Shown here in pieces: positions 1 through 64,000 of a DNA stretch of 64,000 bases. The stretch's first letter is position 1, and each line of letters begins with the position of its first letter. Origin of the DNA: a virus. The notes beneath the pieces were generated by a model that was not told where the DNA came from, made no database searches, and saw nothing but the letters and a program-made list of their open reading frames with translations. The translations under genes were made by a program, and so were the position numbers. The stretch is from positions 48,135-112,134 of the IMG/VR virus record IMGVR_UViG_3300025120_000001; one strand, written 5' to 3'.

Positions 1-3000
1 ACTATCTTCTCCTGGGTTAGCCTCTTTAACTGTTTCTTTTACTGAGTTATTTGTAGGTCTTTCTCCAAATATAAAACCAACAGGAGTTTGCGCAACTGAT
101 CCCATGATATCAACTTCTATGTATTCAGCAAAAGTACCTGTGGCAATATCTTGAGATAATCCTTCTCCTATATTACCATACTCTGGACCAGCATGTCTAA
201 CTAATTGGAAATATCTTGTTTGACCATCTACCATGAATCCCATAACTTGCGGAAACTCAGCAATAGATCTCTCTCCTTTTCCTTCATAAACAGTTCTTAG
301 CTTAAATCCTTTCTTTACTTGCGTTACATTTGATCCATATTTCTTTCCTTTATCTTTAGCTATTTTAGCAAACTTTCTAGTTTCAAACTCATCATTCTTT
401 TCAAACTTTGGTCTAGCTGAAATACCCTTATATAAATCTACTGTGATAGTAGCTCTGTCAAATTGATCATTTAAATATAAAGCTTGATTCTTTGCTTTTC
501 TATTTACTTCTTTTCCTTCTTTCTTTACTTGTTTATCTGTAAGTCCAACAGCTTGGTATCCAAAATTGTCTTCCATTTTTTGAAGAAGGTCATCGTAAAG
601 CTCTACACTAAATTCCTGGAGTCCCATTAATTCAGCATTATCTATTTCATTCTGAATCATTACACCTCCACTAAAGCTATCTATATTTTGCTTTATCTTT
701 TCAATCTGTTGTTGTATCTCATTAGATGCTGTATTTATTTCAGCACCCGTGTAGTAGCTTTCTTTATTATTAGATAAATCTTTTTTAATAACTATGCTGA
801 TAACATTATTAGCACCCCTAACAGCTTTACTATTTGAGGTACCTGTTCCGGATTCATTATCAAATATAACAAATAGTTTATCCGGGTTGCTTTCTACATA
901 GTCTAAAGTAAATGGTTTTCTAGCTTGATTAACTAATGACTTACCGTTAAATACAGCACTAGAAGACATTGACTTTTTCTTTAAAAGTTTTGCCGTTTTA
1001 GGATGTAATCCATATTCTCTTATAAAGTTTAATTTTAGATCTCTAAATGACATTCCAAAGTTGGCCATCATTTGAGCATCATCCATTGCAGCAAATGCTT
1101 GAGATGTACTTGGTAAAGTAGACATATAATCAGCAAACATTTCCGGGTTTATGGAAGCTATTATACTTCTATACACAGGTTGCAATCCATCTTTCACTAT
1201 CATATAGTTTAAGACTTTCATTGATAACGCTCTAGTTAATGGATCCGCATATAACTCTTGAAATCCATTTTGCACATCCAGCTTTTGAGAGTCATTTAAA
1301 GGAGTAAGTGTATTTGCAGTAAGCATGCTAATACCAGTCTTGTTACCTTCAGACGTAGCAGATTCAGGTCTTATAAACCCATCTAAAAAGAAGTTGTACT
1401 TGTCTCCGTTCAATTCTTTTATTTCGTCATATGTATCTACAATATCTTTAGTTCCCTCTTCTGGATATAATAAAGTGTTTGTTGGGATTCCTAAAACAGA
1501 CATTGGATTATTATTTAAATAATTTAAATAACCTTGCAATGTTATATAAGAAAGCATATCATTATTTATTACCGCTCTCTCATCTTTGGTAAATCTTTTA
1601 TAGTTTGTGTCAAGTGATGAAAATATATTTTTAAAACCAGCGCTTTCATCTAAAAATACTTTTGGTAATATGCTGCCTACAAATTCATCATGTATATCTA
1701 ACATTCCTCTTTGCCATCTATCTGCGGAAAATACAGGTCTTAAATCAAATATAGGCATCTCATTTGGTGGTAACATATCAAATTCAGCATCTGTTAAATC
1801 TATACCAAGGTCTTCTCTAGCTTTAGAAACTTTGTATACATCGTTTGTATCTTTACCAAATCCTTTTGCTAAATTAAGGAGATCCCCCATTGGTCTTAAG
1901 AAACCTGAAACATCAAATGCTTTTACAAATTGATCTAGAATGGCATAATCTCTAAGTACTTGTTCTCTAGTTATAGCTTCAACTCCATTGTCGGCAGCTC
2001 TATCAACTTTATCTTCAAGTTCTTCTTCTGATTTATATTTCAGCATAGGATCCTGAGATCCATCAATTAAAGAAGCTTGACTAACACCAGTAGCTCCAAA
2101 ATCTTCTTCTGTTGCTAAATCATAAGTTGCAGCCGCTGCTTTAAGACTATCCATCTTATCTTCAATGAATTCCTTAACATCAAATTCAAAAGCCGGAGCT
2201 CTTTTTTCTAGTTGATACGCTTCTCTTATTGTTGGATGATTCATCATTGCTACAGATGTTCTAATAGGTACACCCATTGCACTCATTGTTGTAACAATAG
2301 CTAATGCATTTCTACTAAGACCAAGTTTAGCGGCAAGTCTTTCTTTAGCGTTATCCGTCATTGCCGTAATTAACGCAGATATAATATATTGTTTTCTTCT
2401 ACCTAACGTACCATCTTCTTTTAACTCTTTAGATCTATCTACTGTTTTTCCATTTACCTTGTCTTCATTAAATAGACCATTGTAAACTTGACCTCCAATA
2501 TTTAGTTCATAGCCTCCACCTGGAATCATTTTAATGCCTTCTTCTTGAATAAGACTTAGATATAAGTTTGGTAGTACCGCAGCTCCAATTGATTTTGCAC
2601 CCTCTTTATTGTTTGCAAAACCTTTCCATTTACCAAATAAATTATTAGCATCAATACCATCCTCACTTAACATCTCAGCTAGCTGAGGAACTTCTCCACT
2701 TATCCAGCTCCAGGTATCTTTTAATATTTCCATATCAGCAGGCTCATAAGAAATAGCAGATTGATCACCGTCTCTTGTAGTATTTCCAGCATGTCCCATC
2801 ATAGAATATTTGAAATCTAATATCTCATTATTATATCCTGATGAAAATGGATATCTACCTGTTTTTTTATGATAGCTTTTAAAAGCTTTCTCATTCATTG
2901 GCAAGTTTAGCATTCTCAATGCTTTTATAGCATTAGGAGAAAACCCTAATTTTCTTGCTGCTTCTAGATCTTTATCTGATAGTGAATTTTTTGTTCTATC

Positions 3001-6000
3001 ATTTGCTTTTGCCGCAGCTTCAGCAAAAGTACTTCCTGATTTTTGAACAGCTTTATTAACCCATTTAAGATAACTTTCAAAGTCATTAGTGTATTCCTTA
3101 ATAACCTTTTGCATTTTAGGTTTTGTATAAGGCTTACCTTTAACTCTAAGTTTATCTTTTATTATTGAACGGCTTGGTTGTGTACCTCTTATATAGATTC
3201 TTTTATTATCACCTCTCTTGTGAGGAATTTCATAATAAGTAGCTCCATCTTTAGTTGTACCAAGAGCTTCTTGTATTTCTCCAAAGTTTTTACCTCTACC
3301 CCCGTCTTTAATTAAGTTTAATTGTTCTTGAGCTTGTGCTAGATTATCTACAACCCAAATATCAACAGGATCTCCCGTAGCATCAACTTCTGTTTTATGC
3401 TCATACATATCAACAACAACATCATAAATTTTAGTTTTTTCTTTTGTTGCTTCTAATGTTGTATAGCCATCCTTCATTTGGATGTACAACTTATCAATAT
3501 CAAAATCGGCCCCTGACACCTCAACCAGTTCTCTTGCTGAAACAATAGTTGAACCATAAAATACCGGTAGAAAATCTACAACTTTTATATTTACTGTTGA
3601 ATGATTATCCTGAGATGGAATACGTATACCAAACATTTTAGATAAAACTTCAGGTATTGATTTACTAGGAACTTGATCATACATTGTATATGCATCCTTT
3701 GAATGAACCGGCATCATAGATTCTGTATACTTTATACCTGTATACTCGCCATCTTTATACTCTTTCATATCAGGTCTAAGTCTATCTTTTACTATAATAA
3801 ACTCACCCTCCTTCATATTTTTGAGTCTTTCATTAAGACTATCAAACTTATCTTGATTGTCATCAGATAAATCTAAAACTTCATTTCCGTATTTCTGAAC
3901 ATCATCTATAGAATAATTATTCTGAAAATCATCAGTCCTTATAATCTCTTGTCTATCTATATAAGATTTTCCGTCTACTTGTTCTGTGCTATATATCTTT
4001 CTATATTGCTTGAACCCATAATCAGAAAGCAATGCTGCTGCTGTACCTGGTAGCTTTTCAGACATTACGCCTTTACTAAAATAGCTTAAGAATAGTTGTT
4101 TAAACTTTTGGGCTACTATAGGTGTATCCTGAGCAAAATCAAAATTTGGATTACCTTCTTCATCAAAGCTGAAGAACTCCAATAACTGAGCAGATGAAGC
4201 GCTTGCCTTTAATGCTGTTTGTGCATACTTAAGGAATGATATAAGATCCGGACTAAGTTTTTTAGCGTCTATAGATTTATGCAACTCATCCATTGCATAG
4301 TCAGATTCCATATCAAAATTAAGATTTCTTTTATCTAAATACTTCTGTTTAAGTCTTGAATCTACAGCTCTATTATAAGCTAGCTTAATAGCGCCAATAG
4401 TTGTAAGCTCACCATTAAGTATAACTTCTGTATTATCACTTTGCTCTCCTGTTATAAGAGTTTTGATTTGAGTAGGATCAATGATCTCAGATTTATTTGA
4501 TGGATTTAATACTTGAAGACCCATGTAATTAGCATCCAATTCCATAACTTGATCATCACCAAAACTTTCATCTGTTTCACTAGTTGATTCAAAGTCTAAT
4601 CTTCTAGCCATGTAGCTACCTGTATTTGCAGGGCCCAATAACTTAGATTCTTTTTGAGTTATTGTATTACCTGAACCAACAAGAGCATCAATTGGTGTTA
4701 TGTTTTTCTTCATCATCTTTAGTGCAGATAATGGTGCAACCATTGCTACAGTATCTATACCTTTATCTAACTGATCTTGCTCATATTGTTCCATCTTAAC
4801 CCTCATATTATGAAGATCTTCTCTACCGGGCTTAGCTACCCAGTTACCGTTTTTATCTTTATAAGAAGTTAATGCTTTAGTAAGAGGTACAACTGAAAAT
4901 TTATCAAAGACTTTACCATCACCATAAACAAGCTTTTTAGAGTTAAGCATTTCTTGTTTCTTAACGGCTCCTGCTGCACCAAATATTTCATCAACAGATA
5001 TATCTGCGCCATCTTCTATTTTATTTAAAAGAGCTGATTGTGTTTCTGTTAATTTACCAAACCCAAACCACATGTATCTAAATGCTTTAAGACTCATCCA
5101 GTTTTGGGCATCTGCTTGTTCTATATCTTCACCTGTATGTATTGATGTACCTATCGGATCTGTTGTAGCAAACATTGATATTTTTTGTAATGGATTTAGA
5201 ATACCATGTTGAGGTGATGCAATTCTACTAGCCGCACTATAGTATGCGGCATTTTGCATCTTAGCTCTTTTAACTGCATCAACGGCATCTTTAAGAGTTA
5301 AAGCCTGATCTCCTAAAAGAACATCATTCATTGAAGAAGTATTAATCCAATCATTAATGAATATCTGTTTAGTATTGTAAGTCCTGTTTCCAGTTAAATT
5401 TAACTTTTCATTAGCTCTTTGAAACTCCGCTTCACTACCTGTAGAGTTTTCATTTCTTTGAACACCTTGACTTAAAAACTTTGGTAACTCTAATATTGGT
5501 TTACCATTTTCATCTATTCTGTAAAACTCACTATTAATATCTCTGTTAAATTGAACAAACTCTTGATCAATTCTTGAACGCATATATGCTCTAAGTTGTT
5601 TTTTGTCTTTACCTATTTTACTGAGGGCGCTATCTAACGTTAACACTTCCCTTTGATCTGCAGGTAATGCTGCATTTTCTCTTATTAATTTTTCTAATTC
5701 AGCCGCATAATTAAAGGTTCTAACATTTAATAAATCTCGTATAGCTGTAGCTATATCATAATCTTCTTGTTCAGCTGCTTGCTTCTCTCTTTCTACTAAT
5801 TGTTCATTATCTAATTCTAAAATGTTTTCATCAACAAGTTCATATACATAAAATTCTTTATTACCTTCAATAAAGTCTTTCATCTTGTCTGATTCTACCC
5901 AGTATGTATTATTACCAACTGTTGCTTCTTTTATGTGAGTTGTTGTTTTATTATCAGATATAGCGTCTCCTAATTTATCATATATGTTTGTCATTGTCAG

Positions 6001-9000
6001 CTGACTAACTTTTCTAGATCCTACTAGTTTTACTCTGTTAAACGTTGCTTTATCTCCTTTCTTCTTTACAAACTTCTTTTTCTTTTTTATTTCCTTGACT
6101 TCACCTATTGACATTTCTAGGTTAGTTGATTCACCTTCAGCAAAGAACCCCATAGATGTTGCCCCTTGTTCATCTTTGATAAATATTTTTTGAGTTCCAG
6201 CTCTAAGTCTAGCAACGGTTGCTTCAGTATCTAGCAATCTTCCAGTTTCAAGCTGCGTAGAAGGGCTATCTTTTGGACTTAATACAAGCTTGTTGTTAGT
6301 AAATTTAAAAGCTCTATTGTATCCAATAATCTTACCGCTCTTGTCTCTTATTTCTACTTGTCTATTCTGACCATCTTTAGTAGCATTATACCCAGGATGA
6401 AGCTCTTCAGTTCTGGTAGCAGGATCTAACTCTCTTTGAATCCTTGCAAATTCCCCTTCAATATTTTTTTCATATGCATCTAATGCTGCATCAGTAACTT
6501 CAGCATCACCTTGAGCATTAGTCTTAACCGCTTGTATGATAGGTAATTCAACCATATCCCCTGTGTTAGATGCTTCTATTACTCTTAGTAATACAGGAGC
6601 CAATGCTATCATTTCATCTTGACCTTCTGGGATAACCCCTCTTTTAATTTTACCGGACTTAGGATTAACCCCTGCCGTATAAGCACTTAATAAAGCATGT
6701 AAAATTTGTTTAGGGTTAAAGTCACCGTAGTTTACACCTTCTTCATTTCTATCATATTTTTCAACAACCCCACCATCTCCGTCTACTTCAATTCCTCTAC
6801 TAGCCTTACTACCTGCTATTCTTGTTACTTTCAATAAACCTTCTCTAGACATTTGCCTAAATGCCGGGTCATTTAATAAATAATTACTAGCAAGGTATGG
6901 ATCTTTGTCAATGAGATCTTGAAGAGCCTTAGCGTTATTATCTACATCATTTAATTGAGCTATTCTTTTTAAATGGAATGTGGGTAATTGATGAGCATAA
7001 ACTAAATCTCCAGCTGGGTTTTTAAAGACCGAAGAACCAACTGTTTCATCAAACATTGAGTTACCTAAACCAAGTTTACGCAATCTATTGTAAACACCTT
7101 CTTCTCCAGTTTGAGACATTAGATTTTCATTTGCATCAAATTGTTCTTTCATGTAAACAATATCATCCCACTCAATGCTTATTACATCTGTTCTAGAATT
7201 TAAAATTTGTTGTTGCCATTTTGTTGGGCCTAATCTTTTCTTTCCTTTAGCTGCTGTTTCTTTTTGCAACTTAGTAGGTTGTACTATATTACCTGCAATG
7301 CTATATTGTATGTAATCAGGGTGTAGCTTAATACCCATAGTTTTAGATAACACCTCTGAAACTTTTACAGCAACTTCAGCTAATTTTTTATTTGATATAT
7401 AACCAATTGGATCTTTTGGATTTAAGTAATCTAATAATACATCAAGCTGGTCTGATGCGTCATCTTTCAATGCCGGATCTGATAAATACAATCTTCTTCT
7501 ATGTTTATATTCAGTTTCCCATTTTTCAACTTGAGTATGTGCATCATCTCTATTAGCAGCAGAGTAAGCTAAAGTTTGACCGTCTGCTGTATTAGTGTGT
7601 AAGAATAAATAATCAACTTTAAAGTTTTCAAAACCTTTAAGTAGCGCCTGAAATAATAAATTGTCATTAGTTTCTCCTGGAATTATTCCATTTTCTAATT
7701 GATCTTCCCATACTAAACCTAAATCATTAAATAGTTTTTCTTGAACTGCTTTAGTTTGAGGATTATTTTGAGAGAACATATAGATTTGCTGTAATATTCT
7801 TACGGGATCTGATGTACCACTAGCAGCTTTTAAGAATCCTGAATATGCAGAAGCAAAATCTACAGGAATAATAATTTTTATTCTATCATCCGGATCCGCC
7901 TCTGGGTTAATATATTCATTGCCAAATTCATCTTTTTCAGATAGTGTAGTTGTAGCTATATACTTTCTTAGGAATGATGATAATGATCTAGTACCTCCTA
8001 CTTGAGACGCATCTTTTCCATACTGCTCAGTAGTTCTAAGACCATACTCCATTTCGTTCTCCATGTCAAGATCATCCATCATCTCTAACTTAATGTCATA
8101 TAGCTCAAGTTCTTGAACAACTGAATCTACTATATCTTTTCTAAAGTTTTCAAATGCATTTGTAATATTTGACAAGTTTAACAATTGCTGCGTTGATACA
8201 TTAGCATACTGAGCATTATCAATATTGTATAAAGCTTTAAATGCATCTATAGATTCCTCAACTGTATCTACAATGTTAAAATTAGGATCTTCATTAAACA
8301 TTTCTAAATCAACAACCCTTGCTGTTATAGCTGAAACTATTCCTCTACCTTGTTTATTAGGTATTGTTTTATATACTTCTTTACCTTTTGCTGGCGTTGA
8401 TGAACTATATCTAAGCAGTTTACTTGCATCCAGCGTAATACCCATAGTAGCTGAATCTGTAAAAGGATTAGATACTGCTTGACTATTCTTAAACTTTCCT
8501 GCACTGATATCTTTATATAAAGCTTGAAGTTGTGTAGCGTTATACTTTCCAAGAACGTTTCTGATCCACTCAAGTATTTTATTAAATAAAGACTTGATGA
8601 AAGAATCTGTTTTTGTTTTAGCTGGACTTTGTTTGAATATTTCAAACTGATCTGCCATATACTCTTCCAAGTACTCTTTCTCAAGACTTTCTTGACTCCA
8701 GTTTCTATATTTATTGATATCACCATTTCTTAATTTTTCTAGCTCTACTTTTAAGCTCTTACCTTCTGATCTTAGTTTAGATAATACTTCTGTTTTGGCC
8801 AGCTTGTAGTAAACATTTTGTTGATCTGAATTTAATAACATTCTAAATACAGCATGGAATGCTTCATGGTATGCGTACTTAGATGTTGCACCTACGTATA
8901 ACTTACCGTTTATTTTTTCATTACCTGCTATTCTACTCATAGCCATAACAAAAGCACCTACTCTTTCTCCTCCAGATTTCATATTGTCTCCTAGAGTTCT

Positions 9001-12000
9001 TATATCTTCTATAGAAATAAAGTCTGGGAGATTAGATGAAGCCCAAGATAAAAATTCATCTATATGTTTTAGATCTTCAAGATTTAAATTGTCTGATATT
9101 TTGTTTGCTGTATTACCTAAATCAGATTCTACTTTAGCTAATTGTTTTTGAAGTTTTATAATTTCTTTATCACTCAATAGCTTTTTCATGATCTCGCTAT
9201 TCTTTAGTTTACCTACTGAGTCTTTTCTTATTTTTACTTGTCTTACTTCTATCTTAGCTAGTAAGTTATTTCTTTCTGCTATTAAAGCCGCTCTATCCTT
9301 TTGAACAGCGCCTGTATCTGAAGTAGCTGCATTAGATGTAGGATTATCTACATTGTACTTTGTTTTAGATAGCAATCTAATAGATGTTCCCATTGGAGAA
9401 CCTAGTATCTCCAACTCTCTAATTGTTAAAGCCTTTTCTCCTTGTTCAGAAAGTTTTTGCGCTAAGTATTCTCTTTGATCTTTACTAAGACCCTGAAAGT
9501 CATTTGATTTTTGTTTATCATATTCTTCTTGACTTAGCTCTTCAATACTTGCAATCTCAGCAGCTGGGCCATCCGAAGCAGTTGGACCATCTTCAGTTTC
9601 AGCTTCTTCACTTGGACTAGTGTTACCATCAGCGCTTGTTGATCTACCTGTGGTAGTCATAGATATTATAGCTGTATTTTTTATGTCTGAAACTTGTACC
9701 CCTTTAATGTTTGCTATTAATTTAGAAGCCCCTCTTACATTTGGAGATATTTGTGTAGTAACAGACTGCTCAATTTCTTCTGTAGTAACATTCTTATCAA
9801 ATGAAATTTTAAATGCATCCTTTTTAAGCTGACCATTTTTTTGAAGATTTTCAAAGAATACTTTTTTCTTTGCAAATGCTTTATCAGTAACATCTATATT
9901 ACTTATGTAATCATTATAGTTAGTTATTAAAGCTTCTATAAATTTTTCTTTATTATCAAACTCAGCATACTCTTGCACTTGTTCAGCTGACATTATAATA
10001 TTATGAGACTGCTTTAATTTTCTATCATAAGCTCTAATAAATACTGAACCATTAGCTCCTACATTAACTTCAAATGTATAGCCAGGTTTACTCGCCATAT
10101 AAAATCCAGGTGAATCCTGTACTTCTCCAGCATTAACTTCTTGATTAAATATAGAATTAAACTTTAGATCTTTAGTTTGCTTTGTCTTCTTACCTTTCTT
10201 TACCTCTACCTCTTGTACATTTTCTTTTAATGTTTCCGCAGATCTTTTTATTAAAGTCTCCGCAAGTGCTGCCGTTCCTTCTGTACTCAAAGAGTCTGAC
10301 TTGATTGGAAAATATGAATATACACCAGAAGAACTTTTTACAACCATCACATATCTAGAAGCATTAGATGCACCGGAATAAAGATTTGGATTTTGAGCAT
10401 TCATTTCCGCTATAATCTTTTTCTTTACTTTAGATCCTTCTCCTCTTTCAGCATTAGTAATAAATCTAGTTGATACAGTACCGTCCTTACCTTTTTTGTT
10501 TTCTAAAACTACTGTTACACCATCAACACCTTGAACATTAAGATCTAATACCGGTTTATCTTTCTTGTCAAACACTAGTTCACCAGGTGTAGTAAAAAAG
10601 TTTACACCACCAATATCTTCTAAAGTTGTTACTAGAGATTCTGAGTCTCCCATTTTTTCTGCAATAGAGTTCATTATTTGAAACTGTATTGCAAAGTTTC
10701 TTTGTATATCGGAAGCTGCAGTTTCAGCAGGTCCTGAATAGTTAAACAAATCTTTTATTTGATCTTTAGTTATAGACAAAGGATTAATAGCCTGGCCATT
10801 TGCATCTGTTAATATCACATCCCCATTTGGTATATACCCAACCATTCCAGTTGCTTTTCCTTCCGCATCCATAGCAATAGGTATCCCAGCTTCTTCAAGT
10901 TTTGCATTTATTCTTTTTGATGTTGAGCTTTTTAATTTTAATCCAATGTTATATGGTGACTTAGTTGTCCTAATAAATGGATTTTTTTCTTTATCCTCAA
11001 ACTTAAGATAGCCCCCTTCTCTATCAAGTATTGCACCACCTTGTTCGTTTTTAGTAACTATAACTTCTAGCTCATTGAGTTCTTTCTCAGTTAGGTTTTT
11101 AAGTATAAAGTCATATCTTCTTCTACCTATCTCTAGAACTTCTTGGTAATTAGTTGTTGCATCGTTTCTATGTGGTATAGCAGCTGTTGCTTCATCCACT
11201 CTTAACTTACTTGCATTTGCTGGTAATTTTGCTTTACCTGCATTAAATACTTCAGGGGTAAACCTTTTTAAGAAGTCTCCTTCTTTTAGTCTTGTTGCTT
11301 TTTTAATACGTTGTTTAGGATCTAAAGTATAAGCCTTGCCTTCTTCTAGAACCAATAAGTTTCCATACTTTTCTACAGTTGGTTTAGTTGATACAACAAC
11401 ATACCATTTTTTAGTTTTTGAGTCTTGAATTCTATCTCCATAGTTTAATGTCTGACCATCAAACTCAAATGAATCCATTGTAGGTACATAGTTAGATAGT
11501 TTAGCTCTAGCACTTTCAGCTTTTCCTTTGCTTGTAAATCCTTCTGCTAATATTGGATCTAAACCAGCAGCCTCATACATAGCCTCATCTAGAATATTCC
11601 CGGCTTTATCAACTAATACATAAAATGAAGTAGCTTCTTCTGTTTCTGGATTGATAACTAATTTTTCTAAAATATCTATAGTAGCGTTAGATGAATCTTT
11701 ACCTTTAGTTTTATCATCCTCTTCAGTTACACCTTGTTCATCCTTTAATTCTGGTAAAAATATCTTTAATGATATTCCAGTTCTACCGGATGATGCCTCT
11801 TTTAATACTTCACCAACAAGATCATTTGTTCTTTGAAGTGACAACCATTCCTTAAATCCTTTATCTGAATTAAAGACTTCCATTTTAGCATCTCCATCTA
11901 GACCTTGTAGAGTTTGAAACCAAACTTTCTTTAATCCATTGTAGCCTCTCATAATATCTTTTGATAAAGACTCCTCTAAGAATTGCTCCCATGTAGGAAT

Positions 12001-15000
12001 TTTTTTAGCTCCTAGTTTCAGCAACATTCCTCTTTTTTCTTGATATACCCTTTTTAAAACTTCATCAAGATATGGCGATTCACCTGCTGTTTTACCTACC
12101 ATTTTAGAATCTGGTCCTTCTATACCAGCATCATCCAATATAGAGCTTACACTTTGATCTCTTTTAACCGGATCTTGAGCTGACTCTTTTGCTTCTTCAG
12201 CTCTTGTTTCAGCGTCTTTTTTTAATATGTCAGATGCAGTTTGTCTATATACAGAAATAGCAGCTTGAACTTTTTCATATAATACGGGATCATCTATTTG
12301 ATTAACCGGGCCGTCTTGATTAAAGAAGTTTGTTAAATATTTAGGATCTCCTGTAGCTCCAAACAAAAGCATATCTTCTTGACCTAAATATACACCTACA
12401 TTAGCAAATTGATTTAAAAGAACATTTATCTCTTCTTTGTTTATAAATCTTTCAATAGACTCTCTGAATAGGCTCATTTTATTTTTATAAGCAAATTGAA
12501 AGTATAACTCAGATCTTTTTAGCATGTCATTTAAGTACTCGGGATCAGTCATAACCCTAAGCGCTTTATCATACATAAATTGTCTTGCATTCAAATGATC
12601 TGAATCTATAATAAGATCAATGACATCTTTAATCATTTCATTATTAACAAATGCTTTTTTATCCTTACCTATATATTCTAAATACTTTACAATAGCCGGT
12701 GTCAGTTTAGTCTGAAGACTTCTTCTATCAAAGCCTCCGTCTTTTTTCTGACGTTTAGGATCATATAGTATTGCTGAAATATCTTCAAGAAGCTTTAGTT
12801 TTTTAGCTCTTCTATTTTTTTCTCTCTTTGCACCAGGTTGATCTAATACTTCTACCTCAGTTCTAAGAGCAGCCATCTCTTCCATCATGGCTTCTTTTGT
12901 AGTAAGTACAGTTAAATCATTTGCAGCTAGTTCTTTAATAATAGGGTGAGATGCTAACTGATCATATATTTTTTCAGTTCTTTCAGCAGCTCTTTGGAAG
13001 CCATCTTTTGTAAATAGGTATAAATCTCTAGCATGTCTTTGAGCTAAAAACTTTAATGTTTCTTTTTCATGTTGTTTAGACCCCGGTTCATACAAACTTG
13101 GATCTGCAGTAATGGTAAGTTTATCTTTATTTTCATTAAAGTCTTTTTCCATTTGCTCCAATCTCCCCAAATTTTCTTGGATTTGAGATCTTAACTTTCC
13201 TTCTTTAGCTCTAGCTTTTTCAGAAGGGAATGCTTCTGCTAATTCTTGATCGGTTAACTCTAAATAATCTTGAAGTTGCTCTTTAAAAAATTCTTGTTTA
13301 CCTGTTTCAAATAAAGTTTTTAAATTTTGGAACTCTGCCATATCACGAGTATCCATAAAATTCATAATGTCCCCTTCAGATTGAGCTTGCTCCATTGCTT
13401 CACTCGCTTGCTTTTGCACAATGAAATTCATTTGATCTGGATTCATCAATGGATTAGACGGATCCATGGCCATAGAATCTCCATGCTTATTCATGTAAGA
13501 AACAAGATTATCTAAAGTTGTCTTTTTGTTTGCTTTATGTTTATCAAATGCGGCTTTATCTGTACCTATTGTATACAGTGTAGGTATACCTTGGAATATT
13601 GCCTTCTGAGGTAAATTAATTACACCACCCATAAAGAAACCTGACATAAATGTCTCTAAACCTTGAGAGCCCATTTGAGCACCTAAACCAGATGAAAGGG
13701 ATGATGAGAATAAAGCTGAACCGCCAGCCATAGGATCAAATTGTATTGCAGTATAATAATCTTTAACACCTGCAGATACAGCTTCTTGATAAACTTCTTG
13801 CAAACCTTCTGAAATATTTGCAGCCGAATATCTTAAAGCACCATAAGCAGCCATAGTAGCCCCACCTCTTAAACCATCTGATTTTAGTTTTTTAGCTATA
13901 AACTTCCAATTTAGAAAGCTGTCTTCAACACCCTCATAGATACCTTTTTGGACTTGTCTTTTACCTGCATTAGCTCCTTCTTTTACAACTTTTGTTGCAG
14001 CCTTACCTCTTACAATTCTACCAAAGCCTGAATCTATTGATTCTTTAGCTATTTGAGAAAAGCTTCTTTTAAATCCACCAAAAGCATTTCCAAGTAACAA
14101 CTGATTAGACAAGTAAATTACAGGAGCATTCCACATTGTTGTTGTGAATGCGGCTGACTTAGCATCTTGTTCTACCTTTGCCATTTGCTCTGTACTAAGT
14201 TCTTCTCCTAATCCAGCTAGCTTATTCTTTTGTCTTTGTATTAAATAGTTCTTTTGCCATTGCTCTTTATATACAGAACCACCTTCCATTCTACCTTCTG
14301 ATAAAGCAAAGTTTAGAGATCTTGCATCTCTATAAAATCCACCAGCAGTTTTAGAGAACCTAGCCATATTAGTTACATTCTCACCTGCTTTTTTAGTTGT
14401 ATTTAGTGCTTTAAAGGCACCCATTGTTTCAGGCAAGAGTATTTTACCTAGTATATTATCCCCTGACTTTACACCTTGAAAAATATCTCTAACCTTTTCA
14501 ATCTTTTTCATTCCTTGGACAAAGTCTTTTGTTGCTTTGAAAGCTTTACCAACTTTAAAACTTTGACCAATTCTACCTAATGCTTTAGTAAGCTTAGCAA
14601 CATTGTAACCAGTTCTTGCTACAGCTGCTGCACCAGTTGCGGCTGCTGCTGGAGCTCCAACACCACTTGCAGCTAATAATGCAGTACCTCCCCACATTAT
14701 AGCTTCTTCAATTGCAATTGAACCAATGATACCTAAAGTATATCCGGCATTTAAAACAAAATTGTTAAACCCAGCTCCAAACCCATCTCTACTTGAGCTA
14801 CCTATTCTAACAGCATCTTCATATTCTATGGCGCTTTTAAGATCCATTACATCATCTTCAAACCAACCTCTATAAGAGCTTAAATAACCTGTACCTACAA
14901 GTTTAGTAAGCTGACCAAACATTCTACCTGTATCTTCCCATCCACTAGAATTTTCATTATAATATGCTTCATTATCTCTATAAGCATGAAACCCCAATCT

Positions 15001-15462
15001 GCTAAAGGCTGGAGATGCATAGTATCTATCAAATTGAGTTGCCGCAACACCAGAGTAAACTGGATCTACTATGTTTGTATTAGCATCTCCAAATGTAGAA
15101 TCCTGCTTTCCATATGTAGGTTTTAGTTTTTCTACATTTTCAAAAGCTCTAATCTTACCTTGCATTGTAGCTGTATTAGGCGGATTACTTTGAGAGTTTT
15201 GATTAAATCTACCCATTGACGGAGCAGGAAGAGGTGAGTTAATATTATGCGTAGGCGGAGGAAAAAATCTATTAATACTTGCTGAAGCATTGCTAAGCAT
15301 AGCTTCATACTCCGGATCTACAGATTGATCAAAAGCTTCCAAATCAGTTGGGATTTCTAAATCAGCTATTGTTTCAAAAACAAATTGATCTTCGGGTACA
15401 CCAACTGGTGTATTAGCTATCTCATTGTTAAACATTATATTATCAAACTTATCTTCAACCAT
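1..15462 (-). CDS. Giant virion-associated RNA polymerase polyprotein (more than 5,154 aa, 3' end beyond window): hydrophobic ejection-protein region, zincin domain, two-barrel RNAP
   Basis: ATG at 15462 (MVEDKFDNIMFNNE...), 17 nt after the previous stop. The same frame reads YHEAFH (8854-8871), RIPSQ...VVDFLP...SGADFDIDKLY (DFDID at 3493-3507) and TAMTDNAKE (about 2341-2367). The ORF track lists no terminated ORF from this start, consistent with the frame running off the window. Confidence 0.93.
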   Translation of the reverse strand, partial: MVEDKFDNIMFNNEIANTPVGVPEDQFVFETIADLEIPTDLEAFDQSVDPEYEAMLSNASASINRFFPPPTHNINSPLPAPSMGRFNQNSQSNPPNTATMQGKIRAFENVEKLKPTYGKQDSTFGDANTNIVDPVYSGVAATQFDRYYASPAFSRLGFHAYRDNEAYYNENSSGWEDTGRMFGQLTKLVGTGYLSSYRGWFEDDVMDLKSAIEYEDAVRIGSSSRDGFGAGFNNFVLNAGYTLGIIGSIAIEEAIMWGGTALLAASGVGAPAAAATGAAAVARTGYNVAKLTKALGRIGQSFKVGKAFKATKDFVQGMKKIEKVRDIFQGVKSGDNILGKILLPETMGAFKALNTTKKAGENVTNMARFSKTAGGFYRDARSLNFALSEGRMEGGSVYKEQWQKNYLIQRQKNKLAGLGEELSTEQMAKVEQDAKSAAFTTTMWNAPVIYLSNQLLLGNAFGGFKRSFSQIAKESIDSGFGRIVRGKAATKVVKEGANAGKRQVQKGIYEGVEDSFLNWKFIAKKLKSDGLRGGATMAAYGALRYSAANISEGLQEVYQEAVSAGVKDYYTAIQFDPMAGGSALFSSSLSSGLGAQMGSQGLETFMSGFFMGGVINLPQKAIFQGIPTLYTIGTDKAAFDKHKANKKTTLDNLVSYMNKHGDSMAMDPSNPLMNPDQMNFIVQKQASEAMEQAQSEGDIMNFMDTRDMAEFQNLKTLFETGKQEFFKEQLQDYLELTDQELAEAFPSEKARAKEGKLRSQIQENLGRLEQMEKDFNENKDKLTITADPSLYEPGSKQHEKETLKFLAQRHARDLYLFTKDGFQRAAERTEKIYDQLASHPIIKELAANDLTVLTTKEAMMEEMAALRTEVEVLDQPGAKREKNRRAKKLKLLEDISAILYDPKRQKKDGGFDRRSLQTKLTPAIVKYLEYIGKDKKAFVNNEMIKDVIDLIIDSDHLNARQFMYDKALRVMTDPEYLNDMLKRSELYFQFAYKNKMSLFRESIERFINKEEINVLLNQFANVGVYLGQEDMLLFGATGDPKYLTNFFNQDGPVNQIDDPVLYEKVQAAISVYRQTASDILKKDAETRAEEAKESAQDPVKRDQSVSSILDDAGIEGPDSKMVGKTAGESPYLDEVLKRVYQEKRGMLLKLGAKKIPTWEQFLEESLSKDIMRGYNGLKKVWFQTLQGLDGDAKMEVFNSDKGFKEWLSLQRTNDLVGEVLKEASSGRTGISLKIFLPELKDEQGVTEEDDKTKGKDSSNATIDILEKLVINPETEEATSFYVLVDKAGNILDEAMYEAAGLDPILAEGFTSKGKAESARAKLSNYVPTMDSFEFDGQTLNYGDRIQDSKTKKWYVVVSTKPTVEKYGNLLVLEEGKAYTLDPKQRIKKATRLKEGDFLKRFTPEVFNAGKAKLPANASKLRVDEATAAIPHRNDATTNYQEVLEIGRRRYDFILKNLTEKELNELEVIVTKNEQGGAILDREGGYLKFEDKEKNPFIRTTKSPYNIGLKLKSSTSKRINAKLEEAGIPIAMDAEGKATGMVGYIPNGDVILTDANGQAINPLSITKDQIKDLFNYSGPAETAASDIQRNFAIQFQIMNSIAEKMGDSESLVTTLEDIGGVNFFTTPGELVFDKKDKPVLDLNVQGVDGVTVVLENKKGKDGTVSTRFITNAERGEGSKVKKKIIAEMNAQNPNLYSGASNASRYVMVVKSSSGVYSYFPIKSDSLSTEGTAALAETLIKRSAETLKENVQEVEVKKGKKTKQTKDLKFNSIFNQEVNAGEVQDSPGFYMASKPGYTFEVNVGANGSVFIRAYDRKLKQSHNIIMSAEQVQEYAEFDNKEKFIEALITNYNDYISNIDVTDKAFAKKKVFFENLQKNGQLKKDAFKISFDKNVTTEEIEQSVTTQISPNVRGASKLIANIKGVQVSDIKNTAIISMTTTGRSTSADGNTSPSEEAETEDGPTASDGPAAEIASIEELSQEEYDKQKSNDFQGLSKDQREYLAQKLSEQGEKALTIRELEILGSPMGTSIRLLSKTKYNVDNPTSNAATSDTGAVQKDRAALIAERNNLLAKIEVRQVKIRKDSVGKLKNSEIMKKLLSDKEIIKLQKQLAKVESDLGNTANKISDNLNLEDLKHIDEFLSWASSNLPDFISIEDIRTLGDNMKSGGERVGAFVMAMSRIAGNEKINGKLYVGATSKYAYHEAFHAVFRMLLNSDQQNVYYKLAKTEVLSKLRSEGKSLKVELEKLRNGDINKYRNWSQESLEKEYLEEYMADQFEIFKQSPAKTKTDSFIKSLFNKILEWIRNVLGKYNATQLQALYKDISAGKFKNSQAVSNPFTDSATMGITLDASKLLRYSSSTPAKGKEVYKTIPNKQGRGIVSAITARVVDLEMFNEDPNFNIVDTVEESIDAFKALYNIDNAQYANVSTQQLLNLSNITNAFENFRKDIVDSVVQELELYDIKLEMMDDLDMENEMEYGLRTTEQYGKDASQVGGTRSLSSFLRKYIATTTLSEKDEFGNEYINPEADPDDRIKIIIPVDFASAYSGFLKAASGTSDPVRILQQIYMFSQNNPQTKAVQEKLFNDLGLVWEDQLENGIIPGETNDNLLFQALLKGFENFKVDYLFLHTNTADGQTLAYSAANRDDAHTQVEKWETEYKHRRRLYLSDPALKDDASDQLDVLLDYLNPKDPIGYISNKKLAEVAVKVSEVLSKTMGIKLHPDYIQYSIAGNIVQPTKLQKETAAKGKKRLGPTKWQQQILNSRTDVISIEWDDIVYMKEQFDANENLMSQTGEEGVYNRLRKLGLGNSMFDETVGSSVFKNPAGDLVYAHQLPTFHLKRIAQLNDVDNNAKALQDLIDKDPYLASNYLLNDPAFRQMSREGLLKVTRIAGSKASRGIEVDGDGGVVEKYDRNEEGVNYGDFNPKQILHALLSAYTAGVNPKSGKIKRGVIPEGQDEMIALAPVLLRVIEASNTGDMVELPIIQAVKTNAQGDAEVTDAALDAYEKNIEGEFARIQRELDPATRTEELHPGYNATKDGQNRQVEIRDKSGKIIGYNRAFKFTNNKLVLSPKDSPSTQLETGRLLDTEATVARLRAGTQKIFIKDEQGATSMGFFAEGESTNLEMSIGEVKEIKKKKKFVKKKGDKATFNRVKLVGSRKVSQLTMTNIYDKLGDAISDNKTTTHIKEATVGNNTYWVESDKMKDFIEGNKEFYVYELVDENILELDNEQLVEREKQAAEQEDYDIATAIRDLLNVRTFNYAAELEKLIRENAALPADQREVLTLDSALSKIGKDKKQLRAYMRSRIDQEFVQFNRDINSEFYRIDENGKPILELPKFLSQGVQRNENSTGSEAEFQRANEKLNLTGNRTYNTKQIFINDWINTSSMNDVLLGDQALTLKDAVDAVKRAKMQNAAYYSAASRIASPQHGILNPLQKISMFATTDPIGTSIHTGEDIEQADAQNWMSLKAFRYMWFGFGKLTETQSALLNKIEDGADISVDEIFGAAGAVKKQEMLNSKKLVYGDGKVFDKFSVVPLTKALTSYKDKNGNWVAKPGREDLHNMRVKMEQYEQDQLDKGIDTVAMVAPLSALKMMKKNITPIDALVGSGNTITQKESKLLGPANTGSYMARRLDFESTSETDESFGDDQVMELDANYMGLQVLNPSNKSEIIDPTQIKTLITGEQSDNTEVILNGELTTIGAIKLAYNRAVDSRLKQKYLDKRNLNFDMESDYAMDELHKSIDAKKLSPDLISFLKYAQTALKASASSAQLLEFFSFDEEGNPNFDFAQDTPIVAQKFKQLFLSYFSKGVMSEKLPGTAAALLSDYGFKQYRKIYSTEQVDGKSYIDRQEIIRTDDFQNNYSIDDVQKYGNEVLDLSDDNQDKFDSLNERLKNMKEGEFIIVKDRLRPDMKEYKDGEYTGIKYTESMMPVHSKDAYTMYDQVPSKSIPEVLSKMFGIRIPSQDNHSTVNIKVVDFLPVFYGSTIVSARELVEVSGADFDIDKLYIQMKDGYTTLEATKEKTKIYDVVVDMYEHKTEVDATGDPVDIWVVDNLAQAQEQLNLIKDGGRGKNFGEIQEALGTTKDGATYYEIPHKRGDNKRIYIRGTQPSRSIIKDKLRVKGKPYTKPKMQKVIKEYTNDFESYLKWVNKAVQKSGSTFAEAAAKANDRTKNSLSDKDLEAARKLGFSPNAIKALRMLNLPMNEKAFKSYHKKTGRYPFSSGYNNEILDFKYSMMGHAGNTTRDGDQSAISYEPADMEILKDTWSWISGEVPQLAEMLSEDGIDANNLFGKWKGFANNKEGAKSIGAAVLPNLYLSLIQEEGIKMIPGGGYELNIGGQVYNGLFNEDKVNGKTVDRSKELKEDGTLGRRKQYIISALITAMTDNAKERLAAKLGLSRNALAIVTTMSAMGVPIRTSVAMMNHPTIREAYQLEKRAPAFEFDVKEFIEDKMDSLKAAAATYDLATEEDFGATGVSQASLIDGSQDPMLKYKSEEELEDKVDRAADNGVEAITREQVLRDYAILDQFVKAFDVSGFLRPMGDLLNLAKGFGKDTNDVYKVSKAREDLGIDLTDAEFDMLPPNEMPIFDLRPVFSADRWQRGMLDIHDEFVGSILPKVFLDESAGFKNIFSSLDTNYKRFTKDERAVINNDMLSYITLQGYLNYLNNNPMSVLGIPTNTLLYPEEGTKDIVDTYDEIKELNGDKYNFFLDGFIRPESATSEGNKTGISMLTANTLTPLNDSQKLDVQNGFQELYADPLTRALSMKVLNYMIVKDGLQPVYRSIIASINPEMFADYMSTLPSTSQAFAAMDDAQMMANFGMSFRDLKLNFIREYGLHPKTAKLLKKKSMSSSAVFNGKSLVNQARKPFTLDYVESNPDKLFVIFDNESGTGTSNSKAVRGANNVISIVIKKDLSNNKESYYTGAEINTASNEIQQQIEKIKQNIDSFSGGVMIQNEIDNAELMGLQEFSVELYDDLLQKMEDNFGYQAVGLTDKQVKKEGKEVNRKAKNQALYLNDQFDRATITVDLYKGISARPKFEKNDEFETRKFAKIAKDKGKKYGSNVTQVKKGFKLRTVYEGKGERSIAEFPQVMGFMVDGQTRYFQLVRHAGPEYGNIGEGLSQDIATGTFAEYIEVDIMGSVAQTPVGFIFGERPTNNSVKETVKEANPGEDS

Positions 15463-15479
15463 ACTATATTAAATTAAGA

Positions 15480-18400
15480 TTATGAGTTTTCTTCCACTTG
15501 CTCTGGCGTAAGTTTGCCGAACATGAAGTTAAAATTATCTCCTTCTTTTGGATCAGTTATTTTATCTGGATTAGTTTTTTTCCACTTATCCCTTTGACTT
15601 TTATTCTGAGATCCTATTTTTTGTAATTCATATAAATACTTTCTCATATAATAATCTAATTCCTGTCTTGATCCTTGACCGATTGCAATGCCTTCATCAT
15701 TAACTAATTGCTTAGTAAACTGAGCAGCATCATATTCTCCAGTATCACCGTTGAATTGTAGTATTTGATAGTTCATATTATAACCACCTTCAGTACCTTC
15801 TGTTATAGAGAATGAGCCACCGGCAGGAACAGCTCTTTGAAAACTAGCATCTTCACTACTTGCTATAGAAGAAGCAACATATGAAAAATTAAATTCACCA
15901 TGTTTTCTAGGATTGTTATCCTCCTTTTTAGGAATAATGAAACTAAGTGTATTACCTGTAAAAGTTTCAGGTATCATTTTACCTTTTCCTCTCATGCCAT
16001 CCAAATACTCATCGCTAAACGTTAATGTATATCCTGCGTATTTATGATCTAGATTTTTACCTTCTGCAGTCCAGCTTGGGAAATATTTAATTGTAGCTAT
16101 TGGATAATCACCTTGAGCTTTGCTTTCTGTAGTTCTTCTCTTTGTCATATCCATTATGTATTGGTTGTATAACTTTTTACCAATGTTATAATCTATATTG
16201 TCTTTTCCTGTATCCTTATCCTTAATAACATCTTTATCATCCCAGTATGTACTACCATCTGATTTGCTAATTTCATTAAATCCATAATCTGCAAACATGA
16301 TAGTCATCTCAGGATCATTCTTTACTTGCCGGTTTAATGTGTTTAATTGTTCAGCCGCAGAATCTGATATAGATAACGGATCTATTAAAACTTCATAAGT
16401 AGGATTGTTTCCTATTTCACCAGGATTCTGGTCAGCTCCTGCAATACCTCTCATACCTTGTTTAATATCATATGTTTTAAATATATCACCAAACTCTGCA
16501 AAGTCACCCTTTTCTGTTGTGACTTCTTGCGTTGCTTCTAGCTTTCCTCTAATTGCATAGTCATTTAATTCATACATAGATTTCATGAACGCAGCAGCTT
16601 GTTTATCAGATCTCGCTCTATCATTTTGCATTGCGCCATTATACTCAATAGTCGTAATTGTTCTTTCTGGAGCATAACTTCCACTACCAACTGTACTACT
16701 ATATCTATTACTTTCACTGGCGCTTTCTCCAAGATTTGCCATTCTATTAGATGCATCTGACCATGATTGTTCATGCTCATCACCTGACCAAAAACTAGTA
16801 TCATCAAATCCATCTACATCAACGCCCTCTACAGAAAGAGCTGCGCCACCTCCATCTTGAATCCATTTCCAATATGCATCATTATATGATTTATCTGTAT
16901 GTCTTCTGCTTACACCATCTCCATCTTTGTATATCATAGTTGGCATACCAGCATTTACAGCCTTTGCCATTAAAGATTTAAACTCATCACCACTTTCAAG
17001 ATCAAATGATGAGTTTACAGCTTTCTTAATATTGTAATCTGTAACCTCATATAAATTTGATACATGTTTGTCAAGTTGCTTTGATTGATTATCAAGAGCA
17101 TCATAACCATTTTGAATAGCAGCAAACTCTGCAATTGGATCTTTGCTATTAAACAATAAAGGGCTGTTATCAGCAAAGGTTTCTTGATTTACATTCTTGG
17201 CTTGAACCTTAATTAAATCACCCATTCTTTTAAATTCTGATTCAAATGCTGTACTATACTTACTTTTCATTTGATTGAATCCTTCATTATCTTCACTACG
17301 CAAAAGATATTTTTTGAGTTCTGTTTTTAATGCGGATGCTGACATAGTTCCAATGCCATCCATTGTTATTAAACCACTACCCCCATTTGTTAAACCTTGT
17401 TTTCTTGCAAGTACATCAATAGTCCAATCAATTTCGTTATTGGTTATTTTGTTTTGCATGTCCAAAGCTATCTTTTCTTGATTCTCAATATGATCACCAT
17501 TTATAGTTGCGTTTCCGTCATCATCTATATTTTGAGCGGTTACTGTATTTGCATCAGTTGTAATTTCAGTTCCTTCTAAATCTAGTTTATCTTGTCCAGT
17601 AGCTTCATATTCTAATTGAGCCTTTAATGCAATGTTTTGTTTGTCAAAAATATCTTTAGCCTGCATTTGCTTCATCTTATTGCTATGCTGGGCAGCAATT
17701 TTTTGCATATCATATTTTTGTCTCTTAGCTAAAACAGCATATTCATTAGCTTCTAGTTTAGACATCATACCTTTTTTAGAATAGTCTATAGCCGCAGACT
17801 GAAGATCTGTTTCCATTCCCATATTCATCATCAAGCTATATGCTCTATTTAAAAGTGACTTTGTATTACCGGCATTGTATTCACCGTTTGTTTTAAAGTC
17901 TTTTTCAGATTGAGGCTGATTGTCAAAAAGCTTATCTATTTCCGCCAGTCTTTCTCTAACTGCAGATAAATCTGATTTACTTTCATTAGATGCTTTTTCT
18001 TCAGGACTTCCTTTTATAATAGGATCTTGTTTATTTGATTGGTTCCAAGCTTCGTTTTTTTGTTGAGCTTGTTTTTTCTTTTCTGCTAATGCTGCTTGTC
18101 TTTTTTCTATCTCTGCTTCAACTTCCTGAATCTTATCAGTTGCCCAAACATTCTGACCTTGATCTATACTAGCAAACTTACCCTCATCTACACCAGTCTG
18201 AGCAAAGTTCCGTGATTTAACATATGCATCTGCATGATATGCACCTATCACCATAGGATCATCCTTTAATGTTTTTTGTACAAGAGCTAAAGCTTCATTA
18301 GTTATTAAGTCTCCGTTCTTTCTATGAATCATCCACTCACCATTCTCAGATATTGTAGTAACTACATCTGTCTCTAAACCTGATTCATTAAGAACTTGTA

Positions 18401-18935
18401 AAGCCTTTTCATATAAATTAGCATTAGGTGTATATGTTGGAGTAGCCATAGTTAACGCTGCATCTTGGCTAGCGTCAACAAAGTCTTCCATTTCAAATTG
18501 CATTTTTTGAACACCTGTCTGCCAATATTTCTGACGCTCTTCATCCACCATTGAGTTCTTCAGTCTATTAGCATAGGACATTTCATTTCTATACTTCTTA
18601 GTTTGAACAAGATCTTTTACTATAAGATCCTCTTCAAAGAAAGGTCTGAATAATGCCTTTGCTGAATCAACATTCTGAGCCATTGATAAATCCAATCCTG
18701 CTATTTGCTGGAGTTTAGGTGCAAGGTTCTCTGCATACTGATCACGCATCTCTTGCGTATCCTTTCTAGAAAGATTTCCATACACAACCTTGCCATATAA
18801 ATCATTTAATGCTTTATAGTTAGACTCATATTTTTGAGTCTTAGTATCTAATACATTAGATAAGAATTTATAATCCGGTGTGAATGGTTTAAAATCTGGT
18901 AAATAACTGCCTACTCCTGGTACATACGTTGCCAT
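15480..18935 (-). CDS. Large virion cargo/ejection protein (1151 aa)
   Basis: Long, helical/coiled-coil-rich ORF immediately upstream of the vRNAP gene, the position occupied by crAss-like cargo proteins. Confidence 0.7.
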   Translation of the reverse strand: MATYVPGVGSYLPDFKPFTPDYKFLSNVLDTKTQKYESNYKALNDLYGKVVYGNLSRKDTQEMRDQYAENLAPKLQQIAGLDLSMAQNVDSAKALFRPFFEEDLIVKDLVQTKKYRNEMSYANRLKNSMVDEERQKYWQTGVQKMQFEMEDFVDASQDAALTMATPTYTPNANLYEKALQVLNESGLETDVVTTISENGEWMIHRKNGDLITNEALALVQKTLKDDPMVIGAYHADAYVKSRNFAQTGVDEGKFASIDQGQNVWATDKIQEVEAEIEKRQAALAEKKKQAQQKNEAWNQSNKQDPIIKGSPEEKASNESKSDLSAVRERLAEIDKLFDNQPQSEKDFKTNGEYNAGNTKSLLNRAYSLMMNMGMETDLQSAAIDYSKKGMMSKLEANEYAVLAKRQKYDMQKIAAQHSNKMKQMQAKDIFDKQNIALKAQLEYEATGQDKLDLEGTEITTDANTVTAQNIDDDGNATINGDHIENQEKIALDMQNKITNNEIDWTIDVLARKQGLTNGGSGLITMDGIGTMSASALKTELKKYLLRSEDNEGFNQMKSKYSTAFESEFKRMGDLIKVQAKNVNQETFADNSPLLFNSKDPIAEFAAIQNGYDALDNQSKQLDKHVSNLYEVTDYNIKKAVNSSFDLESGDEFKSLMAKAVNAGMPTMIYKDGDGVSRRHTDKSYNDAYWKWIQDGGGAALSVEGVDVDGFDDTSFWSGDEHEQSWSDASNRMANLGESASESNRYSSTVGSGSYAPERTITTIEYNGAMQNDRARSDKQAAAFMKSMYELNDYAIRGKLEATQEVTTEKGDFAEFGDIFKTYDIKQGMRGIAGADQNPGEIGNNPTYEVLIDPLSISDSAAEQLNTLNRQVKNDPEMTIMFADYGFNEISKSDGSTYWDDKDVIKDKDTGKDNIDYNIGKKLYNQYIMDMTKRRTTESKAQGDYPIATIKYFPSWTAEGKNLDHKYAGYTLTFSDEYLDGMRGKGKMIPETFTGNTLSFIIPKKEDNNPRKHGEFNFSYVASSIASSEDASFQRAVPAGGSFSITEGTEGGYNMNYQILQFNGDTGEYDAAQFTKQLVNDEGIAIGQGSRQELDYYMRKYLYELQKIGSQNKSQRDKWKKTNPDKITDPKEGDNFNFMFGKLTPEQVEENS

Positions 18936-18994
18936 AATACTAAATTAATAAAATTTCATAAGTTTATAAAGTTAATTGAAAACACTTTTAAAGT

Positions 18995-21900
18995 TTATAT
19001 TCCCATCTTACCTGTATAAAAAGGGGTAGCCCACTTCTTTTTCTTTTTCTCTCCCCCTCGTTTGTTTTGGTAGCCGCCTGCTCCCTGTTGTCTAGCCTGC
19101 GCTTTCCATCTAGCTTCTCTAGGATCACCTTGATAACCTCTAGCATTTGCTTGTTGTACAAGAGATGACATAACATTCGGATCAACATTGCCATCTTTAT
19201 CTGTAAGACCTGCAGCTTTAGCTTGTCTAGCCGCTTCCATATAATCATCCATAAATGCCCATCTATCTCCCTCTGGTTGAGGGTTAAATGCTTTAGATCC
19301 TGATTGACTAATGTCACCTCCAGATAATGGATCAACATTAAAGTAATCATACATCTGATTCATGTTATATGTATTTGAAGCATTTGTTATCATATTAGCC
19401 GTAGCATCAGCATACTGCTCTCTATCAAAGTTCTTCTCATCCATATAAGTTTGAAGAGTTTTGGCAGTATCATCATATAACTTAGTGTTTCTTGAATCTT
19501 CAAGCTGGTTAAACTGACTATCTAATTGAGCATTCATTCTATTTGCATTATTCAAAGTCTGCACATTTCTTGAGTTAACTCCACCAACTGCATTAGCTAT
19601 AGCATCTATAGCTTGCCCTTGACCTTGCGCACTTCTAGCAGCCATTTGCTGAGGTCCTGCAAATGCACCTAATGCTTGTTCTGATGCAGCTCTTCCTGAA
19701 TTGATTGCAGCTATTTGTCTAGTTGGATCTTCCAATACAGCATCCATATAGTTTCTTCTAACTGGAGGTTGATAAGGTAAGAACATATCTCGCTCTCTAT
19801 CTGCAATAGCCTGAGTTTTAATTATATCTTGAATCCAAGGTGACTTAACAGCAGAGGGTGGTGGTAACTCTGTTTCAGGTACTTCTGGTGTCTTTCTTTT
19901 TTCAGTACAAGGACACGGCTCACTGGCTGTTGGTGTTCCCGGTTCTGAACCTTCTGGACATTGCGGACATTCACCACAAGGACATTTACCATTCTCATCT
20001 CTTGGTAGAACCTTACCTTTATCTGGACCATCAGGACAAGGTTGACATGGATATTCAGGCACTGTAGTATTTTCACGTTGTCCTACTGTAGTGTTACCGA
20101 ATGCACCATCTACTGGAGATATATCATATGTAACACCATTATATGTCCATTGATCATCATCTACACCTGATTGAACAAAGTTAAGTAAATCATCTCCTTC
20201 TGCTACATCGTAAACTTGACCCGCTTGATATGCGCCTTGAAACTGTCTTACTCCTGCCTCATCTAGTGCTGTGTATGTCATTTCTGCTAGTTCTTCTGGT
20301 GTAGCATCTGGGTTATCAGCTTTAATTTTAGCATTGATATCTGTAATAGCTTTATTATAATATGAGCTATTTGTACCATCATCCCATCCAGCCTCTTTTA
20401 AATAGTCTTGATCATCTTTATAGAAGTCTTGAATAGCATTAACTTGTCTTTCCCCTCTTATGTAATTTGAGTGAAAGTCTTCTTCAGAAGGTAAGTCTGC
20501 TTCATCAACACCTCGTGCTTTTTGAAGCAACTTATAAGTTTCATATCTCTTAAGTCTTCCTTCCTCATTCTCATCAGAGTTATACCAATCCGTCCAACTA
20601 TCAGTACCACCCATTAATTCGTCACCTGCTTTCCATGAAGGTTCGCCTCCTGATTGCATCATTGTAATACCTTGAGATGCAAACTCCATTTCTCTAGGAG
20701 ATGCTACATTTGGATCAATGCTTCCATTTTGTACACCATCAATAAACATTTGCAGTGCATTTTGTCTATCTCGTACTTCCATACCATCTTGACCATAACC
20801 GCTATATCCAGCAAAGCCTCCGCTAACAGATGCATCACCTTCCATATTTTTATTTATCAATCCTGTGTTTGTATCCCAAACACCTCTTGACATATTAGGA
20901 TCATATGATGTACCCATCATGTTGTCAGCCATAGACATTTTCATCATGTCTTCTTTAGCTTGCTTTCCTTTTACATCTTTAAATCTTTCATTAATACCAC
21001 CAGCAAGATTAACAGCAAAGTTTGATGTTTCTTTAAATGCATTCATACCAGGACTCTTCATAAAGCCTTGCATTGCCGTATTTAACCTAGTCCCAAGACC
21101 GGGACCTTCTTTTTCTTTTTCTGGATCCGTCATACTACCTTGGCCATCATATATAGAAGGTGCAGCTGTTTGTTCAGTAGCAAGCTTTTGCATTTTTTGT
21201 TGATAAGGTGTAGGGCCCATTGCTGGATTTGCGTTTTGCATCTGCGCATCCGCAACTATATTCTGACTGCTAGCATAATCATTATTTATTAACTCATTAA
21301 AATATGCTGAACCAGGACCTTGCTGTTGTTTAAATACATTCAGCAATTGTGTAGGATCTCCTAACCCAGTTTGTGCTTTAGCTAATTCTCTACCATATGC
21401 AGCCATTGGATTCATAGCTTGTGTGTCAGCTTGATTCATTGGTTGTGCTTGCTGATCTCCAGTAAACTGTTGAAGACCTTCTACTTTTTGAGCAAACTCA
21501 AAAGGATCAATACCTATAGCCTGTACATAAGGATAAGCAGCTAATGGTAATCCATCCTCAAAACCTTTCATCATTTCTTGACCAAATGCTAGTTTAGATA
21601 AACCTTCCTTGTTTTTTTGCAACATAAGATCTGCTGTATCAGCCTGTATCTTATCCGCATATTCATCATTTAATAAACCATAATACTTATTAAGCTCATA
21701 TTGTTTAGAAACCTTAGCTGGTGTTATCTTCTTTCTAGACTTAATGCCATGATCCGCTAACATCTCCTTACCCATCTTCATTTTTTGGGTATCAGAATAT
21801 ATAAAAGATTGTTCTGGCAAGAACATTGGAACACCACCGCTCCCATGTCTAGGACCGCTAATATCATAAAGACCAAACTGACCGTCATTATTTAAATCAG

Positions 21901-22159
21901 TTAGAACAGTCTCTCCACCTTCAGCTTCAATGTTAGCAATATCTCTTGGTACAGAAGATAGACTATATCTTACATCTGTATCTGAAGGACCCGATGCTTC
22001 ATTTGAATGAGAGTTAAATGTTGTCAATCCATAATTTTGTTGGTCGCCTGTAACATGACCACCATGTGACATCTTAACCAATTCACCATCAATCAATTCA
22101 AAACCTTCAGGTAGATTTTCTATACGAACTTTATATTTAGTATTTTTAATTTTTGGCAT
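18995..22159 (-). CDS. Virion cargo protein with EAEGGE...GPRHGSGG...FIYSD domain, several QxGG-type motifs and a Cys/Pro-rich segment
   Basis: ORF track 18995..22183 starts at GTG; the ATG at 22159 (MPKIKN), directly after the upstream stop, is the more likely start. Position within the cargo cluster. Confidence 0.7.
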   Translation of the reverse strand: MPKIKNTKYKVRIENLPEGFELIDGELVKMSHGGHVTGDQQNYGLTTFNSHSNEASGPSDTDVRYSLSSVPRDIANIEAEGGETVLTDLNNDGQFGLYDISGPRHGSGGVPMFLPEQSFIYSDTQKMKMGKEMLADHGIKSRKKITPAKVSKQYELNKYYGLLNDEYADKIQADTADLMLQKNKEGLSKLAFGQEMMKGFEDGLPLAAYPYVQAIGIDPFEFAQKVEGLQQFTGDQQAQPMNQADTQAMNPMAAYGRELAKAQTGLGDPTQLLNVFKQQQGPGSAYFNELINNDYASSQNIVADAQMQNANPAMGPTPYQQKMQKLATEQTAAPSIYDGQGSMTDPEKEKEGPGLGTRLNTAMQGFMKSPGMNAFKETSNFAVNLAGGINERFKDVKGKQAKEDMMKMSMADNMMGTSYDPNMSRGVWDTNTGLINKNMEGDASVSGGFAGYSGYGQDGMEVRDRQNALQMFIDGVQNGSIDPNVASPREMEFASQGITMMQSGGEPSWKAGDELMGGTDSWTDWYNSDENEEGRLKRYETYKLLQKARGVDEADLPSEEDFHSNYIRGERQVNAIQDFYKDDQDYLKEAGWDDGTNSSYYNKAITDINAKIKADNPDATPEELAEMTYTALDEAGVRQFQGAYQAGQVYDVAEGDDLLNFVQSGVDDDQWTYNGVTYDISPVDGAFGNTTVGQRENTTVPEYPCQPCPDGPDKGKVLPRDENGKCPCGECPQCPEGSEPGTPTASEPCPCTEKRKTPEVPETELPPPSAVKSPWIQDIIKTQAIADRERDMFLPYQPPVRRNYMDAVLEDPTRQIAAINSGRAASEQALGAFAGPQQMAARSAQGQGQAIDAIANAVGGVNSRNVQTLNNANRMNAQLDSQFNQLEDSRNTKLYDDTAKTLQTYMDEKNFDREQYADATANMITNASNTYNMNQMYDYFNVDPLSGGDISQSGSKAFNPQPEGDRWAFMDDYMEAARQAKAAGLTDKDGNVDPNVMSSLVQQANARGYQGDPREARWKAQARQQGAGGYQNKRGGEKKKKKWATPFYTGKMGI

Positions 22160-22160
22160 A

Positions 22161-25100
22161 TTATAATATTTTAACGCTGCCACCAGCAGCCATTATTTTT
22201 GCAATTTGCTCTGTAGATAATTCTACTGAATCCATATCATGAGGGCTTGCCTTTTTATAAGATCTAGCTTTAGGGCTTGCCTCTTGTATCTCTTGTAGTA
22301 ATTGTTGTAAATATTCTTTCATCTGCATAAGCTGTTCAGGATTCATGGCTTGTTGCATCATTTGAGCCTGACCTTGAGGATCCATCATTTGTTGTGCTAA
22401 ATCATTCATGTATTGCATCTCCATCATTCTAGGATCACTAGGTTGCATGTTAGGTTGCATTTGACGTGGTTGTTCCGATTGATTTATCATACCACCCATT
22501 TGTTTAAACATTGCATCATACTCAGCTTGAATAGCATCTCTTTCTTGCTCTAATCTTGGTGTAGCTCCTACATATCTCATTACACCTGAGTCATCCGTAT
22601 AGTAATTATCTTCGCCTGTTCTCATTGGATCACCTTCAAAGTTTCTTGACTTATATCCGTCATATACACCTCCTGGATTATTATATAAATCTAAAACCTC
22701 ATCATCCCCATAACCTGCAGATATTACACTATGCTGTGAGCCACTAGATGCACCACCTGGTTGATTATACATATGACCTCTAATTAGATCTCCTTCTTGT
22801 GTTGGCATAGTCCCTTTAGGTTGAAGTTCAAATCCCATTTGCTCAGCGTAAGAATTAAATTGAGCATTTCCTGGTATCATAGGAATCTTATCACCAGGAC
22901 CATATGTTCTACCATTTACCGTAAACTCTTCCTGACCTTCAGGAATTGTAACTCCAGCATCTCTCATTATTTGACAGGAATATGTATTACAAGCAAAGCC
23001 CGTATTATCTACCCATTTTGCTAAGTTATCAGATATTCCAGCTTGTGAAGCGGATGCATTAGCATCTCCAAGTTCTCTAGCTCTTGCTGATACAGCTCCT
23101 CTAACATCTGTTACTCTAGACATCTCTGTATCATATGCAGCATTGGCAGCATTAAGTCTTTCTTGCATTGCTAGTTGTTCTGGAGTTAACTCTGGAACTA
23201 CAGTTTCTTCACCACCCTCTTGACGCATTTTTGTACCTAGTCTTGAAAACTGAGTAGGTTTATTTCTAACCAATTTATCTTTACTCCAATTCCAAGGTTG
23301 TATGTTATGACCAAACTTACTTAACTTAGTAAAAGTATGATCTGGTCTACGCTCTCTTCCGTGAGGTTTATTACCACCTCTTTCAATTCTTTTTGCTTGT
23401 CTTTCATTCTTGCGAAAATCTCTATCTCCCTGTCTTTCTTCTGGACTTCTTTTAAATATACCCGGGCTACTATTTCTAACTCTACTTCCATCATCTACAG
23501 GACCTAATCCAGAACCTCCTCCAGGTCTTGGACCAGTTGCGCCTGCAGTAGCACCTTGTTGACTTAACATGCTCTGTTTAACCATATCTAAACCATCATT
23601 TAAAAACTGTCTTTGTGATGGACTAGCATTTGTTATTTTTGATTTTGCTTCATCTGTATTAAAAATTGAAGGTTCTCTTTCGCCACCCTCTTGAGCAAAA
23701 GGAAGACCAAATCCTCCACCCATTTGCATAGGCGGCATTGTCCCAACACCTTCTTGCATGATCTCTGGACTTGGGCCTTTCATCTGTCTTTGCATTTGCA
23801 TCATCAGTTGATCCATCTGCATTTTATGTTGCTGTTGCATCCTTCTAATGACATCCTCATACTGTCTAACTATAGCTTCTTGATTTTGAACATGACCCAT
23901 TTCAGGTTTACTATTTCCTATTATTTCTGCCACTATCTCTTTTCCATTCTGACCTTTCTGAATTCCGTTCATTATTTTTTGTTGAACCGCAGGAGGAAGG
24001 GCATTGAAACCCGGGTTATTATAGGAACCACCATTCTTGTAATTTTGCATCATCATATTATTTAAATTTTCTTGACTATCTTCGGGTAACTCTGCATCTT
24101 TATCATAGTAACCTACACCACCTTTGGAATCCATTCCAAATTGCATACCCTTTGGCATATCTTTCTTATCAGTTTCAAACGCTGATCTTTGATCTGCAAC
24201 ATATTGTAGTTGATCTTTTTGATTTTGATCTAATCCGGACATATCACCTTGAAGTTGATTAAATGATTTATAGCCTTCTTTTTCATAATCAAACGGTTTG
24301 TTAAGTAATTCACCTGTATTAACCTTCTCACCTTTTTTAAATAGGTTGCTGTATTTTTTCTTTTTAATATTTGATTGATATCTAGGATCGTTATAAGCTG
24401 TTTGGTAATTTCCAGTTTCTGCATCATACTTCATCATAAGTTTATCACCGGCATTCTTCATAAGACCTTTTGGTGTCTTGCCTTTCATAACAGCCATGGT
24501 ATCCTTATGTCTATTACGTTTTGCCTTCATATCTCTAAAAGCACCATCTCCTAAACCATCTCCGTCTTTATCCTTACCACCAAATAATCTACCAGCGCCT
24601 TCCGCAACAGTAGCAAGTAAGTTTACGTTCTTACCTTTCATACCAAGATTCATTGGCATGTATGCACTATTTATATTACCTCTAACACTATCATCTATTT
24701 GATTATAGTTTAAAGCATTATTAATACCCATTCCATACTGAGCTTGATTTAAAATCTCTCCATATCTACTAGGTTCTCCGCCTTCTTGAAAGTTATACCA
24801 TTTTCCCGTATTGTAGTTTGGATCTCCACCAAAAACACTATTTAACCCATTAAGAAGCCCATCAGCTTTTTGGTATCTAGTTCCAGCATCTTGAGCTGTA
24901 TTTTTAATCCATCTACCACTTTTGTAGACCGCAGATACACCATCAATAATTTTTGTTGCGCCCTCATGCGCTATCATTCCTAAAGCTAAATCAACTGCTT
25001 TTGCATCGTTTGGATCAATCATCCAATCTGGTGTAATTTTATCTGTAATTCCGGAACCTGCTATTGCTGGAGCTAAACCACTTGCCATGTCTTTTACTCC

Positions 25101-26528
25101 CTGCGTTCTACCTTTATATTCTGAACCCCCAACTTTAGATCTACCTTTATAATTTTGTGCAAGAGTATTGAAAACCATATCAGGATCTGTTAGTGCACCA
25201 TCACCACCTTTACCAATACCAAATTTTGACGCTATATCAGCAAGACCTACTACTCCCGTAGTCTGACCAACGTTCTTATCATCAACACCATAGGCTCTAC
25301 ACACACCATCAGCACAATTGTTATCTCCAAAATGATAGTCTTTTGCTGACTCTGATGCTGTAGTATTTAAGAAGTTTGCAAGTTCATTTGAGTTTAATTG
25401 TATATCTAATGTTCTTGCATTAGATCCTTTGAGAAATGCATCCATTATCCCTTTATTCTCATAATGTTGTGCATACCTACTTCCTTTTCCAGCATTGTCA
25501 TCTCCCCCGCTATCATTTTTCATAGCATAGGCCTGACCTCTTTCTTCCCATCTATTGACTAGGGCATCTTGAACTTTATCATCATTATCTCTATACTGCA
25601 ATACAGGATTGCCATTAGGATCAATCAATATAGTTTCAATATGACCAGGAGGCATATTCAAATATTCATAGTTTGTACCTTTTGGATACGCTACAACTTT
25701 TGTTGTATACCCGCTGCCTTCTTTTATAATATCCTGATAACTAGGAATAGTCTCAGAAGCTACAACATCTTGTGAGCTTCTTGCTGCTCTTTCCTTATCA
25801 GCCTTATCTTTTAAGTACTTTGCTTTTTGATTATTATCCCAAGCCTTTTGTTCTTCTGTGCCTTCCCACTCATCAACGTTATCTCCAAACACGTCAGCTC
25901 TAGCAGATTTCAACGGTACTTCATTTCCAGATTTCTGCAAGTCTCTCCACTTTGTGCCTTTGGCTGACTTTGTAAAATAAGTCATTTCCCCTGTTCTAGG
26001 ATCTGTAATCTTTTTATAGTGATAGCCATCACCTCTATCTGTAATTATATCTTCAATTGGAGCTGAATAATCTAAGTCATCAACTTCTGCACCATCTTGC
26101 GCTATTGGAGTTTGGCTTGGCTGACCTTCCCTGACCATATCTACAGGTGGTCTTTTAATTTGACCTTCTGCAGGTTCTCCTTGAGTAGGTTGTATCGGAC
26201 CTTCTGGTGCTGGAGCTGTTTGTTGTTCTTGCAATTCATTCATTGCACCCATTATCTCTTGTTCACTTAATCCAGCAGATACAAGACCTTGCTGAATTGC
26301 TTCCATTGGAACCTCATTCTGAGCTAAGGTCATAATTAATTGAGCCAAGGGCATTCCTTGTTCTATTGCTGATTTAATCGCAGGTACTAATTGTTCCATT
26401 GGATCATTGGCGGAAGCCGGCATTTGATCCTGTCCTTGTGGTTGCATCTGAGGTTCTCCTCCTGTTTGCATGAAGTCTCTCATTTTTTTGCTATGCAAAC
26501 TTCTATTGTTTAGATTTGAATTGTGCAT
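22161..26528 (-). CDS. Modular cargo polyprotein (1455 aa): permuted papain-like domain, NlpC/P60-like domain, Q/M-rich linkers, about 10 GG-type motifs
   Basis: GHIE...YHFGDNNCADG; ACNTYSC...GDLI...QHSVI; repeated MQTGGE, FQEGGE, AQEGGE, RQEGGE. Confidence 0.7.
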   Translation of the reverse strand: MHNSNLNNRSLHSKKMRDFMQTGGEPQMQPQGQDQMPASANDPMEQLVPAIKSAIEQGMPLAQLIMTLAQNEVPMEAIQQGLVSAGLSEQEIMGAMNELQEQQTAPAPEGPIQPTQGEPAEGQIKRPPVDMVREGQPSQTPIAQDGAEVDDLDYSAPIEDIITDRGDGYHYKKITDPRTGEMTYFTKSAKGTKWRDLQKSGNEVPLKSARADVFGDNVDEWEGTEEQKAWDNNQKAKYLKDKADKERAARSSQDVVASETIPSYQDIIKEGSGYTTKVVAYPKGTNYEYLNMPPGHIETILIDPNGNPVLQYRDNDDKVQDALVNRWEERGQAYAMKNDSGGDDNAGKGSRYAQHYENKGIMDAFLKGSNARTLDIQLNSNELANFLNTTASESAKDYHFGDNNCADGVCRAYGVDDKNVGQTTGVVGLADIASKFGIGKGGDGALTDPDMVFNTLAQNYKGRSKVGGSEYKGRTQGVKDMASGLAPAIAGSGITDKITPDWMIDPNDAKAVDLALGMIAHEGATKIIDGVSAVYKSGRWIKNTAQDAGTRYQKADGLLNGLNSVFGGDPNYNTGKWYNFQEGGEPSRYGEILNQAQYGMGINNALNYNQIDDSVRGNINSAYMPMNLGMKGKNVNLLATVAEGAGRLFGGKDKDGDGLGDGAFRDMKAKRNRHKDTMAVMKGKTPKGLMKNAGDKLMMKYDAETGNYQTAYNDPRYQSNIKKKKYSNLFKKGEKVNTGELLNKPFDYEKEGYKSFNQLQGDMSGLDQNQKDQLQYVADQRSAFETDKKDMPKGMQFGMDSKGGVGYYDKDAELPEDSQENLNNMMMQNYKNGGSYNNPGFNALPPAVQQKIMNGIQKGQNGKEIVAEIIGNSKPEMGHVQNQEAIVRQYEDVIRRMQQQHKMQMDQLMMQMQRQMKGPSPEIMQEGVGTMPPMQMGGGFGLPFAQEGGEREPSIFNTDEAKSKITNASPSQRQFLNDGLDMVKQSMLSQQGATAGATGPRPGGGSGLGPVDDGSRVRNSSPGIFKRSPEERQGDRDFRKNERQAKRIERGGNKPHGRERRPDHTFTKLSKFGHNIQPWNWSKDKLVRNKPTQFSRLGTKMRQEGGEETVVPELTPEQLAMQERLNAANAAYDTEMSRVTDVRGAVSARARELGDANASASQAGISDNLAKWVDNTGFACNTYSCQIMRDAGVTIPEGQEEFTVNGRTYGPGDKIPMIPGNAQFNSYAEQMGFELQPKGTMPTQEGDLIRGHMYNQPGGASSGSQHSVISAGYGDDEVLDLYNNPGGVYDGYKSRNFEGDPMRTGEDNYYTDDSGVMRYVGATPRLEQERDAIQAEYDAMFKQMGGMINQSEQPRQMQPNMQPSDPRMMEMQYMNDLAQQMMDPQGQAQMMQQAMNPEQLMQMKEYLQQLLQEIQEASPKARSYKKASPHDMDSVELSTEQIAKIMAAGGSVKIL

Positions 26529-26550
26529 TTTTTAATTTATTGGATACAAT

Positions 26551-26563
26551 TATAATATACGAA
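26551..26563 (-). promoter_or_regulatory. Putative late promoter TTCGTATATTATA
   Basis: Recurring motif 22 nt upstream of 26528. Confidence 0.55.
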
Positions 26564-26591
26564 TAATTGGTAACATTTACTAATTTAGGGT

Positions 26592-29159
26592 TTAAGATAT
26601 CATTGTAGTCATTATGTAATTAGAAGGGTGCATGTTATTTACCTTAGCCTCTCTATAATAAACTCTATTAAGTTTATCATAGTTTTTCTGTGCTTTCTGA
26701 CTTTCATCTTTACCTACTACATAATCTTTATACAAACCTAATTCTGGAGAAAGTTTAGGTCCTCCTATTTTAAACTTACGTGGTACATTCTCATTATATG
26801 TATCATATAGCTGGGTTTGCATTTTTAATAATTGAGCTGGCTGTAATTGAAAAGCATCTAGATTTGATAATTCTTCTTCTAAAAATTGTTGCTTAGCTTC
26901 AATGTCTTTAGGTGTTATCTCTCCGCCTGATTGTTTTTTAATTAGATCCATCCAGCCTTTAATGTTTTTAACATAACCGGCTCCTCCTTGAGCATCCCCA
27001 GATGTTAAAGAATAAGGTGAGTTCCAATTATAAATAAAAGCATCTATAGGACTAAGATCTGCATTACCTGCAGTTGCTTTATCTATAACAATTTGCTCTT
27101 CTCCATCTTCATCTTTTTCATAACGTGCTGTATATCTACCCGGCCAACCCTCTTCTTCAGCAGCAGCATCAAGGTTTTTCTGAATTTCTTCTAGACTATC
27201 CATAGATCCTAGACCTAAAAAATTAATTCCAGTAAAAAGATCTACATTTACTCCACCATCAGTTTCAAACTCTTTGCCATCATATTTAATGTCACTCTTC
27301 CAGTCTTTAGCTTTACCTTTCCAAGTTGGCGGACGGTAAGTTCTTACACCTTGTTTTCCTTTACCTTTCTTTAAATTCTTTTGAGCTGCTAAATAATTTC
27401 TTGATCCATAAATCATAGAAGCAATGGCAGATTTATCAGAATCTTTTAAATCTGATTGTTGAGTGATGCCGTATTTTTTAGCCAGCTTCATTAATTGTTT
27501 ATCTTCTGAAATGTTACTCCACATCAATTGCGTTAATCCAGAACTATCTTGACCTAATGTTCCCGGTAAAGCTTGCTCAATATTATGTTGATAGCCTCCA
27601 CCACCTTCTGTTTCTTGCATTGAAATACCTATAAGGGCAGCGGACATTTCATCATACTGATCTTCTCTAATTTTAAGATCTTCCATTAAAGAGAATTTTT
27701 TATCTTTTAATGCTTTATAGAAATCTGGGAGTTCATCATCATCCTGAAAATATGATTGATCCATTATAGCATCTAGATTAAGATCTAATTCTTTTGGATC
27801 TTCTCCTGTGTAATAACCCTTTTCTTTTGCCCATTCTAAACCATGTCCTATATGTTCTTTTGGTATAGTGATATTAGATATACCGCCTATTCCATACATA
27901 GTGCTTCCATCAATTGGGACATAATCCCCATAATCATAAACAACAGGAACCCCTCTTTCATCATATCCTACAACTTGAGTACTGTGACCAGAGCTAACCA
28001 TTCCGAGTTTATTATTTTCTCCTTTTTTATCTAAGTATTGATCAAATCCTATTATTGTACCTGGAGTCATATCTTTATATAACTCTTTTAGTTGTTCTTC
28101 AGTTAAGCGGCTTGACTCATTATTTGCCCAATTTTCATCAGTAGTGTTATATAAACTTTTACCCCCTTTGCCAACCATCATGCCGTGTATATCCCAACTA
28201 TCTGCTGTATAATCATATTCAGTTTCTCCATATACATCCCGGCTAAAAGATGGTTGATTCTTAATCCAATTATATGTATTAGATCCTTCACCAAATCTAT
28301 CATCCTCAACATCATTAGTATAATGAACAAACTCATCTGTATTTTTATCATATCCGTAACCCGTTCCAGTATCACTATCTCCAGCAGCCTGTAAACTTTG
28401 TACACCAATATTTTTCTTTAAATTCACTTCATTTAGAAAATCACCACTCGGGTATCTTTGACCAACAAGTTTATCATAAGCATCATATGAACTAGCTAAA
28501 CAACCTTTACCACGAGGATCGCAATAATACTCACCACTTTCACCTTGATTAAGTTTATCAAAATCTGCAGCAGAAATATAAAGATCATTTAAATTACTAA
28601 CTCCTTTTTCTCCACCATCTTGAAAATTATGCTTAAATCCAACGTTAATTCCAAACGTAGGATTTTTTCCTAAATGAGCGCTAGGACTTACGCTAAACTC
28701 ATTGCTTCCTTTTTGATACTTAAGATCTAAACCTAAGTCTAATGATCCATTTCTTGAAGCAAGTTCTTGTAATGGCTTAATGTAAGTACCGTGTATATCT
28801 AAATTTTTAGAATTAATATGACCACTATATCCAAGACTATTACTATCCATGAATGCATTACCGCGACTTTTAATAGAAGGTTCTTCTCTATGAGGGATTT
28901 CCAAAACTACATTGCCGGGAAAATCATATTCAAAACCAGGAAACATTCTTTTTTCATTACCAAACTCATCTAAACCTGTAACTGGAAAGTCTACATCTCT
29001 CATTGTTATTCTTCCTGACGGAATTATATTAAACGGGTTATCTACATCAGGGCTATTTCTTTTATACCCTTCTGTTGAGAAACCTGAGCTATATGTAATT
29101 TCTTCATTTGGTCCACCTGGTAAACCTCTCCTTATTATGTCCTCGTATTTGTTTATCAT
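26592..29159 (-). CDS. Modular cargo protein (855 aa): N-terminal domain, beta-strand module, NlpC/P60-like domain, lysozyme/lytic transglycosylase-like domain
   Basis: GCLASS...PGTIIG...GHSTQVVG...YD; ISMQET...SSGLTQL...YNWN...GYVKNI; boundaries FQDGGE, KQSGGE, FKIGGP. Confidence 0.68.
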   Translation of the reverse strand: MINKYEDIIRRGLPGGPNEEITYSSGFSTEGYKRNSPDVDNPFNIIPSGRITMRDVDFPVTGLDEFGNEKRMFPGFEYDFPGNVVLEIPHREEPSIKSRGNAFMDSNSLGYSGHINSKNLDIHGTYIKPLQELASRNGSLDLGLDLKYQKGSNEFSVSPSAHLGKNPTFGINVGFKHNFQDGGEKGVSNLNDLYISAADFDKLNQGESGEYYCDPRGKGCLASSYDAYDKLVGQRYPSGDFLNEVNLKKNIGVQSLQAAGDSDTGTGYGYDKNTDEFVHYTNDVEDDRFGEGSNTYNWIKNQPSFSRDVYGETEYDYTADSWDIHGMMVGKGGKSLYNTTDENWANNESSRLTEEQLKELYKDMTPGTIIGFDQYLDKKGENNKLGMVSSGHSTQVVGYDERGVPVVYDYGDYVPIDGSTMYGIGGISNITIPKEHIGHGLEWAKEKGYYTGEDPKELDLNLDAIMDQSYFQDDDELPDFYKALKDKKFSLMEDLKIREDQYDEMSAALIGISMQETEGGGGYQHNIEQALPGTLGQDSSGLTQLMWSNISEDKQLMKLAKKYGITQQSDLKDSDKSAIASMIYGSRNYLAAQKNLKKGKGKQGVRTYRPPTWKGKAKDWKSDIKYDGKEFETDGGVNVDLFTGINFLGLGSMDSLEEIQKNLDAAAEEEGWPGRYTARYEKDEDGEEQIVIDKATAGNADLSPIDAFIYNWNSPYSLTSGDAQGGAGYVKNIKGWMDLIKKQSGGEITPKDIEAKQQFLEEELSNLDAFQLQPAQLLKMQTQLYDTYNENVPRKFKIGGPKLSPELGLYKDYVVGKDESQKAQKNYDKLNRVYYREAKVNNMHPSNYIMTTMIS

Positions 29160-32100
29160 CTGAATGAAAGATTAAGTTTTGAATTTACTAATTTCAGAAG
29201 CATTTTCCTATTGTTAGAAAGATTTCTTCTCAGTAATATTTTATTATAATAATGTCTGAATTTTTTTCTTTGATCTTCTGCTTTATTATAATTTAAGTTT
29301 ACAGGGTTCAAATTCCTTATATAGCCATTACATTCTGTTATTAGAATATTTCTTTCCGCGTTGGTAAATTCACCTCTGTCATCTGTTACATCCCAGAACT
29401 GATTGAATCTAAACTTCTGTTCAACTTTTGAATATAGTATTTGTATATCATTTGAATTTATTATTGGATATGTAAGTGCATTCAAAGGATCTTCTTTTGG
29501 TTCTAGCTCTAATCTTAATAATCCTGATACTTGTTCTGAGTTATAAATTATAGACTCATCAAAATTAAAATCAAGATCATGCCATCTATCATCTCCACAT
29601 GCATTGAATTGATCTCCTTTATACACATAGCTTTCTAATTGATATTCAAGACTACGTATTGTCATTACGTTTTGACCAGTGTGTTCAACTAATTCAACTT
29701 CCCATGGATAATCTATACCATAATAATTTGCAAATAAATCACATCTATAATTATGTCTCCATATACCTCCTATATCAAAATTAGGTTCAGTACTTTCTAA
29801 TAAATTATATGTACACATCCTTGGATTAGGATTTATATAATTAGGATTTCCATTTGGACCTGCTTGATAAACATCATCGCAGTCACCTGATTGTATAACA
29901 ATGGCATCCGGATCTGAACCAGGAGGGCATAAGCATGTTACAGTTCTACAAATAGGCGGTGGTATATCACCATCAAAGCAATCACCATCAGGATTTGTAA
30001 AGTTTCTGGCTATTGGATCATAGTAAACAAGAGTTCCTCCACCTACAGATTCACATTCACAGTCTCCTGCTAAAGGTACAGTTTCAATTTCAATACATTG
30101 CAATTGACCACCGCAATTTGTTAAAATACCACCGTTAGGGCAGCTGCAACCTATTGTTGTTCCTATTTCAAATATACCACCTAGCGTTGCCTCTCTTGTT
30201 GAATATAGAGTAACTGTAGCTAATGTAGCATCATCTGTTATTGTAGCTAATGTAGCGGCATCAGCATCATAAACCTCTGCGCCAAATGAAGCATAAGATC
30301 CATCATTATAACCTTCTAGTGTAATAATGTTTGTACCCGGATTAAGAGTAATTGGAATAACATGCCAGTATTTAAAGTTATTCGTGTCACTATTATTAAG
30401 CTGTACTGTAAGATCTCCATTAACTGAAAACCTAGTTCTGTTGTCTGCGGCAATACCAATACAATACTCTTTTTGTACTTCAACTTGAACACAAACTGTA
30501 AACCCTATCCATTCTCCAACCGGTTGAGGGTTGTTTCCTGCTTCAGTCCATACACCAACTGTATTTAATCTATTTCTCCACAGGTCGCATGAAGAACTCC
30601 ATGACCCGCAAGGATCAGGTAAATAGTTATCTACCAACAATTCATTACCAAGAGCATCATCTAATCTAAAAGGACTTGATGAACTTACAGATGATATAGG
30701 CAATGGTCTTCCTGTAGCACTTTCATAAAACCTTGTACCAAAGTCTCCATAAACTTCTTCTTGCTGTGCTTTATTTACCTTTATTTCTTCTCCGCAAGAT
30801 ACAGGAAATATTGTAAAGCTTTCACAAACACCCGTTTTCTCATTATATGTGAATCCTTCTGGACATTCAGTTTGAATTCCAATTGGGGTATCAATAACAG
30901 TAACTCTTGCTGGTTCAGTTTGATTAATCAATCTTTCGCAATCTCTAGTTATTGCATTATAAACATATCCTTCCGGACATTGTGGTATATCTGTAGTACC
31001 AGATTGAGTAGTTAAGAAATGATTAATACTTGATAAATTTAATTCAGGATGCCAATCATGAAATGATATCCATGCTTGAGATTTTGGATCATAACTAACT
31101 GTCCAAGAACAATCATTAAAGTATTGAGGATCTCCTATTTCAATACAACGTGTATTAGCAATTGGTGGAATTGATGGAATTGATGCAATCGGTTCTGCAA
31201 TACCTATTACATTTGCATCAACTTCTTCAATACCTACTTGTGTATTCGTTTGATTAAGTTGAGCTGTTCTTGATCCAGGCTTTTGATAAACTGGCGGAAC
31301 TAAAGGATCTTTATAATCTACATGAGGATTTAATGGAGGCAGTTTACCGCTAAATGTAAAGCAATCTGCTTCTGCATCATAGCTAACTGAGTTAAGATAT
31401 TCATCTCTAACTGAATAATCTCTTTTGCAGAAGTAAACAATATCATCTGATATGTCATAAGCAACTTGACAACCAACTCCAATTACGGGATTATCAGCCA
31501 ACTTGCTAAATTCTAATGCAGGATATTGACTAATAAGATTAGATGGTAAATATTTATTAAACCACCACTTCATACCACTATTAGATATAGGCTGTAAACC
31601 TTGACCGTTTTGCTGAAACACCTTACCTTGTGCTTGTGATATAAAGAAGAAACCAAACGGAGTATTCATTACACCTCTTTGACTTTCACAAGATCCATAC
31701 TCATTTGATAAATCAGAATTAACTAGATTTTGAAAAGGTTGGCTAAATAATCCGCCATCCCCAATTGTTAGCTTAGTTCCAAGATCTGTTTGTAATTGAT
31801 CTAGTCCTTGAAACATTTGGGGAGATTGATAAGGAAAGAATATAACAGCCCCGCTTTTATTAGTTGGTTTAATTATGTTAACTCTATCTTTAAAGTCTTT
31901 ATAGTTATTAGGTAAAAATACTCTCCAAAAATCTTTCTTTGATTCTTCTTGTGCTTGTAATGAATATATTAATCTTTTTGGATAATTTGTAAAACAAGTT
32001 TCTGCAATTTCAGGATTATAATCTCTAGGTTGTATTACACCACCTTTAGTTAGGTTAGTTGCAAATCTGCTTGCGCTTAATGAATAATCATATGTGTAAT

Positions 32101-35100
32101 TATTATCTCTCTTTTGTATCTCTGCGTGAAACAATTCTGAAGTTTCTTCATATCTGTGTGGATCATAGTATCTACCTTCTGGCGTATCTTCCCAATCTCT
32201 AAATGGTAGATTAACTTCTGATTCTGTAAAGAAATCTACTACACCATTACAATGAGTATACATGTATCCATATCTCATTGCAAATGCAGGATTACCTCCT
32301 TTGTTATCAAATATCTCATCAATACCTGTTACACATGAACCCGAACCTCTATCTAAATAAAATAGATCATTTGGCATTGCGTCTGATGCACCAGATCCTA
32401 TAATAGTTGTTAGTTTTTTTGCTAGTTCTGTAGTGTCATATTTCCTAGTGTCCATCCAAAATCTTGGATATGGGATATTTATTCTTTGTAAGTAGTTATA
32501 AGGGAATTGATCTGGTTGGCCATATAAAAAATCTGTGAATATAGGCATGATAACCTTCTCGGTATATCTATCAACATATGTATCTCCGCTAAATATTGGT
32601 GTAGTTGTGTAAGTTCTATCTGGTTTATCATCAGTAGTATCTATTGGATATACACAAGTGGGCATTGTAACTTGCTTAATACCTTCAAGCTGACCATATT
32701 GATTTTCAAAGTTAAACTTTAATGCACCATATAAAACTGATATATCTTTGGTTTGATTTATATCAGGGTTCTTAATAAACTGATTTCCGGAACCTCCATC
32801 TGCATCGCCACCAAGGGTAAATCTTGATTTATCTACAGGGGCTCCAAATACCTGCGGTTCATCTAATTCAGAACTTGTTTGAATAACTACAGTGTCTGGT
32901 CTAAATAAATTATTTACTTTAAAATCTGTATTGAATGTTTGAAAAGTACTCCCAATATAGTTTGATTCTATATTTCTAGCTCTATATATTTGTCCAGCTT
33001 GTGTTTTATCATATGAATCAAATAAACCGTGAGAGTTATACTTATATGCAAAATCTTCCGCAGAAACTAAGTTGTATAATAAATCTATAATTTTTTGAGC
33101 ACCAATTGCAATATGTGTCCGAGAACCTGTTACATTCAAAACAAGTTTGTAAATGAAAGATAATGCAGAATGTTCTGTATCTTTAACATATTCTCTATCA
33201 AAACCACCACCTGACATACCAGGTGTTGCTGCTCCAATCGTTTGTTGTACTCCTCCAATAATAGGAAGTGCTATGTCATTAATAGCACCACCCATTGCCG
33301 TAACATCAAATATTTTAGAAGTTTCATCTAATAATACATTTATTGCAACATTTCCTGCTATAGTACCAAGACCTACACCTAATGATGTGGGATAAGCAGC
33401 AATGTTAAATCCAGGAGCATTGGTTCCAACAGGCCCTATAAATACTGGCTGCCATGGTGCATTAAGATTATTAGCATCACGTGTTGTTACTTTTTGTTTA
33501 CCTTGCATTTGACCAATTGCATAACCAATACCTACAATACCGGCTACAATAGCAGCACCATTTCTTAATAATTTATTTTGAGGATGTTTTTCACTTACCT
33601 TAAAGTTACCTACACTTTCTCCGCTAACGGCTCCATAAATCCTAACTTCATATGGATTTAGAAAAGGTCTTCTAAACATTAGTTCTGGAGAGTGAAATGT
33701 AAATACATCTTTCCTATAACCTGTTATTGGTGTAAAATTGCTAAGACTGTCAGCGTAATTTGCCATACAACCACTTGTCTTAGGCATTGGATCAGTCTCC
33801 CATATAGCCCAGTTTAAGTTACCACCAGGTGTACCAACACCATCCCAGTGATATGTATCCGCTCTTAGATCATTGTAAGGAAAGTTTGGATATAAACCTT
33901 TACTAGGACCAAGATTTCCATCATTATTAGGAATATCATATTCCCTCATGTTTCTAAATATACCCTTTGCAAGTATAGATTTATTACCTTCTCTAGATCC
34001 CCTTAATATTTCATACCCAACAATATTAGGTATTATGGTTCCGTCATTGTATACCGGAGCTGTAATGTTGTTAAACTCTACTCCCAATAATCTTATCTTA
34101 GCGCCATTACCTGATGATAGTGCTAAAGCAGGAGCAATTTCTTCAGAAGGCATCTTATGATGTCTAATTTCTTTACCGCATAAATCTCCCCATATATCCG
34201 GCTTTGTTGCAGGATATCTTTCTGTAGACTGCCAATAAGCCATACCACCTTTGGCAATAATAACACCGCCATCATCTGTAGTTAAACCTGCAATTGTTGT
34301 ACCTAAAGGCGGTCCTGAAGTTGCTGTATTATATACTTGGAAATTATATTCTTGCCCTGAAGCACTTATAACATTAGTTCCTGAAGTAGTACCAAGATCT
34401 GGAGCAGGTTGACCGAATTGATTTTCAGCTGCAAGATCAGGAGCTCTTCCTGGTATATGGTATGATGCAGATTTTTCTCCTGTATTGTATATCCACCTTA
34501 TAAAAAAAGGATATACTTCATCTCTCATAAATTGAGTTTTATTACCACCCTCAAAATAATATCCAGAAGGATATTCGGCCACTACCCACTTAGCTTGTAT
34601 TTGATTTGCTAAAGGTTGATAATTAAAATCAAATTGTTCTGTAGGTCCTTGTCTTATAAGATAGTCATTTACTACATACATAGATTCTGATCTCTCATAT
34701 GCTGGACTTCTTAAAAATAATAATGATAGTTGTACAGCAGGTAAAGCAGGGTCAATAAAATCAACTGATATTCTAGATTGCTCTGTACTGTAAACACCTA
34801 ACTTTGTTCCTACTTTTGCACCTTGATTATCAGAAAATATAACCACTTCATATTCTTCAAAATCTTGATCTAAATTTGTTATATCAATAATTAAAGAACC
34901 ACCGTTATTCCTATGATCAAAGAGTGCTTGTAAATTTGATACTCCTATATAATCTGTAACTTTTTGACCATTTAATACATATGCAACATATGCCTGATAA
35001 CTACCATTTCTTAACTGGCCGCCATCTTCATTTTTGCTAAGCTTTACGCAAGGTGTATCTAATAATGGAGCTAACCTTAACTGTTCGCAATTTAACTCTG

Positions 35101-35605
35101 TGGTATCTTCATAAATAACGCAATCAGCACCGGGTGCAGATGTTATTATTTGTTTATATGGAACATTATCTAAATTTAAAGTTCTAGAAGGATTATTACT
35201 ATCATCCCAATATACTTGCCAAGTACAATCATAATTTTCCTTAGCTGCACCTGTTATTAAATATTTTCTATTAAAACTTAAACATGGATCATTTACTAAA
35301 GTTTCATATTTACATTCGCTATCATCAAATATTCCAATTTCAGAATTTATATCATCCGTAGAATAAATTACCCACTGATCTCCATATGTTTTAATAGAAC
35401 CAATAATTGTATAAGGTACTATAGCACATAAAAGATTTGCTGGTTCATTTCCTATAACTCCTATATCTCCATCTACAGAATTATTTGCAGCATTTACAGC
35501 ATGTCCCCAAACTTCCTTTTTATTAAGGCTGGGGAATGTATCTTTTTGCATTCCGCCTGAAAATGCATTTGTTTCAGTAGAAGATGTATTTTGCTGCTTT
35601 GCCAT
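29156..35605 (-). CDS. Tail stabilisation/muzzle protein (P22 gp10-like, crAss type) with Cys-rich and PA14-like insertion
   Basis: 2149 aa; N-terminal NAFSGGM..D, FMRDEVYPF, YWQSTERYP, IRHHKMP, GDTYVDRY, WTVSYD...WISFHDW. Position between ring proteins and cargo genes. Confidence 0.82.
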   Translation of the reverse strand: MAKQQNTSSTETNAFSGGMQKDTFPSLNKKEVWGHAVNAANNSVDGDIGVIGNEPANLLCAIVPYTIIGSIKTYGDQWVIYSTDDINSEIGIFDDSECKYETLVNDPCLSFNRKYLITGAAKENYDCTWQVYWDDSNNPSRTLNLDNVPYKQIITSAPGADCVIYEDTTELNCEQLRLAPLLDTPCVKLSKNEDGGQLRNGSYQAYVAYVLNGQKVTDYIGVSNLQALFDHRNNGGSLIIDITNLDQDFEEYEVVIFSDNQGAKVGTKLGVYSTEQSRISVDFIDPALPAVQLSLLFLRSPAYERSESMYVVNDYLIRQGPTEQFDFNYQPLANQIQAKWVVAEYPSGYYFEGGNKTQFMRDEVYPFFIRWIYNTGEKSASYHIPGRAPDLAAENQFGQPAPDLGTTSGTNVISASGQEYNFQVYNTATSGPPLGTTIAGLTTDDGGVIIAKGGMAYWQSTERYPATKPDIWGDLCGKEIRHHKMPSEEIAPALALSSGNGAKIRLLGVEFNNITAPVYNDGTIIPNIVGYEILRGSREGNKSILAKGIFRNMREYDIPNNDGNLGPSKGLYPNFPYNDLRADTYHWDGVGTPGGNLNWAIWETDPMPKTSGCMANYADSLSNFTPITGYRKDVFTFHSPELMFRRPFLNPYEVRIYGAVSGESVGNFKVSEKHPQNKLLRNGAAIVAGIVGIGYAIGQMQGKQKVTTRDANNLNAPWQPVFIGPVGTNAPGFNIAAYPTSLGVGLGTIAGNVAINVLLDETSKIFDVTAMGGAINDIALPIIGGVQQTIGAATPGMSGGGFDREYVKDTEHSALSFIYKLVLNVTGSRTHIAIGAQKIIDLLYNLVSAEDFAYKYNSHGLFDSYDKTQAGQIYRARNIESNYIGSTFQTFNTDFKVNNLFRPDTVVIQTSSELDEPQVFGAPVDKSRFTLGGDADGGSGNQFIKNPDINQTKDISVLYGALKFNFENQYGQLEGIKQVTMPTCVYPIDTTDDKPDRTYTTTPIFSGDTYVDRYTEKVIMPIFTDFLYGQPDQFPYNYLQRINIPYPRFWMDTRKYDTTELAKKLTTIIGSGASDAMPNDLFYLDRGSGSCVTGIDEIFDNKGGNPAFAMRYGYMYTHCNGVVDFFTESEVNLPFRDWEDTPEGRYYDPHRYEETSELFHAEIQKRDNNYTYDYSLSASRFATNLTKGGVIQPRDYNPEIAETCFTNYPKRLIYSLQAQEESKKDFWRVFLPNNYKDFKDRVNIIKPTNKSGAVIFFPYQSPQMFQGLDQLQTDLGTKLTIGDGGLFSQPFQNLVNSDLSNEYGSCESQRGVMNTPFGFFFISQAQGKVFQQNGQGLQPISNSGMKWWFNKYLPSNLISQYPALEFSKLADNPVIGVGCQVAYDISDDIVYFCKRDYSVRDEYLNSVSYDAEADCFTFSGKLPPLNPHVDYKDPLVPPVYQKPGSRTAQLNQTNTQVGIEEVDANVIGIAEPIASIPSIPPIANTRCIEIGDPQYFNDCSWTVSYDPKSQAWISFHDWHPELNLSSINHFLTTQSGTTDIPQCPEGYVYNAITRDCERLINQTEPARVTVIDTPIGIQTECPEGFTYNEKTGVCESFTIFPVSCGEEIKVNKAQQEEVYGDFGTRFYESATGRPLPISSVSSSSPFRLDDALGNELLVDNYLPDPCGSWSSSCDLWRNRLNTVGVWTEAGNNPQPVGEWIGFTVCVQVEVQKEYCIGIAADNRTRFSVNGDLTVQLNNSDTNNFKYWHVIPITLNPGTNIITLEGYNDGSYASFGAEVYDADAATLATITDDATLATVTLYSTREATLGGIFEIGTTIGCSCPNGGILTNCGGQLQCIEIETVPLAGDCECESVGGGTLVYYDPIARNFTNPDGDCFDGDIPPPICRTVTCLCPPGSDPDAIVIQSGDCDDVYQAGPNGNPNYINPNPRMCTYNLLESTEPNFDIGGIWRHNYRCDLFANYYGIDYPWEVELVEHTGQNVMTIRSLEYQLESYVYKGDQFNACGDDRWHDLDFNFDESIIYNSEQVSGLLRLELEPKEDPLNALTYPIINSNDIQILYSKVEQKFRFNQFWDVTDDRGEFTNAERNILITECNGYIRNLNPVNLNYNKAEDQRKKFRHYYNKILLRRNLSNNRKMLLKLVNSKLNLSFR

Positions 35606-35607
35606 TT

Positions 35608-36513
35608 TTAAGATAGGTTATATAGTGCATTTCCATTAGGTGGAGAACTCTTAAACATATTATAGTAATTATGATATTGAGCTCTTCTATTTAAAGTCCA
35701 CACTTTTCTAAGTTCTGCAAAATCAGGAGTATTAATAAATCCTAATGCATTATTTCTAGCAGCTCTTAAGCGTCCTTCAATAAGACCAAGTTGCTGAGAA
35801 ACATTTTCGCCAGCAAATATCATATTTTCTAGAATTCGTTGTTTAAGAGCGTACTCATAATATTCATTACAATAAGGATGATCTAATACTAAAAGATTAC
35901 CATTATGATCTTCCATTGCGCCTTGATAGCTCATGTATACTTTACCGGTAGTAAAACTTGTAATTATAAATCCATCTTTAATTTCTGCAATATCAGCAGC
36001 TTGTTCTCCTAAATTAGCGCAATCACAAGTGGCATCATTTACAGTATCTATTCGTAAGGGCATAAAAGCACTAAAGGTTCTATATTGAGAACCATTTACT
36101 CTTTGCACTAATTGATGTTGATTAGTATCATTGCATGTTTTTATAACACAAACATCTCTGCAAGTTGGATCATCACAAGGTCCGGATTCTCCTGGAGCGG
36201 GAACATAAGGAACATCATTAAACGTTTCTATGTGTGTCCCTGATGGTGGTCTATCAGCTATAGTATATTCCCCGCATCTAAATGCATAATTTAAGTATGC
36301 AAAGTCTGAAGGTAATTTGGCTTTACCATGTTCTATATCTAAAACTATTTCTTTAGTTCTATGAATCCTAAGCCCTAAGTCATAGTTAACTCTTGTTGCT
36401 ACCTTTATTAATGCAGCGGGATCCATCATGTTCTCTAATGCATAATTTGAAAAGTCAATTGACACATCTTCATATAATGAATCAAAGGTTCTATATTTAT
36501 GTGATATACTCAT
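35608..36513 (-). CDS. Putative tail ring/adaptor protein
   Basis: 301 aa, immediately upstream of the muzzle gene; GKAKLPSDF and Y.G...D..G.LLVLD...YEYAL pattern typical of ring proteins. Confidence 0.6.
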   Translation of the reverse strand: MSISHKYRTFDSLYEDVSIDFSNYALENMMDPAALIKVATRVNYDLGLRIHRTKEIVLDIEHGKAKLPSDFAYLNYAFRCGEYTIADRPPSGTHIETFNDVPYVPAPGESGPCDDPTCRDVCVIKTCNDTNQHQLVQRVNGSQYRTFSAFMPLRIDTVNDATCDCANLGEQAADIAEIKDGFIITSFTTGKVYMSYQGAMEDHNGNLLVLDHPYCNEYYEYALKQRILENMIFAGENVSQQLGLIEGRLRAARNNALGFINTPDFAELRKVWTLNRRAQYHNYYNMFKSSPPNGNALYNLS

Positions 36514-36523
36514 TACTTATGTT

Positions 36524-36850
36524 TTAGCAATTCCATTTTCTTAAAGCCAAAGCTTTTCTAGTAGGCTTTCCATTAGGTTTTTTCATTGGTCCCTTTACTC
36601 CACTCATTCTTGCACAAAATGATTTTCTTCTTTTAGCTGACTTACTACCCGCTTTTAGTTTAGAAGGTTTGGTAGTTACTGCAGTTTGCAATTTAGATCC
36701 TGGATTCTCTTTCCTGTATGATGCAACACCTTTTGCATTCAAACCCCCTTTAGGATCTTTACCTTCTTTTCTAGTCCAAGCAGCTGTAGAACCGCCCTTC
36801 TTAAACATGCCGGGAACTCTAACACCTTGTGAATTGTATATTGGATTCAT
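36524..36850 (-). CDS. Small basic protein (DUF6321-like) with N-terminal 20-aa tag ending KKGG
   Basis: AAWTRKEGK..KGGLNAKG...RRKSFCARM...LRKWNC resembles a family common in aquatic phages; very Lys/Arg-rich. Confidence 0.8.
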   Translation of the reverse strand: MNPIYNSQGVRVPGMFKKGGSTAAWTRKEGKDPKGGLNAKGVASYRKENPGSKLQTAVTTKPSKLKAGSKSAKRRKSFCARMSGVKGPMKKPNGKPTRKALALRKWNC

Positions 36851-36851
36851 A

Positions 36852-36989
36852 TTATTTCTTTTTAGGTTTGGTGTGACGAAATCCTAGTTTTTTCATACGT
36901 AAATGATCTGCCATTTTTTTAGCCATAGTACCTTTCCCAGTCTTTGGGTTATACATCATGTGTGCTTTAAACTTTTTAGTTGCTGCCAT
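36852..36989 (-). CDS. 45-aa basic protein MAATKKFKAHMMYNPKTGKGTMAKKMADHLRMKKLGFRHTKPKKK (not in ORF track)
   Basis: Hand translation; fills the gap between its neighbours with 1-nt spacers. Confidence 0.75.
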   Translation of the reverse strand: MAATKKFKAHMMYNPKTGKGTMAKKMADHLRMKKLGFRHTKPKKK

Positions 36990-36990
36990 A

Positions 36991-37290
36991 TTATTTTTTT
37001 TTATACATTCCAGGAACTCTTGTTCCTACATTATTATATAACGGCTCACCGCCATAATTTGCTTTTGAAGTTCTATTTCCCATTCCTACTTTTCTTTTCT
37101 TAGCAACTTCTTTTTTCTTATCAACCTGACTCCACGTTTTAGGAGTATTGCCAGAAACTTTTTTACTAGGTCTACATTTCTTAATACCTTTAGTTTTAGA
37201 ACTGCCGCATTCTCTACCATTCTGGTCTGTCCATTTCTCATTAAACCATCGTTTAAGAGCTGCTCCTTTAGCTGTCTTTCTAACCGCCAT
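36991..37290 (-). CDS. Small basic protein (DUF5872-like) with C-terminal tag after NYGG
   Basis: LKRWFNEKW...CG...CRPSKKVS..TPKT; ends ANYGGEPLYNNVGTRVPGMYKKK. Confidence 0.78.
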   Translation of the reverse strand: MAVRKTAKGAALKRWFNEKWTDQNGRECGSSKTKGIKKCRPSKKVSGNTPKTWSQVDKKKEVAKKRKVGMGNRTSKANYGGEPLYNNVGTRVPGMYKKK

Positions 37291-37469
37291 TATTTTCCTG
37301 CTTTCTTTTTTCTACACTTAGCAATCATTCCACTAGCATAAGCGGACGGAAATACTTTATGAGCTTTCTTAGCTGCATAGTAACAAGAATCTTTTTTGGT
37401 TTCTGATGAACCGCCTTTCTTGTACATACCGGGTACTTTAACTCCTACATTATTATACACTGATTCCAT
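37290..37469 (-). CDS. 59-aa basic protein MESVYNNVGVKVPGMYKKGGSSETKKDSCYYAARKAHKVFPSAYASGMIAKCRKKKAGK (not in ORF track)
   Basis: Hand translation; TAATG stop/start overlap with the next gene; carries the shared tag. Confidence 0.8.
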   Translation of the reverse strand: MESVYNNVGVKVPGMYKKGGSSETKKDSCYYAAKKAHKVFPSAYASGMIAKCRKKKAGK

Positions 37470-37472
37470 ATC

Positions 37473-38147
37473 TTATCTATTAACGTTTACTTTATTATCT
37501 CCATCTTCTACCGGAAGTTGAACTGTTAACATCATTGCTTGAACAACAGCTTGTTCAATTTCTGCAAATAATGCATCCGGTATATTTATTTCTTGCATAT
37601 ATCTAGGAGTACACTCCGCATATTCTTCACATAACCATTGTCCTATATTATCATCAAATACACCTTCAAGTTTAATTGCATCCCATGCAACATTTGGTAA
37701 ATAAATATATCCATTTAAATACCACCAATATTTTCTTTTATTGTATCTAAAAGATGTAGTTTTAGTAATAGATGTGTATGTTCCCGGTTGAGTTGCCTGA
37801 GCTTCAATTGAACTGTCAATTGAGCTAACAGTTCTAACCAGAGGACCCCAATAACCCTCAATAAAATCAGGTAGTTTTTCTTTTGATCTTTTTATAGTAC
37901 ATCCGCTTTCAATACCAGAACAGTGGGCTTCAACTTTATCTACATCAATAAGTTCTATGTATGGAAGCGTTTTCCAAACAGCATTAAACTTCATTAATTT
38001 ATTTGCAAAGTCTTGTCTACGCATGAACATTTGAGCATACTTTGTAACTAAACTATATACATATCTATCAGTAACAAAAGCATCTTGAACTTCCGCTTTT
38101 ACTTGACCACGCACTCTTGATATAACTTCTCCTATTGTTGTTGCCAT
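37473..38147 (-). CDS. Putative tail ring/tubular protein
   Basis: 224 aa; follows the IHF-like gene as in the crAss gene order; YWWYLNGYIYLPN...IKLEGVF. Confidence 0.6.
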   Translation of the reverse strand: MATTIGEVISRVRGQVKAEVQDAFVTDRYVYSLVTKYAQMFMRRQDFANKLMKFNAVWKTLPYIELIDVDKVEAHCSGIESGCTIKRSKEKLPDFIEGYWGPLVRTVSSIDSSIEAQATQPGTYTSITKTTSFRYNKRKYWWYLNGYIYLPNVAWDAIKLEGVFDDNIGQWLCEEYAECTPRYMQEINIPDALFAEIEQAVVQAMMLTVQLPVEDGDNKVNVNR

Positions 38148-38149
38148 AA

Positions 38150-38713
38150 TTATAGTTCAAATTCGTTATAATCTTTTAGAGCACTTTTATCTATTTTATT
38201 TTGATACAAATGCGCTATCTGATACTTATTTTGTATGACTGCATATTTAGTCCAGTCTTTTGGATATTCAGATGCCACAGATCTTTTAAATTCTCGGCAG
38301 GCCTCAAATTTCCAAAGTTCTCTATTTTTGAATTTATATTTTACAGATGCATTAGTATAGAATATTTTGCCAATATTACCGTCTGTATCCCAATTGTTAT
38401 TATGAAATATTTTACCTTGCTCGCTTGATCTGGCATAATCAATATTATTTTTATATTTTGCCGGAGAGCATGTACCTATAAACAAATAACCCAATGAGTC
38501 TGGTAACTGTACGCCATCTCTATTTTCTATTACACCTTCCCATAAATTCTTATTATAGAGTTTAATTATCTTTTTTAATTTATCATTATGTATCCCGCTA
38601 TATTTGGGATACTTTTCTTTAAATTCATTTAATACGTTCTTATTTAAAAGACTTAATCTTTTCTCTCTAAATCTAGGAGCGTTTAGATTGGGTTTTTTAA
38701 ATTTTTTTGCCAT
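38150..38713 (-). CDS. IHF/HU-like DNA-binding protein of the crAss structural module
   Basis: Basic; helix followed by GVQLPDSLGYLFIG and WKFEACREFKR, resembling the IHF fold; conserved position before the tail ring genes. Confidence 0.55.
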   Translation of the reverse strand: MAKKFKKPNLNAPRFREKRLSLLNKNVLNEFKEKYPKYSGIHNDKLKKIIKLYNKNLWEGVIENRDGVQLPDSLGYLFIGTCSPAKYKNNIDYARSSEQGKIFHNNNWDTDGNIGKIFYTNASVKYKFKNRELWKFEACREFKRSVASEYPKDWTKYAVIQNKYQIAHLYQNKIDKSALKDYNEFEL

Positions 38714-38724
38714 AGCCTGTATAT

Positions 38725-38742
38725 TATAATTTACAAAAAAAA
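38725..38742 (-). promoter_or_regulatory. Putative late promoter TTTTGTAAATTATA
   Basis: Recurring motif upstream of 38713. Confidence 0.55.
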
Positions 38743-38771
38743 CCGCACTTATAAAAGTTAAACATTAAAGT

Positions 38772-39998
38772 TTAATTTGCGGTATAGGTTATTTCACATA
38801 TATTACCTTTACTTGGTGATTGTAATTCTAGTTTAGCTGATCGTCTATTACCTACAAACTTCTTGCTATAATGCCAATAATCTGTTTTAGATAAACTTGG
38901 TAAAGTTTTATGAATAAAGCCAGCGGTTTCATTTGTTGTAACATATTCAACTTTTTTATTTGTATGGAAATGTCCAGTAAACAATGTTCTATTCTTAGTA
39001 GATCCCCATTGCATTGGAAATTCAGTTGCATAAACAATAGGTGTATTTTTACTTACCGCATCTCCGTGTTCAAATGCGTTAAAGTTATCATTCCACACAT
39101 GCACTTTTCTTTCTTCATATTCTATATCCCATGTTATACTAGGATGATCTTTTATTGATTTAGATAAAGCATGAACTAAATGAAATGAAGATAACCTATC
39201 ATGATTACCGGGTACATAAACTATAGTCAAATGCTCTACGTGCTGGACCATTACTTCAATAGCCCAATGCATTGCATCAAATGCCTGAATATATGCATCT
39301 GTAGCTGTTAAACTATTACCTACAGGTGTTCCGCTAGTAGTTGTTCCTTGAAAAGTATCCATGTTAATTAAATCACCACCTACAACAAAAAATAACTCTT
39401 CAATATTATGAGAAGCTATTCCTTTTTGTATAAGGTCTTTAACAGCATCTTCAAAATCCCGGTCTACAGTTTCATTACCTTCTTTTCCAAAATGAATATC
39501 TTGCAAAGACATGATACCGCAAACTTGTTCTCTATCTGGTGATAGTGAATATCCCTTTGGCTTAGAAAGATTAGGTATTTTATGTTGTTGTGGTTTCCAT
39601 GTATCTAGAAGTTCTTTTAGATAATCCTCTTCACCTTTTTTAATTTTAGTAACAAGAGCTGATATACGCCAATGATCAGACATCTGTTTATTCCAGTATT
39701 GTGATAATCTCCACTTTGTTGTGTCAATATTTAAAAGAATAATTATTTCATCTGGAGATTTTGGTTCTGTTTGTGAAATTCCTTGCAATCTAGCTTCTCC
39801 TTTATCAACATTTACATTCTGATCAAAGTTAATGTTTGCATTTCTTTGGAATTTATTTTTAAGTCTTTTTTCTTTTTGAACTTCTTTTCTAAGTCTTTTA
39901 TATTCTGATTCTAAAATCCCAAGTTTTGCTGCGCAATAAGCAGCTGTTTTTTTCCACTTAAAGGTTTCTATTATCTGTCTCTTAAGTTTTGGATTCAT
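38772..39998 (-). CDS. Calcineurin-like metallophosphoesterase with N-terminal extension
   Basis: All five motifs present: DIH, GGDLIN, GNHD, EHGD, GHFH. Confidence 0.88.
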   Translation of the reverse strand: MNPKLKRQIIETFKWKKTAAYCAAKLGILESEYKRLRKEVQKEKRLKNKFQRNANINFDQNVNVDKGEARLQGISQTEPKSPDEIIILLNIDTTKWRLSQYWNKQMSDHWRISALVTKIKKGEEDYLKELLDTWKPQQHKIPNLSKPKGYSLSPDREQVCGIMSLQDIHFGKEGNETVDRDFEDAVKDLIQKGIASHNIEELFFVVGGDLINMDTFQGTTTSGTPVGNSLTATDAYIQAFDAMHWAIEVMVQHVEHLTIVYVPGNHDRLSSFHLVHALSKSIKDHPSITWDIEYEERKVHVWNDNFNAFEHGDAVSKNTPIVYATEFPMQWGSTKNRTLFTGHFHTNKKVEYVTTNETAGFIHKTLPSLSKTDYWHYSKKFVGNRRSAKLELQSPSKGNICEITYTAN

Positions 39999-40049
39999 AG
40001 TACTTTTTTTGATTTACGGTTTTATAAATGTATAAAAAATTTAATTAGG

Positions 40050-40080
40050 AAAAAAGAAGCCCAGTAGTTATACCGGGCTC
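40050..40080 (-). terminator. Rho-independent terminator
   Basis: Minus strand GAGCCCGGTA-TAAC-TACTGGGCTT followed by CTTTTTT. Confidence 0.8.
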
Positions 40081-40132
40081 CCTAACTTTGGTAATAAAAA
40101 ACCAACAAATTATCACCTCTGTTATTAAAGGG

Positions 40133-40681
40133 TTATAGTAGTGTTGTAAATAAAATTTCAACACTATCGCATGTTGCAGCACCAGCATCAGTTGATGTTA
40201 GTTTAACTTTATAATTAGTGGCTCCCACAAGACCTGTTAGAGCTAACTGCAAAACAGTAGGGCTAACAACTCCAGCAGAAACATAACCTGTTCCAGGATC
40301 AACAAAAACTTCTATTTGAGTAGTTAGCGTTGATTCACCATTCCAAAGTATCATTGCTCCATTATTAGTTACATTAGCTGCATACAAATTATAAGGTGCA
40401 TGATGTAGATCATCTGAAGTACATCCGCCAATTCCTTGACTCATCATTAAAGCCATTTTCTGAATTATTGAATCTAACCTTTCTCCTGTTTCAATCTTTA
40501 AAAGACTTCCTGCAGTGCCTATTTGAAAAGTGGTTCCGCAATAACTTATACATTCTGTACAAGATACTTCAGAACATCTTTCACTTCCTACACTACAATC
40601 TGTATAAGTACAGGGATTAGTGATTGCTGGATCTGAACAACCACATTTATTAGGATTACATTTATTACAATTACAAGCCAT
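40133..40681 (-). CDS. Cys-rich virion protein with C-terminal FN3-like domain
   Basis: Cys-dense N-terminus; APYNLYA..VT...W...LTGLVGATNYKVKL FN3 signature. Confidence 0.6.
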   Translation of the reverse strand: MACNCNKCNPNKCGCSDPAITNPCTYTDCSVGSERCSEVSCTECISYCGTTFQIGTAGSLLKIETGERLDSIIQKMALMMSQGIGGCTSDDLHHAPYNLYAANVTNNGAMILWNGESTLTTQIEVFVDPGTGYVSAGVVSPTVLQLALTGLVGATNYKVKLTSTDAGAATCDSVEILFTTLL

Positions 40682-40699
40682 TTTTTTATTTTTTAATTA

Positions 40700-43600
40700 T
40701 TAAGGTGTACAGTCTGCACATGCGGCATAACTACTATCTAAATTAACACTTACTTCTTGTGCTGCAGATGAACAATTGTCTACAACAGTTAAGCATTTAC
40801 TTGATAAGCTTGCCCATTCTGGTCTACCACCACTTGCCGCTAATGTAGCACCAGGATTTGTTAATTTAATCACTGAACCTACACCTATAGTTCCACAACT
40901 ATGATCTGTAATTCTTACAGAATAAGGACCCCAAGCACCAGCACAATCCTGTACTACATATGTACCTGAAGCTGGAACTGTTCCTGCTGGATATGCATCA
41001 GCTGCACTTTTTATTGCTCTAGTAAGTAAAGTTCTAAATGTACCTACACCATCTTTTATATCGTTCCATTCAGAAGGACTATCTTCTTGATCTAATAAAG
41101 CTAACGCTGCGTAGTCATAGACATCATTTCTAAATAGTTGAGTAATAGTATGACTTGGTGTTAAAGATCCCGTATAAGGCATCGTACTAGCAATTCCTTG
41201 CAATATAAAACTACTTACATCAGGGGCGGTTCTGATCCCATATTTACTAGGTGGAATTAATTCAGCTGTGTAAGCTGAAATCATTTGCAATATATTAGCT
41301 GCATCAGCTGCACCTGAACCATTTAATACTAATGGATATAGTACCGTAGATAGACCATCAGGAAATTGATTTGATGTAATACCTGCTCCTTGAGCCCACA
41401 CACTAGTTTGCGTTCCTGCTAACATGTCTATTAATGCATCATAATCTTCTTTGTAAGGTCCTGTAGGTTGAGCAGTTAAACCACTTCCGTATCCAGAAAC
41501 TAATGTTGAATCATGATAATCACCGCTAGAGTCATTTGAAAATATTAATGCTATTGCAGCATTTTTATAAACACCAGCTCCAGTTCCTCCAGGCCAAGTT
41601 TCTGGTAATTCCTCCAATGCTTGCCAAGATAAATCAGATGATTGAAGCCAGCTAGCACCATCATCAACAATAGACTTATGATAGCCTAACCATCTTTTAG
41701 AATCTGTAGGGATAAAATATATGTTACCTGTATAGCCAAATTCTGTATTCCAGTATGTACTTAGTATGCCAAAACCAGCTCTCAATTGACCACCTCTAAC
41801 AGAGCTTATACCATTTGTATTTACAAAAACATAAATGTCTTGATCTGTATAGTCTAACTTTACATTTTCAGCAATCATTTGTACTTGAACCGTAATTGTG
41901 GCTAAAGAACAACTCTCTGCTCCTGGAATAGTAGGTTGTAATTGAACTTGGAATGTATCCGCATAATCTTGTTCTCCTGACGGATTAATTGATGTATACG
42001 TAAATTGATTTGCAACTGCGCCTTGCACAACTGAACCTAATACTGGATTAACTATAATACTCATATCTGGATCACCTCCGCCTAATACGTATGGTATAGT
42101 TATATCCACACTATCTCCGTTATTTCCGCATAATACTTGAATAGGATCAGATAATAAGAATGTAGGGCAAGTACAACATTCAACAACAGATCTAACTGAG
42201 TTAGTTGCATTATCCCATCCTGCATATAGATATTTTGTACTTCCTGTTAAATCATTTATTTTTCCAACAAAGAACCAATAAGTATCAGCAGATCCGCCAA
42301 ATACAGTATAGGTTTTTGCTCCGCATTCTAAAAATTGTCTTGCTACCTCAACGCCAGCTGGACAAGCCGCTATTAAAGATGTTGATGCGCATTCTTGAGG
42401 GCTTTGCAATGTAGTCCAAACCCCTGTAGCAAAATCATATCTTAATATAGTTGGGATACTTAATAAGGGTCCTGTACAAGTTGTTTGAACCTTTATATAA
42501 ACGGATCCGCTTGTTTGAGAAGTTGAGATAGCTCTTACGCCATCCGCTCCTGTAACTAAACCGTTATATGTAATACCATCTATACTCCAAGATATCTCCG
42601 CACTAAGAGGAGAGGGTTCTGTACCATAACTAACAGTTACCGCAACATCTCCAGGAGTACCAAGATAATCCATGGTAGGACTTGATATAATTGGAGAATC
42701 ACAAGGAACAGTAGCTCCTATATTTTCTGTTTTAATTATATAATCTGTTTTGTCAAACCAATATCTATTAACAACAACCCCGGTATCATGTAAACCTAAG
42801 AAAATATCTGTTGATTCTACAGCTGCGGTGGACGGTGTATTAATTTCTCTATCTGAGCATATTACTCCAGGAATTAATACATTTTGAGGAGGACATGTAA
42901 CTCTTGAGTTAGCACCTCCAATAACTGAAATTGTAACAGCGTATACCTCACCTCCAACTGCGCCTGTAAATGTATGTTGAACTGCAGTTGATGGGTTAAC
43001 AATTGTTGTTGATCCTAATAATACTCCTGTAGTATTACTTGTAGCATCTATTTGATACGTTACACCGTCTCCTAAATTATTAATAAAACTTACTACTATA
43101 CTGTTGGTACTAGGTGTTAGAGTTACTCCTGAAGGACACGGTAAAGTAACCGGTATAATTACTTGCTGTCTATCTGCACATTGTGAGTTTCCATCAGTTA
43201 CACAAAATGGAATACTTAAATTTAATGAACCAAGTGTATTTAATGATGAAACATCAATATTAACTCCTGCAGTTGACGATACTAATCCGGATATATTAAT
43301 ATTTTGAGTAGTTGAACTTCCATCTGAATCTGTAACTGTTACTGTAGTAATTCCATTACAATCTGTAAAACCAACTGGGATTAGTGTTGCTTGAAAATTT
43401 AAATTAATTGCATCAGGAAGACCGTTTCCATTAGTATCTATAATATTGTACGTAAACACAAGATTTGCTGCATCACAATCTTTTGGTAAAACTCTTTGTA
43501 ATTCTGATACTGCAGAATATAAATCACCAATAGTTTTCCACTGATTTGAATTAGATTCTGCCAAGTTACTAGGATTACTATTCCAACCTGTTATATCTCC

Positions 43601-44305
43601 CATTGTTCCAGCAACAGCTAATCTTGCATCTGAAGATGAAATTGATTGCGCTGATATTGCTCTATTTATAGCAGTCACGGATCCTACAGCATCTGAGTCT
43701 TGAAAAACTTTAGATTCAAGGCCTAGTGTTAATGCTGATATCCTCATTGATTGCCCCGGTCTAATTCCATTAGAAATTACTTCAAAATCAACATCAGGTC
43801 TTCCTTCACAAGGTAGTACACATGCTTCTAAAGTACTTATTCTAGCATCTATGTTTGAGATGTTTTGATTAAGTACATTAACCATTTCTATAATAGAACA
43901 CAGTTGAACACCTATTAAACCAGCCCATTCGTCTGCAGGAAGTTCTGTAACTAAACCTCCCGTTTTGCTTTCATACTGCAAACACTTTGGAAGAGGTAAA
44001 ATTGTGATTTCTTTACTTCCCCCAGAATTAGTACAAGCATAATCTATAATTACTTGCAATGTAGCAACTAAATCTGCAGGTGTCTCAGCAGTCATGCATG
44101 ATATATCTAATCCTGTAAGATCTGGCTCACATGTACAAGCGGCATCAACAATTTCACATAATTTTGTAGCTAGAGCTGCAACAACATCACTGATAGTATC
44201 ACCATTGCATAGATCTATACATGAGATATCCGGCCCTTGCCATATAACGCAGTTTGATGAAACCGGTGTACAAGGTGAAGTAGTATTTTGTTTTGAAGGT
44301 ATCAT
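40700..44305 (-). CDS. Putative tail fibre/spike (Cys-rich N-terminus, coiled coil, FN3/Ig-like repeats, possible degenerate vWA-like domain)
   Basis: 1201 aa; CTPVSSNCVIWQGPDISC head, LNQNISNIDARISTLE heptads, Thr/Ser/Val-rich beta domains. Confidence 0.62.
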   Translation of the reverse strand: MIPSKQNTTSPCTPVSSNCVIWQGPDISCIDLCNGDTISDVVAALATKLCEIVDAACTCEPDLTGLDISCMTAETPADLVATLQVIIDYACTNSGGSKEITILPLPKCLQYESKTGGLVTELPADEWAGLIGVQLCSIIEMVNVLNQNISNIDARISTLEACVLPCEGRPDVDFEVISNGIRPGQSMRISALTLGLESKVFQDSDAVGSVTAINRAISAQSISSSDARLAVAGTMGDITGWNSNPSNLAESNSNQWKTIGDLYSAVSELQRVLPKDCDAANLVFTYNIIDTNGNGLPDAINLNFQATLIPVGFTDCNGITTVTVTDSDGSSTTQNINISGLVSSTAGVNIDVSSLNTLGSLNLSIPFCVTDGNSQCADRQQVIIPVTLPCPSGVTLTPSTNSIVVSFINNLGDGVTYQIDATSNTTGVLLGSTTIVNPSTAVQHTFTGAVGGEVYAVTISVIGGANSRVTCPPQNVLIPGVICSDREINTPSTAAVESTDIFLGLHDTGVVVNRYWFDKTDYIIKTENIGATVPCDSPIISSPTMDYLGTPGDVAVTVSYGTEPSPLSAEISWSIDGITYNGLVTGADGVRAISTSQTSGSVYIKVQTTCTGPLLSIPTILRYDFATGVWTTLQSPQECASTSLIAACPAGVEVARQFLECGAKTYTVFGGSADTYWFFVGKINDLTGSTKYLYAGWDNATNSVRSVVECCTCPTFLLSDPIQVLCGNNGDSVDITIPYVLGGGDPDMSIIVNPVLGSVVQGAVANQFTYTSINPSGEQDYADTFQVQLQPTIPGAESCSLATITVQVQMIAENVKLDYTDQDIYVFVNTNGISSVRGGQLRAGFGILSTYWNTEFGYTGNIYFIPTDSKRWLGYHKSIVDDGASWLQSSDLSWQALEELPETWPGGTGAGVYKNAAIALIFSNDSSGDYHDSTLVSGYGSGLTAQPTGPYKEDYDALIDMLAGTQTSVWAQGAGITSNQFPDGLSTVLYPLVLNGSGAADAANILQMISAYTAELIPPSKYGIRTAPDVSSFILQGIASTMPYTGSLTPSHTITQLFRNDVYDYAALALLDQEDSPSEWNDIKDGVGTFRTLLTRAIKSAADAYPAGTVPASGTYVVQDCAGAWGPYSVRITDHSCGTIGVGSVIKLTNPGATLAASGGRPEWASLSSKCLTVVDNCSSAAQEVSVNLDSSYAACADCTP

Positions 44306-44333
44306 AGTATATATAATATAATAATTTTTAATT

Positions 44334-44552
44334 TTATCCTAAATCATTGCAATCAATTGCCTTACTAATTAGACCTTCAGTTCTTTGTAGGGTAGTGTTT
44401 TGTAATTCTTCCCAATTGCAAGCTTCACGTTTAATTGTAATAGATTGAAAATCAAAAAAACAACATGGGGTAAGCCCATACCTTCTAGATTTAAAATCTT
44501 GGTATGCTGCATCTGCAAATTCTGTTTCTATTTTAATTTTTTCCACAGGCAT
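44334..44552 (-). CDS. Small hypothetical structural-module protein
   Basis: 72 aa, co-oriented and tightly packed; RYGLTPCC. Confidence 0.6.
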   Translation of the reverse strand: MPVEKIKIETEFADAAYQDFKSRRYGLTPCCFFDFQSITIKREACNWEELQNTTLQRTEGLISKAIDCNDLG

Positions 44553-44555
44553 TAT

Positions 44556-44726
44556 TTATCTTAATTGTCTTTTAGCTCTTTCTAAAGTTCTTGTTAATTT
44601 ATCAGCCGGCACACTAATACCACTATTATAAGCACTAACGCATGATTTATGAATGGTTTTACCATCTTTAGCTTTTGTCTTTTGACATCCACAAGAAAAT
44701 CCTTTACTACAATGCGCACATTTCAT
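44556..44726 (-). CDS. 56-aa Cys/His protein (CxxC...CGC...HxxC), possible zinc finger (not in ORF track)
   Basis: Hand translation MKCAHCSKGFSCGCQKTKAKDGKTIHKSCVSAYNSG...; fills the intergenic gap. Confidence 0.7.
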   Translation of the reverse strand: MKCAHCSKGFSCGCQKTKAKDGKTIHKSCVSAYNSGISVPADKLTRTLERAKRQLR

Positions 44727-44736
44727 ATATATTAGT

Positions 44737-45294
44737 TTAACAGTTGCTAGGTGATGTAGTACAAAGTATCTTTCTCAATCTACGTAAAGCATAATCATAC
44801 ATTGACATTCCCTTACCCGGGTTATGACAATATTCAACTTGAGCTTTTGCTGAGTCAATTAAAATGCGTAGATAGTTTATCTCACGTATAAGATCTTCTT
44901 TATCAGAAGATGGCTCACAATCAGATAAATTTAATCCGCATAATACTTCATAATATAAATTTAAAATTGCTGTTGTACGTAAATGATTATATTCCACAAA
45001 AGTTTCAGCATTTGGAGACAGACTATATCTAATAACATAAATACCATCTGGCAGTGCTATATTCTCTTCACCACAGTTTGTTGTTTGTATTTTAAGATCA
45101 CAACCCGCCAAGTTCAAATCAAAACCAGGAGTAACTTCAATTAGTGCAGGGCTATTAAAACCCGGTACTGTAATTAATAGTTCAGGACAGTCTTTTGCTA
45201 CAATATCAGAATACTGACTTGTATCCCTTATAGATAAGATCTCACAGTTTGCAACTATCGGAACCTCTAAACTTAAGATATGCTTTTCAGCCAT
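44737..45294 (-). CDS. Putative tail hub/fibre-attachment protein
   Basis: 185 aa; DTSQY and LPDGIYVIRY motifs; lies upstream of the fibre genes. Confidence 0.5.
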   Translation of the reverse strand: MAEKHILSLEVPIVANCEILSIRDTSQYSDIVAKDCPELLITVPGFNSPALIEVTPGFDLNLAGCDLKIQTTNCGEENIALPDGIYVIRYSLSPNAETFVEYNHLRTTAILNLYYEVLCGLNLSDCEPSSDKEDLIREINYLRILIDSAKAQVEYCHNPGKGMSMYDYALRRLRKILCTTSPSNC

Positions 45295-45318
45295 GGATTA
45301 AATATTTATACGTACAAT

Positions 45319-45336
45319 AATAATATACAAAAAAAA
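45319..45336 (-). promoter_or_regulatory. Putative late promoter TTTTGTATATTATT
   Basis: Directly downstream of a terminator, 24 nt upstream of 45294. Confidence 0.6.
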
Positions 45337-45345
45337 CAGGAATAT

Positions 45346-45378
45346 AAAAAGAAAGGCGAGATATAAATCTCACCTTTC
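45346..45378 (-). terminator. Rho-independent terminator
   Basis: Minus strand GAAAGGTGAGAT-TTAT-ATCTCGCCTTTC followed by TTTTT. Confidence 0.8.
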
Positions 45379-45401
45379 AATTTTAGATATGTATGTTTAG
45401 T

Positions 45402-46865
45402 TTATAGTCCAGCCTCTACTTCAACTGTATAATTACCAACAGCAGCACATTGCGTTGCAATGGCAGCCCATAGAGTATCCATTTTAGTTGCAGTTGCACC
45501 ATCACCACACTCTACAAAGATCTGATATAAATACTGATCATTGTCAAATACCCCACTTGGGTTATTTAAACGTGGAACACTGTGTTGTAAGTAATATACT
45601 TTGTACAACTTAGTTCTATCAACAGCAGCTAAGATTGGATCAAATCCTTCAATTTCACGGATTCTAGAAGAATCTCTGTTTCCTTGGTTAAATGGATTTT
45701 GAGCATATCTCTCAGTTAACAATAAAGCTCTAAGAACAGTCTCTCCTGAAGTATTAGCCATTTGTCCTGGAGTAGCTGTAGCAACACCACAGTCATTACA
45801 AGGATTTCCTGTCTCGTCTAACAAAGAAAGAATAATAGATACAGGTTCTTTTCCGTAGAAATCTCTAGTATCAAATGAACAGTCGCCAAATTTAGTGTCA
45901 ATATAAGCACCAACTACACAAGCTCTAGCAGAAACTTTGTCTGCTACTGGGTCAAGTGAAACTGGAGTATAAGTTCCATCAAGTGCTTCAGCTAAAGTAT
46001 AAGATGTTTCCACACCATTTACAATTGCAACAATACCTTCAGCAGAAACCTTAACTACAACAGTTGCAGTAGCATCACCACCAGTAATAGTAACAACGTC
46101 ACCTTCTGTATATCCGCTACCTATCGCATCTCCAAGTGCAACCGCAGTTACTACACCAGCTGCTGCAGTAATGTCAAGAGTTAGTCCTGAACCAGTTCCA
46201 CCCGTAACAGCTACGTCATTAGCAGTAACATAAGATGCAGTACCACCGAAAATTGTACCAAATCCAGTTACATTGTTACCTTCAGCAACAAATGGTTTAA
46301 CAATAGGATCAGCAATTGTCATCTGCATAGCAGCAGCAAGAGCTAAAACTGGATCAAGATATTCTTGACCATCAGCACAGCAAAGTCCTGGTAGTGGTCC
46401 GCCATTAGCAGCCGCATCACCTGAACTATCACCAATTGCATAAGCATTGTGATTTAAAAAACGAAGTGCTGGACTTCCTTTTACGTCCATTCTTAAAAAT
46501 AGATTCTCTCCACATGGAGCACATGTAGATCCTACAGTAACACAAGCAGTAGCTTGTTTTAAAGTAGTACAAGCAGAAACACCTAATCTACTAACGTAGT
46601 TAAAGTTAATTCCTTTTGATTTGATTGATTCTTTGTAACCCCCATGTCCTGGGTTGTTACCGATGTTGTCAGCATTGTGGAAGTTTCCACCTACTAAGTA
46701 AGCTAGATGTTTTGCAGTAGCAATGTCAGCAGCTGAATCAGAGAGCCAAGTTCTTGAATCTACTAGAGCTAAATCTCCAGCGCCCAATGCACTTGTAGCT
46801 ACACCATCAGCAGCAACATCTGTTGCAAGCCAGCTTTTTGAAAAAGCATGATTAAAATAAGCCAT
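45402..46865 (-). CDS. Putative auxiliary capsid (decoration) protein, crAss gene-73 position
   Basis: 487 aa, Ala/Gly/Thr-rich; own promoter and terminator suggest high expression; third conserved gene downstream of MCP. Confidence 0.6.
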   Translation of the reverse strand: MAYFNHAFSKSWLATDVAADGVATSALGAGDLALVDSRTWLSDSAADIATAKHLAYLVGGNFHNADNIGNNPGHGGYKESIKSKGINFNYVSRLGVSACTTLKQATACVTVGSTCAPCGENLFLRMDVKGSPALRFLNHNAYAIGDSSGDAAANGGPLPGLCCADGQEYLDPVLALAAAMQMTIADPIVKPFVAEGNNVTGFGTIFGGTASYVTANDVAVTGGTGSGLTLDITAAAGVVTAVALGDAIGSGYTEGDVVTITGGDATATVVVKVSAEGIVAIVNGVETSYTLAEALDGTYTPVSLDPVADKVSARACVVGAYIDTKFGDCSFDTRDFYGKEPVSIILSLLDETGNPCNDCGVATATPGQMANTSGETVLRALLLTERYAQNPFNQGNRDSSRIREIEGFDPILAAVDRTKLYKVYYLQHSVPRLNNPSGVFDNDQYLYQIFVECGDGATATKMDTLWAAIATQCAAVGNYTVEVEAGL

Positions 46866-46915
46866 TTTTTTTTATTTTATAAATTTAGAAATACAATTTG
46901 CCCACTTTGGACATA

Positions 46916-46930
46916 TATAATATACAAAAA
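46916..46930 (-). promoter_or_regulatory. Putative late promoter TTTTTGTATATTATA
   Basis: Recurring intergenic motif; 50 nt upstream of 46865. Confidence 0.6.
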
Positions 46931-46954
46931 CTTTTTTGATAAAACAAAAGAAAT

Positions 46955-47662
46955 TTAGTTAGATCTTTCAGCAGCTTGTTGCTCTCTTTGCATTTGATTA
47001 TAATTGTCATAATCACCAGCAATAATTGCAGCCGCTTCATCTAATATAAGTTCTACAATATCATCTTTAAATTCTGATTCTACATCTACAATAGAAACTA
47101 AACCAGTATATGGATTTAGTATTCCTGTAAATTGAATATAAGTAGGTCTTCTATAGTACGTTAAAATAGGATCAACAATATCAAAATCTTTGTTTCTATA
47201 TATTCTGATTGTATTTCCTAATAGAGTACAGAAGGTTTCAGCCCAATCATAACTAGGATTTTTTAAAGGATCTCTCAAATTAAGATTAACATTAGCCTCT
47301 TCTGTAAGATATACTGACATTGGGAGATTATTTGGACAGCATTCATTTTTAGCACTAGCACTAATTCTTTTATACTCCAAATAATCTTCTGTTGGAAAGT
47401 TATCTGTTTCAAAATAAGTATCTACTTGGGCGCCTGTTAGTGGTAACTCTTGTAATAAAACTTGCATATCATCAATACGCCTTTTAGAGAATTCATCTCC
47501 TTCTTTATATACGTTACCACCATGAAGCTGTCTTCTAGACCACTCTACAGCAGCTTTATTAAATGCCTCAATTACTTGCCATTTTTCAATGTTATCATAG
47601 TCGTTGCTATCTAACTTATTAAGCCTTTGCTTTAATTTTATTTGTAGAGTGTTATTATCCAT
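46955..47662 (-). CDS. Putative ring/neck protein, crAss gene-74 position
   Basis: LNKLDSNDY...FNKA...RRIDDMQVLL...LTYYRRP...IVELILDEAA; synteny. Confidence 0.62.
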   Translation of the reverse strand: MDNNTLQIKLKQRLNKLDSNDYDNIEKWQVIEAFNKAAVEWSRRQLHGGNVYKEGDEFSKRRIDDMQVLLQELPLTGAQVDTYFETDNFPTEDYLEYKRISASAKNECCPNNLPMSVYLTEEANVNLNLRDPLKNPSYDWAETFCTLLGNTIRIYRNKDFDIVDPILTYYRRPTYIQFTGILNPYTGLVSIVDVESEFKDDIVELILDEAAAIIAGDYDNYNQMQREQQAAERSN

Positions 47663-48678
47663 TATGCGTTCCAGTAAGGTTCAACTTTATCCATTAAAGT
47701 TTTTAATATTTCATCATTCTCAGGATTCTGCAAGAATGAAACCACTTCGCTTGGAACCTTTCCTAGTCTAACACTATTATCTAAAGGTTCAATAAATCCA
47801 TTTGCTTTTAATAACATAAATCTGTAAAACATACAATCCTTAACTAAAGCTCTAATCTTTAAGTTTTTCATGCTGTCTTCTGCAGCATCAATAAATGTTT
47901 TTGCTGCACGTTTTTTACTAGACTCCGTTCCTCTACCGTTTATAAACAGATCCATGTTTTCATAGATAATATCTACTTGGGTAGATTTAGTATACTGAAC
48001 GCTATCTGCATCTGCTACTTTTGCAACATACATTAGTTTGCTTGTATTCTTTGTATATAGTTCTTCTAGTTTAACTAAAGCTCTATTTTTAAGTTTAGTA
48101 TATTCAGTTCTTGTAGATACCGTTTCATCTGATTGATCTAAATAAAACTTTTTAGGGTTAGGTGATTTCTTAGCGTCTTTAAGTGAGCTAGATATCATTG
48201 AGAATCCGCCTGCATTAATTGCATGTATCTTAATCAGATCATAAGGATCTTTTGAAGGATCTAAAAATACAGGTTCATTTCCACATCTAAGTTCTATTCT
48301 AGACCAAAATGCATCATTATCAGGTTTTAGCAATGTAACCTTATTCCAAAAGTCTTTATCTTCTGGGTCAAGAATGTTTGCAGCAAGTTCAGCTTCTAAC
48401 TGAGTTACAACCTTTCTAATTTCTTTTACTTTAATTTCTTTTTCTCCTGGGGATAGTTTTTTTATTTCAGGAGCAAATTCATTTAGCCCAGTAACATATC
48501 TCTTTATTCCGTTTAATTCTAAACATGCTAAAGATTCTTGATGCCATACTCCTTCATGAAGTGACATTCCATATGATTCTAATCCCATGTTTTCTCTTTC
48601 TGGGTTAAAATAAGGTCTAATAGCTACAGTACCATCTTTACTTTGTTGATACTTTTCTACAATAGTGTAATCTTCCAT
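47662..48678 (-). CDS. Conserved crAss-like structural-module protein (gene-75 position)
   Basis: RYVTGLNEFAPEI...DFWN...FLDPSKDP; likely ATG at 48678 after the leader AAAACCAAAACAAAA (ORF track extends to a TTG). Confidence 0.62.
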   Translation of the reverse strand: MEDYTIVEKYQQSKDGTVAIRPYFNPERENMGLESYGMSLHEGVWHQESLACLELNGIKRYVTGLNEFAPEIKKLSPGEKEIKVKEIRKVVTQLEAELAANILDPEDKDFWNKVTLLKPDNDAFWSRIELRCGNEPVFLDPSKDPYDLIKIHAINAGGFSMISSSLKDAKKSPNPKKFYLDQSDETVSTRTEYTKLKNRALVKLEELYTKNTSKLMYVAKVADADSVQYTKSTQVDIIYENMDLFINGRGTESSKKRAAKTFIDAAEDSMKNLKIRALVKDCMFYRFMLLKANGFIEPLDNSVRLGKVPSEVVSFLQNPENDEILKTLMDKVEPYWNA

Positions 48679-48802
48679 TTTTGTTTTGGTTTTTAAATTA
48701 TTAATTGTTTTACTCAAAAGTACATAATTATGTACACTTATTAATTAATATTTCTAATGCCGGTCGTTAAACCGGCAGTAGTTATTTGAGTAATTATTCA
48801 GA

Positions 48803-49456
48803 TTATAAATCTGCGTACTTCTTATCTGTTTTTTCCACAGGTCCTGCTAACTCTTTAACAGAATCTGATTTAGCTTTCCTAAGTCTATCAGAAAAACTTG
48901 CCACTGTAGTAAATTTAGTATGAACTGACTCAGTTAACTCTTTTTTCTTAGATATCTTCTTATCAAGAGCTCTCTGAGCTTCCTTATCTAGTTCATTTAC
49001 TTCAGGATCAAATAGTAAAGCTACTCTAAAAGTAGACTGCATCATATCAAAGGAATTTAAGAAAAAACTTTTTACTTTATCTTTTCTTTTTTCCGCACTT
49101 CCTTTTTCAAGAAGTGCTTTTTCTTTAATAATATCAGCCGCAGCTTCTTCATCTGCAGTTCCAGTTTTTGAAGCAGCTTCATCAAATACTCTTTCATAGT
49201 CACTTGGAGTACCTATACCTTCTTTTTTAATTTTAGTTACAGAGTCATAAGCAGAATCTGTTGCTGCCAATCTTGCATCCACAGCTTTATCCTCTGCCCA
49301 TATACCTTGTGAGCTTTTGTTTCTAAGTGTATTAGTATCAACTGTAACTGCATTTTCAGTATACATTCTTTGAGAGAATACAGCATCTGTATAAGCCAAC
49401 TCTTTTACTCTATCATCTTTCAATGGTGCTTCTTTTGCATATAATTCTTCAGCCAT
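48803..49456 (-). CDS. Hypothetical charged helical protein
   Basis: 217-aa ORF with A-rich leader; no recognisable motif. Confidence 0.6.
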   Translation of the reverse strand: MAEELYAKEAPLKDDRVKELAYTDAVFSQRMYTENAVTVDTNTLRNKSSQGIWAEDKAVDARLAATDSAYDSVTKIKKEGIGTPSDYERVFDEAASKTGTADEEAAADIIKEKALLEKGSAEKRKDKVKSFFLNSFDMMQSTFRVALLFDPEVNELDKEAQRALDKKISKKKELTESVHTKFTTVASFSDRLRKAKSDSVKELAGPVEKTDKKYADL

Positions 49457-49482
49457 TTTTTTTAAGTTTTAAATATTAATAA

Positions 49483-50166
49483 TTAAGGTAATAGTGTAAC
49501 ATCTGCCGTTGAATAACACAAGAATTCATAATTTACAAATATCTCTGCTGTAGATTCAACACCATTATCAGGACTCACAATTACACCAAAATCTACATCA
49601 ACTGAATTGTCTACATTAGCCGCATTATTAAATGCTGAAATTGATGTTTGATCTGTTTGAATTGCTTTACCATCATTTGCACCACCAGATGTATCTGTCA
49701 TATCAGATCCATTCTGAAATGTAGATATAATCTTAGTACCTGCTGGAGCCAAAGCACTATCATCAGCCTTTACACAACCACCTACATTATACGGAAGATA
49801 AAATCCTCCAGGAGTTACACCTCCATCAGGAGAGCCAATTCTAACAGTGTTTATATCAACCAATGTATTTGCATCATTTAGAAAATGAAATGAAATTAAT
49901 TTATATCCAACTAATTTGACACCATCTGCAAACTCAATTTCAGTTGCAGTTCTCTGCAATGTTGATGAAGGAAGTGCAGCAGAAGTTGTTGAACTAGACA
50001 TACCATCTGAGACTAGTTGAAAACCTTTTTCTGTTGCTTCACCTAAAGCATTAACATGAGATAACCTAGCAACCTGAATTGTGCTATCACCTTTTTTTCC
50101 TGCTCTTACATCTTTCCCTATATACTTATCTGGAAAAAGAGCTTTTATTCTTTCTATAAAGTTCAT
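49483..50166 (-). CDS. Putative minor head/fibre protein
   Basis: 227 aa directly after the MCP terminator; ARLSHVNAL followed by a beta-rich domain. Confidence 0.5.
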   Translation of the reverse strand: MNFIERIKALFPDKYIGKDVRAGKKGDSTIQVARLSHVNALGEATEKGFQLVSDGMSSSTTSAALPSSTLQRTATEIEFADGVKLVGYKLISFHFLNDANTLVDINTVRIGSPDGGVTPGGFYLPYNVGGCVKADDSALAPAGTKIISTFQNGSDMTDTSGGANDGKAIQTDQTSISAFNNAANVDNSVDVDFGVIVSPDNGVESTAEIFVNYEFLCYSTADVTLLP

Positions 50167-50189
50167 TTTTTAAAGTTTTAAATATTAAA

Positions 50190-50217
50190 CAAAAAAGGGG
50201 AGAATTAACTCCCCCTT
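50190..50217 (-). terminator. Rho-independent terminator after MCP
   Basis: Minus strand AAGGGGGAG-TTAATT-CTCCCCTT followed by TTTT. Confidence 0.82.
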
Positions 50218-50229
50218 AATAATTGTTAT

Positions 50230-51849
50230 TTAGAACGAGCCTCCCGTTACTGGGTTTCTCATTACAATTTTTAGAACTTTAGTTGGATCCTTAACCCAAA
50301 TAGCAGGCATACATTGAGTCATATAAACTCTATACCCATTGAATTGTCCGGTTGAAGCAAATCCTTGCGTTCTTCCCATATAATCCATTGTACCATTTTG
50401 GTAGAACCACTTAAGTTGATTATCCCAAGAAAGTTTCAACAAGTGAATGTTGTCGTTTCCATTATCAGTTACATCAAAAATGATAAAGCTGAATGAGCTT
50501 AATGGTCTTCCATCAATTAATGGATTCTCAATATCATTAGTGTGTAAGTTATCAAATGCTGGGTTAAGTACAAACTTAACGTTAGCAAGGAAAGGAATAG
50601 TAAAGCTTGTGTAAGCAAAACCAAAGTCTAAGTCCATTCCTTTACCAGTTACTGCACCAATATCAGAAGCATTTTGAACTAATCCAGAACCATATACTTC
50701 ATCAGCAATAGCTTTGTTAATTAATTGCATACCGCCAATACCTGTTTGTACAATAAGCTGTCTCTGTGGGTCTGGCCCTTTAAACTCAACTTTTCCTTGG
50801 TAGAAATTGTAAAGTTCAGATTTAAACATATCAAGTGTAAAGCTAGACTTGTTGTATACTCTTTTAAATGAGTTATCCAACTGTGACCAAAGACCAACTG
50901 ATAATCTAATATCATCTGGACCGTCTTGTCTAATTCTACCACCTTTACCCCACATTAGGTAAGTCTCAATATCATTTGCAATCTTAGAAAGATGTGCCGC
51001 TTCCATATTTGTAACGAAAGTTCTAGATAATGAACCGCTTTCAAATGCTTCTTTAGCACCTGCTTTACCCATACTTGCTACTAATTCTTCAATAGAAGAA
51101 ACAGAAGGATTGTTAGGATCTTGGTTGAAGTTTCTCCAGATCTCTGTTACAGGAACAGTACCATCTGCATTCATTCCACCTTTGATCATAAGATCTGCTC
51201 TAGAAGAAATAGAATAGTGAACGTGTGCTTCAGCTCCTCCTACAAAGTTGTAGAATTCTCTGAATCCAGATCCCATCTCTATGTCAGAGAATCTTTCACC
51301 ATATTCACCTCTTGCAGAACCTTTTCTAAAGTACTTAGTTCCAGGAACTAAATAAAGGCTTGCATCTAAACTAGCTGCACTATTGTTATTTACTAATTGA
51401 ACTGTGTAAATAAAGCCATCACCTGCAGGGATAATATCTTCTGCTGTAATGTACATTTCAAGTCCATTATACTTATCATAAGTAATAATGTCCCCGTGAC
51501 CAAATGATCTCTTAGAAAGTTTGATTCTAAAAGTAGTACCATCAGCACCAAGATCATTTACAGTTTCTACATCAGAAACAATAAAAGGAAGATCCTGAGC
51601 AATTGGTGTTTGCCATTTGTACTCACCACGAGCGTTGTCTACCATAATGGTATTCTTTCCACCAAATGAAGCCATCTGGTAAAGGGGCATTTCTACTTTT
51701 TGTGTCATTGCCCATAAATCAACTGGTCCCATATCCATAGGTTCTGAAGAACCGAGCATCTGAGACAAGTGATAGGAATCAATATGAGAGCTTGCTTTGT
51801 ATTGCGTGTCTCTCAAAAAGATCCCATTGTTTAAAACTGGAGTTGCCAT
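50230..51849 (-). CDS. Major capsid protein (crAss-like, HK97 fold)
   Basis: 539 aa after portal and scaffold; EYKWQ, IETYLMWGKGG, GLWSQL, QTGIGG, IWVKDPTK; strong codon bias; followed by a terminator. Confidence 0.9.
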   Translation of the reverse strand: MATPVLNNGIFLRDTQYKASSHIDSYHLSQMLGSSEPMDMGPVDLWAMTQKVEMPLYQMASFGGKNTIMVDNARGEYKWQTPIAQDLPFIVSDVETVNDLGADGTTFRIKLSKRSFGHGDIITYDKYNGLEMYITAEDIIPAGDGFIYTVQLVNNNSAASLDASLYLVPGTKYFRKGSARGEYGERFSDIEMGSGFREFYNFVGGAEAHVHYSISSRADLMIKGGMNADGTVPVTEIWRNFNQDPNNPSVSSIEELVASMGKAGAKEAFESGSLSRTFVTNMEAAHLSKIANDIETYLMWGKGGRIRQDGPDDIRLSVGLWSQLDNSFKRVYNKSSFTLDMFKSELYNFYQGKVEFKGPDPQRQLIVQTGIGGMQLINKAIADEVYGSGLVQNASDIGAVTGKGMDLDFGFAYTSFTIPFLANVKFVLNPAFDNLHTNDIENPLIDGRPLSSFSFIIFDVTDNGNDNIHLLKLSWDNQLKWFYQNGTMDYMGRTQGFASTGQFNGYRVYMTQCMPAIWVKDPTKVLKIVMRNPVTGGSF

Positions 51850-51894
51850 AATTGATTGTTTTTTGTTTGTTTGTTATTTATTTATATTTGATTG

Positions 51895-53175
51895 TTAAAT
51901 CCGTTTAAAAAAGTTTTGTGGTTTTGGTATTGTTTTTCTGCTAGGTTTTCTTTCTTTTTCTTTTTCTGCTACACCTAAAGAAGCTCCACCTTTACTAGCT
52001 TGTTCTGTCTTAAGTTGTCTAACAACTTTTTCAGTAGTCTTCTGAGCTCCCATGTCCATGATTTTCTTTTTGTATCCACCTGGGTCTGCTAATAGCCATA
52101 GTGCTTCAGAAATCAAAGTATAATTAGGTTCTTGGAATTGATACTTCTCTAATAGATGACCTAGTAAATTTGTATTCTTTCCACTTACAGAAGGATATGC
52201 TGGCTGAACTAAACCATTATATAATAATGATTGTGTCTTTTTATCAAGCCTCATTCCATTTAAAGTACCTTCTTGCAATGTATGGTATACATTATCCATG
52301 TATTGTTTAGATGCCTCCGCTTGTTGCGCCTGCTTTAATTCTTGCTCTTTTAATTTTTGAGCAACAACCTTTTCTTGCATCTTATCTAATTTAGGCTTAA
52401 ACTTCATCGCTTGTGATTCAAGTTTACCTAAATCTTTCCATATTTCAATTTCTTCCTGAATCTCTTCTGGTGTACCATAACCTGTACTACCTAAATATTC
52501 AGATATAATTCTTTCCTGCCCTCTTTCTGAAGAACCGTCAATTTCAAATGTTTCTTCAGCTTGTGATAATGTTCTGAATAATCCTTTCATATCAGTACCA
52601 CCATTTGCAACATATTGAGCTGCAACTTTTAATTCATTTGGAAGAGCATCAAAAAATTGCTTAGGAGTTTCCCTTCTTACTTGGTTAGCTCTTTCTTCTA
52701 AATTAGCCTCTAAAAGTTCTTCAATATCTTTTGCAGAATAATCCTCTAATGATTTGTCATCATCAAAAGCAAATAGTTTATCAGATTTAACCATTTTATT
52801 AATTACATCTGAAAATCCATTAATTTGCTTTCTTCCTCTAGTTTCTGTTTTTTCTGATTCTACAGAATTATCTGATTCACCGTCCAATGACATATCATCT
52901 AATATATTATCACCTTCCGCTTTAATACCAGCTTCAGTTTTTCTAGTAACTGTATCCGGTATAACCACATCTTCTTCATCCATCCACTCTTCTTTCTTTG
53001 TAGGTTCCGTGAATGTAAAGTCTGCTTCTGGAGTTACTCTATCTAAAATGTTAGGTTTTGCAGTCTCTTCTTCTGGCAATGTTACATTACCAGCGTCTGC
53101 TCCTCCAAACACTTCATCAATATTAATTTCTTCTTTAGTAACCGTGGTTTCTTCCATGTTATTTGTATCACTCAT
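51895..53175 (-). CDS. Putative scaffolding protein (crAss gene-77 position)
   Basis: Highly acidic N-terminus, coiled-coil C-terminus, located between portal and MCP. Confidence 0.7.
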   Translation of the reverse strand: MSDTNNMEETTVTKEEINIDEVFGGADAGNVTLPEEETAKPNILDRVTPEADFTFTEPTKKEEWMDEEDVVIPDTVTRKTEAGIKAEGDNILDDMSLDGESDNSVESEKTETRGRKQINGFSDVINKMVKSDKLFAFDDDKSLEDYSAKDIEELLEANLEERANQVRRETPKQFFDALPNELKVAAQYVANGGTDMKGLFRTLSQAEETFEIDGSSERGQERIISEYLGSTGYGTPEEIQEEIEIWKDLGKLESQAMKFKPKLDKMQEKVVAQKLKEQELKQAQQAEASKQYMDNVYHTLQEGTLNGMRLDKKTQSLLYNGLVQPAYPSVSGKNTNLLGHLLEKYQFQEPNYTLISEALWLLADPGGYKKKIMDMGAQKTTEKVVRQLKTEQASKGGASLGVAEKEKERKPSRKTIPKPQNFFKRI

Positions 53176-53211
53176 AATTGTTGGTTTTTAAAATTCAAAT
53201 GAACTATCATA

Positions 53212-53224
53212 TATAATATAAAAC
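53212..53224 (-). promoter_or_regulatory. Putative late promoter GTTTTATATTATA for the scaffold-MCP operon
   Basis: Recurring motif 36 nt upstream of 53175. Confidence 0.5.
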
Positions 53225-53291
53225 AAAGATTTTGAATAAACTTAAATTATTTGAAATTTATTTAAAGTTTTATACAGTATTATAGCTAACG

Positions 53292-56057
53292 TTATTTCTT
53301 CTTCTTTTTATTAGTATCTTTTTTGGATTGAACGTCATATTTATTTTTATTTTCTCTAGCTATTTGCAGTTGAGTATTTGCTACAGATTGCTGAGTTCTA
53401 AGACGCTCTCTTTCTATATCCATTTTAGATTTATTCTGCTGCTGCTCTATTACAGTTTTACTTCTTGTAGCTTCCATCTGCTCTCTATAACGGGCTGTTT
53501 CTTTTATATCACCCATAGCATCTTTAAAATCAGATACCTGGTTTTGATCAACATCTTGCCCTGATCCATATCCGGCAGCTCTTATCTCTGCTACTGTAAT
53601 GTCTTTTTGTCTTTCTTTTTCAGCTTCTGCAGCTTCAGCTTGGATTCTCATTTGTTCTTGCTGTTGTTGAGCTTGAAGTTGTTCTTGTTGCATTTGCTGT
53701 TGTTGCTGCATTTCTGATTGCCTTTGCATTTCAGTTTTTGTTTCAGCATCTTTAAGTATGTCTGAAACTTCAGCAATTGATTCTGCTTTAATAACATTAC
53801 CGAGATCATATATACTTGCGCCTGTGGTATTATTTTGAATAGCCATTTGCTTAAGCTGCTCAAGAATTTGTCTATGATTTGCTTTAGTTGTGGTGAATAT
53901 GTTAAAGTCACGCAATAATAAATCTGTTCCATTGATTACAAAATTTACTTTTTCTGCTTCACTAGTAATATAACTTAACCTAACGCTAGGTTTAGTACTT
54001 TGGTAAAACTGAGCTAAGTCCGTTCTCATCTGATGAACTCTTGGCATAAGCTGATCTGCATGTTGAGTGAAATACATTTCAGTTTGAGCATATGACTGAT
54101 TCATTGCATTTACAACACCGGTTGCTGTTTCTTGACCCATAGGCGTACCCATACGTTGAGGGTTTACACCAATAGCATCAAATGCCTGTTGTTTAAAGTA
54201 ATTAGCTAATTGTATTCTAGACATTAATCTACTTGTCTGCTCTAGATTAAGTGTTTGATAATGATTAAAGTTTGTTGCATTTTCCGTATTAGTAATAGAT
54301 GTATCTAAAGGAAGCATGCTGAAATCCTTCATTGCGGTATAAGCTTTAGCATAATTATGCTTACCCCAATCTTCACCCATTGAATGTCTAGGTAGTGCAT
54401 TTTGATCAAACATGATAACAGTACCAAGCTCATCTACAAGTATATCTGCAATTTGGTTATTAACCATATTATAACCAACCTGGTATGCTTTCATAAGATC
54501 TACCAATGATGTTGACTTTGTATTTCTATCAGAAAATACTCTTCCTTCCAGCGGAAGTTTACAGCCGTATAATGTATGATCTCCTTTAAACTGAAATGGT
54601 ATTCTACCTGGTTTAGTTCTATTTATACCTAAATAAATTGGATTAATATTATCACCCATATTTGATCTCCAAAAAGCTGGTAGATTTGGTCCAATTTTTA
54701 CACCACCGCAAACTTCATTAATCCATATCCAATCAATGTGTTCTCCTTCTAGTAAATTTTCTTTACTTTTTTGTTTAAAGATTGTAGTATCATAAATAGG
54801 TTTTTCTGTTACTTTATAACTTTCATCAATAACCTCTTGAATCATTTCGCCATTAGATTTAACTCTTGTAAGATGTCCTAATTTGCGTTGTGTTTTCCAG
54901 TATGTAGTTGTAACACGCATTAATTCTGATTCACCCCATGTACTAACATCCTCACCTTCGTTTAATATCATACTTACAATGTCGCCACCTTTAGCTGGAT
55001 CATCAGACCAGTTACTTACAAATTGCCTATAAGCCAATCCGGGCATATTTGTATTCCACTCATGTGACCTTGACGGATCATAATAAGATCCATCATTTTG
55101 CATACCATTGACTTGATATTGCGCAGATCTAGCTGGATATATTTCTTGAAGTGAATGCAGTTGAGCTTCCGTCATCAAATAACCAAATTTATCAATGACA
55201 TCAGATACAGTCATTAAATCAATTTTACCGGCATAATTAGAATTAGCAATATATCTAACATCTGGTGATTTTTGGTAGAATGTTAAAACAGGATTCCAAA
55301 GTTCTACATCATAATCATCTTCCATCATTTTAAAATGCCAGAATTCTCTATCTGTTATGATCATATCTCTGAAGCCTCTTTCCTCCAGCTCTTGCATTTT
55401 GAATCTTTCTTCATCCACCTTTAATTGATGGCTAGCCCACTCCTCAACTAAACTTCTATAATCTTTTGAAAAGAAGTCTTCTATTTCAGGAAGAGATTTA
55501 ATAGCTTCAGGAGACATTTGTTGTTGCGCTTCTTCTGATTCTGGGTCCATGCCCATTTCAATCATTTTTGCTGTAAGTTTAGCCGTTGCATCGGCCAATA
55601 GGTTTTCCTCAACCATGGCTCTCTTATCCTCAAGCATCTCATTATATGATGTGTCATCAACAGCTCTAAATTGAACTTTAGAAAATCTATTAGAAAATTC
55701 TCCAGCTAATACATTAACTACATTTGGTATAATTGGATAAAATTTTAATTCTAGAGCAGACTCATCCTCTTTTGTTAAGACATCCATTAATTCTTTATAA
55801 TCATTGTCTTCTTCAATAATATAATCAGATTTATCAATAATACCTTTTGCTAACTTATAGTTCTTTAAAAGTTTTCTGGCATTTTGTCTTATAAATTCAA
55901 TACCCTGTAATTCTAACCAGTCAATATTCCAAGCATACCAATCATCATTTTTTTTCTTTTTTGGTAGAAACTGTATAGGTTGTGTTAAACTAGATGAAGT
56001 GGGATAACCTTCCCCTTTAGCTCCATTTTTTAACTGCATTGCATTTAATACCTTCAT
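53292..56057 (-). CDS. Portal protein
   Basis: 921 aa after the terminase; YPIIPNVVNVLAGE, WIWINEV, SLVDLMKAYQ, GVNPQRMG; Q-rich coiled-coil tail. Confidence 0.9.
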   Translation of the reverse strand: MKVLNAMQLKNGAKGEGYPTSSSLTQPIQFLPKKKKNDDWYAWNIDWLELQGIEFIRQNARKLLKNYKLAKGIIDKSDYIIEEDNDYKELMDVLTKEDESALELKFYPIIPNVVNVLAGEFSNRFSKVQFRAVDDTSYNEMLEDKRAMVEENLLADATAKLTAKMIEMGMDPESEEAQQQMSPEAIKSLPEIEDFFSKDYRSLVEEWASHQLKVDEERFKMQELEERGFRDMIITDREFWHFKMMEDDYDVELWNPVLTFYQKSPDVRYIANSNYAGKIDLMTVSDVIDKFGYLMTEAQLHSLQEIYPARSAQYQVNGMQNDGSYYDPSRSHEWNTNMPGLAYRQFVSNWSDDPAKGGDIVSMILNEGEDVSTWGESELMRVTTTYWKTQRKLGHLTRVKSNGEMIQEVIDESYKVTEKPIYDTTIFKQKSKENLLEGEHIDWIWINEVCGGVKIGPNLPAFWRSNMGDNINPIYLGINRTKPGRIPFQFKGDHTLYGCKLPLEGRVFSDRNTKSTSLVDLMKAYQVGYNMVNNQIADILVDELGTVIMFDQNALPRHSMGEDWGKHNYAKAYTAMKDFSMLPLDTSITNTENATNFNHYQTLNLEQTSRLMSRIQLANYFKQQAFDAIGVNPQRMGTPMGQETATGVVNAMNQSYAQTEMYFTQHADQLMPRVHQMRTDLAQFYQSTKPSVRLSYITSEAEKVNFVINGTDLLLRDFNIFTTTKANHRQILEQLKQMAIQNNTTGASIYDLGNVIKAESIAEVSDILKDAETKTEMQRQSEMQQQQQMQQEQLQAQQQQEQMRIQAEAAEAEKERQKDITVAEIRAAGYGSGQDVDQNQVSDFKDAMGDIKETARYREQMEATRSKTVIEQQQNKSKMDIERERLRTQQSVANTQLQIARENKNKYDVQSKKDTNKKKKK

Positions 56058-58243
56058 TATCTAAAATTTTTAAATCCGCTTCTTTTTCCCTTTCTTGATA
56101 GGGCTGACTTTTTGCGGCCTACATTTTTGAATGGACTATACTTTAATTTATACAAATTTTGTGACTTTTCCAAGGAAGAGTCCCTTTCTTTAATCTTTAA
56201 ATACCCTCTATTTGACTGCTGAACTTTAGCAAATGCAATAAGTGCTGCAAATGAAACCAGTCTATCCACGTTAACTCCAGGTTGATATGCCAACATCTCT
56301 TTTAGTAACATGGGATCCGGTATTCTTTCAATACCTAAAGTAGAACTTATAACATTGCCCTCTTCATCTAAGTCCTCATTAATTTCTTCTCTTAAGAACT
56401 CAATTGCATATGATATCAAATGACTTTTAAATAGTGTACCTGTATTTTTCCAACCATATTCTTGATATACTGATTTATTAGAACCTAGATCTTTTAAAAA
56501 TAATATCTGTTGCTTTGGTACAAGATATTTTTGTTTCTTTTTGGATATCATATATTGAATAAATAATGATATGTTATTTTCAATAACAGCCCATGCGTTA
56601 TACCATTCAATAATTAATTGAAGTTGTTCATGCGTTTTGTTTATATCATCATACCTTCCACACCAAGCCGCCACTACTTTATCTTTTTCAATAACATGCT
56701 CTATACCTTCTGGTGATTCTCTTGTAATTTCAACAGCGTTTTTATAAACGTAGATACTACACAATGAATCAGAGGTTGTGGTTTTACCTTCTGATACGGG
56801 GTCAATAGATGCATAATATGCACCCCATTTTGGATTTTTAACTGGTCTTTCCCATACAACAAGACAGCCTGTTTTATCGTGCATTTTTTTATCTACTGGA
56901 AACGTTGATATTGGAAGTTTAGATGTTCTCTTTGCTATTATTCCTTCATGTGTTCTTTCAAGCGCTATATGTTCATAATGATATTCTTTATCTTCAATCT
57001 TTTTAAGCTGTTTTTGAATAATGCCTTGTGGGAATATAGATTCTTTTCTATATGCAAATCCTTCTGCAATATTTGTTGGTTTCTGAGATATTCTAAGTTG
57101 GTATTGCTCCGGATTTAGTTTCATCTTCCATTCAGCTCTTTCTATCAATATTGCATTAAGAGCATCAACTACAAGAGAATTACCATAATCATCAATGTAC
57201 GGAGGCATAGACCATTGCTCTGGAATAAATAATCCAGATAAACCTCTTGTGCCATCTTTATCTAAAAGATTTGTTTCAACAGAGTATATATCATTATTGG
57301 TTGGATTCAATATCATATCCTTAAGAGGATTGCATTGATCCAAGTCACCAACTGATCCAGCTGCAATGAATTGCCCAGTAGTCATCATTCCAGAAGACAT
57401 TGCAGGACGCAAGTACTCATATGTATCCATCATCTTAGGTGCAATACCAGCCTCCTCATGAAAGAAGTAAGTTGTTGGCCCACCTACACCAGTTGTTGCA
57501 TTCTTCTCAAATGAAGCACCCTGTATTTTAGATTTTAAACCTTTACTTGTCTTTCTATTTGTACCTCCAATTTTGATTTCAATCTGTTGTTGCCAAAGCA
57601 AAACTTTCTCCGGGTTACTTGGTCTATACCAAGCTGTATGCTCATTAAGAAAATCTTTATATTCTTCAAGAAACTTCCAAGAACCTTTGTCATTTATATA
57701 ATCCTTAAGACTTGCTCCTATTTTACAAACGCTACCTTCTTCAAACCAATAGGTGTTTATGAGTTTACCCATATGAAAATAAGAAGAAGCTATTTGACGT
57801 TTCTTAAATATAGCAGCATGCTTATGATTTAATTCAGCTAATACTTCATATAATGCCATGTGATATTGAGCATCTCTTACTTTAGCAAATCCGTAAGCCT
57901 TTTCTTCTTTATCATAAATAGGAAGAAAGTTTAACCACATGTAATAATCTCTAGTTAAATACCATGTCTCACCCTTGTTGTGATATATAACTCCATTTCT
58001 GCATTTATTTTTTTGATCATCCCAATACTTAATAAAGTCCTTGGATCTAAACGGAGAGTTGCAATAAAAACCTTGAGTATTAAATATTCTAGCTTGTTCA
58101 TTAAAGATGTAAGCCGTTTCATCAAAATTATATTTACCGGGTTCTCTAAATAGAGGCAATAAAAAAGTTAACCACTCTTGATCATTTTCAAAAATGGTTT
58201 CAGTCCATTGACCGTTATCATATGTAGCTACAACTTTACTCAT
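56057..58243 (-). CDS. terL: Terminase large subunit
   Basis: KKRQIASSYF (crAss-type Walker A), YFFHEEAG (Walker B), SIDPV and NVDRL nuclease motifs; probable start MSKVV at 58243. Confidence 0.92.
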   Translation of the reverse strand: MSKVVATYDNGQWTETIFENDQEWLTFLLPLFREPGKYNFDETAYIFNEQARIFNTQGFYCNSPFRSKDFIKYWDDQKNKCRNGVIYHNKGETWYLTRDYYMWLNFLPIYDKEEKAYGFAKVRDAQYHMALYEVLAELNHKHAAIFKKRQIASSYFHMGKLINTYWFEEGSVCKIGASLKDYINDKGSWKFLEEYKDFLNEHTAWYRPSNPEKVLLWQQQIEIKIGGTNRKTSKGLKSKIQGASFEKNATTGVGGPTTYFFHEEAGIAPKMMDTYEYLRPAMSSGMMTTGQFIAAGSVGDLDQCNPLKDMILNPTNNDIYSVETNLLDKDGTRGLSGLFIPEQWSMPPYIDDYGNSLVVDALNAILIERAEWKMKLNPEQYQLRISQKPTNIAEGFAYRKESIFPQGIIQKQLKKIEDKEYHYEHIALERTHEGIIAKRTSKLPISTFPVDKKMHDKTGCLVVWERPVKNPKWGAYYASIDPVSEGKTTTSDSLCSIYVYKNAVEITRESPEGIEHVIEKDKVVAAWCGRYDDINKTHEQLQLIIEWYNAWAVIENNISLFIQYMISKKKQKYLVPKQQILFLKDLGSNKSVYQEYGWKNTGTLFKSHLISYAIEFLREEINEDLDEEGNVISSTLGIERIPDPMLLKEMLAYQPGVNVDRLVSFAALIAFAKVQQSNRGYLKIKERDSSLEKSQNLYKLKYSPFKNVGRKKSALSRKGKRSGFKNFR

Positions 58244-58502
58244 CAAGAATTTTTGCATATATCATATCGCAATTCATTAATAAAACATTATCACCATCAT
58301 GCTTCATTTCAATACCGTCTGCATGTTCTGAATATTTAACAGTATCTCCAACACTAAGTGTATCAACAGAGTCCCCTACCGCAACTACTGTTGCAATATA
58401 CTCATTAACTGTTTCTGTTCTTAGTATTGTTGTTCCAGCGTAATAATCAGCTGCCTTTTTGTTCTTTATCAGAACTTTCCTCCCTATTGGTACTACTTTC
58501 AT
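58236..58502 (-). CDS. groES: GroES/Cpn10-like co-chaperonin
   Basis: MKVVPIGRKVLIK...ATVVAVGDSV..LSVGDTVKY...GIEMKHDG..VLLM...IYAKI follows the Cpn10 pattern; start at 58502 after an A-rich leader. Confidence 0.85.
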   Translation of the reverse strand: MKVVPIGRKVLIKNKKAADYYAGTTILRTETVNEYIATVVAVGDSVDTLSVGDTVKYSEHADGIEMKHDGDNVLLMNCDMIYAKILDE

Positions 58503-58582
58503 TTTTATTATTTTTTGTTGATTCTTCTTTTTTCCAAACTGGTTCATCCCAGTATAAAAACACTAAATTTTCTTTATATTTT

Positions 58583-59098
58583 TTATTGGTCATATGCTAA
58601 TCCTTGGCCACCTCTTACGGATGTTGTTTGCTCACTTTTGAGATCTTTGTATGCACCCTTGAATGACTGACGTATTGCATCAAAATCTTTAGCTACAGCT
58701 CTTATTTGGCTAATGTTGCCATCTCTTCCGTCTGTTATTTGAGTGTTTGCCATATATGTGGCCATATTATCCAATGCTTTTTTAATACCCATGAATGCTC
58801 TAAGTGTTGGGGTTTCATATAGTTTCATGCACATATCTACGGCATATCTTATTTTAGGATCCTCCGTAGACTCTTCTAACTTAACTTCAGTTATAATAAT
58901 GTCTTCCTTTTCATGTTCAGGTAAATTAAAAAATGGATTAGATTCGGGATCTGGGCATGTCATATAAAATAAGTACTGGTATATAGACATATGTGTTTTT
59001 GGATATTCATCCATTATAGATTTTAAAAAATCTAAACTATAACAATGCTCTGTTACTACCACCTTTTCATTCTGTATATCAAATAGCTTTGTCATCAT
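58583..59098 (-). CDS. Hypothetical protein upstream of terL (possible small terminase-like)
   Basis: 171 aa, helical, ends VRGGQGLAYDQ; the function guess rests on position only. Confidence 0.5.
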   Translation of the reverse strand: MMTKLFDIQNEKVVVTEHCYSLDFLKSIMDEYPKTHMSIYQYLFYMTCPDPESNPFFNLPEHEKEDIIITEVKLEESTEDPKIRYAVDMCMKLYETPTLRAFMGIKKALDNMATYMANTQITDGRDGNISQIRAVAKDFDAIRQSFKGAYKDLKSEQTTSVRGGQGLAYDQ

Positions 59099-59100
59099 AT

Positions 59101-59454
59101 CTAAACTGTTATGTCATCTTTTACCGAAATAATATTGGCATCAATAATCTTTTTTTTGCCATCTGCTAAGTAAACATCTGTTTTACTAGGAACTTGTGTT
59201 CCTGAATCATTAACATGTACGGTTAAAGAAACTATCTGACGAATGTATATATATCCTTGTACTGACACATCAGTGGTAGTTTGGGTAATCTCTGGATAAG
59301 AAGGTGCACCCGGCATATCTAAAGTAAATTGGTTAGGCGGACTTCCAAATGTCTCACTTGTAGGGGGTGATCCACCAGTTTGTGTTTCAGTGGTGGTAGT
59401 TATTTGTTCTATAAATGTGAACGATACTAATTCATCTGCAGGAAGCAATGCCAT
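59101..59454 (-). CDS. Hypothetical Thr/Pro-rich protein
   Basis: 117-aa ORF tightly packed in the operon. Confidence 0.55.
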   Translation of the reverse strand: MALLPADELVSFTFIEQITTTTETQTGGSPPTSETFGSPPNQFTLDMPGAPSYPEITQTTTDVSVQGYIYIRQIVSLTVHVNDSGTQVPSKTDVYLADGKKKIIDANIISVKDDITV

Positions 59455-59455
59455 T

Positions 59456-60265
59456 TTATTTTGTTTTTAGCCAGTTAATAATAGAAATTACCTCATTCTT
59501 TAAATAGGGTAAGTCATACATAATAATTTCATCTAAGACAGGTTCTCCGTTTACATGTTCATTTATTGGATATCCGTTTTTATCTTCTCCGAGCTGCTTA
59601 AACTTTACATGTTGGATTGTTAACTTTCCTATCTTAAGTTTAGGGTTGTGTTTTTTAATAATATACGCATAAATACTCAATTGTAGATTATAATGACTCA
59701 AATTACAATCATCTAAATGAGATACTGGATTATATAACTTTTTAGTAATACCTTCCCAGTTAGTAAAGCCTTTCTCTTTTATTTCTTTATTTGTTTTATA
59801 ATCATTAATGTTGATAACCCCATTTACTACCTCAACTACATCAGCTTGACCACAGAGCTTTGCTGATTTTAAATATACCAAGTGTTCAGGATATAAACCA
59901 TCAGATAACTTTTGTTCTGGCGCAAGTTTATTTCCGTTTTCTTTAACCAAAGGTTTTATAATTGGAACCTCAACACCCTCTCTTTGAATTGTATTTAATT
60001 CAAGCATGTCAGCTTCTCTTTGATTATGATACCAATTTCCTAATTTGATAGCTCTATTTTTTTCATTCTCCCAGGCATCTAAAATTTCTTTTGGGGTCAT
60101 ACCATACCATTTGGATCTTTTATTCTTAGAAGACTTCTTAGCTATTGTTTTGGCATCAAAGGGTTCTTTAAACTTGCCTACTAATGAGGTAACACTAACC
60201 CAATCTATCTGATCTTGATCATTACTTTCATATGTATGACCTTCTTCTTTAAATACTATTGCCAT
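59456..60265 (-). CDS. PD-(D/E)xK nuclease (Cas4/RecB-like exonuclease family)
   Basis: SVTSLV, LGNWYH, PEHLVY, CGQADVV, INDYKTNK, HYNLQLSIY. Confidence 0.85.
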   Translation of the reverse strand: MAIVFKEEGHTYESNDQDQIDWVSVTSLVGKFKEPFDAKTIAKKSSKNKRSKWYGMTPKEILDAWENEKNRAIKLGNWYHNQREADMLELNTIQREGVEVPIIKPLVKENGNKLAPEQKLSDGLYPEHLVYLKSAKLCGQADVVEVVNGVININDYKTNKEIKEKGFTNWEGITKKLYNPVSHLDDCNLSHYNLQLSIYAYIIKKHNPKLKIGKLTIQHVKFKQLGEDKNGYPINEHVNGEPVLDEIIMYDLPYLKNEVISIINWLKTK

Positions 60266-60267
60266 AA

Positions 60268-60486
60268 TTATAAGTTTTGCACTCCTGGAAAATTTATGTT
60301 TGTATTAGAAATTAACTTAGCAACTTCTCCTCCAAAATCTTTGTCATTTGGGAAATCGCGTCTTAAGTTAATAATTTTTTCTTTGAAGTTTTTATTGCTC
60401 TCCACAAAAGTATATTCTACATTAGGTGTTGAGTACTCTTTAGTTTGTCTATGTTTATTTAGATTCTCTTTCATCTTGTCCATCAT
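60268..60486 (-). CDS. Hypothetical protein
   Basis: 72 aa, co-oriented; FPNDKDFGGEV. Confidence 0.55.
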   Translation of the reverse strand: MMDKMKENLNKHRQTKEYSTPNVEYTFVESNKNFKEKIINLRRDFPNDKDFGGEVAKLISNTNINFPGVQNL

Positions 60487-60787
60487 CTATGCTTTTATTT
60501 AATTCATCTTCTTCATCTTCCGTTAATACTGCTTTCCACTTATCTGAAGGGCAGGCGCTAGATAAAGATCTAAGTTTGAAACCAAGGCTGCAACCACATT
60601 CACCACAACATGGCTGTGTACCCGGCATTGTACACTTATCTCCTTTTACATCTAAAGATGCGCACTTAATGCAGATCTGCCATCTATCATTTGCTATAAC
60701 CTCAACATGCTTCTTCTTAAAGAGCTTATTTTTTATTCCTTCAAGAATTTGATTTCTATTTTGGAATATTTTTTTTATTCCTTTCAT
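60455..60787 (-). CDS. Cys-rich metal-binding protein
   Basis: R..ICIKC...C......CCGECGC....K.R.....CP..KW pattern. Confidence 0.7.
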   Translation of the reverse strand: MKGIKKIFQNRNQILEGIKNKLFKKKHVEVIANDRWQICIKCASLDVKGDKCTMPGTQPCCGECGCSLGFKLRSLSSACPSDKWKAVLTEDEEDELNKSIDDGQDERESK

Positions 60788-61143
60788 GTATTATTAAGTT
60801 TAAAATTCTTCTTTTCTTCAATGGTTCCTTCTATTTTGCTAAGCATTTCTTCAAACAACCTTATCTTTTCTTTTACTTGTACGCTTTTAGAATATCCATT
60901 ATACGTTTGTTTTTCTAGATTACCTAAAAAACTTTTATTTTTAATTATAGCTTTTTCCAATCTTGCTTTACGAATAGAAAACGTACCAAACCCTTCAACG
61001 TACACTCTGCTATCTTCTAAATTAGATAATGCGTCTCTTACCTTGCTATAATAAAAAGATATCAGTTCATCTACAACAGAAGGGTGGACTTCAACTTCTT
61101 CAGCTACTCCATCTTTAAATTTTTTGTAGCTCTTTGGATTCAT
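60784..61143 (-). CDS. HU/IHF-like DNA-binding protein
   Basis: Two N-terminal helices, then RVYVEGFGTFSIR (HU signature). Confidence 0.7.
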   Translation of the reverse strand: MNPKSYKKFKDGVAEEVEVHPSVVDELISFYYSKVRDALSNLEDSRVYVEGFGTFSIRKARLEKAIIKNKSFLGNLEKQTYNGYSKSVQVKEKIRLFEEMLSKIEGTIEEKKNFKLNNT

Positions 61144-61496
61144 TCACCTAAAACTTTAAAATCTAATAATACAACCCCGCTATTTTCTATTTTTATTTTT
61201 TGAGATAACAAAATACTTTTTTTACTCTTACCATTCTTTGTAATCAGTCCTTTTTTAGCCGCCTTGTTTACAGCATTCCTTGCAGATTGCGAACTTTTAA
61301 ATACCTCATTTGTAACAGCTATTTTACAAAAGTCAGTAAGCTCATGTTCCCCAAGTGTTGCTAATAAAGCTAGGCACTCTAAGTCTGCTGTACTAACTTG
61401 AATGTTATTAAAGAAACAATAAGTTAATATCTGATACTTTAAAGTTTTATCTAAACTGGTTCTTATCTTTTTTGTTATTTTAGTTACTTCAGCCAT
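61140..61496 (-). CDS. Winged helix-turn-helix protein
   Basis: VSTADLECLALL...FKSSQSARNAVNKAAKKGLITK, a wHTH pattern. Confidence 0.6.
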   Translation of the reverse strand: MAEVTKITKKIRTSLDKTLKYQILTYCFFNNIQVSTADLECLALLATLGEHELTDFCKIAVTNEVFKSSQSARNAVNKAAKKGLITKNGKSKKSILLSQKIKIENSGVVLLDFKVLGE

Positions 61497-61498
61497 TG

Positions 61499-62437
61499 TT
61501 ATAGATTTAAAATTATATCCACAAGCCTTTCATCTGGATATACATCAGACTTATCCCGTCTTACGTTAGTATGTGATAATAAACCTTTCACTTTACCATA
61601 ATAAGCATCTTCTTGGAACTCAAATGCTTTCTTAGGGCCATACTTTTTAATCCATTGCCTAAGACCAATTCTCATATCAATTTCATCTCTTTCTGCAATA
61701 TGTTTTAGTAGTTTTCCTACAGCATCCATCTGTTCATCTGAATATGCATGGTAATATTGCTTTCCTCTAAATGGTTGTTCTAATTTTATAACTTGATCTT
61801 CATGAACTTTGGATTTAAAGTATGTATAGTAATCAGTTGTCCCCGGATCTTCGTTTAGATAACCAGTAGCACAAATTTCTATACCAATTGAATGTCTATT
61901 CATGTGCCCTGATCCTGTCTTACCTAAATGCCAACCGTACCCACTCTCTGGAAAAGCTTGAGCTACAATGCCATCATACTCATTATTACCCGTCTTGTGA
62001 GATTGACCCCCTACAACAAATTCTGTAGCAACTCTCCCCCGGGTATCCCGGTTCCAATGATCTATTGTCCTATATGGGTTTTCTCTACCTGCTGTATGAT
62101 GTAAGAAACAGTATTCAAGCTTACCTGGTTTAGTTAGGTACTCAGTTTTGTCTAAGTAATATCTATGGATCAATTGATCATAGTTTGTTTTAAACTGTTG
62201 ACTATTGAGATCTGTATCTTCATCAATGGCTTCATTGCTAGATTTACTTAAACTTAACATGTGCCATGTATTAGATCCAACTATGCCATCAACCGTTAAT
62301 TGTTTCTCTAACTGAAATCTCATTACAGCCTTTTCAGTCTTAGGACCGAAAGATCCATCTGGAATTACGTTAAGGATTTTTTGTAAACGAACAACATTAG
62401 GTCCTTTATCTCCCTTTTTTAACAGCTTGCTTATCAT
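61499..62437 (-). CDS. Endolysin: peptidoglycan-binding domain plus N-acetylmuramoyl-L-alanine amidase (Amidase_2)
   Basis: LKKGDKG..V..LQ...DGSFGPKTEKAV..FQ...L.VDGIVG..TW; LHHTAG, WHLG, SIGIEIC, SHTNVRRDKSD. Confidence 0.9.
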   Translation of the reverse strand: MISKLLKKGDKGPNVVRLQKILNVIPDGSFGPKTEKAVMRFQLEKQLTVDGIVGSNTWHMLSLSKSSNEAIDEDTDLNSQQFKTNYDQLIHRYYLDKTEYLTKPGKLEYCFLHHTAGRENPYRTIDHWNRDTRGRVATEFVVGGQSHKTGNNEYDGIVAQAFPESGYGWHLGKTGSGHMNRHSIGIEICATGYLNEDPGTTDYYTYFKSKVHEDQVIKLEQPFRGKQYYHAYSDEQMDAVGKLLKHIAERDEIDMRIGLRQWIKKYGPKKAFEFQEDAYYGKVKGLLSHTNVRRDKSDVYPDERLVDIILNL

Positions 62438-62739
62438 GATTGCACCTTGAGTTTTCTCTCTTTACCACTAGCTGCAGCTTTCTCTGATTCAAAATCTTTT
62501 CCGGCTTGACTTTTAGCAGGTTCTTCTTTAGCATTTTCTAATTGCATATACGCATCTGCTAAAAAGGCCTGTGCCTGCATTCTCTTAGCACGAGACTCCT
62601 CTATCTCTGTCATTAGGTTCTCATACTGAGCCTGTACTTTTAGATGAGGTATTTGTTTCTTATACCAGTCCGTAATTTCTTTACGTTTCTTTTCAGCTTG
62701 TTCTGGTGTAATAGATTCTTTGTTGATTTCTTCACTCAT
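62434..62739 (-). CDS. Hypothetical coiled-coil protein
   Basis: 101 aa, with a promoter-like motif upstream. Confidence 0.6.
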   Translation of the reverse strand: MSEEINKESITPEQAEKKRKEITDWYKKQIPHLKVQAQYENLMTEIEESRAKRMQAQAFLADAYMQLENAKEEPAKSQAGKDFESEKAAASGKERKLKVQS

Positions 62740-62760
62740 AATATTTGATTTATATTTTGA

Positions 62761-62777
62761 TCAAATATACAAAAAAA
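62761..62777 (-). promoter_or_regulatory. Bacteroidota-type -7 element (TAnnTTTG)
   Basis: Minus strand TTTTTTTGTATATTTGA, 21 nt upstream of ATG 62739. Confidence 0.6.
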
Positions 62778-62843
62778 GTTTAACTAATTAAAGTTTACTG
62801 ATTTATTAAATGAACTTTATAGCATTACGATAGGGTAGACGAA

Positions 62844-63164
62844 TCAATTAAGACTTTCCGGAAATTCTTTTTTCATTATCTTATCTAGTTCCGCGCAACG
62901 TAAGTAATATTCAGACTCATCTATATCCACGTAAAATGAAATTATATTTTCAAGCTCATCTTTGCGGATACCCTTAAGAGGATCATACGCCATAAGAGCA
63001 CTAACACCCTCATCACTCTTTTCTTCTATTAAGTCTTCAAAGGCCACTTTGTCTGTGAGTACTCTATAAGAGTTATCATATGCAACCCTTAACATAAGAC
63101 GTTCTATTTCCATCCTCTCTACTTCAGTCAGTTGGTCTTCTTCATTGAATTCTGGTTCCTCCAT
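62844..63164 (-). CDS. Hypothetical acidic protein
   Basis: Probable start MEEPEF at 63164, because the recurring GTATATTAT motif lies at 63181-63190, inside the longer ORF-track version. Confidence 0.6.
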   Translation of the reverse strand: MEEPEFNEEDQLTEVERMEIERLMLRVAYDNSYRVLTDKVAFEDLIEEKSDEGVSALMAYDPLKGIRKDELENIISFYVDIDESEYYLRCAELDKIMKKEFPESLN

Positions 63165-63348
63165 AGCTACTTCTTTATATAATAATATACTCATTTCTGC
63201 TGAGCCCCCCTAATCCTTATTTCAAAAATTTACCCCTACCCTATTTTTTAAGTTGTGTGTTTTGCGTGAGCATAGGGTCCTAGCATTCTGCTCCCCGGCT
63301 ATAGTTTGAGATGGGGATGTCCCCCAATCTCTTAAAAAATAATTTATC

Positions 63349-63645
63349 ATGGAAAAATCAAAATTAATTTTCAAGTCATCTGATTCTCAATCTCTAGTAG
63401 ATTTTCTAATCAAGCAAGGTTCTAACACTATCAAGCTAGTGAAGAACCCAAAGACTTCTAAGAAGTTCTTTGCCGTTGAAGGTACCAAGATTACTGGTAG
63501 AGTGTCAAGCAAGATAACAAAGTTATCTGCTGAACTCCGCGTAACTTGGGTTGATGTAGATGGAGATCCAGACGCTGGATCGTACATGCTACATCCACAA
63601 GGTGATGGTGGAGGCCACACCCTAGACACGTTTAGCCGTAGCTAA
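63349..63645 (+). CDS. Hypothetical protein, first gene of the oppositely oriented (probably early) arm
   Basis: 98 aa; A-rich leader AAAAATAATTTATC-ATG; followed by a hairpin near 63648-63670. Confidence 0.7.
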   Translation: MEKSKLIFKSSDSQSLVDFLIKQGSNTIKLVKNPKTSKKFFAVEGTKITGRVSSKITKLSAELRVTWVDVDGDPDAGSYMLHPQGDGGGHTLDTFSRS

Positions 63646-64000
63646 ACTGTCTAGCCCTACGGGGTTGACTGGTTGAGAGAGACTATTGCTACTGCTAATC
63701 ACAGTAGCCGGGCTTACTGCACGTGCCTGGGAACAGAAGCATTCATTGTTTAACCTAAACCAACTTATTATGTACACAGAACATAATGGTGTTGTTACTC
63801 CAATTGATTGGACTATCAACCCTAATGCATAGTTATATGTATTAACCCTTGCATTGTAGCCAGAGAAAGAGCTACATTAACCAGTGATGGGCGGAGTCTA
63901 ACCAGCTTAGCAACAGAAATAGGTTTAATTTAATTAAATGTGTGTTGCATTATTAATGTGACACCTCATTTGCCATAATCATTGGGTTGGCATCCAATAA

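Follow-up and report, generated by a model that had tools for sequence, protein, structure and literature searches.

Conserved Gly-Gly seams join and cap swappable modules in three large proteins of a marine crAss-like phage

Three large proteins encoded by a crAss-like phage of a marine lineage are chains of swappable modules that are joined and capped by a short conserved Gly-Gly peptide, referred to here as a seam. The proteins are probably packed into the particle and injected. The seam series is real and conserved, it lies at linkers and it marks the points at which modules are exchanged; what the seams do is less certain, and a tentative preference is given to a recognition or docking handle that remains uncut.

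The three cargo proteins and their modules

The window is a 64,000-nucleotide stretch that represents the late region of a complete 112-kb phage genome, and all features listed below with coordinates are on its minus strand. The three ORFs (855, 1455 and 1062 aa) are placed between a muzzle-like gene and the virion RNA polymerase (RNAP) genes, which is the slot where crAss001 keeps its cargo proteins. The 855-aa protein (P0002; 26592..29159) has a conserved N-terminal carrier domain at residues ~20-90, and its invariant residues tentatively suggest one module resembling Cys/His hydrolases and another resembling transglycosylases; sequence searches against Pfam, NCBIfam and PDB returned no match for either. 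The 1062-aa protein (length as listed, P0003; 18995..22183) probably starts at Met9 at position 22159 and carries an N-terminal domain conserved in 1718 relatives at the 50% cluster level.

The 1455-aa protein (P0001; 22161..26528) includes two papain-like hydrolase modules. The first, at residues ~270-470 (25119..25721; AF2 pLDDT 80), is a permuted NlpC/P60 (H-box / Asn-Cys) domain in which H296, N404 and C405 are nearly invariant among 41 homologues. VIA-align superimposes it onto TseH (6v98; Z 8.5, 142 aligned residues, rmsd 4.0) and YiiX (2if6; Z 7.1), with further matches to MARTX RID, Aichivirus 2A and PLAAT4; an assignment of this His...Asn-Cys domain to the clan CE proteases was ruled out by its permuted NlpC/P60 fold. 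The second is a CHAP / NlpC-P60-like module at residues ~1112-1345 (22494..23195; pLDDT 87-94) with weak Foldseek matches to the CHAP lysin Ly7917 (probability 0.84), PlyPy and Tae3. The modules of the three ORFs resemble cell-wall hydrolases, and the cargo (ejection) proteins may attack the cell wall.

Enrichment and conservation of the seam motif

The exact sequence Q-x-G-G-E occurs seven times in the 3,372 residues of the three ORFs against an expectation of 0.15, the mean of 2000 composition-preserving shuffles whose highest count was 3, and it is absent from the remaining 32,505 residues of the genome. The pattern [FYM][QK].GG is likewise overrepresented (7 observed, 0.59 expected). The loose pattern [QK].GG is significant in the 1455-aa ORF only (9 against 2.46, p=0.002), and not in the 855-aa (3 against 1.2) or 1062-aa ORF (2 against 1.2) when each is taken alone, so that for these two the strict motif and the conservation carry the argument. 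This lack of significance is what speaks for the series being a product of chance or of composition, in linkers rich in Gly, Gln and Glu. Such an explanation is extremely improbable and may be regarded as refuted: none of the 2000 shuffles exceeded three strict copies, several seams keep an invariant or almost invariant Gly-Gly even in homologues of only ~25-30% identity, and the motif is found again in cargo genes elsewhere, namely in seven related viral contigs, Cellulophaga phage phi17:2 and Leptolyngbya phage Lbo-JY46.

The seam core reads [M/F/Y/A/K]-[Q/K]-x-G-G-[E/Q/S] and is frequently doubled as ...GG-x-LPxAQxG(G). Across 532 non-redundant contexts the information is restricted to positions -3 to +1 around the Gly-Gly, with a near-invariant Q/K at -2, a hydrophobic or basic residue at -3 and E/Q/S at +1; an excess of basic residues is seen at -3 and -4. 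The DNA encoding the seams shows no codon conservation, from which it follows that protein-level selection rather than recombination homology maintains them. The papers searched gave no earlier description of the motif. An earlier note on this DNA had counted about 20 motifs, and all 19 sites that it listed were recovered exactly or within a few bases. The sites are real, but they correspond to about 14 seams, since several pairs are halves of composites (FQEGGE with AQYGMG, MQMGGG with AQEGGE, AAYGRE with AQTGLG and probably YKNGGS with GQNGKE). Its degenerate members AQDGAE, MSHGGH, AAYGRE, AQTGLG and GQDGME proved justified, as homologues have a canonical site or a conserved seam element at the aligned positions.

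Seams as points of module exchange

In the AlphaFold models the canonical sites lie in linkers with pLDDT<50, mostly directly after a helix, that border confidently folded domains, in agreement with the earlier proposal that the motifs sit in linkers at domain edges and divide the proteins into modules. The N-terminal seam of the 855-aa protein, RRGLPGGP (29109..29132), which the earlier note had missed, reads GLPGGPNE in a consensus built from 21 homologues. Further along are FQDGGE (residues 179-184; 28608..28625), whose G182 is invariant in 21 homologues and behind which longer orthologues carry an extra module, KQSGGE (residues 742-747; 26919..26936; [KM]Q[SAVI]GGE in orthologues) and FKIGGP (residues 796-801; 26757..26774; FK[IM]GGP in orthologues).

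The N-terminal seam of the 1455-aa protein, MQTGGE (residues 20-25; 26454..26471), comes after a conserved 19-residue leader, and its Q21, G23 and G24 are nearly invariant among 41 homologues. The degenerate AQDGAE (residues 143-148; 26085..26102) aligns with MMQEGGE in P0013 and P0014 and with FQPGGE in P0049, where a shared module starts. The composite FQEGGE ... AQYGMG (residues 580-601; 24726..24791, with the FQEGGE half at 24774-24791; pLDDT <50) contains the nearly invariant G583 and G584. YKNGGS (residues 830-835, with a possible second half GQNGKE at 859-864; 23937..24041; pLDDT <50) is located after model helix 563-572, and at the same point P0009 carries a 96-aa insertion with KRYGG and KRNGG on either side. 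At the composite MQMGGG ... AQEGGE (residues 934-950; 23679..23729; pLDDT <50) the insertions of P0009 and P0012 are bordered by duplicated PPMQ[MT]GG. RQEGGE (residues 1102-1107; 23208..23225) and KQMGGM (residues 1342-1347; 22488..22505), the latter also overlooked before, form the N- and C-terminal edges of the CHAP-like module. The C-terminal seam MAAGGS (residues 1446-1451; 22176..22193) lies between a conserved helix and the last four residues of the protein; G1449 is invariant and L1437, T1439, I1442, A1443, M1446, A1447 and K1453 are nearly invariant. Two regex matches, KVGGS (residue 465) and NQPGGA (residue 1256), lie inside folded domains and were rejected as seams; neither had been listed previously.

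In the 1062-aa protein the N-terminal seam MSHGGH (residues 38-43; 22055..22072) aligns with KK[SA]HGG, KMQQGG, KQSGG and the like at family residue ~25. The composite AAYGRE ... AQTGLG (residues 261-275; 21359..21403) corresponds to M[RQK][YH]GG-x-LP[KR]AQ-x-G in homologues, the degenerate GQDGME (residues 464-469; 20777..20794) to KYG-x-E[IL]PKAQxG, and MQSGGE (residues 509-514; 20642..20659) to MMQPGGQ in the closest homologue. The C-terminal seam NKRGGE (residues 1040-1045; 19049..19066) is followed by a conserved basic-aromatic tail, the family C-terminus being K[KR]GG-x-K-x-KKWA-x-PFYTGK-x-G.

It is precisely at these seams that carrier proteins gain, lose and exchange modules. The CHAP-like module is present in seven of 12 close homologues and absent from the other five, the break coinciding with both flanking seams, and motif copies border four to five of the six large indels seen between close homologues. 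Insertions bring a duplicate seam copy with them. Two different carrier proteins share one module that lies behind a seam in each, with homology beginning at the seam, and in fused relatives the N-terminal seam (the P0003 Gly-Gly) has turned into an internal junction.

Docking, cleavage or hinge

The resemblance noted earlier between the seams and the tags of small proteins holds: in a 108-aa protein (36524..36850) FKKGGS joins a 15-residue leader to a DUF6321 domain, and a 59-aa protein (37290..37469) has the same leader followed by YKKGGS. The DUF6321 tag is confined to the present phage lineage. Equally, no motif copy was found in the portal, terminase and MCP, as the earlier note had remarked, nor in the scaffold-like and muzzle-like proteins.

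An uncut docking handle is the most likely reading, although it is put forward tentatively. The seam would be a short exposed peptide that sits at both termini and at each internal junction of the mobile cargo modules, marks a few tiny basic late proteins as well and stays uncut in the virion. Its Gly-Gly helix stop would insulate independently folding modules, allowing cassettes to be inserted or removed without damage, and a repeated site within the portal and tail-barrel part of the particle would hold each module, so that the cargo proteins exit first. We infer the binding function, its target and the absence of cutting because the motif is enriched and conserved with its information confined to so few positions, because it lies in low-confidence linkers at which indels and a shared module start, and because N-terminal seams become internal in fused relatives while the DUF6321 tag is lineage-limited. 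Conservation at the termini also exceeds the length of a protease site, with a ~17-residue helix before the last Gly-Gly of the 1455-aa protein and a 17-residue tail after that of the 1062-aa protein, and searches of the complete genome detect no Gly-Gly-specific or prohead protease.

Against docking stand the failure to find a partner for the seams and the lack of the motif in the virion RNAP proteins (5366, 1929 and 1151 aa), packaged as well on the evidence of homology, so that it cannot be a general loading signal. Furthermore, we know of no phage precedent for a repeated internal docking motif, whereas precedents exist for cleavage at short consensus sites of ejected or internal phage proteins.

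The absence of both partner and protease would suit a purely structural role, in which the seams are a helix stop and flexible hinge between modules that is read by nothing, kept since cassettes would travel with their own linker, and perhaps easing unfolding and threading through the tail. The position of Gly-Gly immediately after predicted helices, the duplicate seams of insertions and the unconserved codons are consistent with this role. It is nonetheless unlikely, as it leaves the residues at -3, -2 and +1 unexplained, does not account for motifs close to protein termini, at which a hinge is unnecessary, or for the tag having moved onto unrelated small proteins, and other multidomain virion proteins of the same phage lack the motif.

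crAss001 gp45, whose gene also follows the muzzle gene and precedes the virion RNAP genes, is a large, partly unfolded, ejected cargo protein (Bayfield et al. 2023, PMC10172136; PDB 7QOG and related entries). It contains six copies of a related x-x-G-G motif that bracket the two resolved segments, bound to the rings (214-245) and the portal (425-552; PMC10172136), in support of docking. The model of 425-552 is continuous through A-F-G-G-W at 425-429, which shows that this seam is not cut after the Gly-Gly in the virion; the segment begins two residues before one Gly-Gly and stops 10 residues before the next, edges that would also fit cleavage nearby. The publication mentions neither the motif nor any proteolysis (PMC10172136). 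Unlike the three ORFs, gp45 has the variant A-[F/Y]-G-G instead of [Q/K]-x-G-G-E, contains no recognised enzyme domain and is predicted to have a transmembrane helix, and Pfam and BLASTP detect no sequence homology between them; extending the crAss001 evidence to the present phage is therefore itself inferential. In re-analysed published MALDI peak lists of a crAss001 virion gel nine proteins (gp47, gp49, gp50, gp44, gp20, gp22, gp23, gp25 and gp26) are recovered near full length, whereas gp45 (90.7 kDa, 23 limit peptides) never rose above decoys in bands 1-10 and its full-length form was not detected. This counts against docking and for cleavage, but the motif-free gp46 is also poorly detected, which makes the absence of gp45 weak evidence.

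Cleavage is a possible but doubtful alternative, in which the cargo and small basic proteins would be precursors cut into module-sized pieces, either inside the particle or once injected. The motif is compact, exposed and at linkers, basic residues are enriched before it, it occurs at both ends of tiny basic late proteins as in adenovirus core-protein precursors, and the leader upstream of the Gly-Gly is dispensable and replaced in fused relatives, where the conserved domain begins right after it. The protease would be an unrecognised enzyme or the zincin-like metallopeptidase (HExxH region, 8400..9300) of the 5366-aa virion RNAP fusion, the only recognisable virion-associated candidate; if the zincin cuts, it would more likely do so just before the hydrophobic residue than after the Gly-Gly. 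Processing by zincin-like domains has been proposed (PMC5512222; 10.1101/2020.03.07.982082). No C5, C48, C39, S77, S78, S49 or ClpP family member was nevertheless detected in the complete genome, a scan of the late genes revealed no peptidase, and a cut at MAAGGS, four residues from the C-terminus, is unlikely. The RNAP fusion, the one true polyprotein of the genome, shows the pattern at chance level (5 against 3.4) with its best motif-like copy inside the zincin fold, and the MCP, scaffold-like and portal proteins lack sites. These results speak against the suggestion of a general polyprotein processing code.

Head maturation proteases such as T4 gp21, which recognises the capsid-targeting sequence of internal proteins, and gp175 of phiKZ and 201phi2-1 cut internal or ejected proteins at a short consensus that is repeated on many of them, after N-terminal leaders and between the parts of larger precursors. 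These are dedicated prohead proteases that also cut capsid and scaffold, whereas the present phage has no detectable counterpart, its capsid, scaffold-like and portal proteins are motif-free and any cleavage is putative. Adenain and pS273R cut adenovirus precursors and ASFV pp220/pp62, respectively, at Gly-Gly-X, where a hydrophobic residue precedes Gly-Gly in linkers of core and minor virion precursors and small basic DNA-associated proteins are cut at both ends. The hydrophobic residue is two positions before the first Gly there and three in the present phage, which lacks a clan CE protease (Pfam C5 and C48).

Polyvalent proteins of phages and conjugative elements are large, multidomain and delivered together with DNA (Iyer et al. 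2017, PMC5512222). They differ in that no junction motif has been described for them, the word 'linker' appearing nowhere in that paper, while the three ORFs lack a zincin domain and their modules are not anti-restriction or nucleic-acid enzymes. The likeness lies in the co-delivery of multidomain proteins with DNA, the extensive domain shuffling and the zincin-like processing proposed for them (PMC5512222).

The probable cargo locus and its repeated Gly-Gly signal

CrAss-like phages are among the most abundant gut viruses and are common in the sea. The marine record studied here is a complete virus of 112,134 bp with direct terminal repeats, of which the window comprises bases 48135-112134, and its minus strand carries all late genes. 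Pfam recognises the crassvirus major capsid protein (Crass_capsid, 50230-51849, minus strand) and the tail ring proteins (CrAss_Ring_1 and CrAss_Ring_2, 35608-36513 and 37473-38147, minus strand). Downstream of the rings follow a 2149-aa muzzle-like virion protein and three minus-strand putative cargo ORFs of 855 aa (26592-29159), 1455 aa (22161-26528) and 1062 aa (18995-22183), and beyond these a 1151-aa ORF, a 5366-aa fused virion RNA polymerase (RNAP) protein with a HExxH region and a 1929-aa ORF. The three cargo ORFs thus have the muzzle and ring genes of a crAss-like genome on one side and its virion RNAP genes on the other, the same gene position that is occupied in Bacteroides phage crAss001 by the cargo proteins gp45 (C1) and gp46. 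A Pfam search with the three at E<=0.01 found no family. Judged by its capsid protein, the phage has only remote cultured relatives, the closest being Leptolyngbya phage Lbo-JY46 (29% identity) and the Cellulophaga phages phi17:2 and phi4:1; a tblastn search of cultured phages with the 1455-aa protein gave no match, and the N-terminal domain of the 855-aa protein matches a protein annotated as 'virion structural protein' in both Cellulophaga phages. The GTG start listed for the 1062-aa ORF is probably wrong, as its homologues begin at the position of Met9 (MPKIK..., window 22159-22183, minus strand). Starting at the ATG at 22159-22161, the ORF would overlap the 1455-aa gene, which ends at 22161, by one base (the last of the stop codon) rather than 23.

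An earlier note had proposed that about 20 Gly-Gly motifs divide the three cargo ORFs into modules, as protease sites or as docking motifs. All its coordinates are correct when rechecked on the sequence, and the enrichment on which the idea depends is real: the three ORFs, 3,372 residues in total, contain seven copies of the exact form Q-x-G-G-E against 0.15 expected from composition-preserving shuffles (2000 trials, in which the maximum never exceeded 3), and there is not one copy in the other 32,505 residues of the genome ORF set. We call these sites seams, short exposed peptides with the core [M/F/Y/A/K]-[Q/K]-x-G-G-[E/Q/S] at the module edges and termini of cargo proteins. The looser form [QK]-x-G-G is significant singly in the 1455-aa ORF only, and the case for the 855-aa and 1062-aa ORFs is made by the strict motif together with conservation. 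Among 532 non-redundant Gly-Gly contexts from two cargo families, Q or K stands two residues ahead of the first glycine in 36%, and information is limited to positions -3 to +1 around the Gly-Gly. The note had noticed no comparable series in portal, terminase or capsid protein; the motif is indeed absent or at chance level there, and the same applies to the scaffold-like and muzzle-like proteins. The scaffold-like ORF is a 426-aa acidic, helical-looking product encoded between the portal and capsid genes (51895-53175, minus strand), which has no family match in Pfam or PHROGs. In the three RNAP-associated giants, including the 5366-aa fusion, the seam motif is not above chance, and it therefore cannot be a general capsid-loading signal.

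The seam motif is present in the cargo genes of all seven related viral contigs from which the gene neighbourhoods of homologues were drawn. Cellulophaga phage phi17:2 carries seven copies in gp041 and two in gp042, and cyanophage Lbo-JY46 carries the motif more weakly. Since it is found in the cargo genes of these two phages as well as in the related contigs, the motif tracks the phage lineage rather than the host phylum. The phi17:2 genes lie at 12764-17670 of NC_021798; gp041 is an 895-aa protein annotated as 'virion structural protein', with an N-terminal domain that matches that of the 855-aa ORF. A DNA-level repeat serving recombination was considered and rejected, the codons varying among seams and following ordinary glycine codon usage.

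Conservation of the seams is extensive. Homologues of the 1455-aa protein, 41 in all and with identities reaching down to about 25-30%, show the pattern with a single exception. Q21, G23, G24, G583, G584 and G1449 of this protein are invariant or nearly so, on a par with the putative catalytic residues H296 and C405, and in the 855-aa protein G182 shows no variation across 21 homologues. In the family of the 1062-aa protein (1718 cluster representatives) one seam lies near residue 25 and a second some 20 residues before the C-terminus. The degenerate sites of the note are not over-calls: AQDGAE aligns with canonical sites in two homologues of the 1455-aa protein (P0013 and P0014) and one of the 855-aa protein (P0049), and MSHGGH, AAYGRE, AQTGLG and GQDGME align with conserved elements of the 1062-aa family. 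The alignment of the latter reveals a composite seam, M-[RQK]-[YH]-G-G followed by one residue and L-P-K-A-Q-x-G, so that the 19 sites listed previously stand as positions, but several of them are halves of one junction rather than junctions of their own. That list also lacked KQMGGM (residues 1342-1347 of the 1455-aa protein) and the N-terminal GLPGG of the 855-aa protein.

Folded domains and module exchange

An AlphaFold2 model of residues 256-1455 of the 1455-aa protein, built from the 41-sequence alignment, bears out the expectation that the seams coincide with domain boundaries. All canonical seams have a pLDDT below 50 and edge confident domains, usually directly after a helix. RQEGGE precedes the C-terminal domain (pLDDT 87-94) by about ten residues and KQMGGM lies at the last helix of that domain. 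Two matches to the loose pattern were discarded as seams since they fall inside folded domains: KVGGS at 465, which belongs to a strand modelled at pLDDT >90, and NQPGGA at 1256.

Residues ~270-470 (25119-25721, minus strand), the most conserved part of the 1455-aa protein, are predicted to form a permuted NlpC/P60 domain of the H-box/Asn-Cys kind, judging from the model and from conservation. A second model covering residues 150-480 reaches a pLDDT of 80. The best structural match found with VIA-align is the type VI secretion cell-wall effector TseH (Z 8.5 over 142 residues, rmsd 4.0), and further matches include YiiX (Z 7.1), MARTX RID, Aichivirus 2A (Z 6.2) and PLAAT4 (Z 4.3). H296, N404 and C405 are nearly invariant, giving a conserved histidine followed by a conserved Asn-Cys. 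Domains of this kind occur in TseH, YiiX, the PLAAT enzymes and picornavirus 2A, and the one in the 1455-aa protein may cut peptidoglycan, lipid or protein. The C-terminal domain shows weak matches to CHAP lysins, and with the TseH-like fold this makes the cargo proteins look like envelope-attacking ejection proteins. Sequence and profile searches with the families of the 1455-aa and 855-aa proteins against PDB, Pfam, PHROGs and NCBIfam were uninformative for enzymatic modules, and thus the transglycosylase and Cys/His hydrolase modules of the 855-aa protein are putative.

That modules are gained or lost at the motifs, as had been anticipated, is seen among close homologues of the 1455-aa protein, where a copy of the motif stands on either side of four to five of the six large indels. 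A 240-residue CHAP-like module is present in seven of these homologues and absent from five, and where it is missing its two flanking seams have merged to a single one; duplicated seams bracket the insertions in the homologues P0009 and P0012. An indel-boundary test on the full 41-sequence alignment gave a twofold excess (18% vs 9%) that is unreliable owing to non-independent events and a noisy alignment, and for this reason the close-homologue events are preferred. Modules also move between carriers. Orthologues of the 855-aa protein contain a counterpart of residues 144-269 of the 1455-aa protein (in P0049 at residues 194-326, E 4e-13), and the homology begins at a seam in both proteins. In more distant homologues the similarity to the 855-aa protein is confined to the N-terminal domain of 70 residues, which is followed by SLT, LysM, YkuD or SET domains with one to six seams per protein. 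One of them, P0103, has the same N-terminal carrier domain with a SET methyltransferase domain (PF00856) and a transglycosylase domain, and its SET domain hints that the carriers may also deliver non-muralytic effectors. In fused relatives, with the core domain of the 1062-aa family joined on behind a different protein, the leader is lost and the N-terminal seam sits at the internal junction. The 1455-aa protein thus resembles polyvalent proteins in having at least two unrelated effector domains (the predicted permuted NlpC/P60, the CHAP-like domain and further modules). The embedded zincin-like peptidase expected of polyvalent proteins (Iyer et al. 2017) is missing from the three ORFs; the neighbouring 5366-aa protein has one.

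Cutting, docking or bending at the seam

The seam is a real, exposed and conserved six-residue signal at every module edge that is compatible with three readings. The one tentatively preferred, at somewhat less than even chances, is that it would act as an uncut recognition and insulation element of the cargo modules. In favour of this, conservation at the termini reaches far past the length of a protease site and the only true polyprotein is without sites. A passive hinge is improbable, as it leaves unexplained both the conserved Q/K and the copies next to protein termini. Cleavage is possible though doubtful; phages and large DNA viruses offer good precedents for it, and it fits the replaceable leaders.

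The sole structural datum comes from gp45 of crAss001, which contains six copies of the variant A-[F/Y]-G-G. Its homology to the 1062-aa protein is not detectable by BLASTP (E 0.16). Two stretches of gp45 are resolved in the crAss001 atlas, residues 214-245 at rings R1/R2 and residues 425-552 at the portal wing (PMC10172136). The first segment begins four residues past a seam, and the second starts two residues ahead of G427-G428 and ends ten residues short of G562-G563. Because the model is continuous through A425-F-G-G-W429, this seam is not cut after the Gly-Gly, which supports the uncut reading. Neither the atlas (PMC10172136) nor a 2023 review mentions a protease or cargo processing. The MALDI peak lists of bands 1-10 of the 2018 crAss001 virion gel (PMC6235969), re-analysed after recalibration on trypsin peaks, are accounted for by gp44, gp47+gp50, gp49, gp20, gp26, gp22, gp25 and gp23, each near full size. 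In these bands gp45 (90.7 kDa, 23 limit peptides in range) never rises above shuffled decoys. The missing band fits cleavage and is weak evidence that gp45 is not present full-length at portal-like abundance, gp46 being poorly detected too in the same ten bands.

A protease suited to the seams is not detectable in the genome, which again favours an uncut element. Pfam and PHROGs scans of about 40 late proteins found no peptidase, and Pfam C5, C48, C39, S78, S77, S49 and ClpP searched against the whole genome in six frames gave nothing at E<=1. Maturation systems of the T4 gp21, HK97 and phiKZ type have a prohead protease and sites on capsid and scaffold as well, whereas here S77, S78, S49 and ClpP are all missing and the major capsid protein, the scaffold-like ORF and the portal lack the motif. 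Likewise, unlike systems with a Gly-Gly-specific cysteine protease (adenain C5, Ulp1 C48, bacteriocin C39), this genome has no Pfam C5, C48 or C39. A hidden clan CE (adenain/Ulp1-like) protease in the 1455-aa protein, suspected from its His...Asn-Cys order, was dismissed, the modelled fold being permuted NlpC/P60 and C5/C48 being absent.

The candidate enzymes left are the papain-like modules of the cargo proteins themselves and the zincin-like HEAFH...EEYMAD region (about 8400-9300) of the RNAP protein (1-15462, minus strand). Zincin-like domains have been proposed by others to process such proteins (PMC5512222; 10.1101/2020.03.07.982082). Were a zincin the enzyme, the cut should come ahead of the hydrophobic residue, and the gp45 model, beginning at 425, would agree with this too. 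It is conceivable, if unlikely, that maturation proceeds free of a prohead protease, the packaged zincin acting in the particle or post-injection on the seams of both the wall-attacking cargo and the small basic proteins and cutting each seam just ahead of its hydrophobic residue, and that the capsid and tail pieces of crAss001 C1 are separate fragments. An N-terminal x-[Q/K]-x-G-G tag would in that case stay on each module set free, and the C1 pieces in capsid and tail would not be one chain threaded through the portal. MKSGGE of the 5366-aa protein was not accepted as a junction, its position shortly before HEAFH falling within the presumed zincin fold.

If the seam is a handle, as the uncut reading has it, it would be specific to the proteins that fill the portal and tail lumen and leave first. 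The seam bears on how crAss-like phages load and eject several megadaltons of protein, and touches the published model of one cargo protein spanning capsid and tail. As a conserved portable peptide it offers a direct experimental handle on cargo processing, could act as a tag for loading foreign proteins into these particles, and would make module boundaries predictable in cargo proteins that lack annotation, of which there are thousands. The literature searched yielded no description of the motif; new here are its composite form in this lineage, the occurrence of one module behind a seam in both of two carriers, the assignment of a permuted NlpC/P60 domain, protease searches of the whole genome with a negative outcome, DUF6321 tagging that is specific to the lineage, and the re-analysis of published gel spectra. 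Any likeness of the seam to the Pup/SUMO C-terminus, transglutaminase Q/K tags or sortase signals is conjectural and was given no weight.

Small tagged proteins

The motif is found, too, in small basic late proteins encoded next to the ring genes and next to the holin gene, and those tagged at both ends fit the cleavage reading. A 108-aa protein (36524-36850, minus strand) consists of a leader, FKKGGS and a DUF6321 domain. The same 84-residue domain occurs in thousands of other proteins where no motif precedes it, and among the long DUF6321 forms inspected P0257 alone has a tag ahead of the domain. Beside the holin gene, outside the window at genome positions 33458-37308 (L004:3458-7308), K-[YMF]-x-x-G-G is present seven times in four small K/R-rich late proteins, one of which, 64 aa long, has copies at both ends. 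DUF6321 itself is a very basic small domain that is strongly conserved across many protein contexts. At ~91% identity the 84-residue copy matches the C-terminal domain of thousands of proteins, 190-600 aa long, that otherwise differ from one another, with 7943 at E<=0.001 among 8000 candidates, and a few of the matches listed are fused to a deaminase domain.
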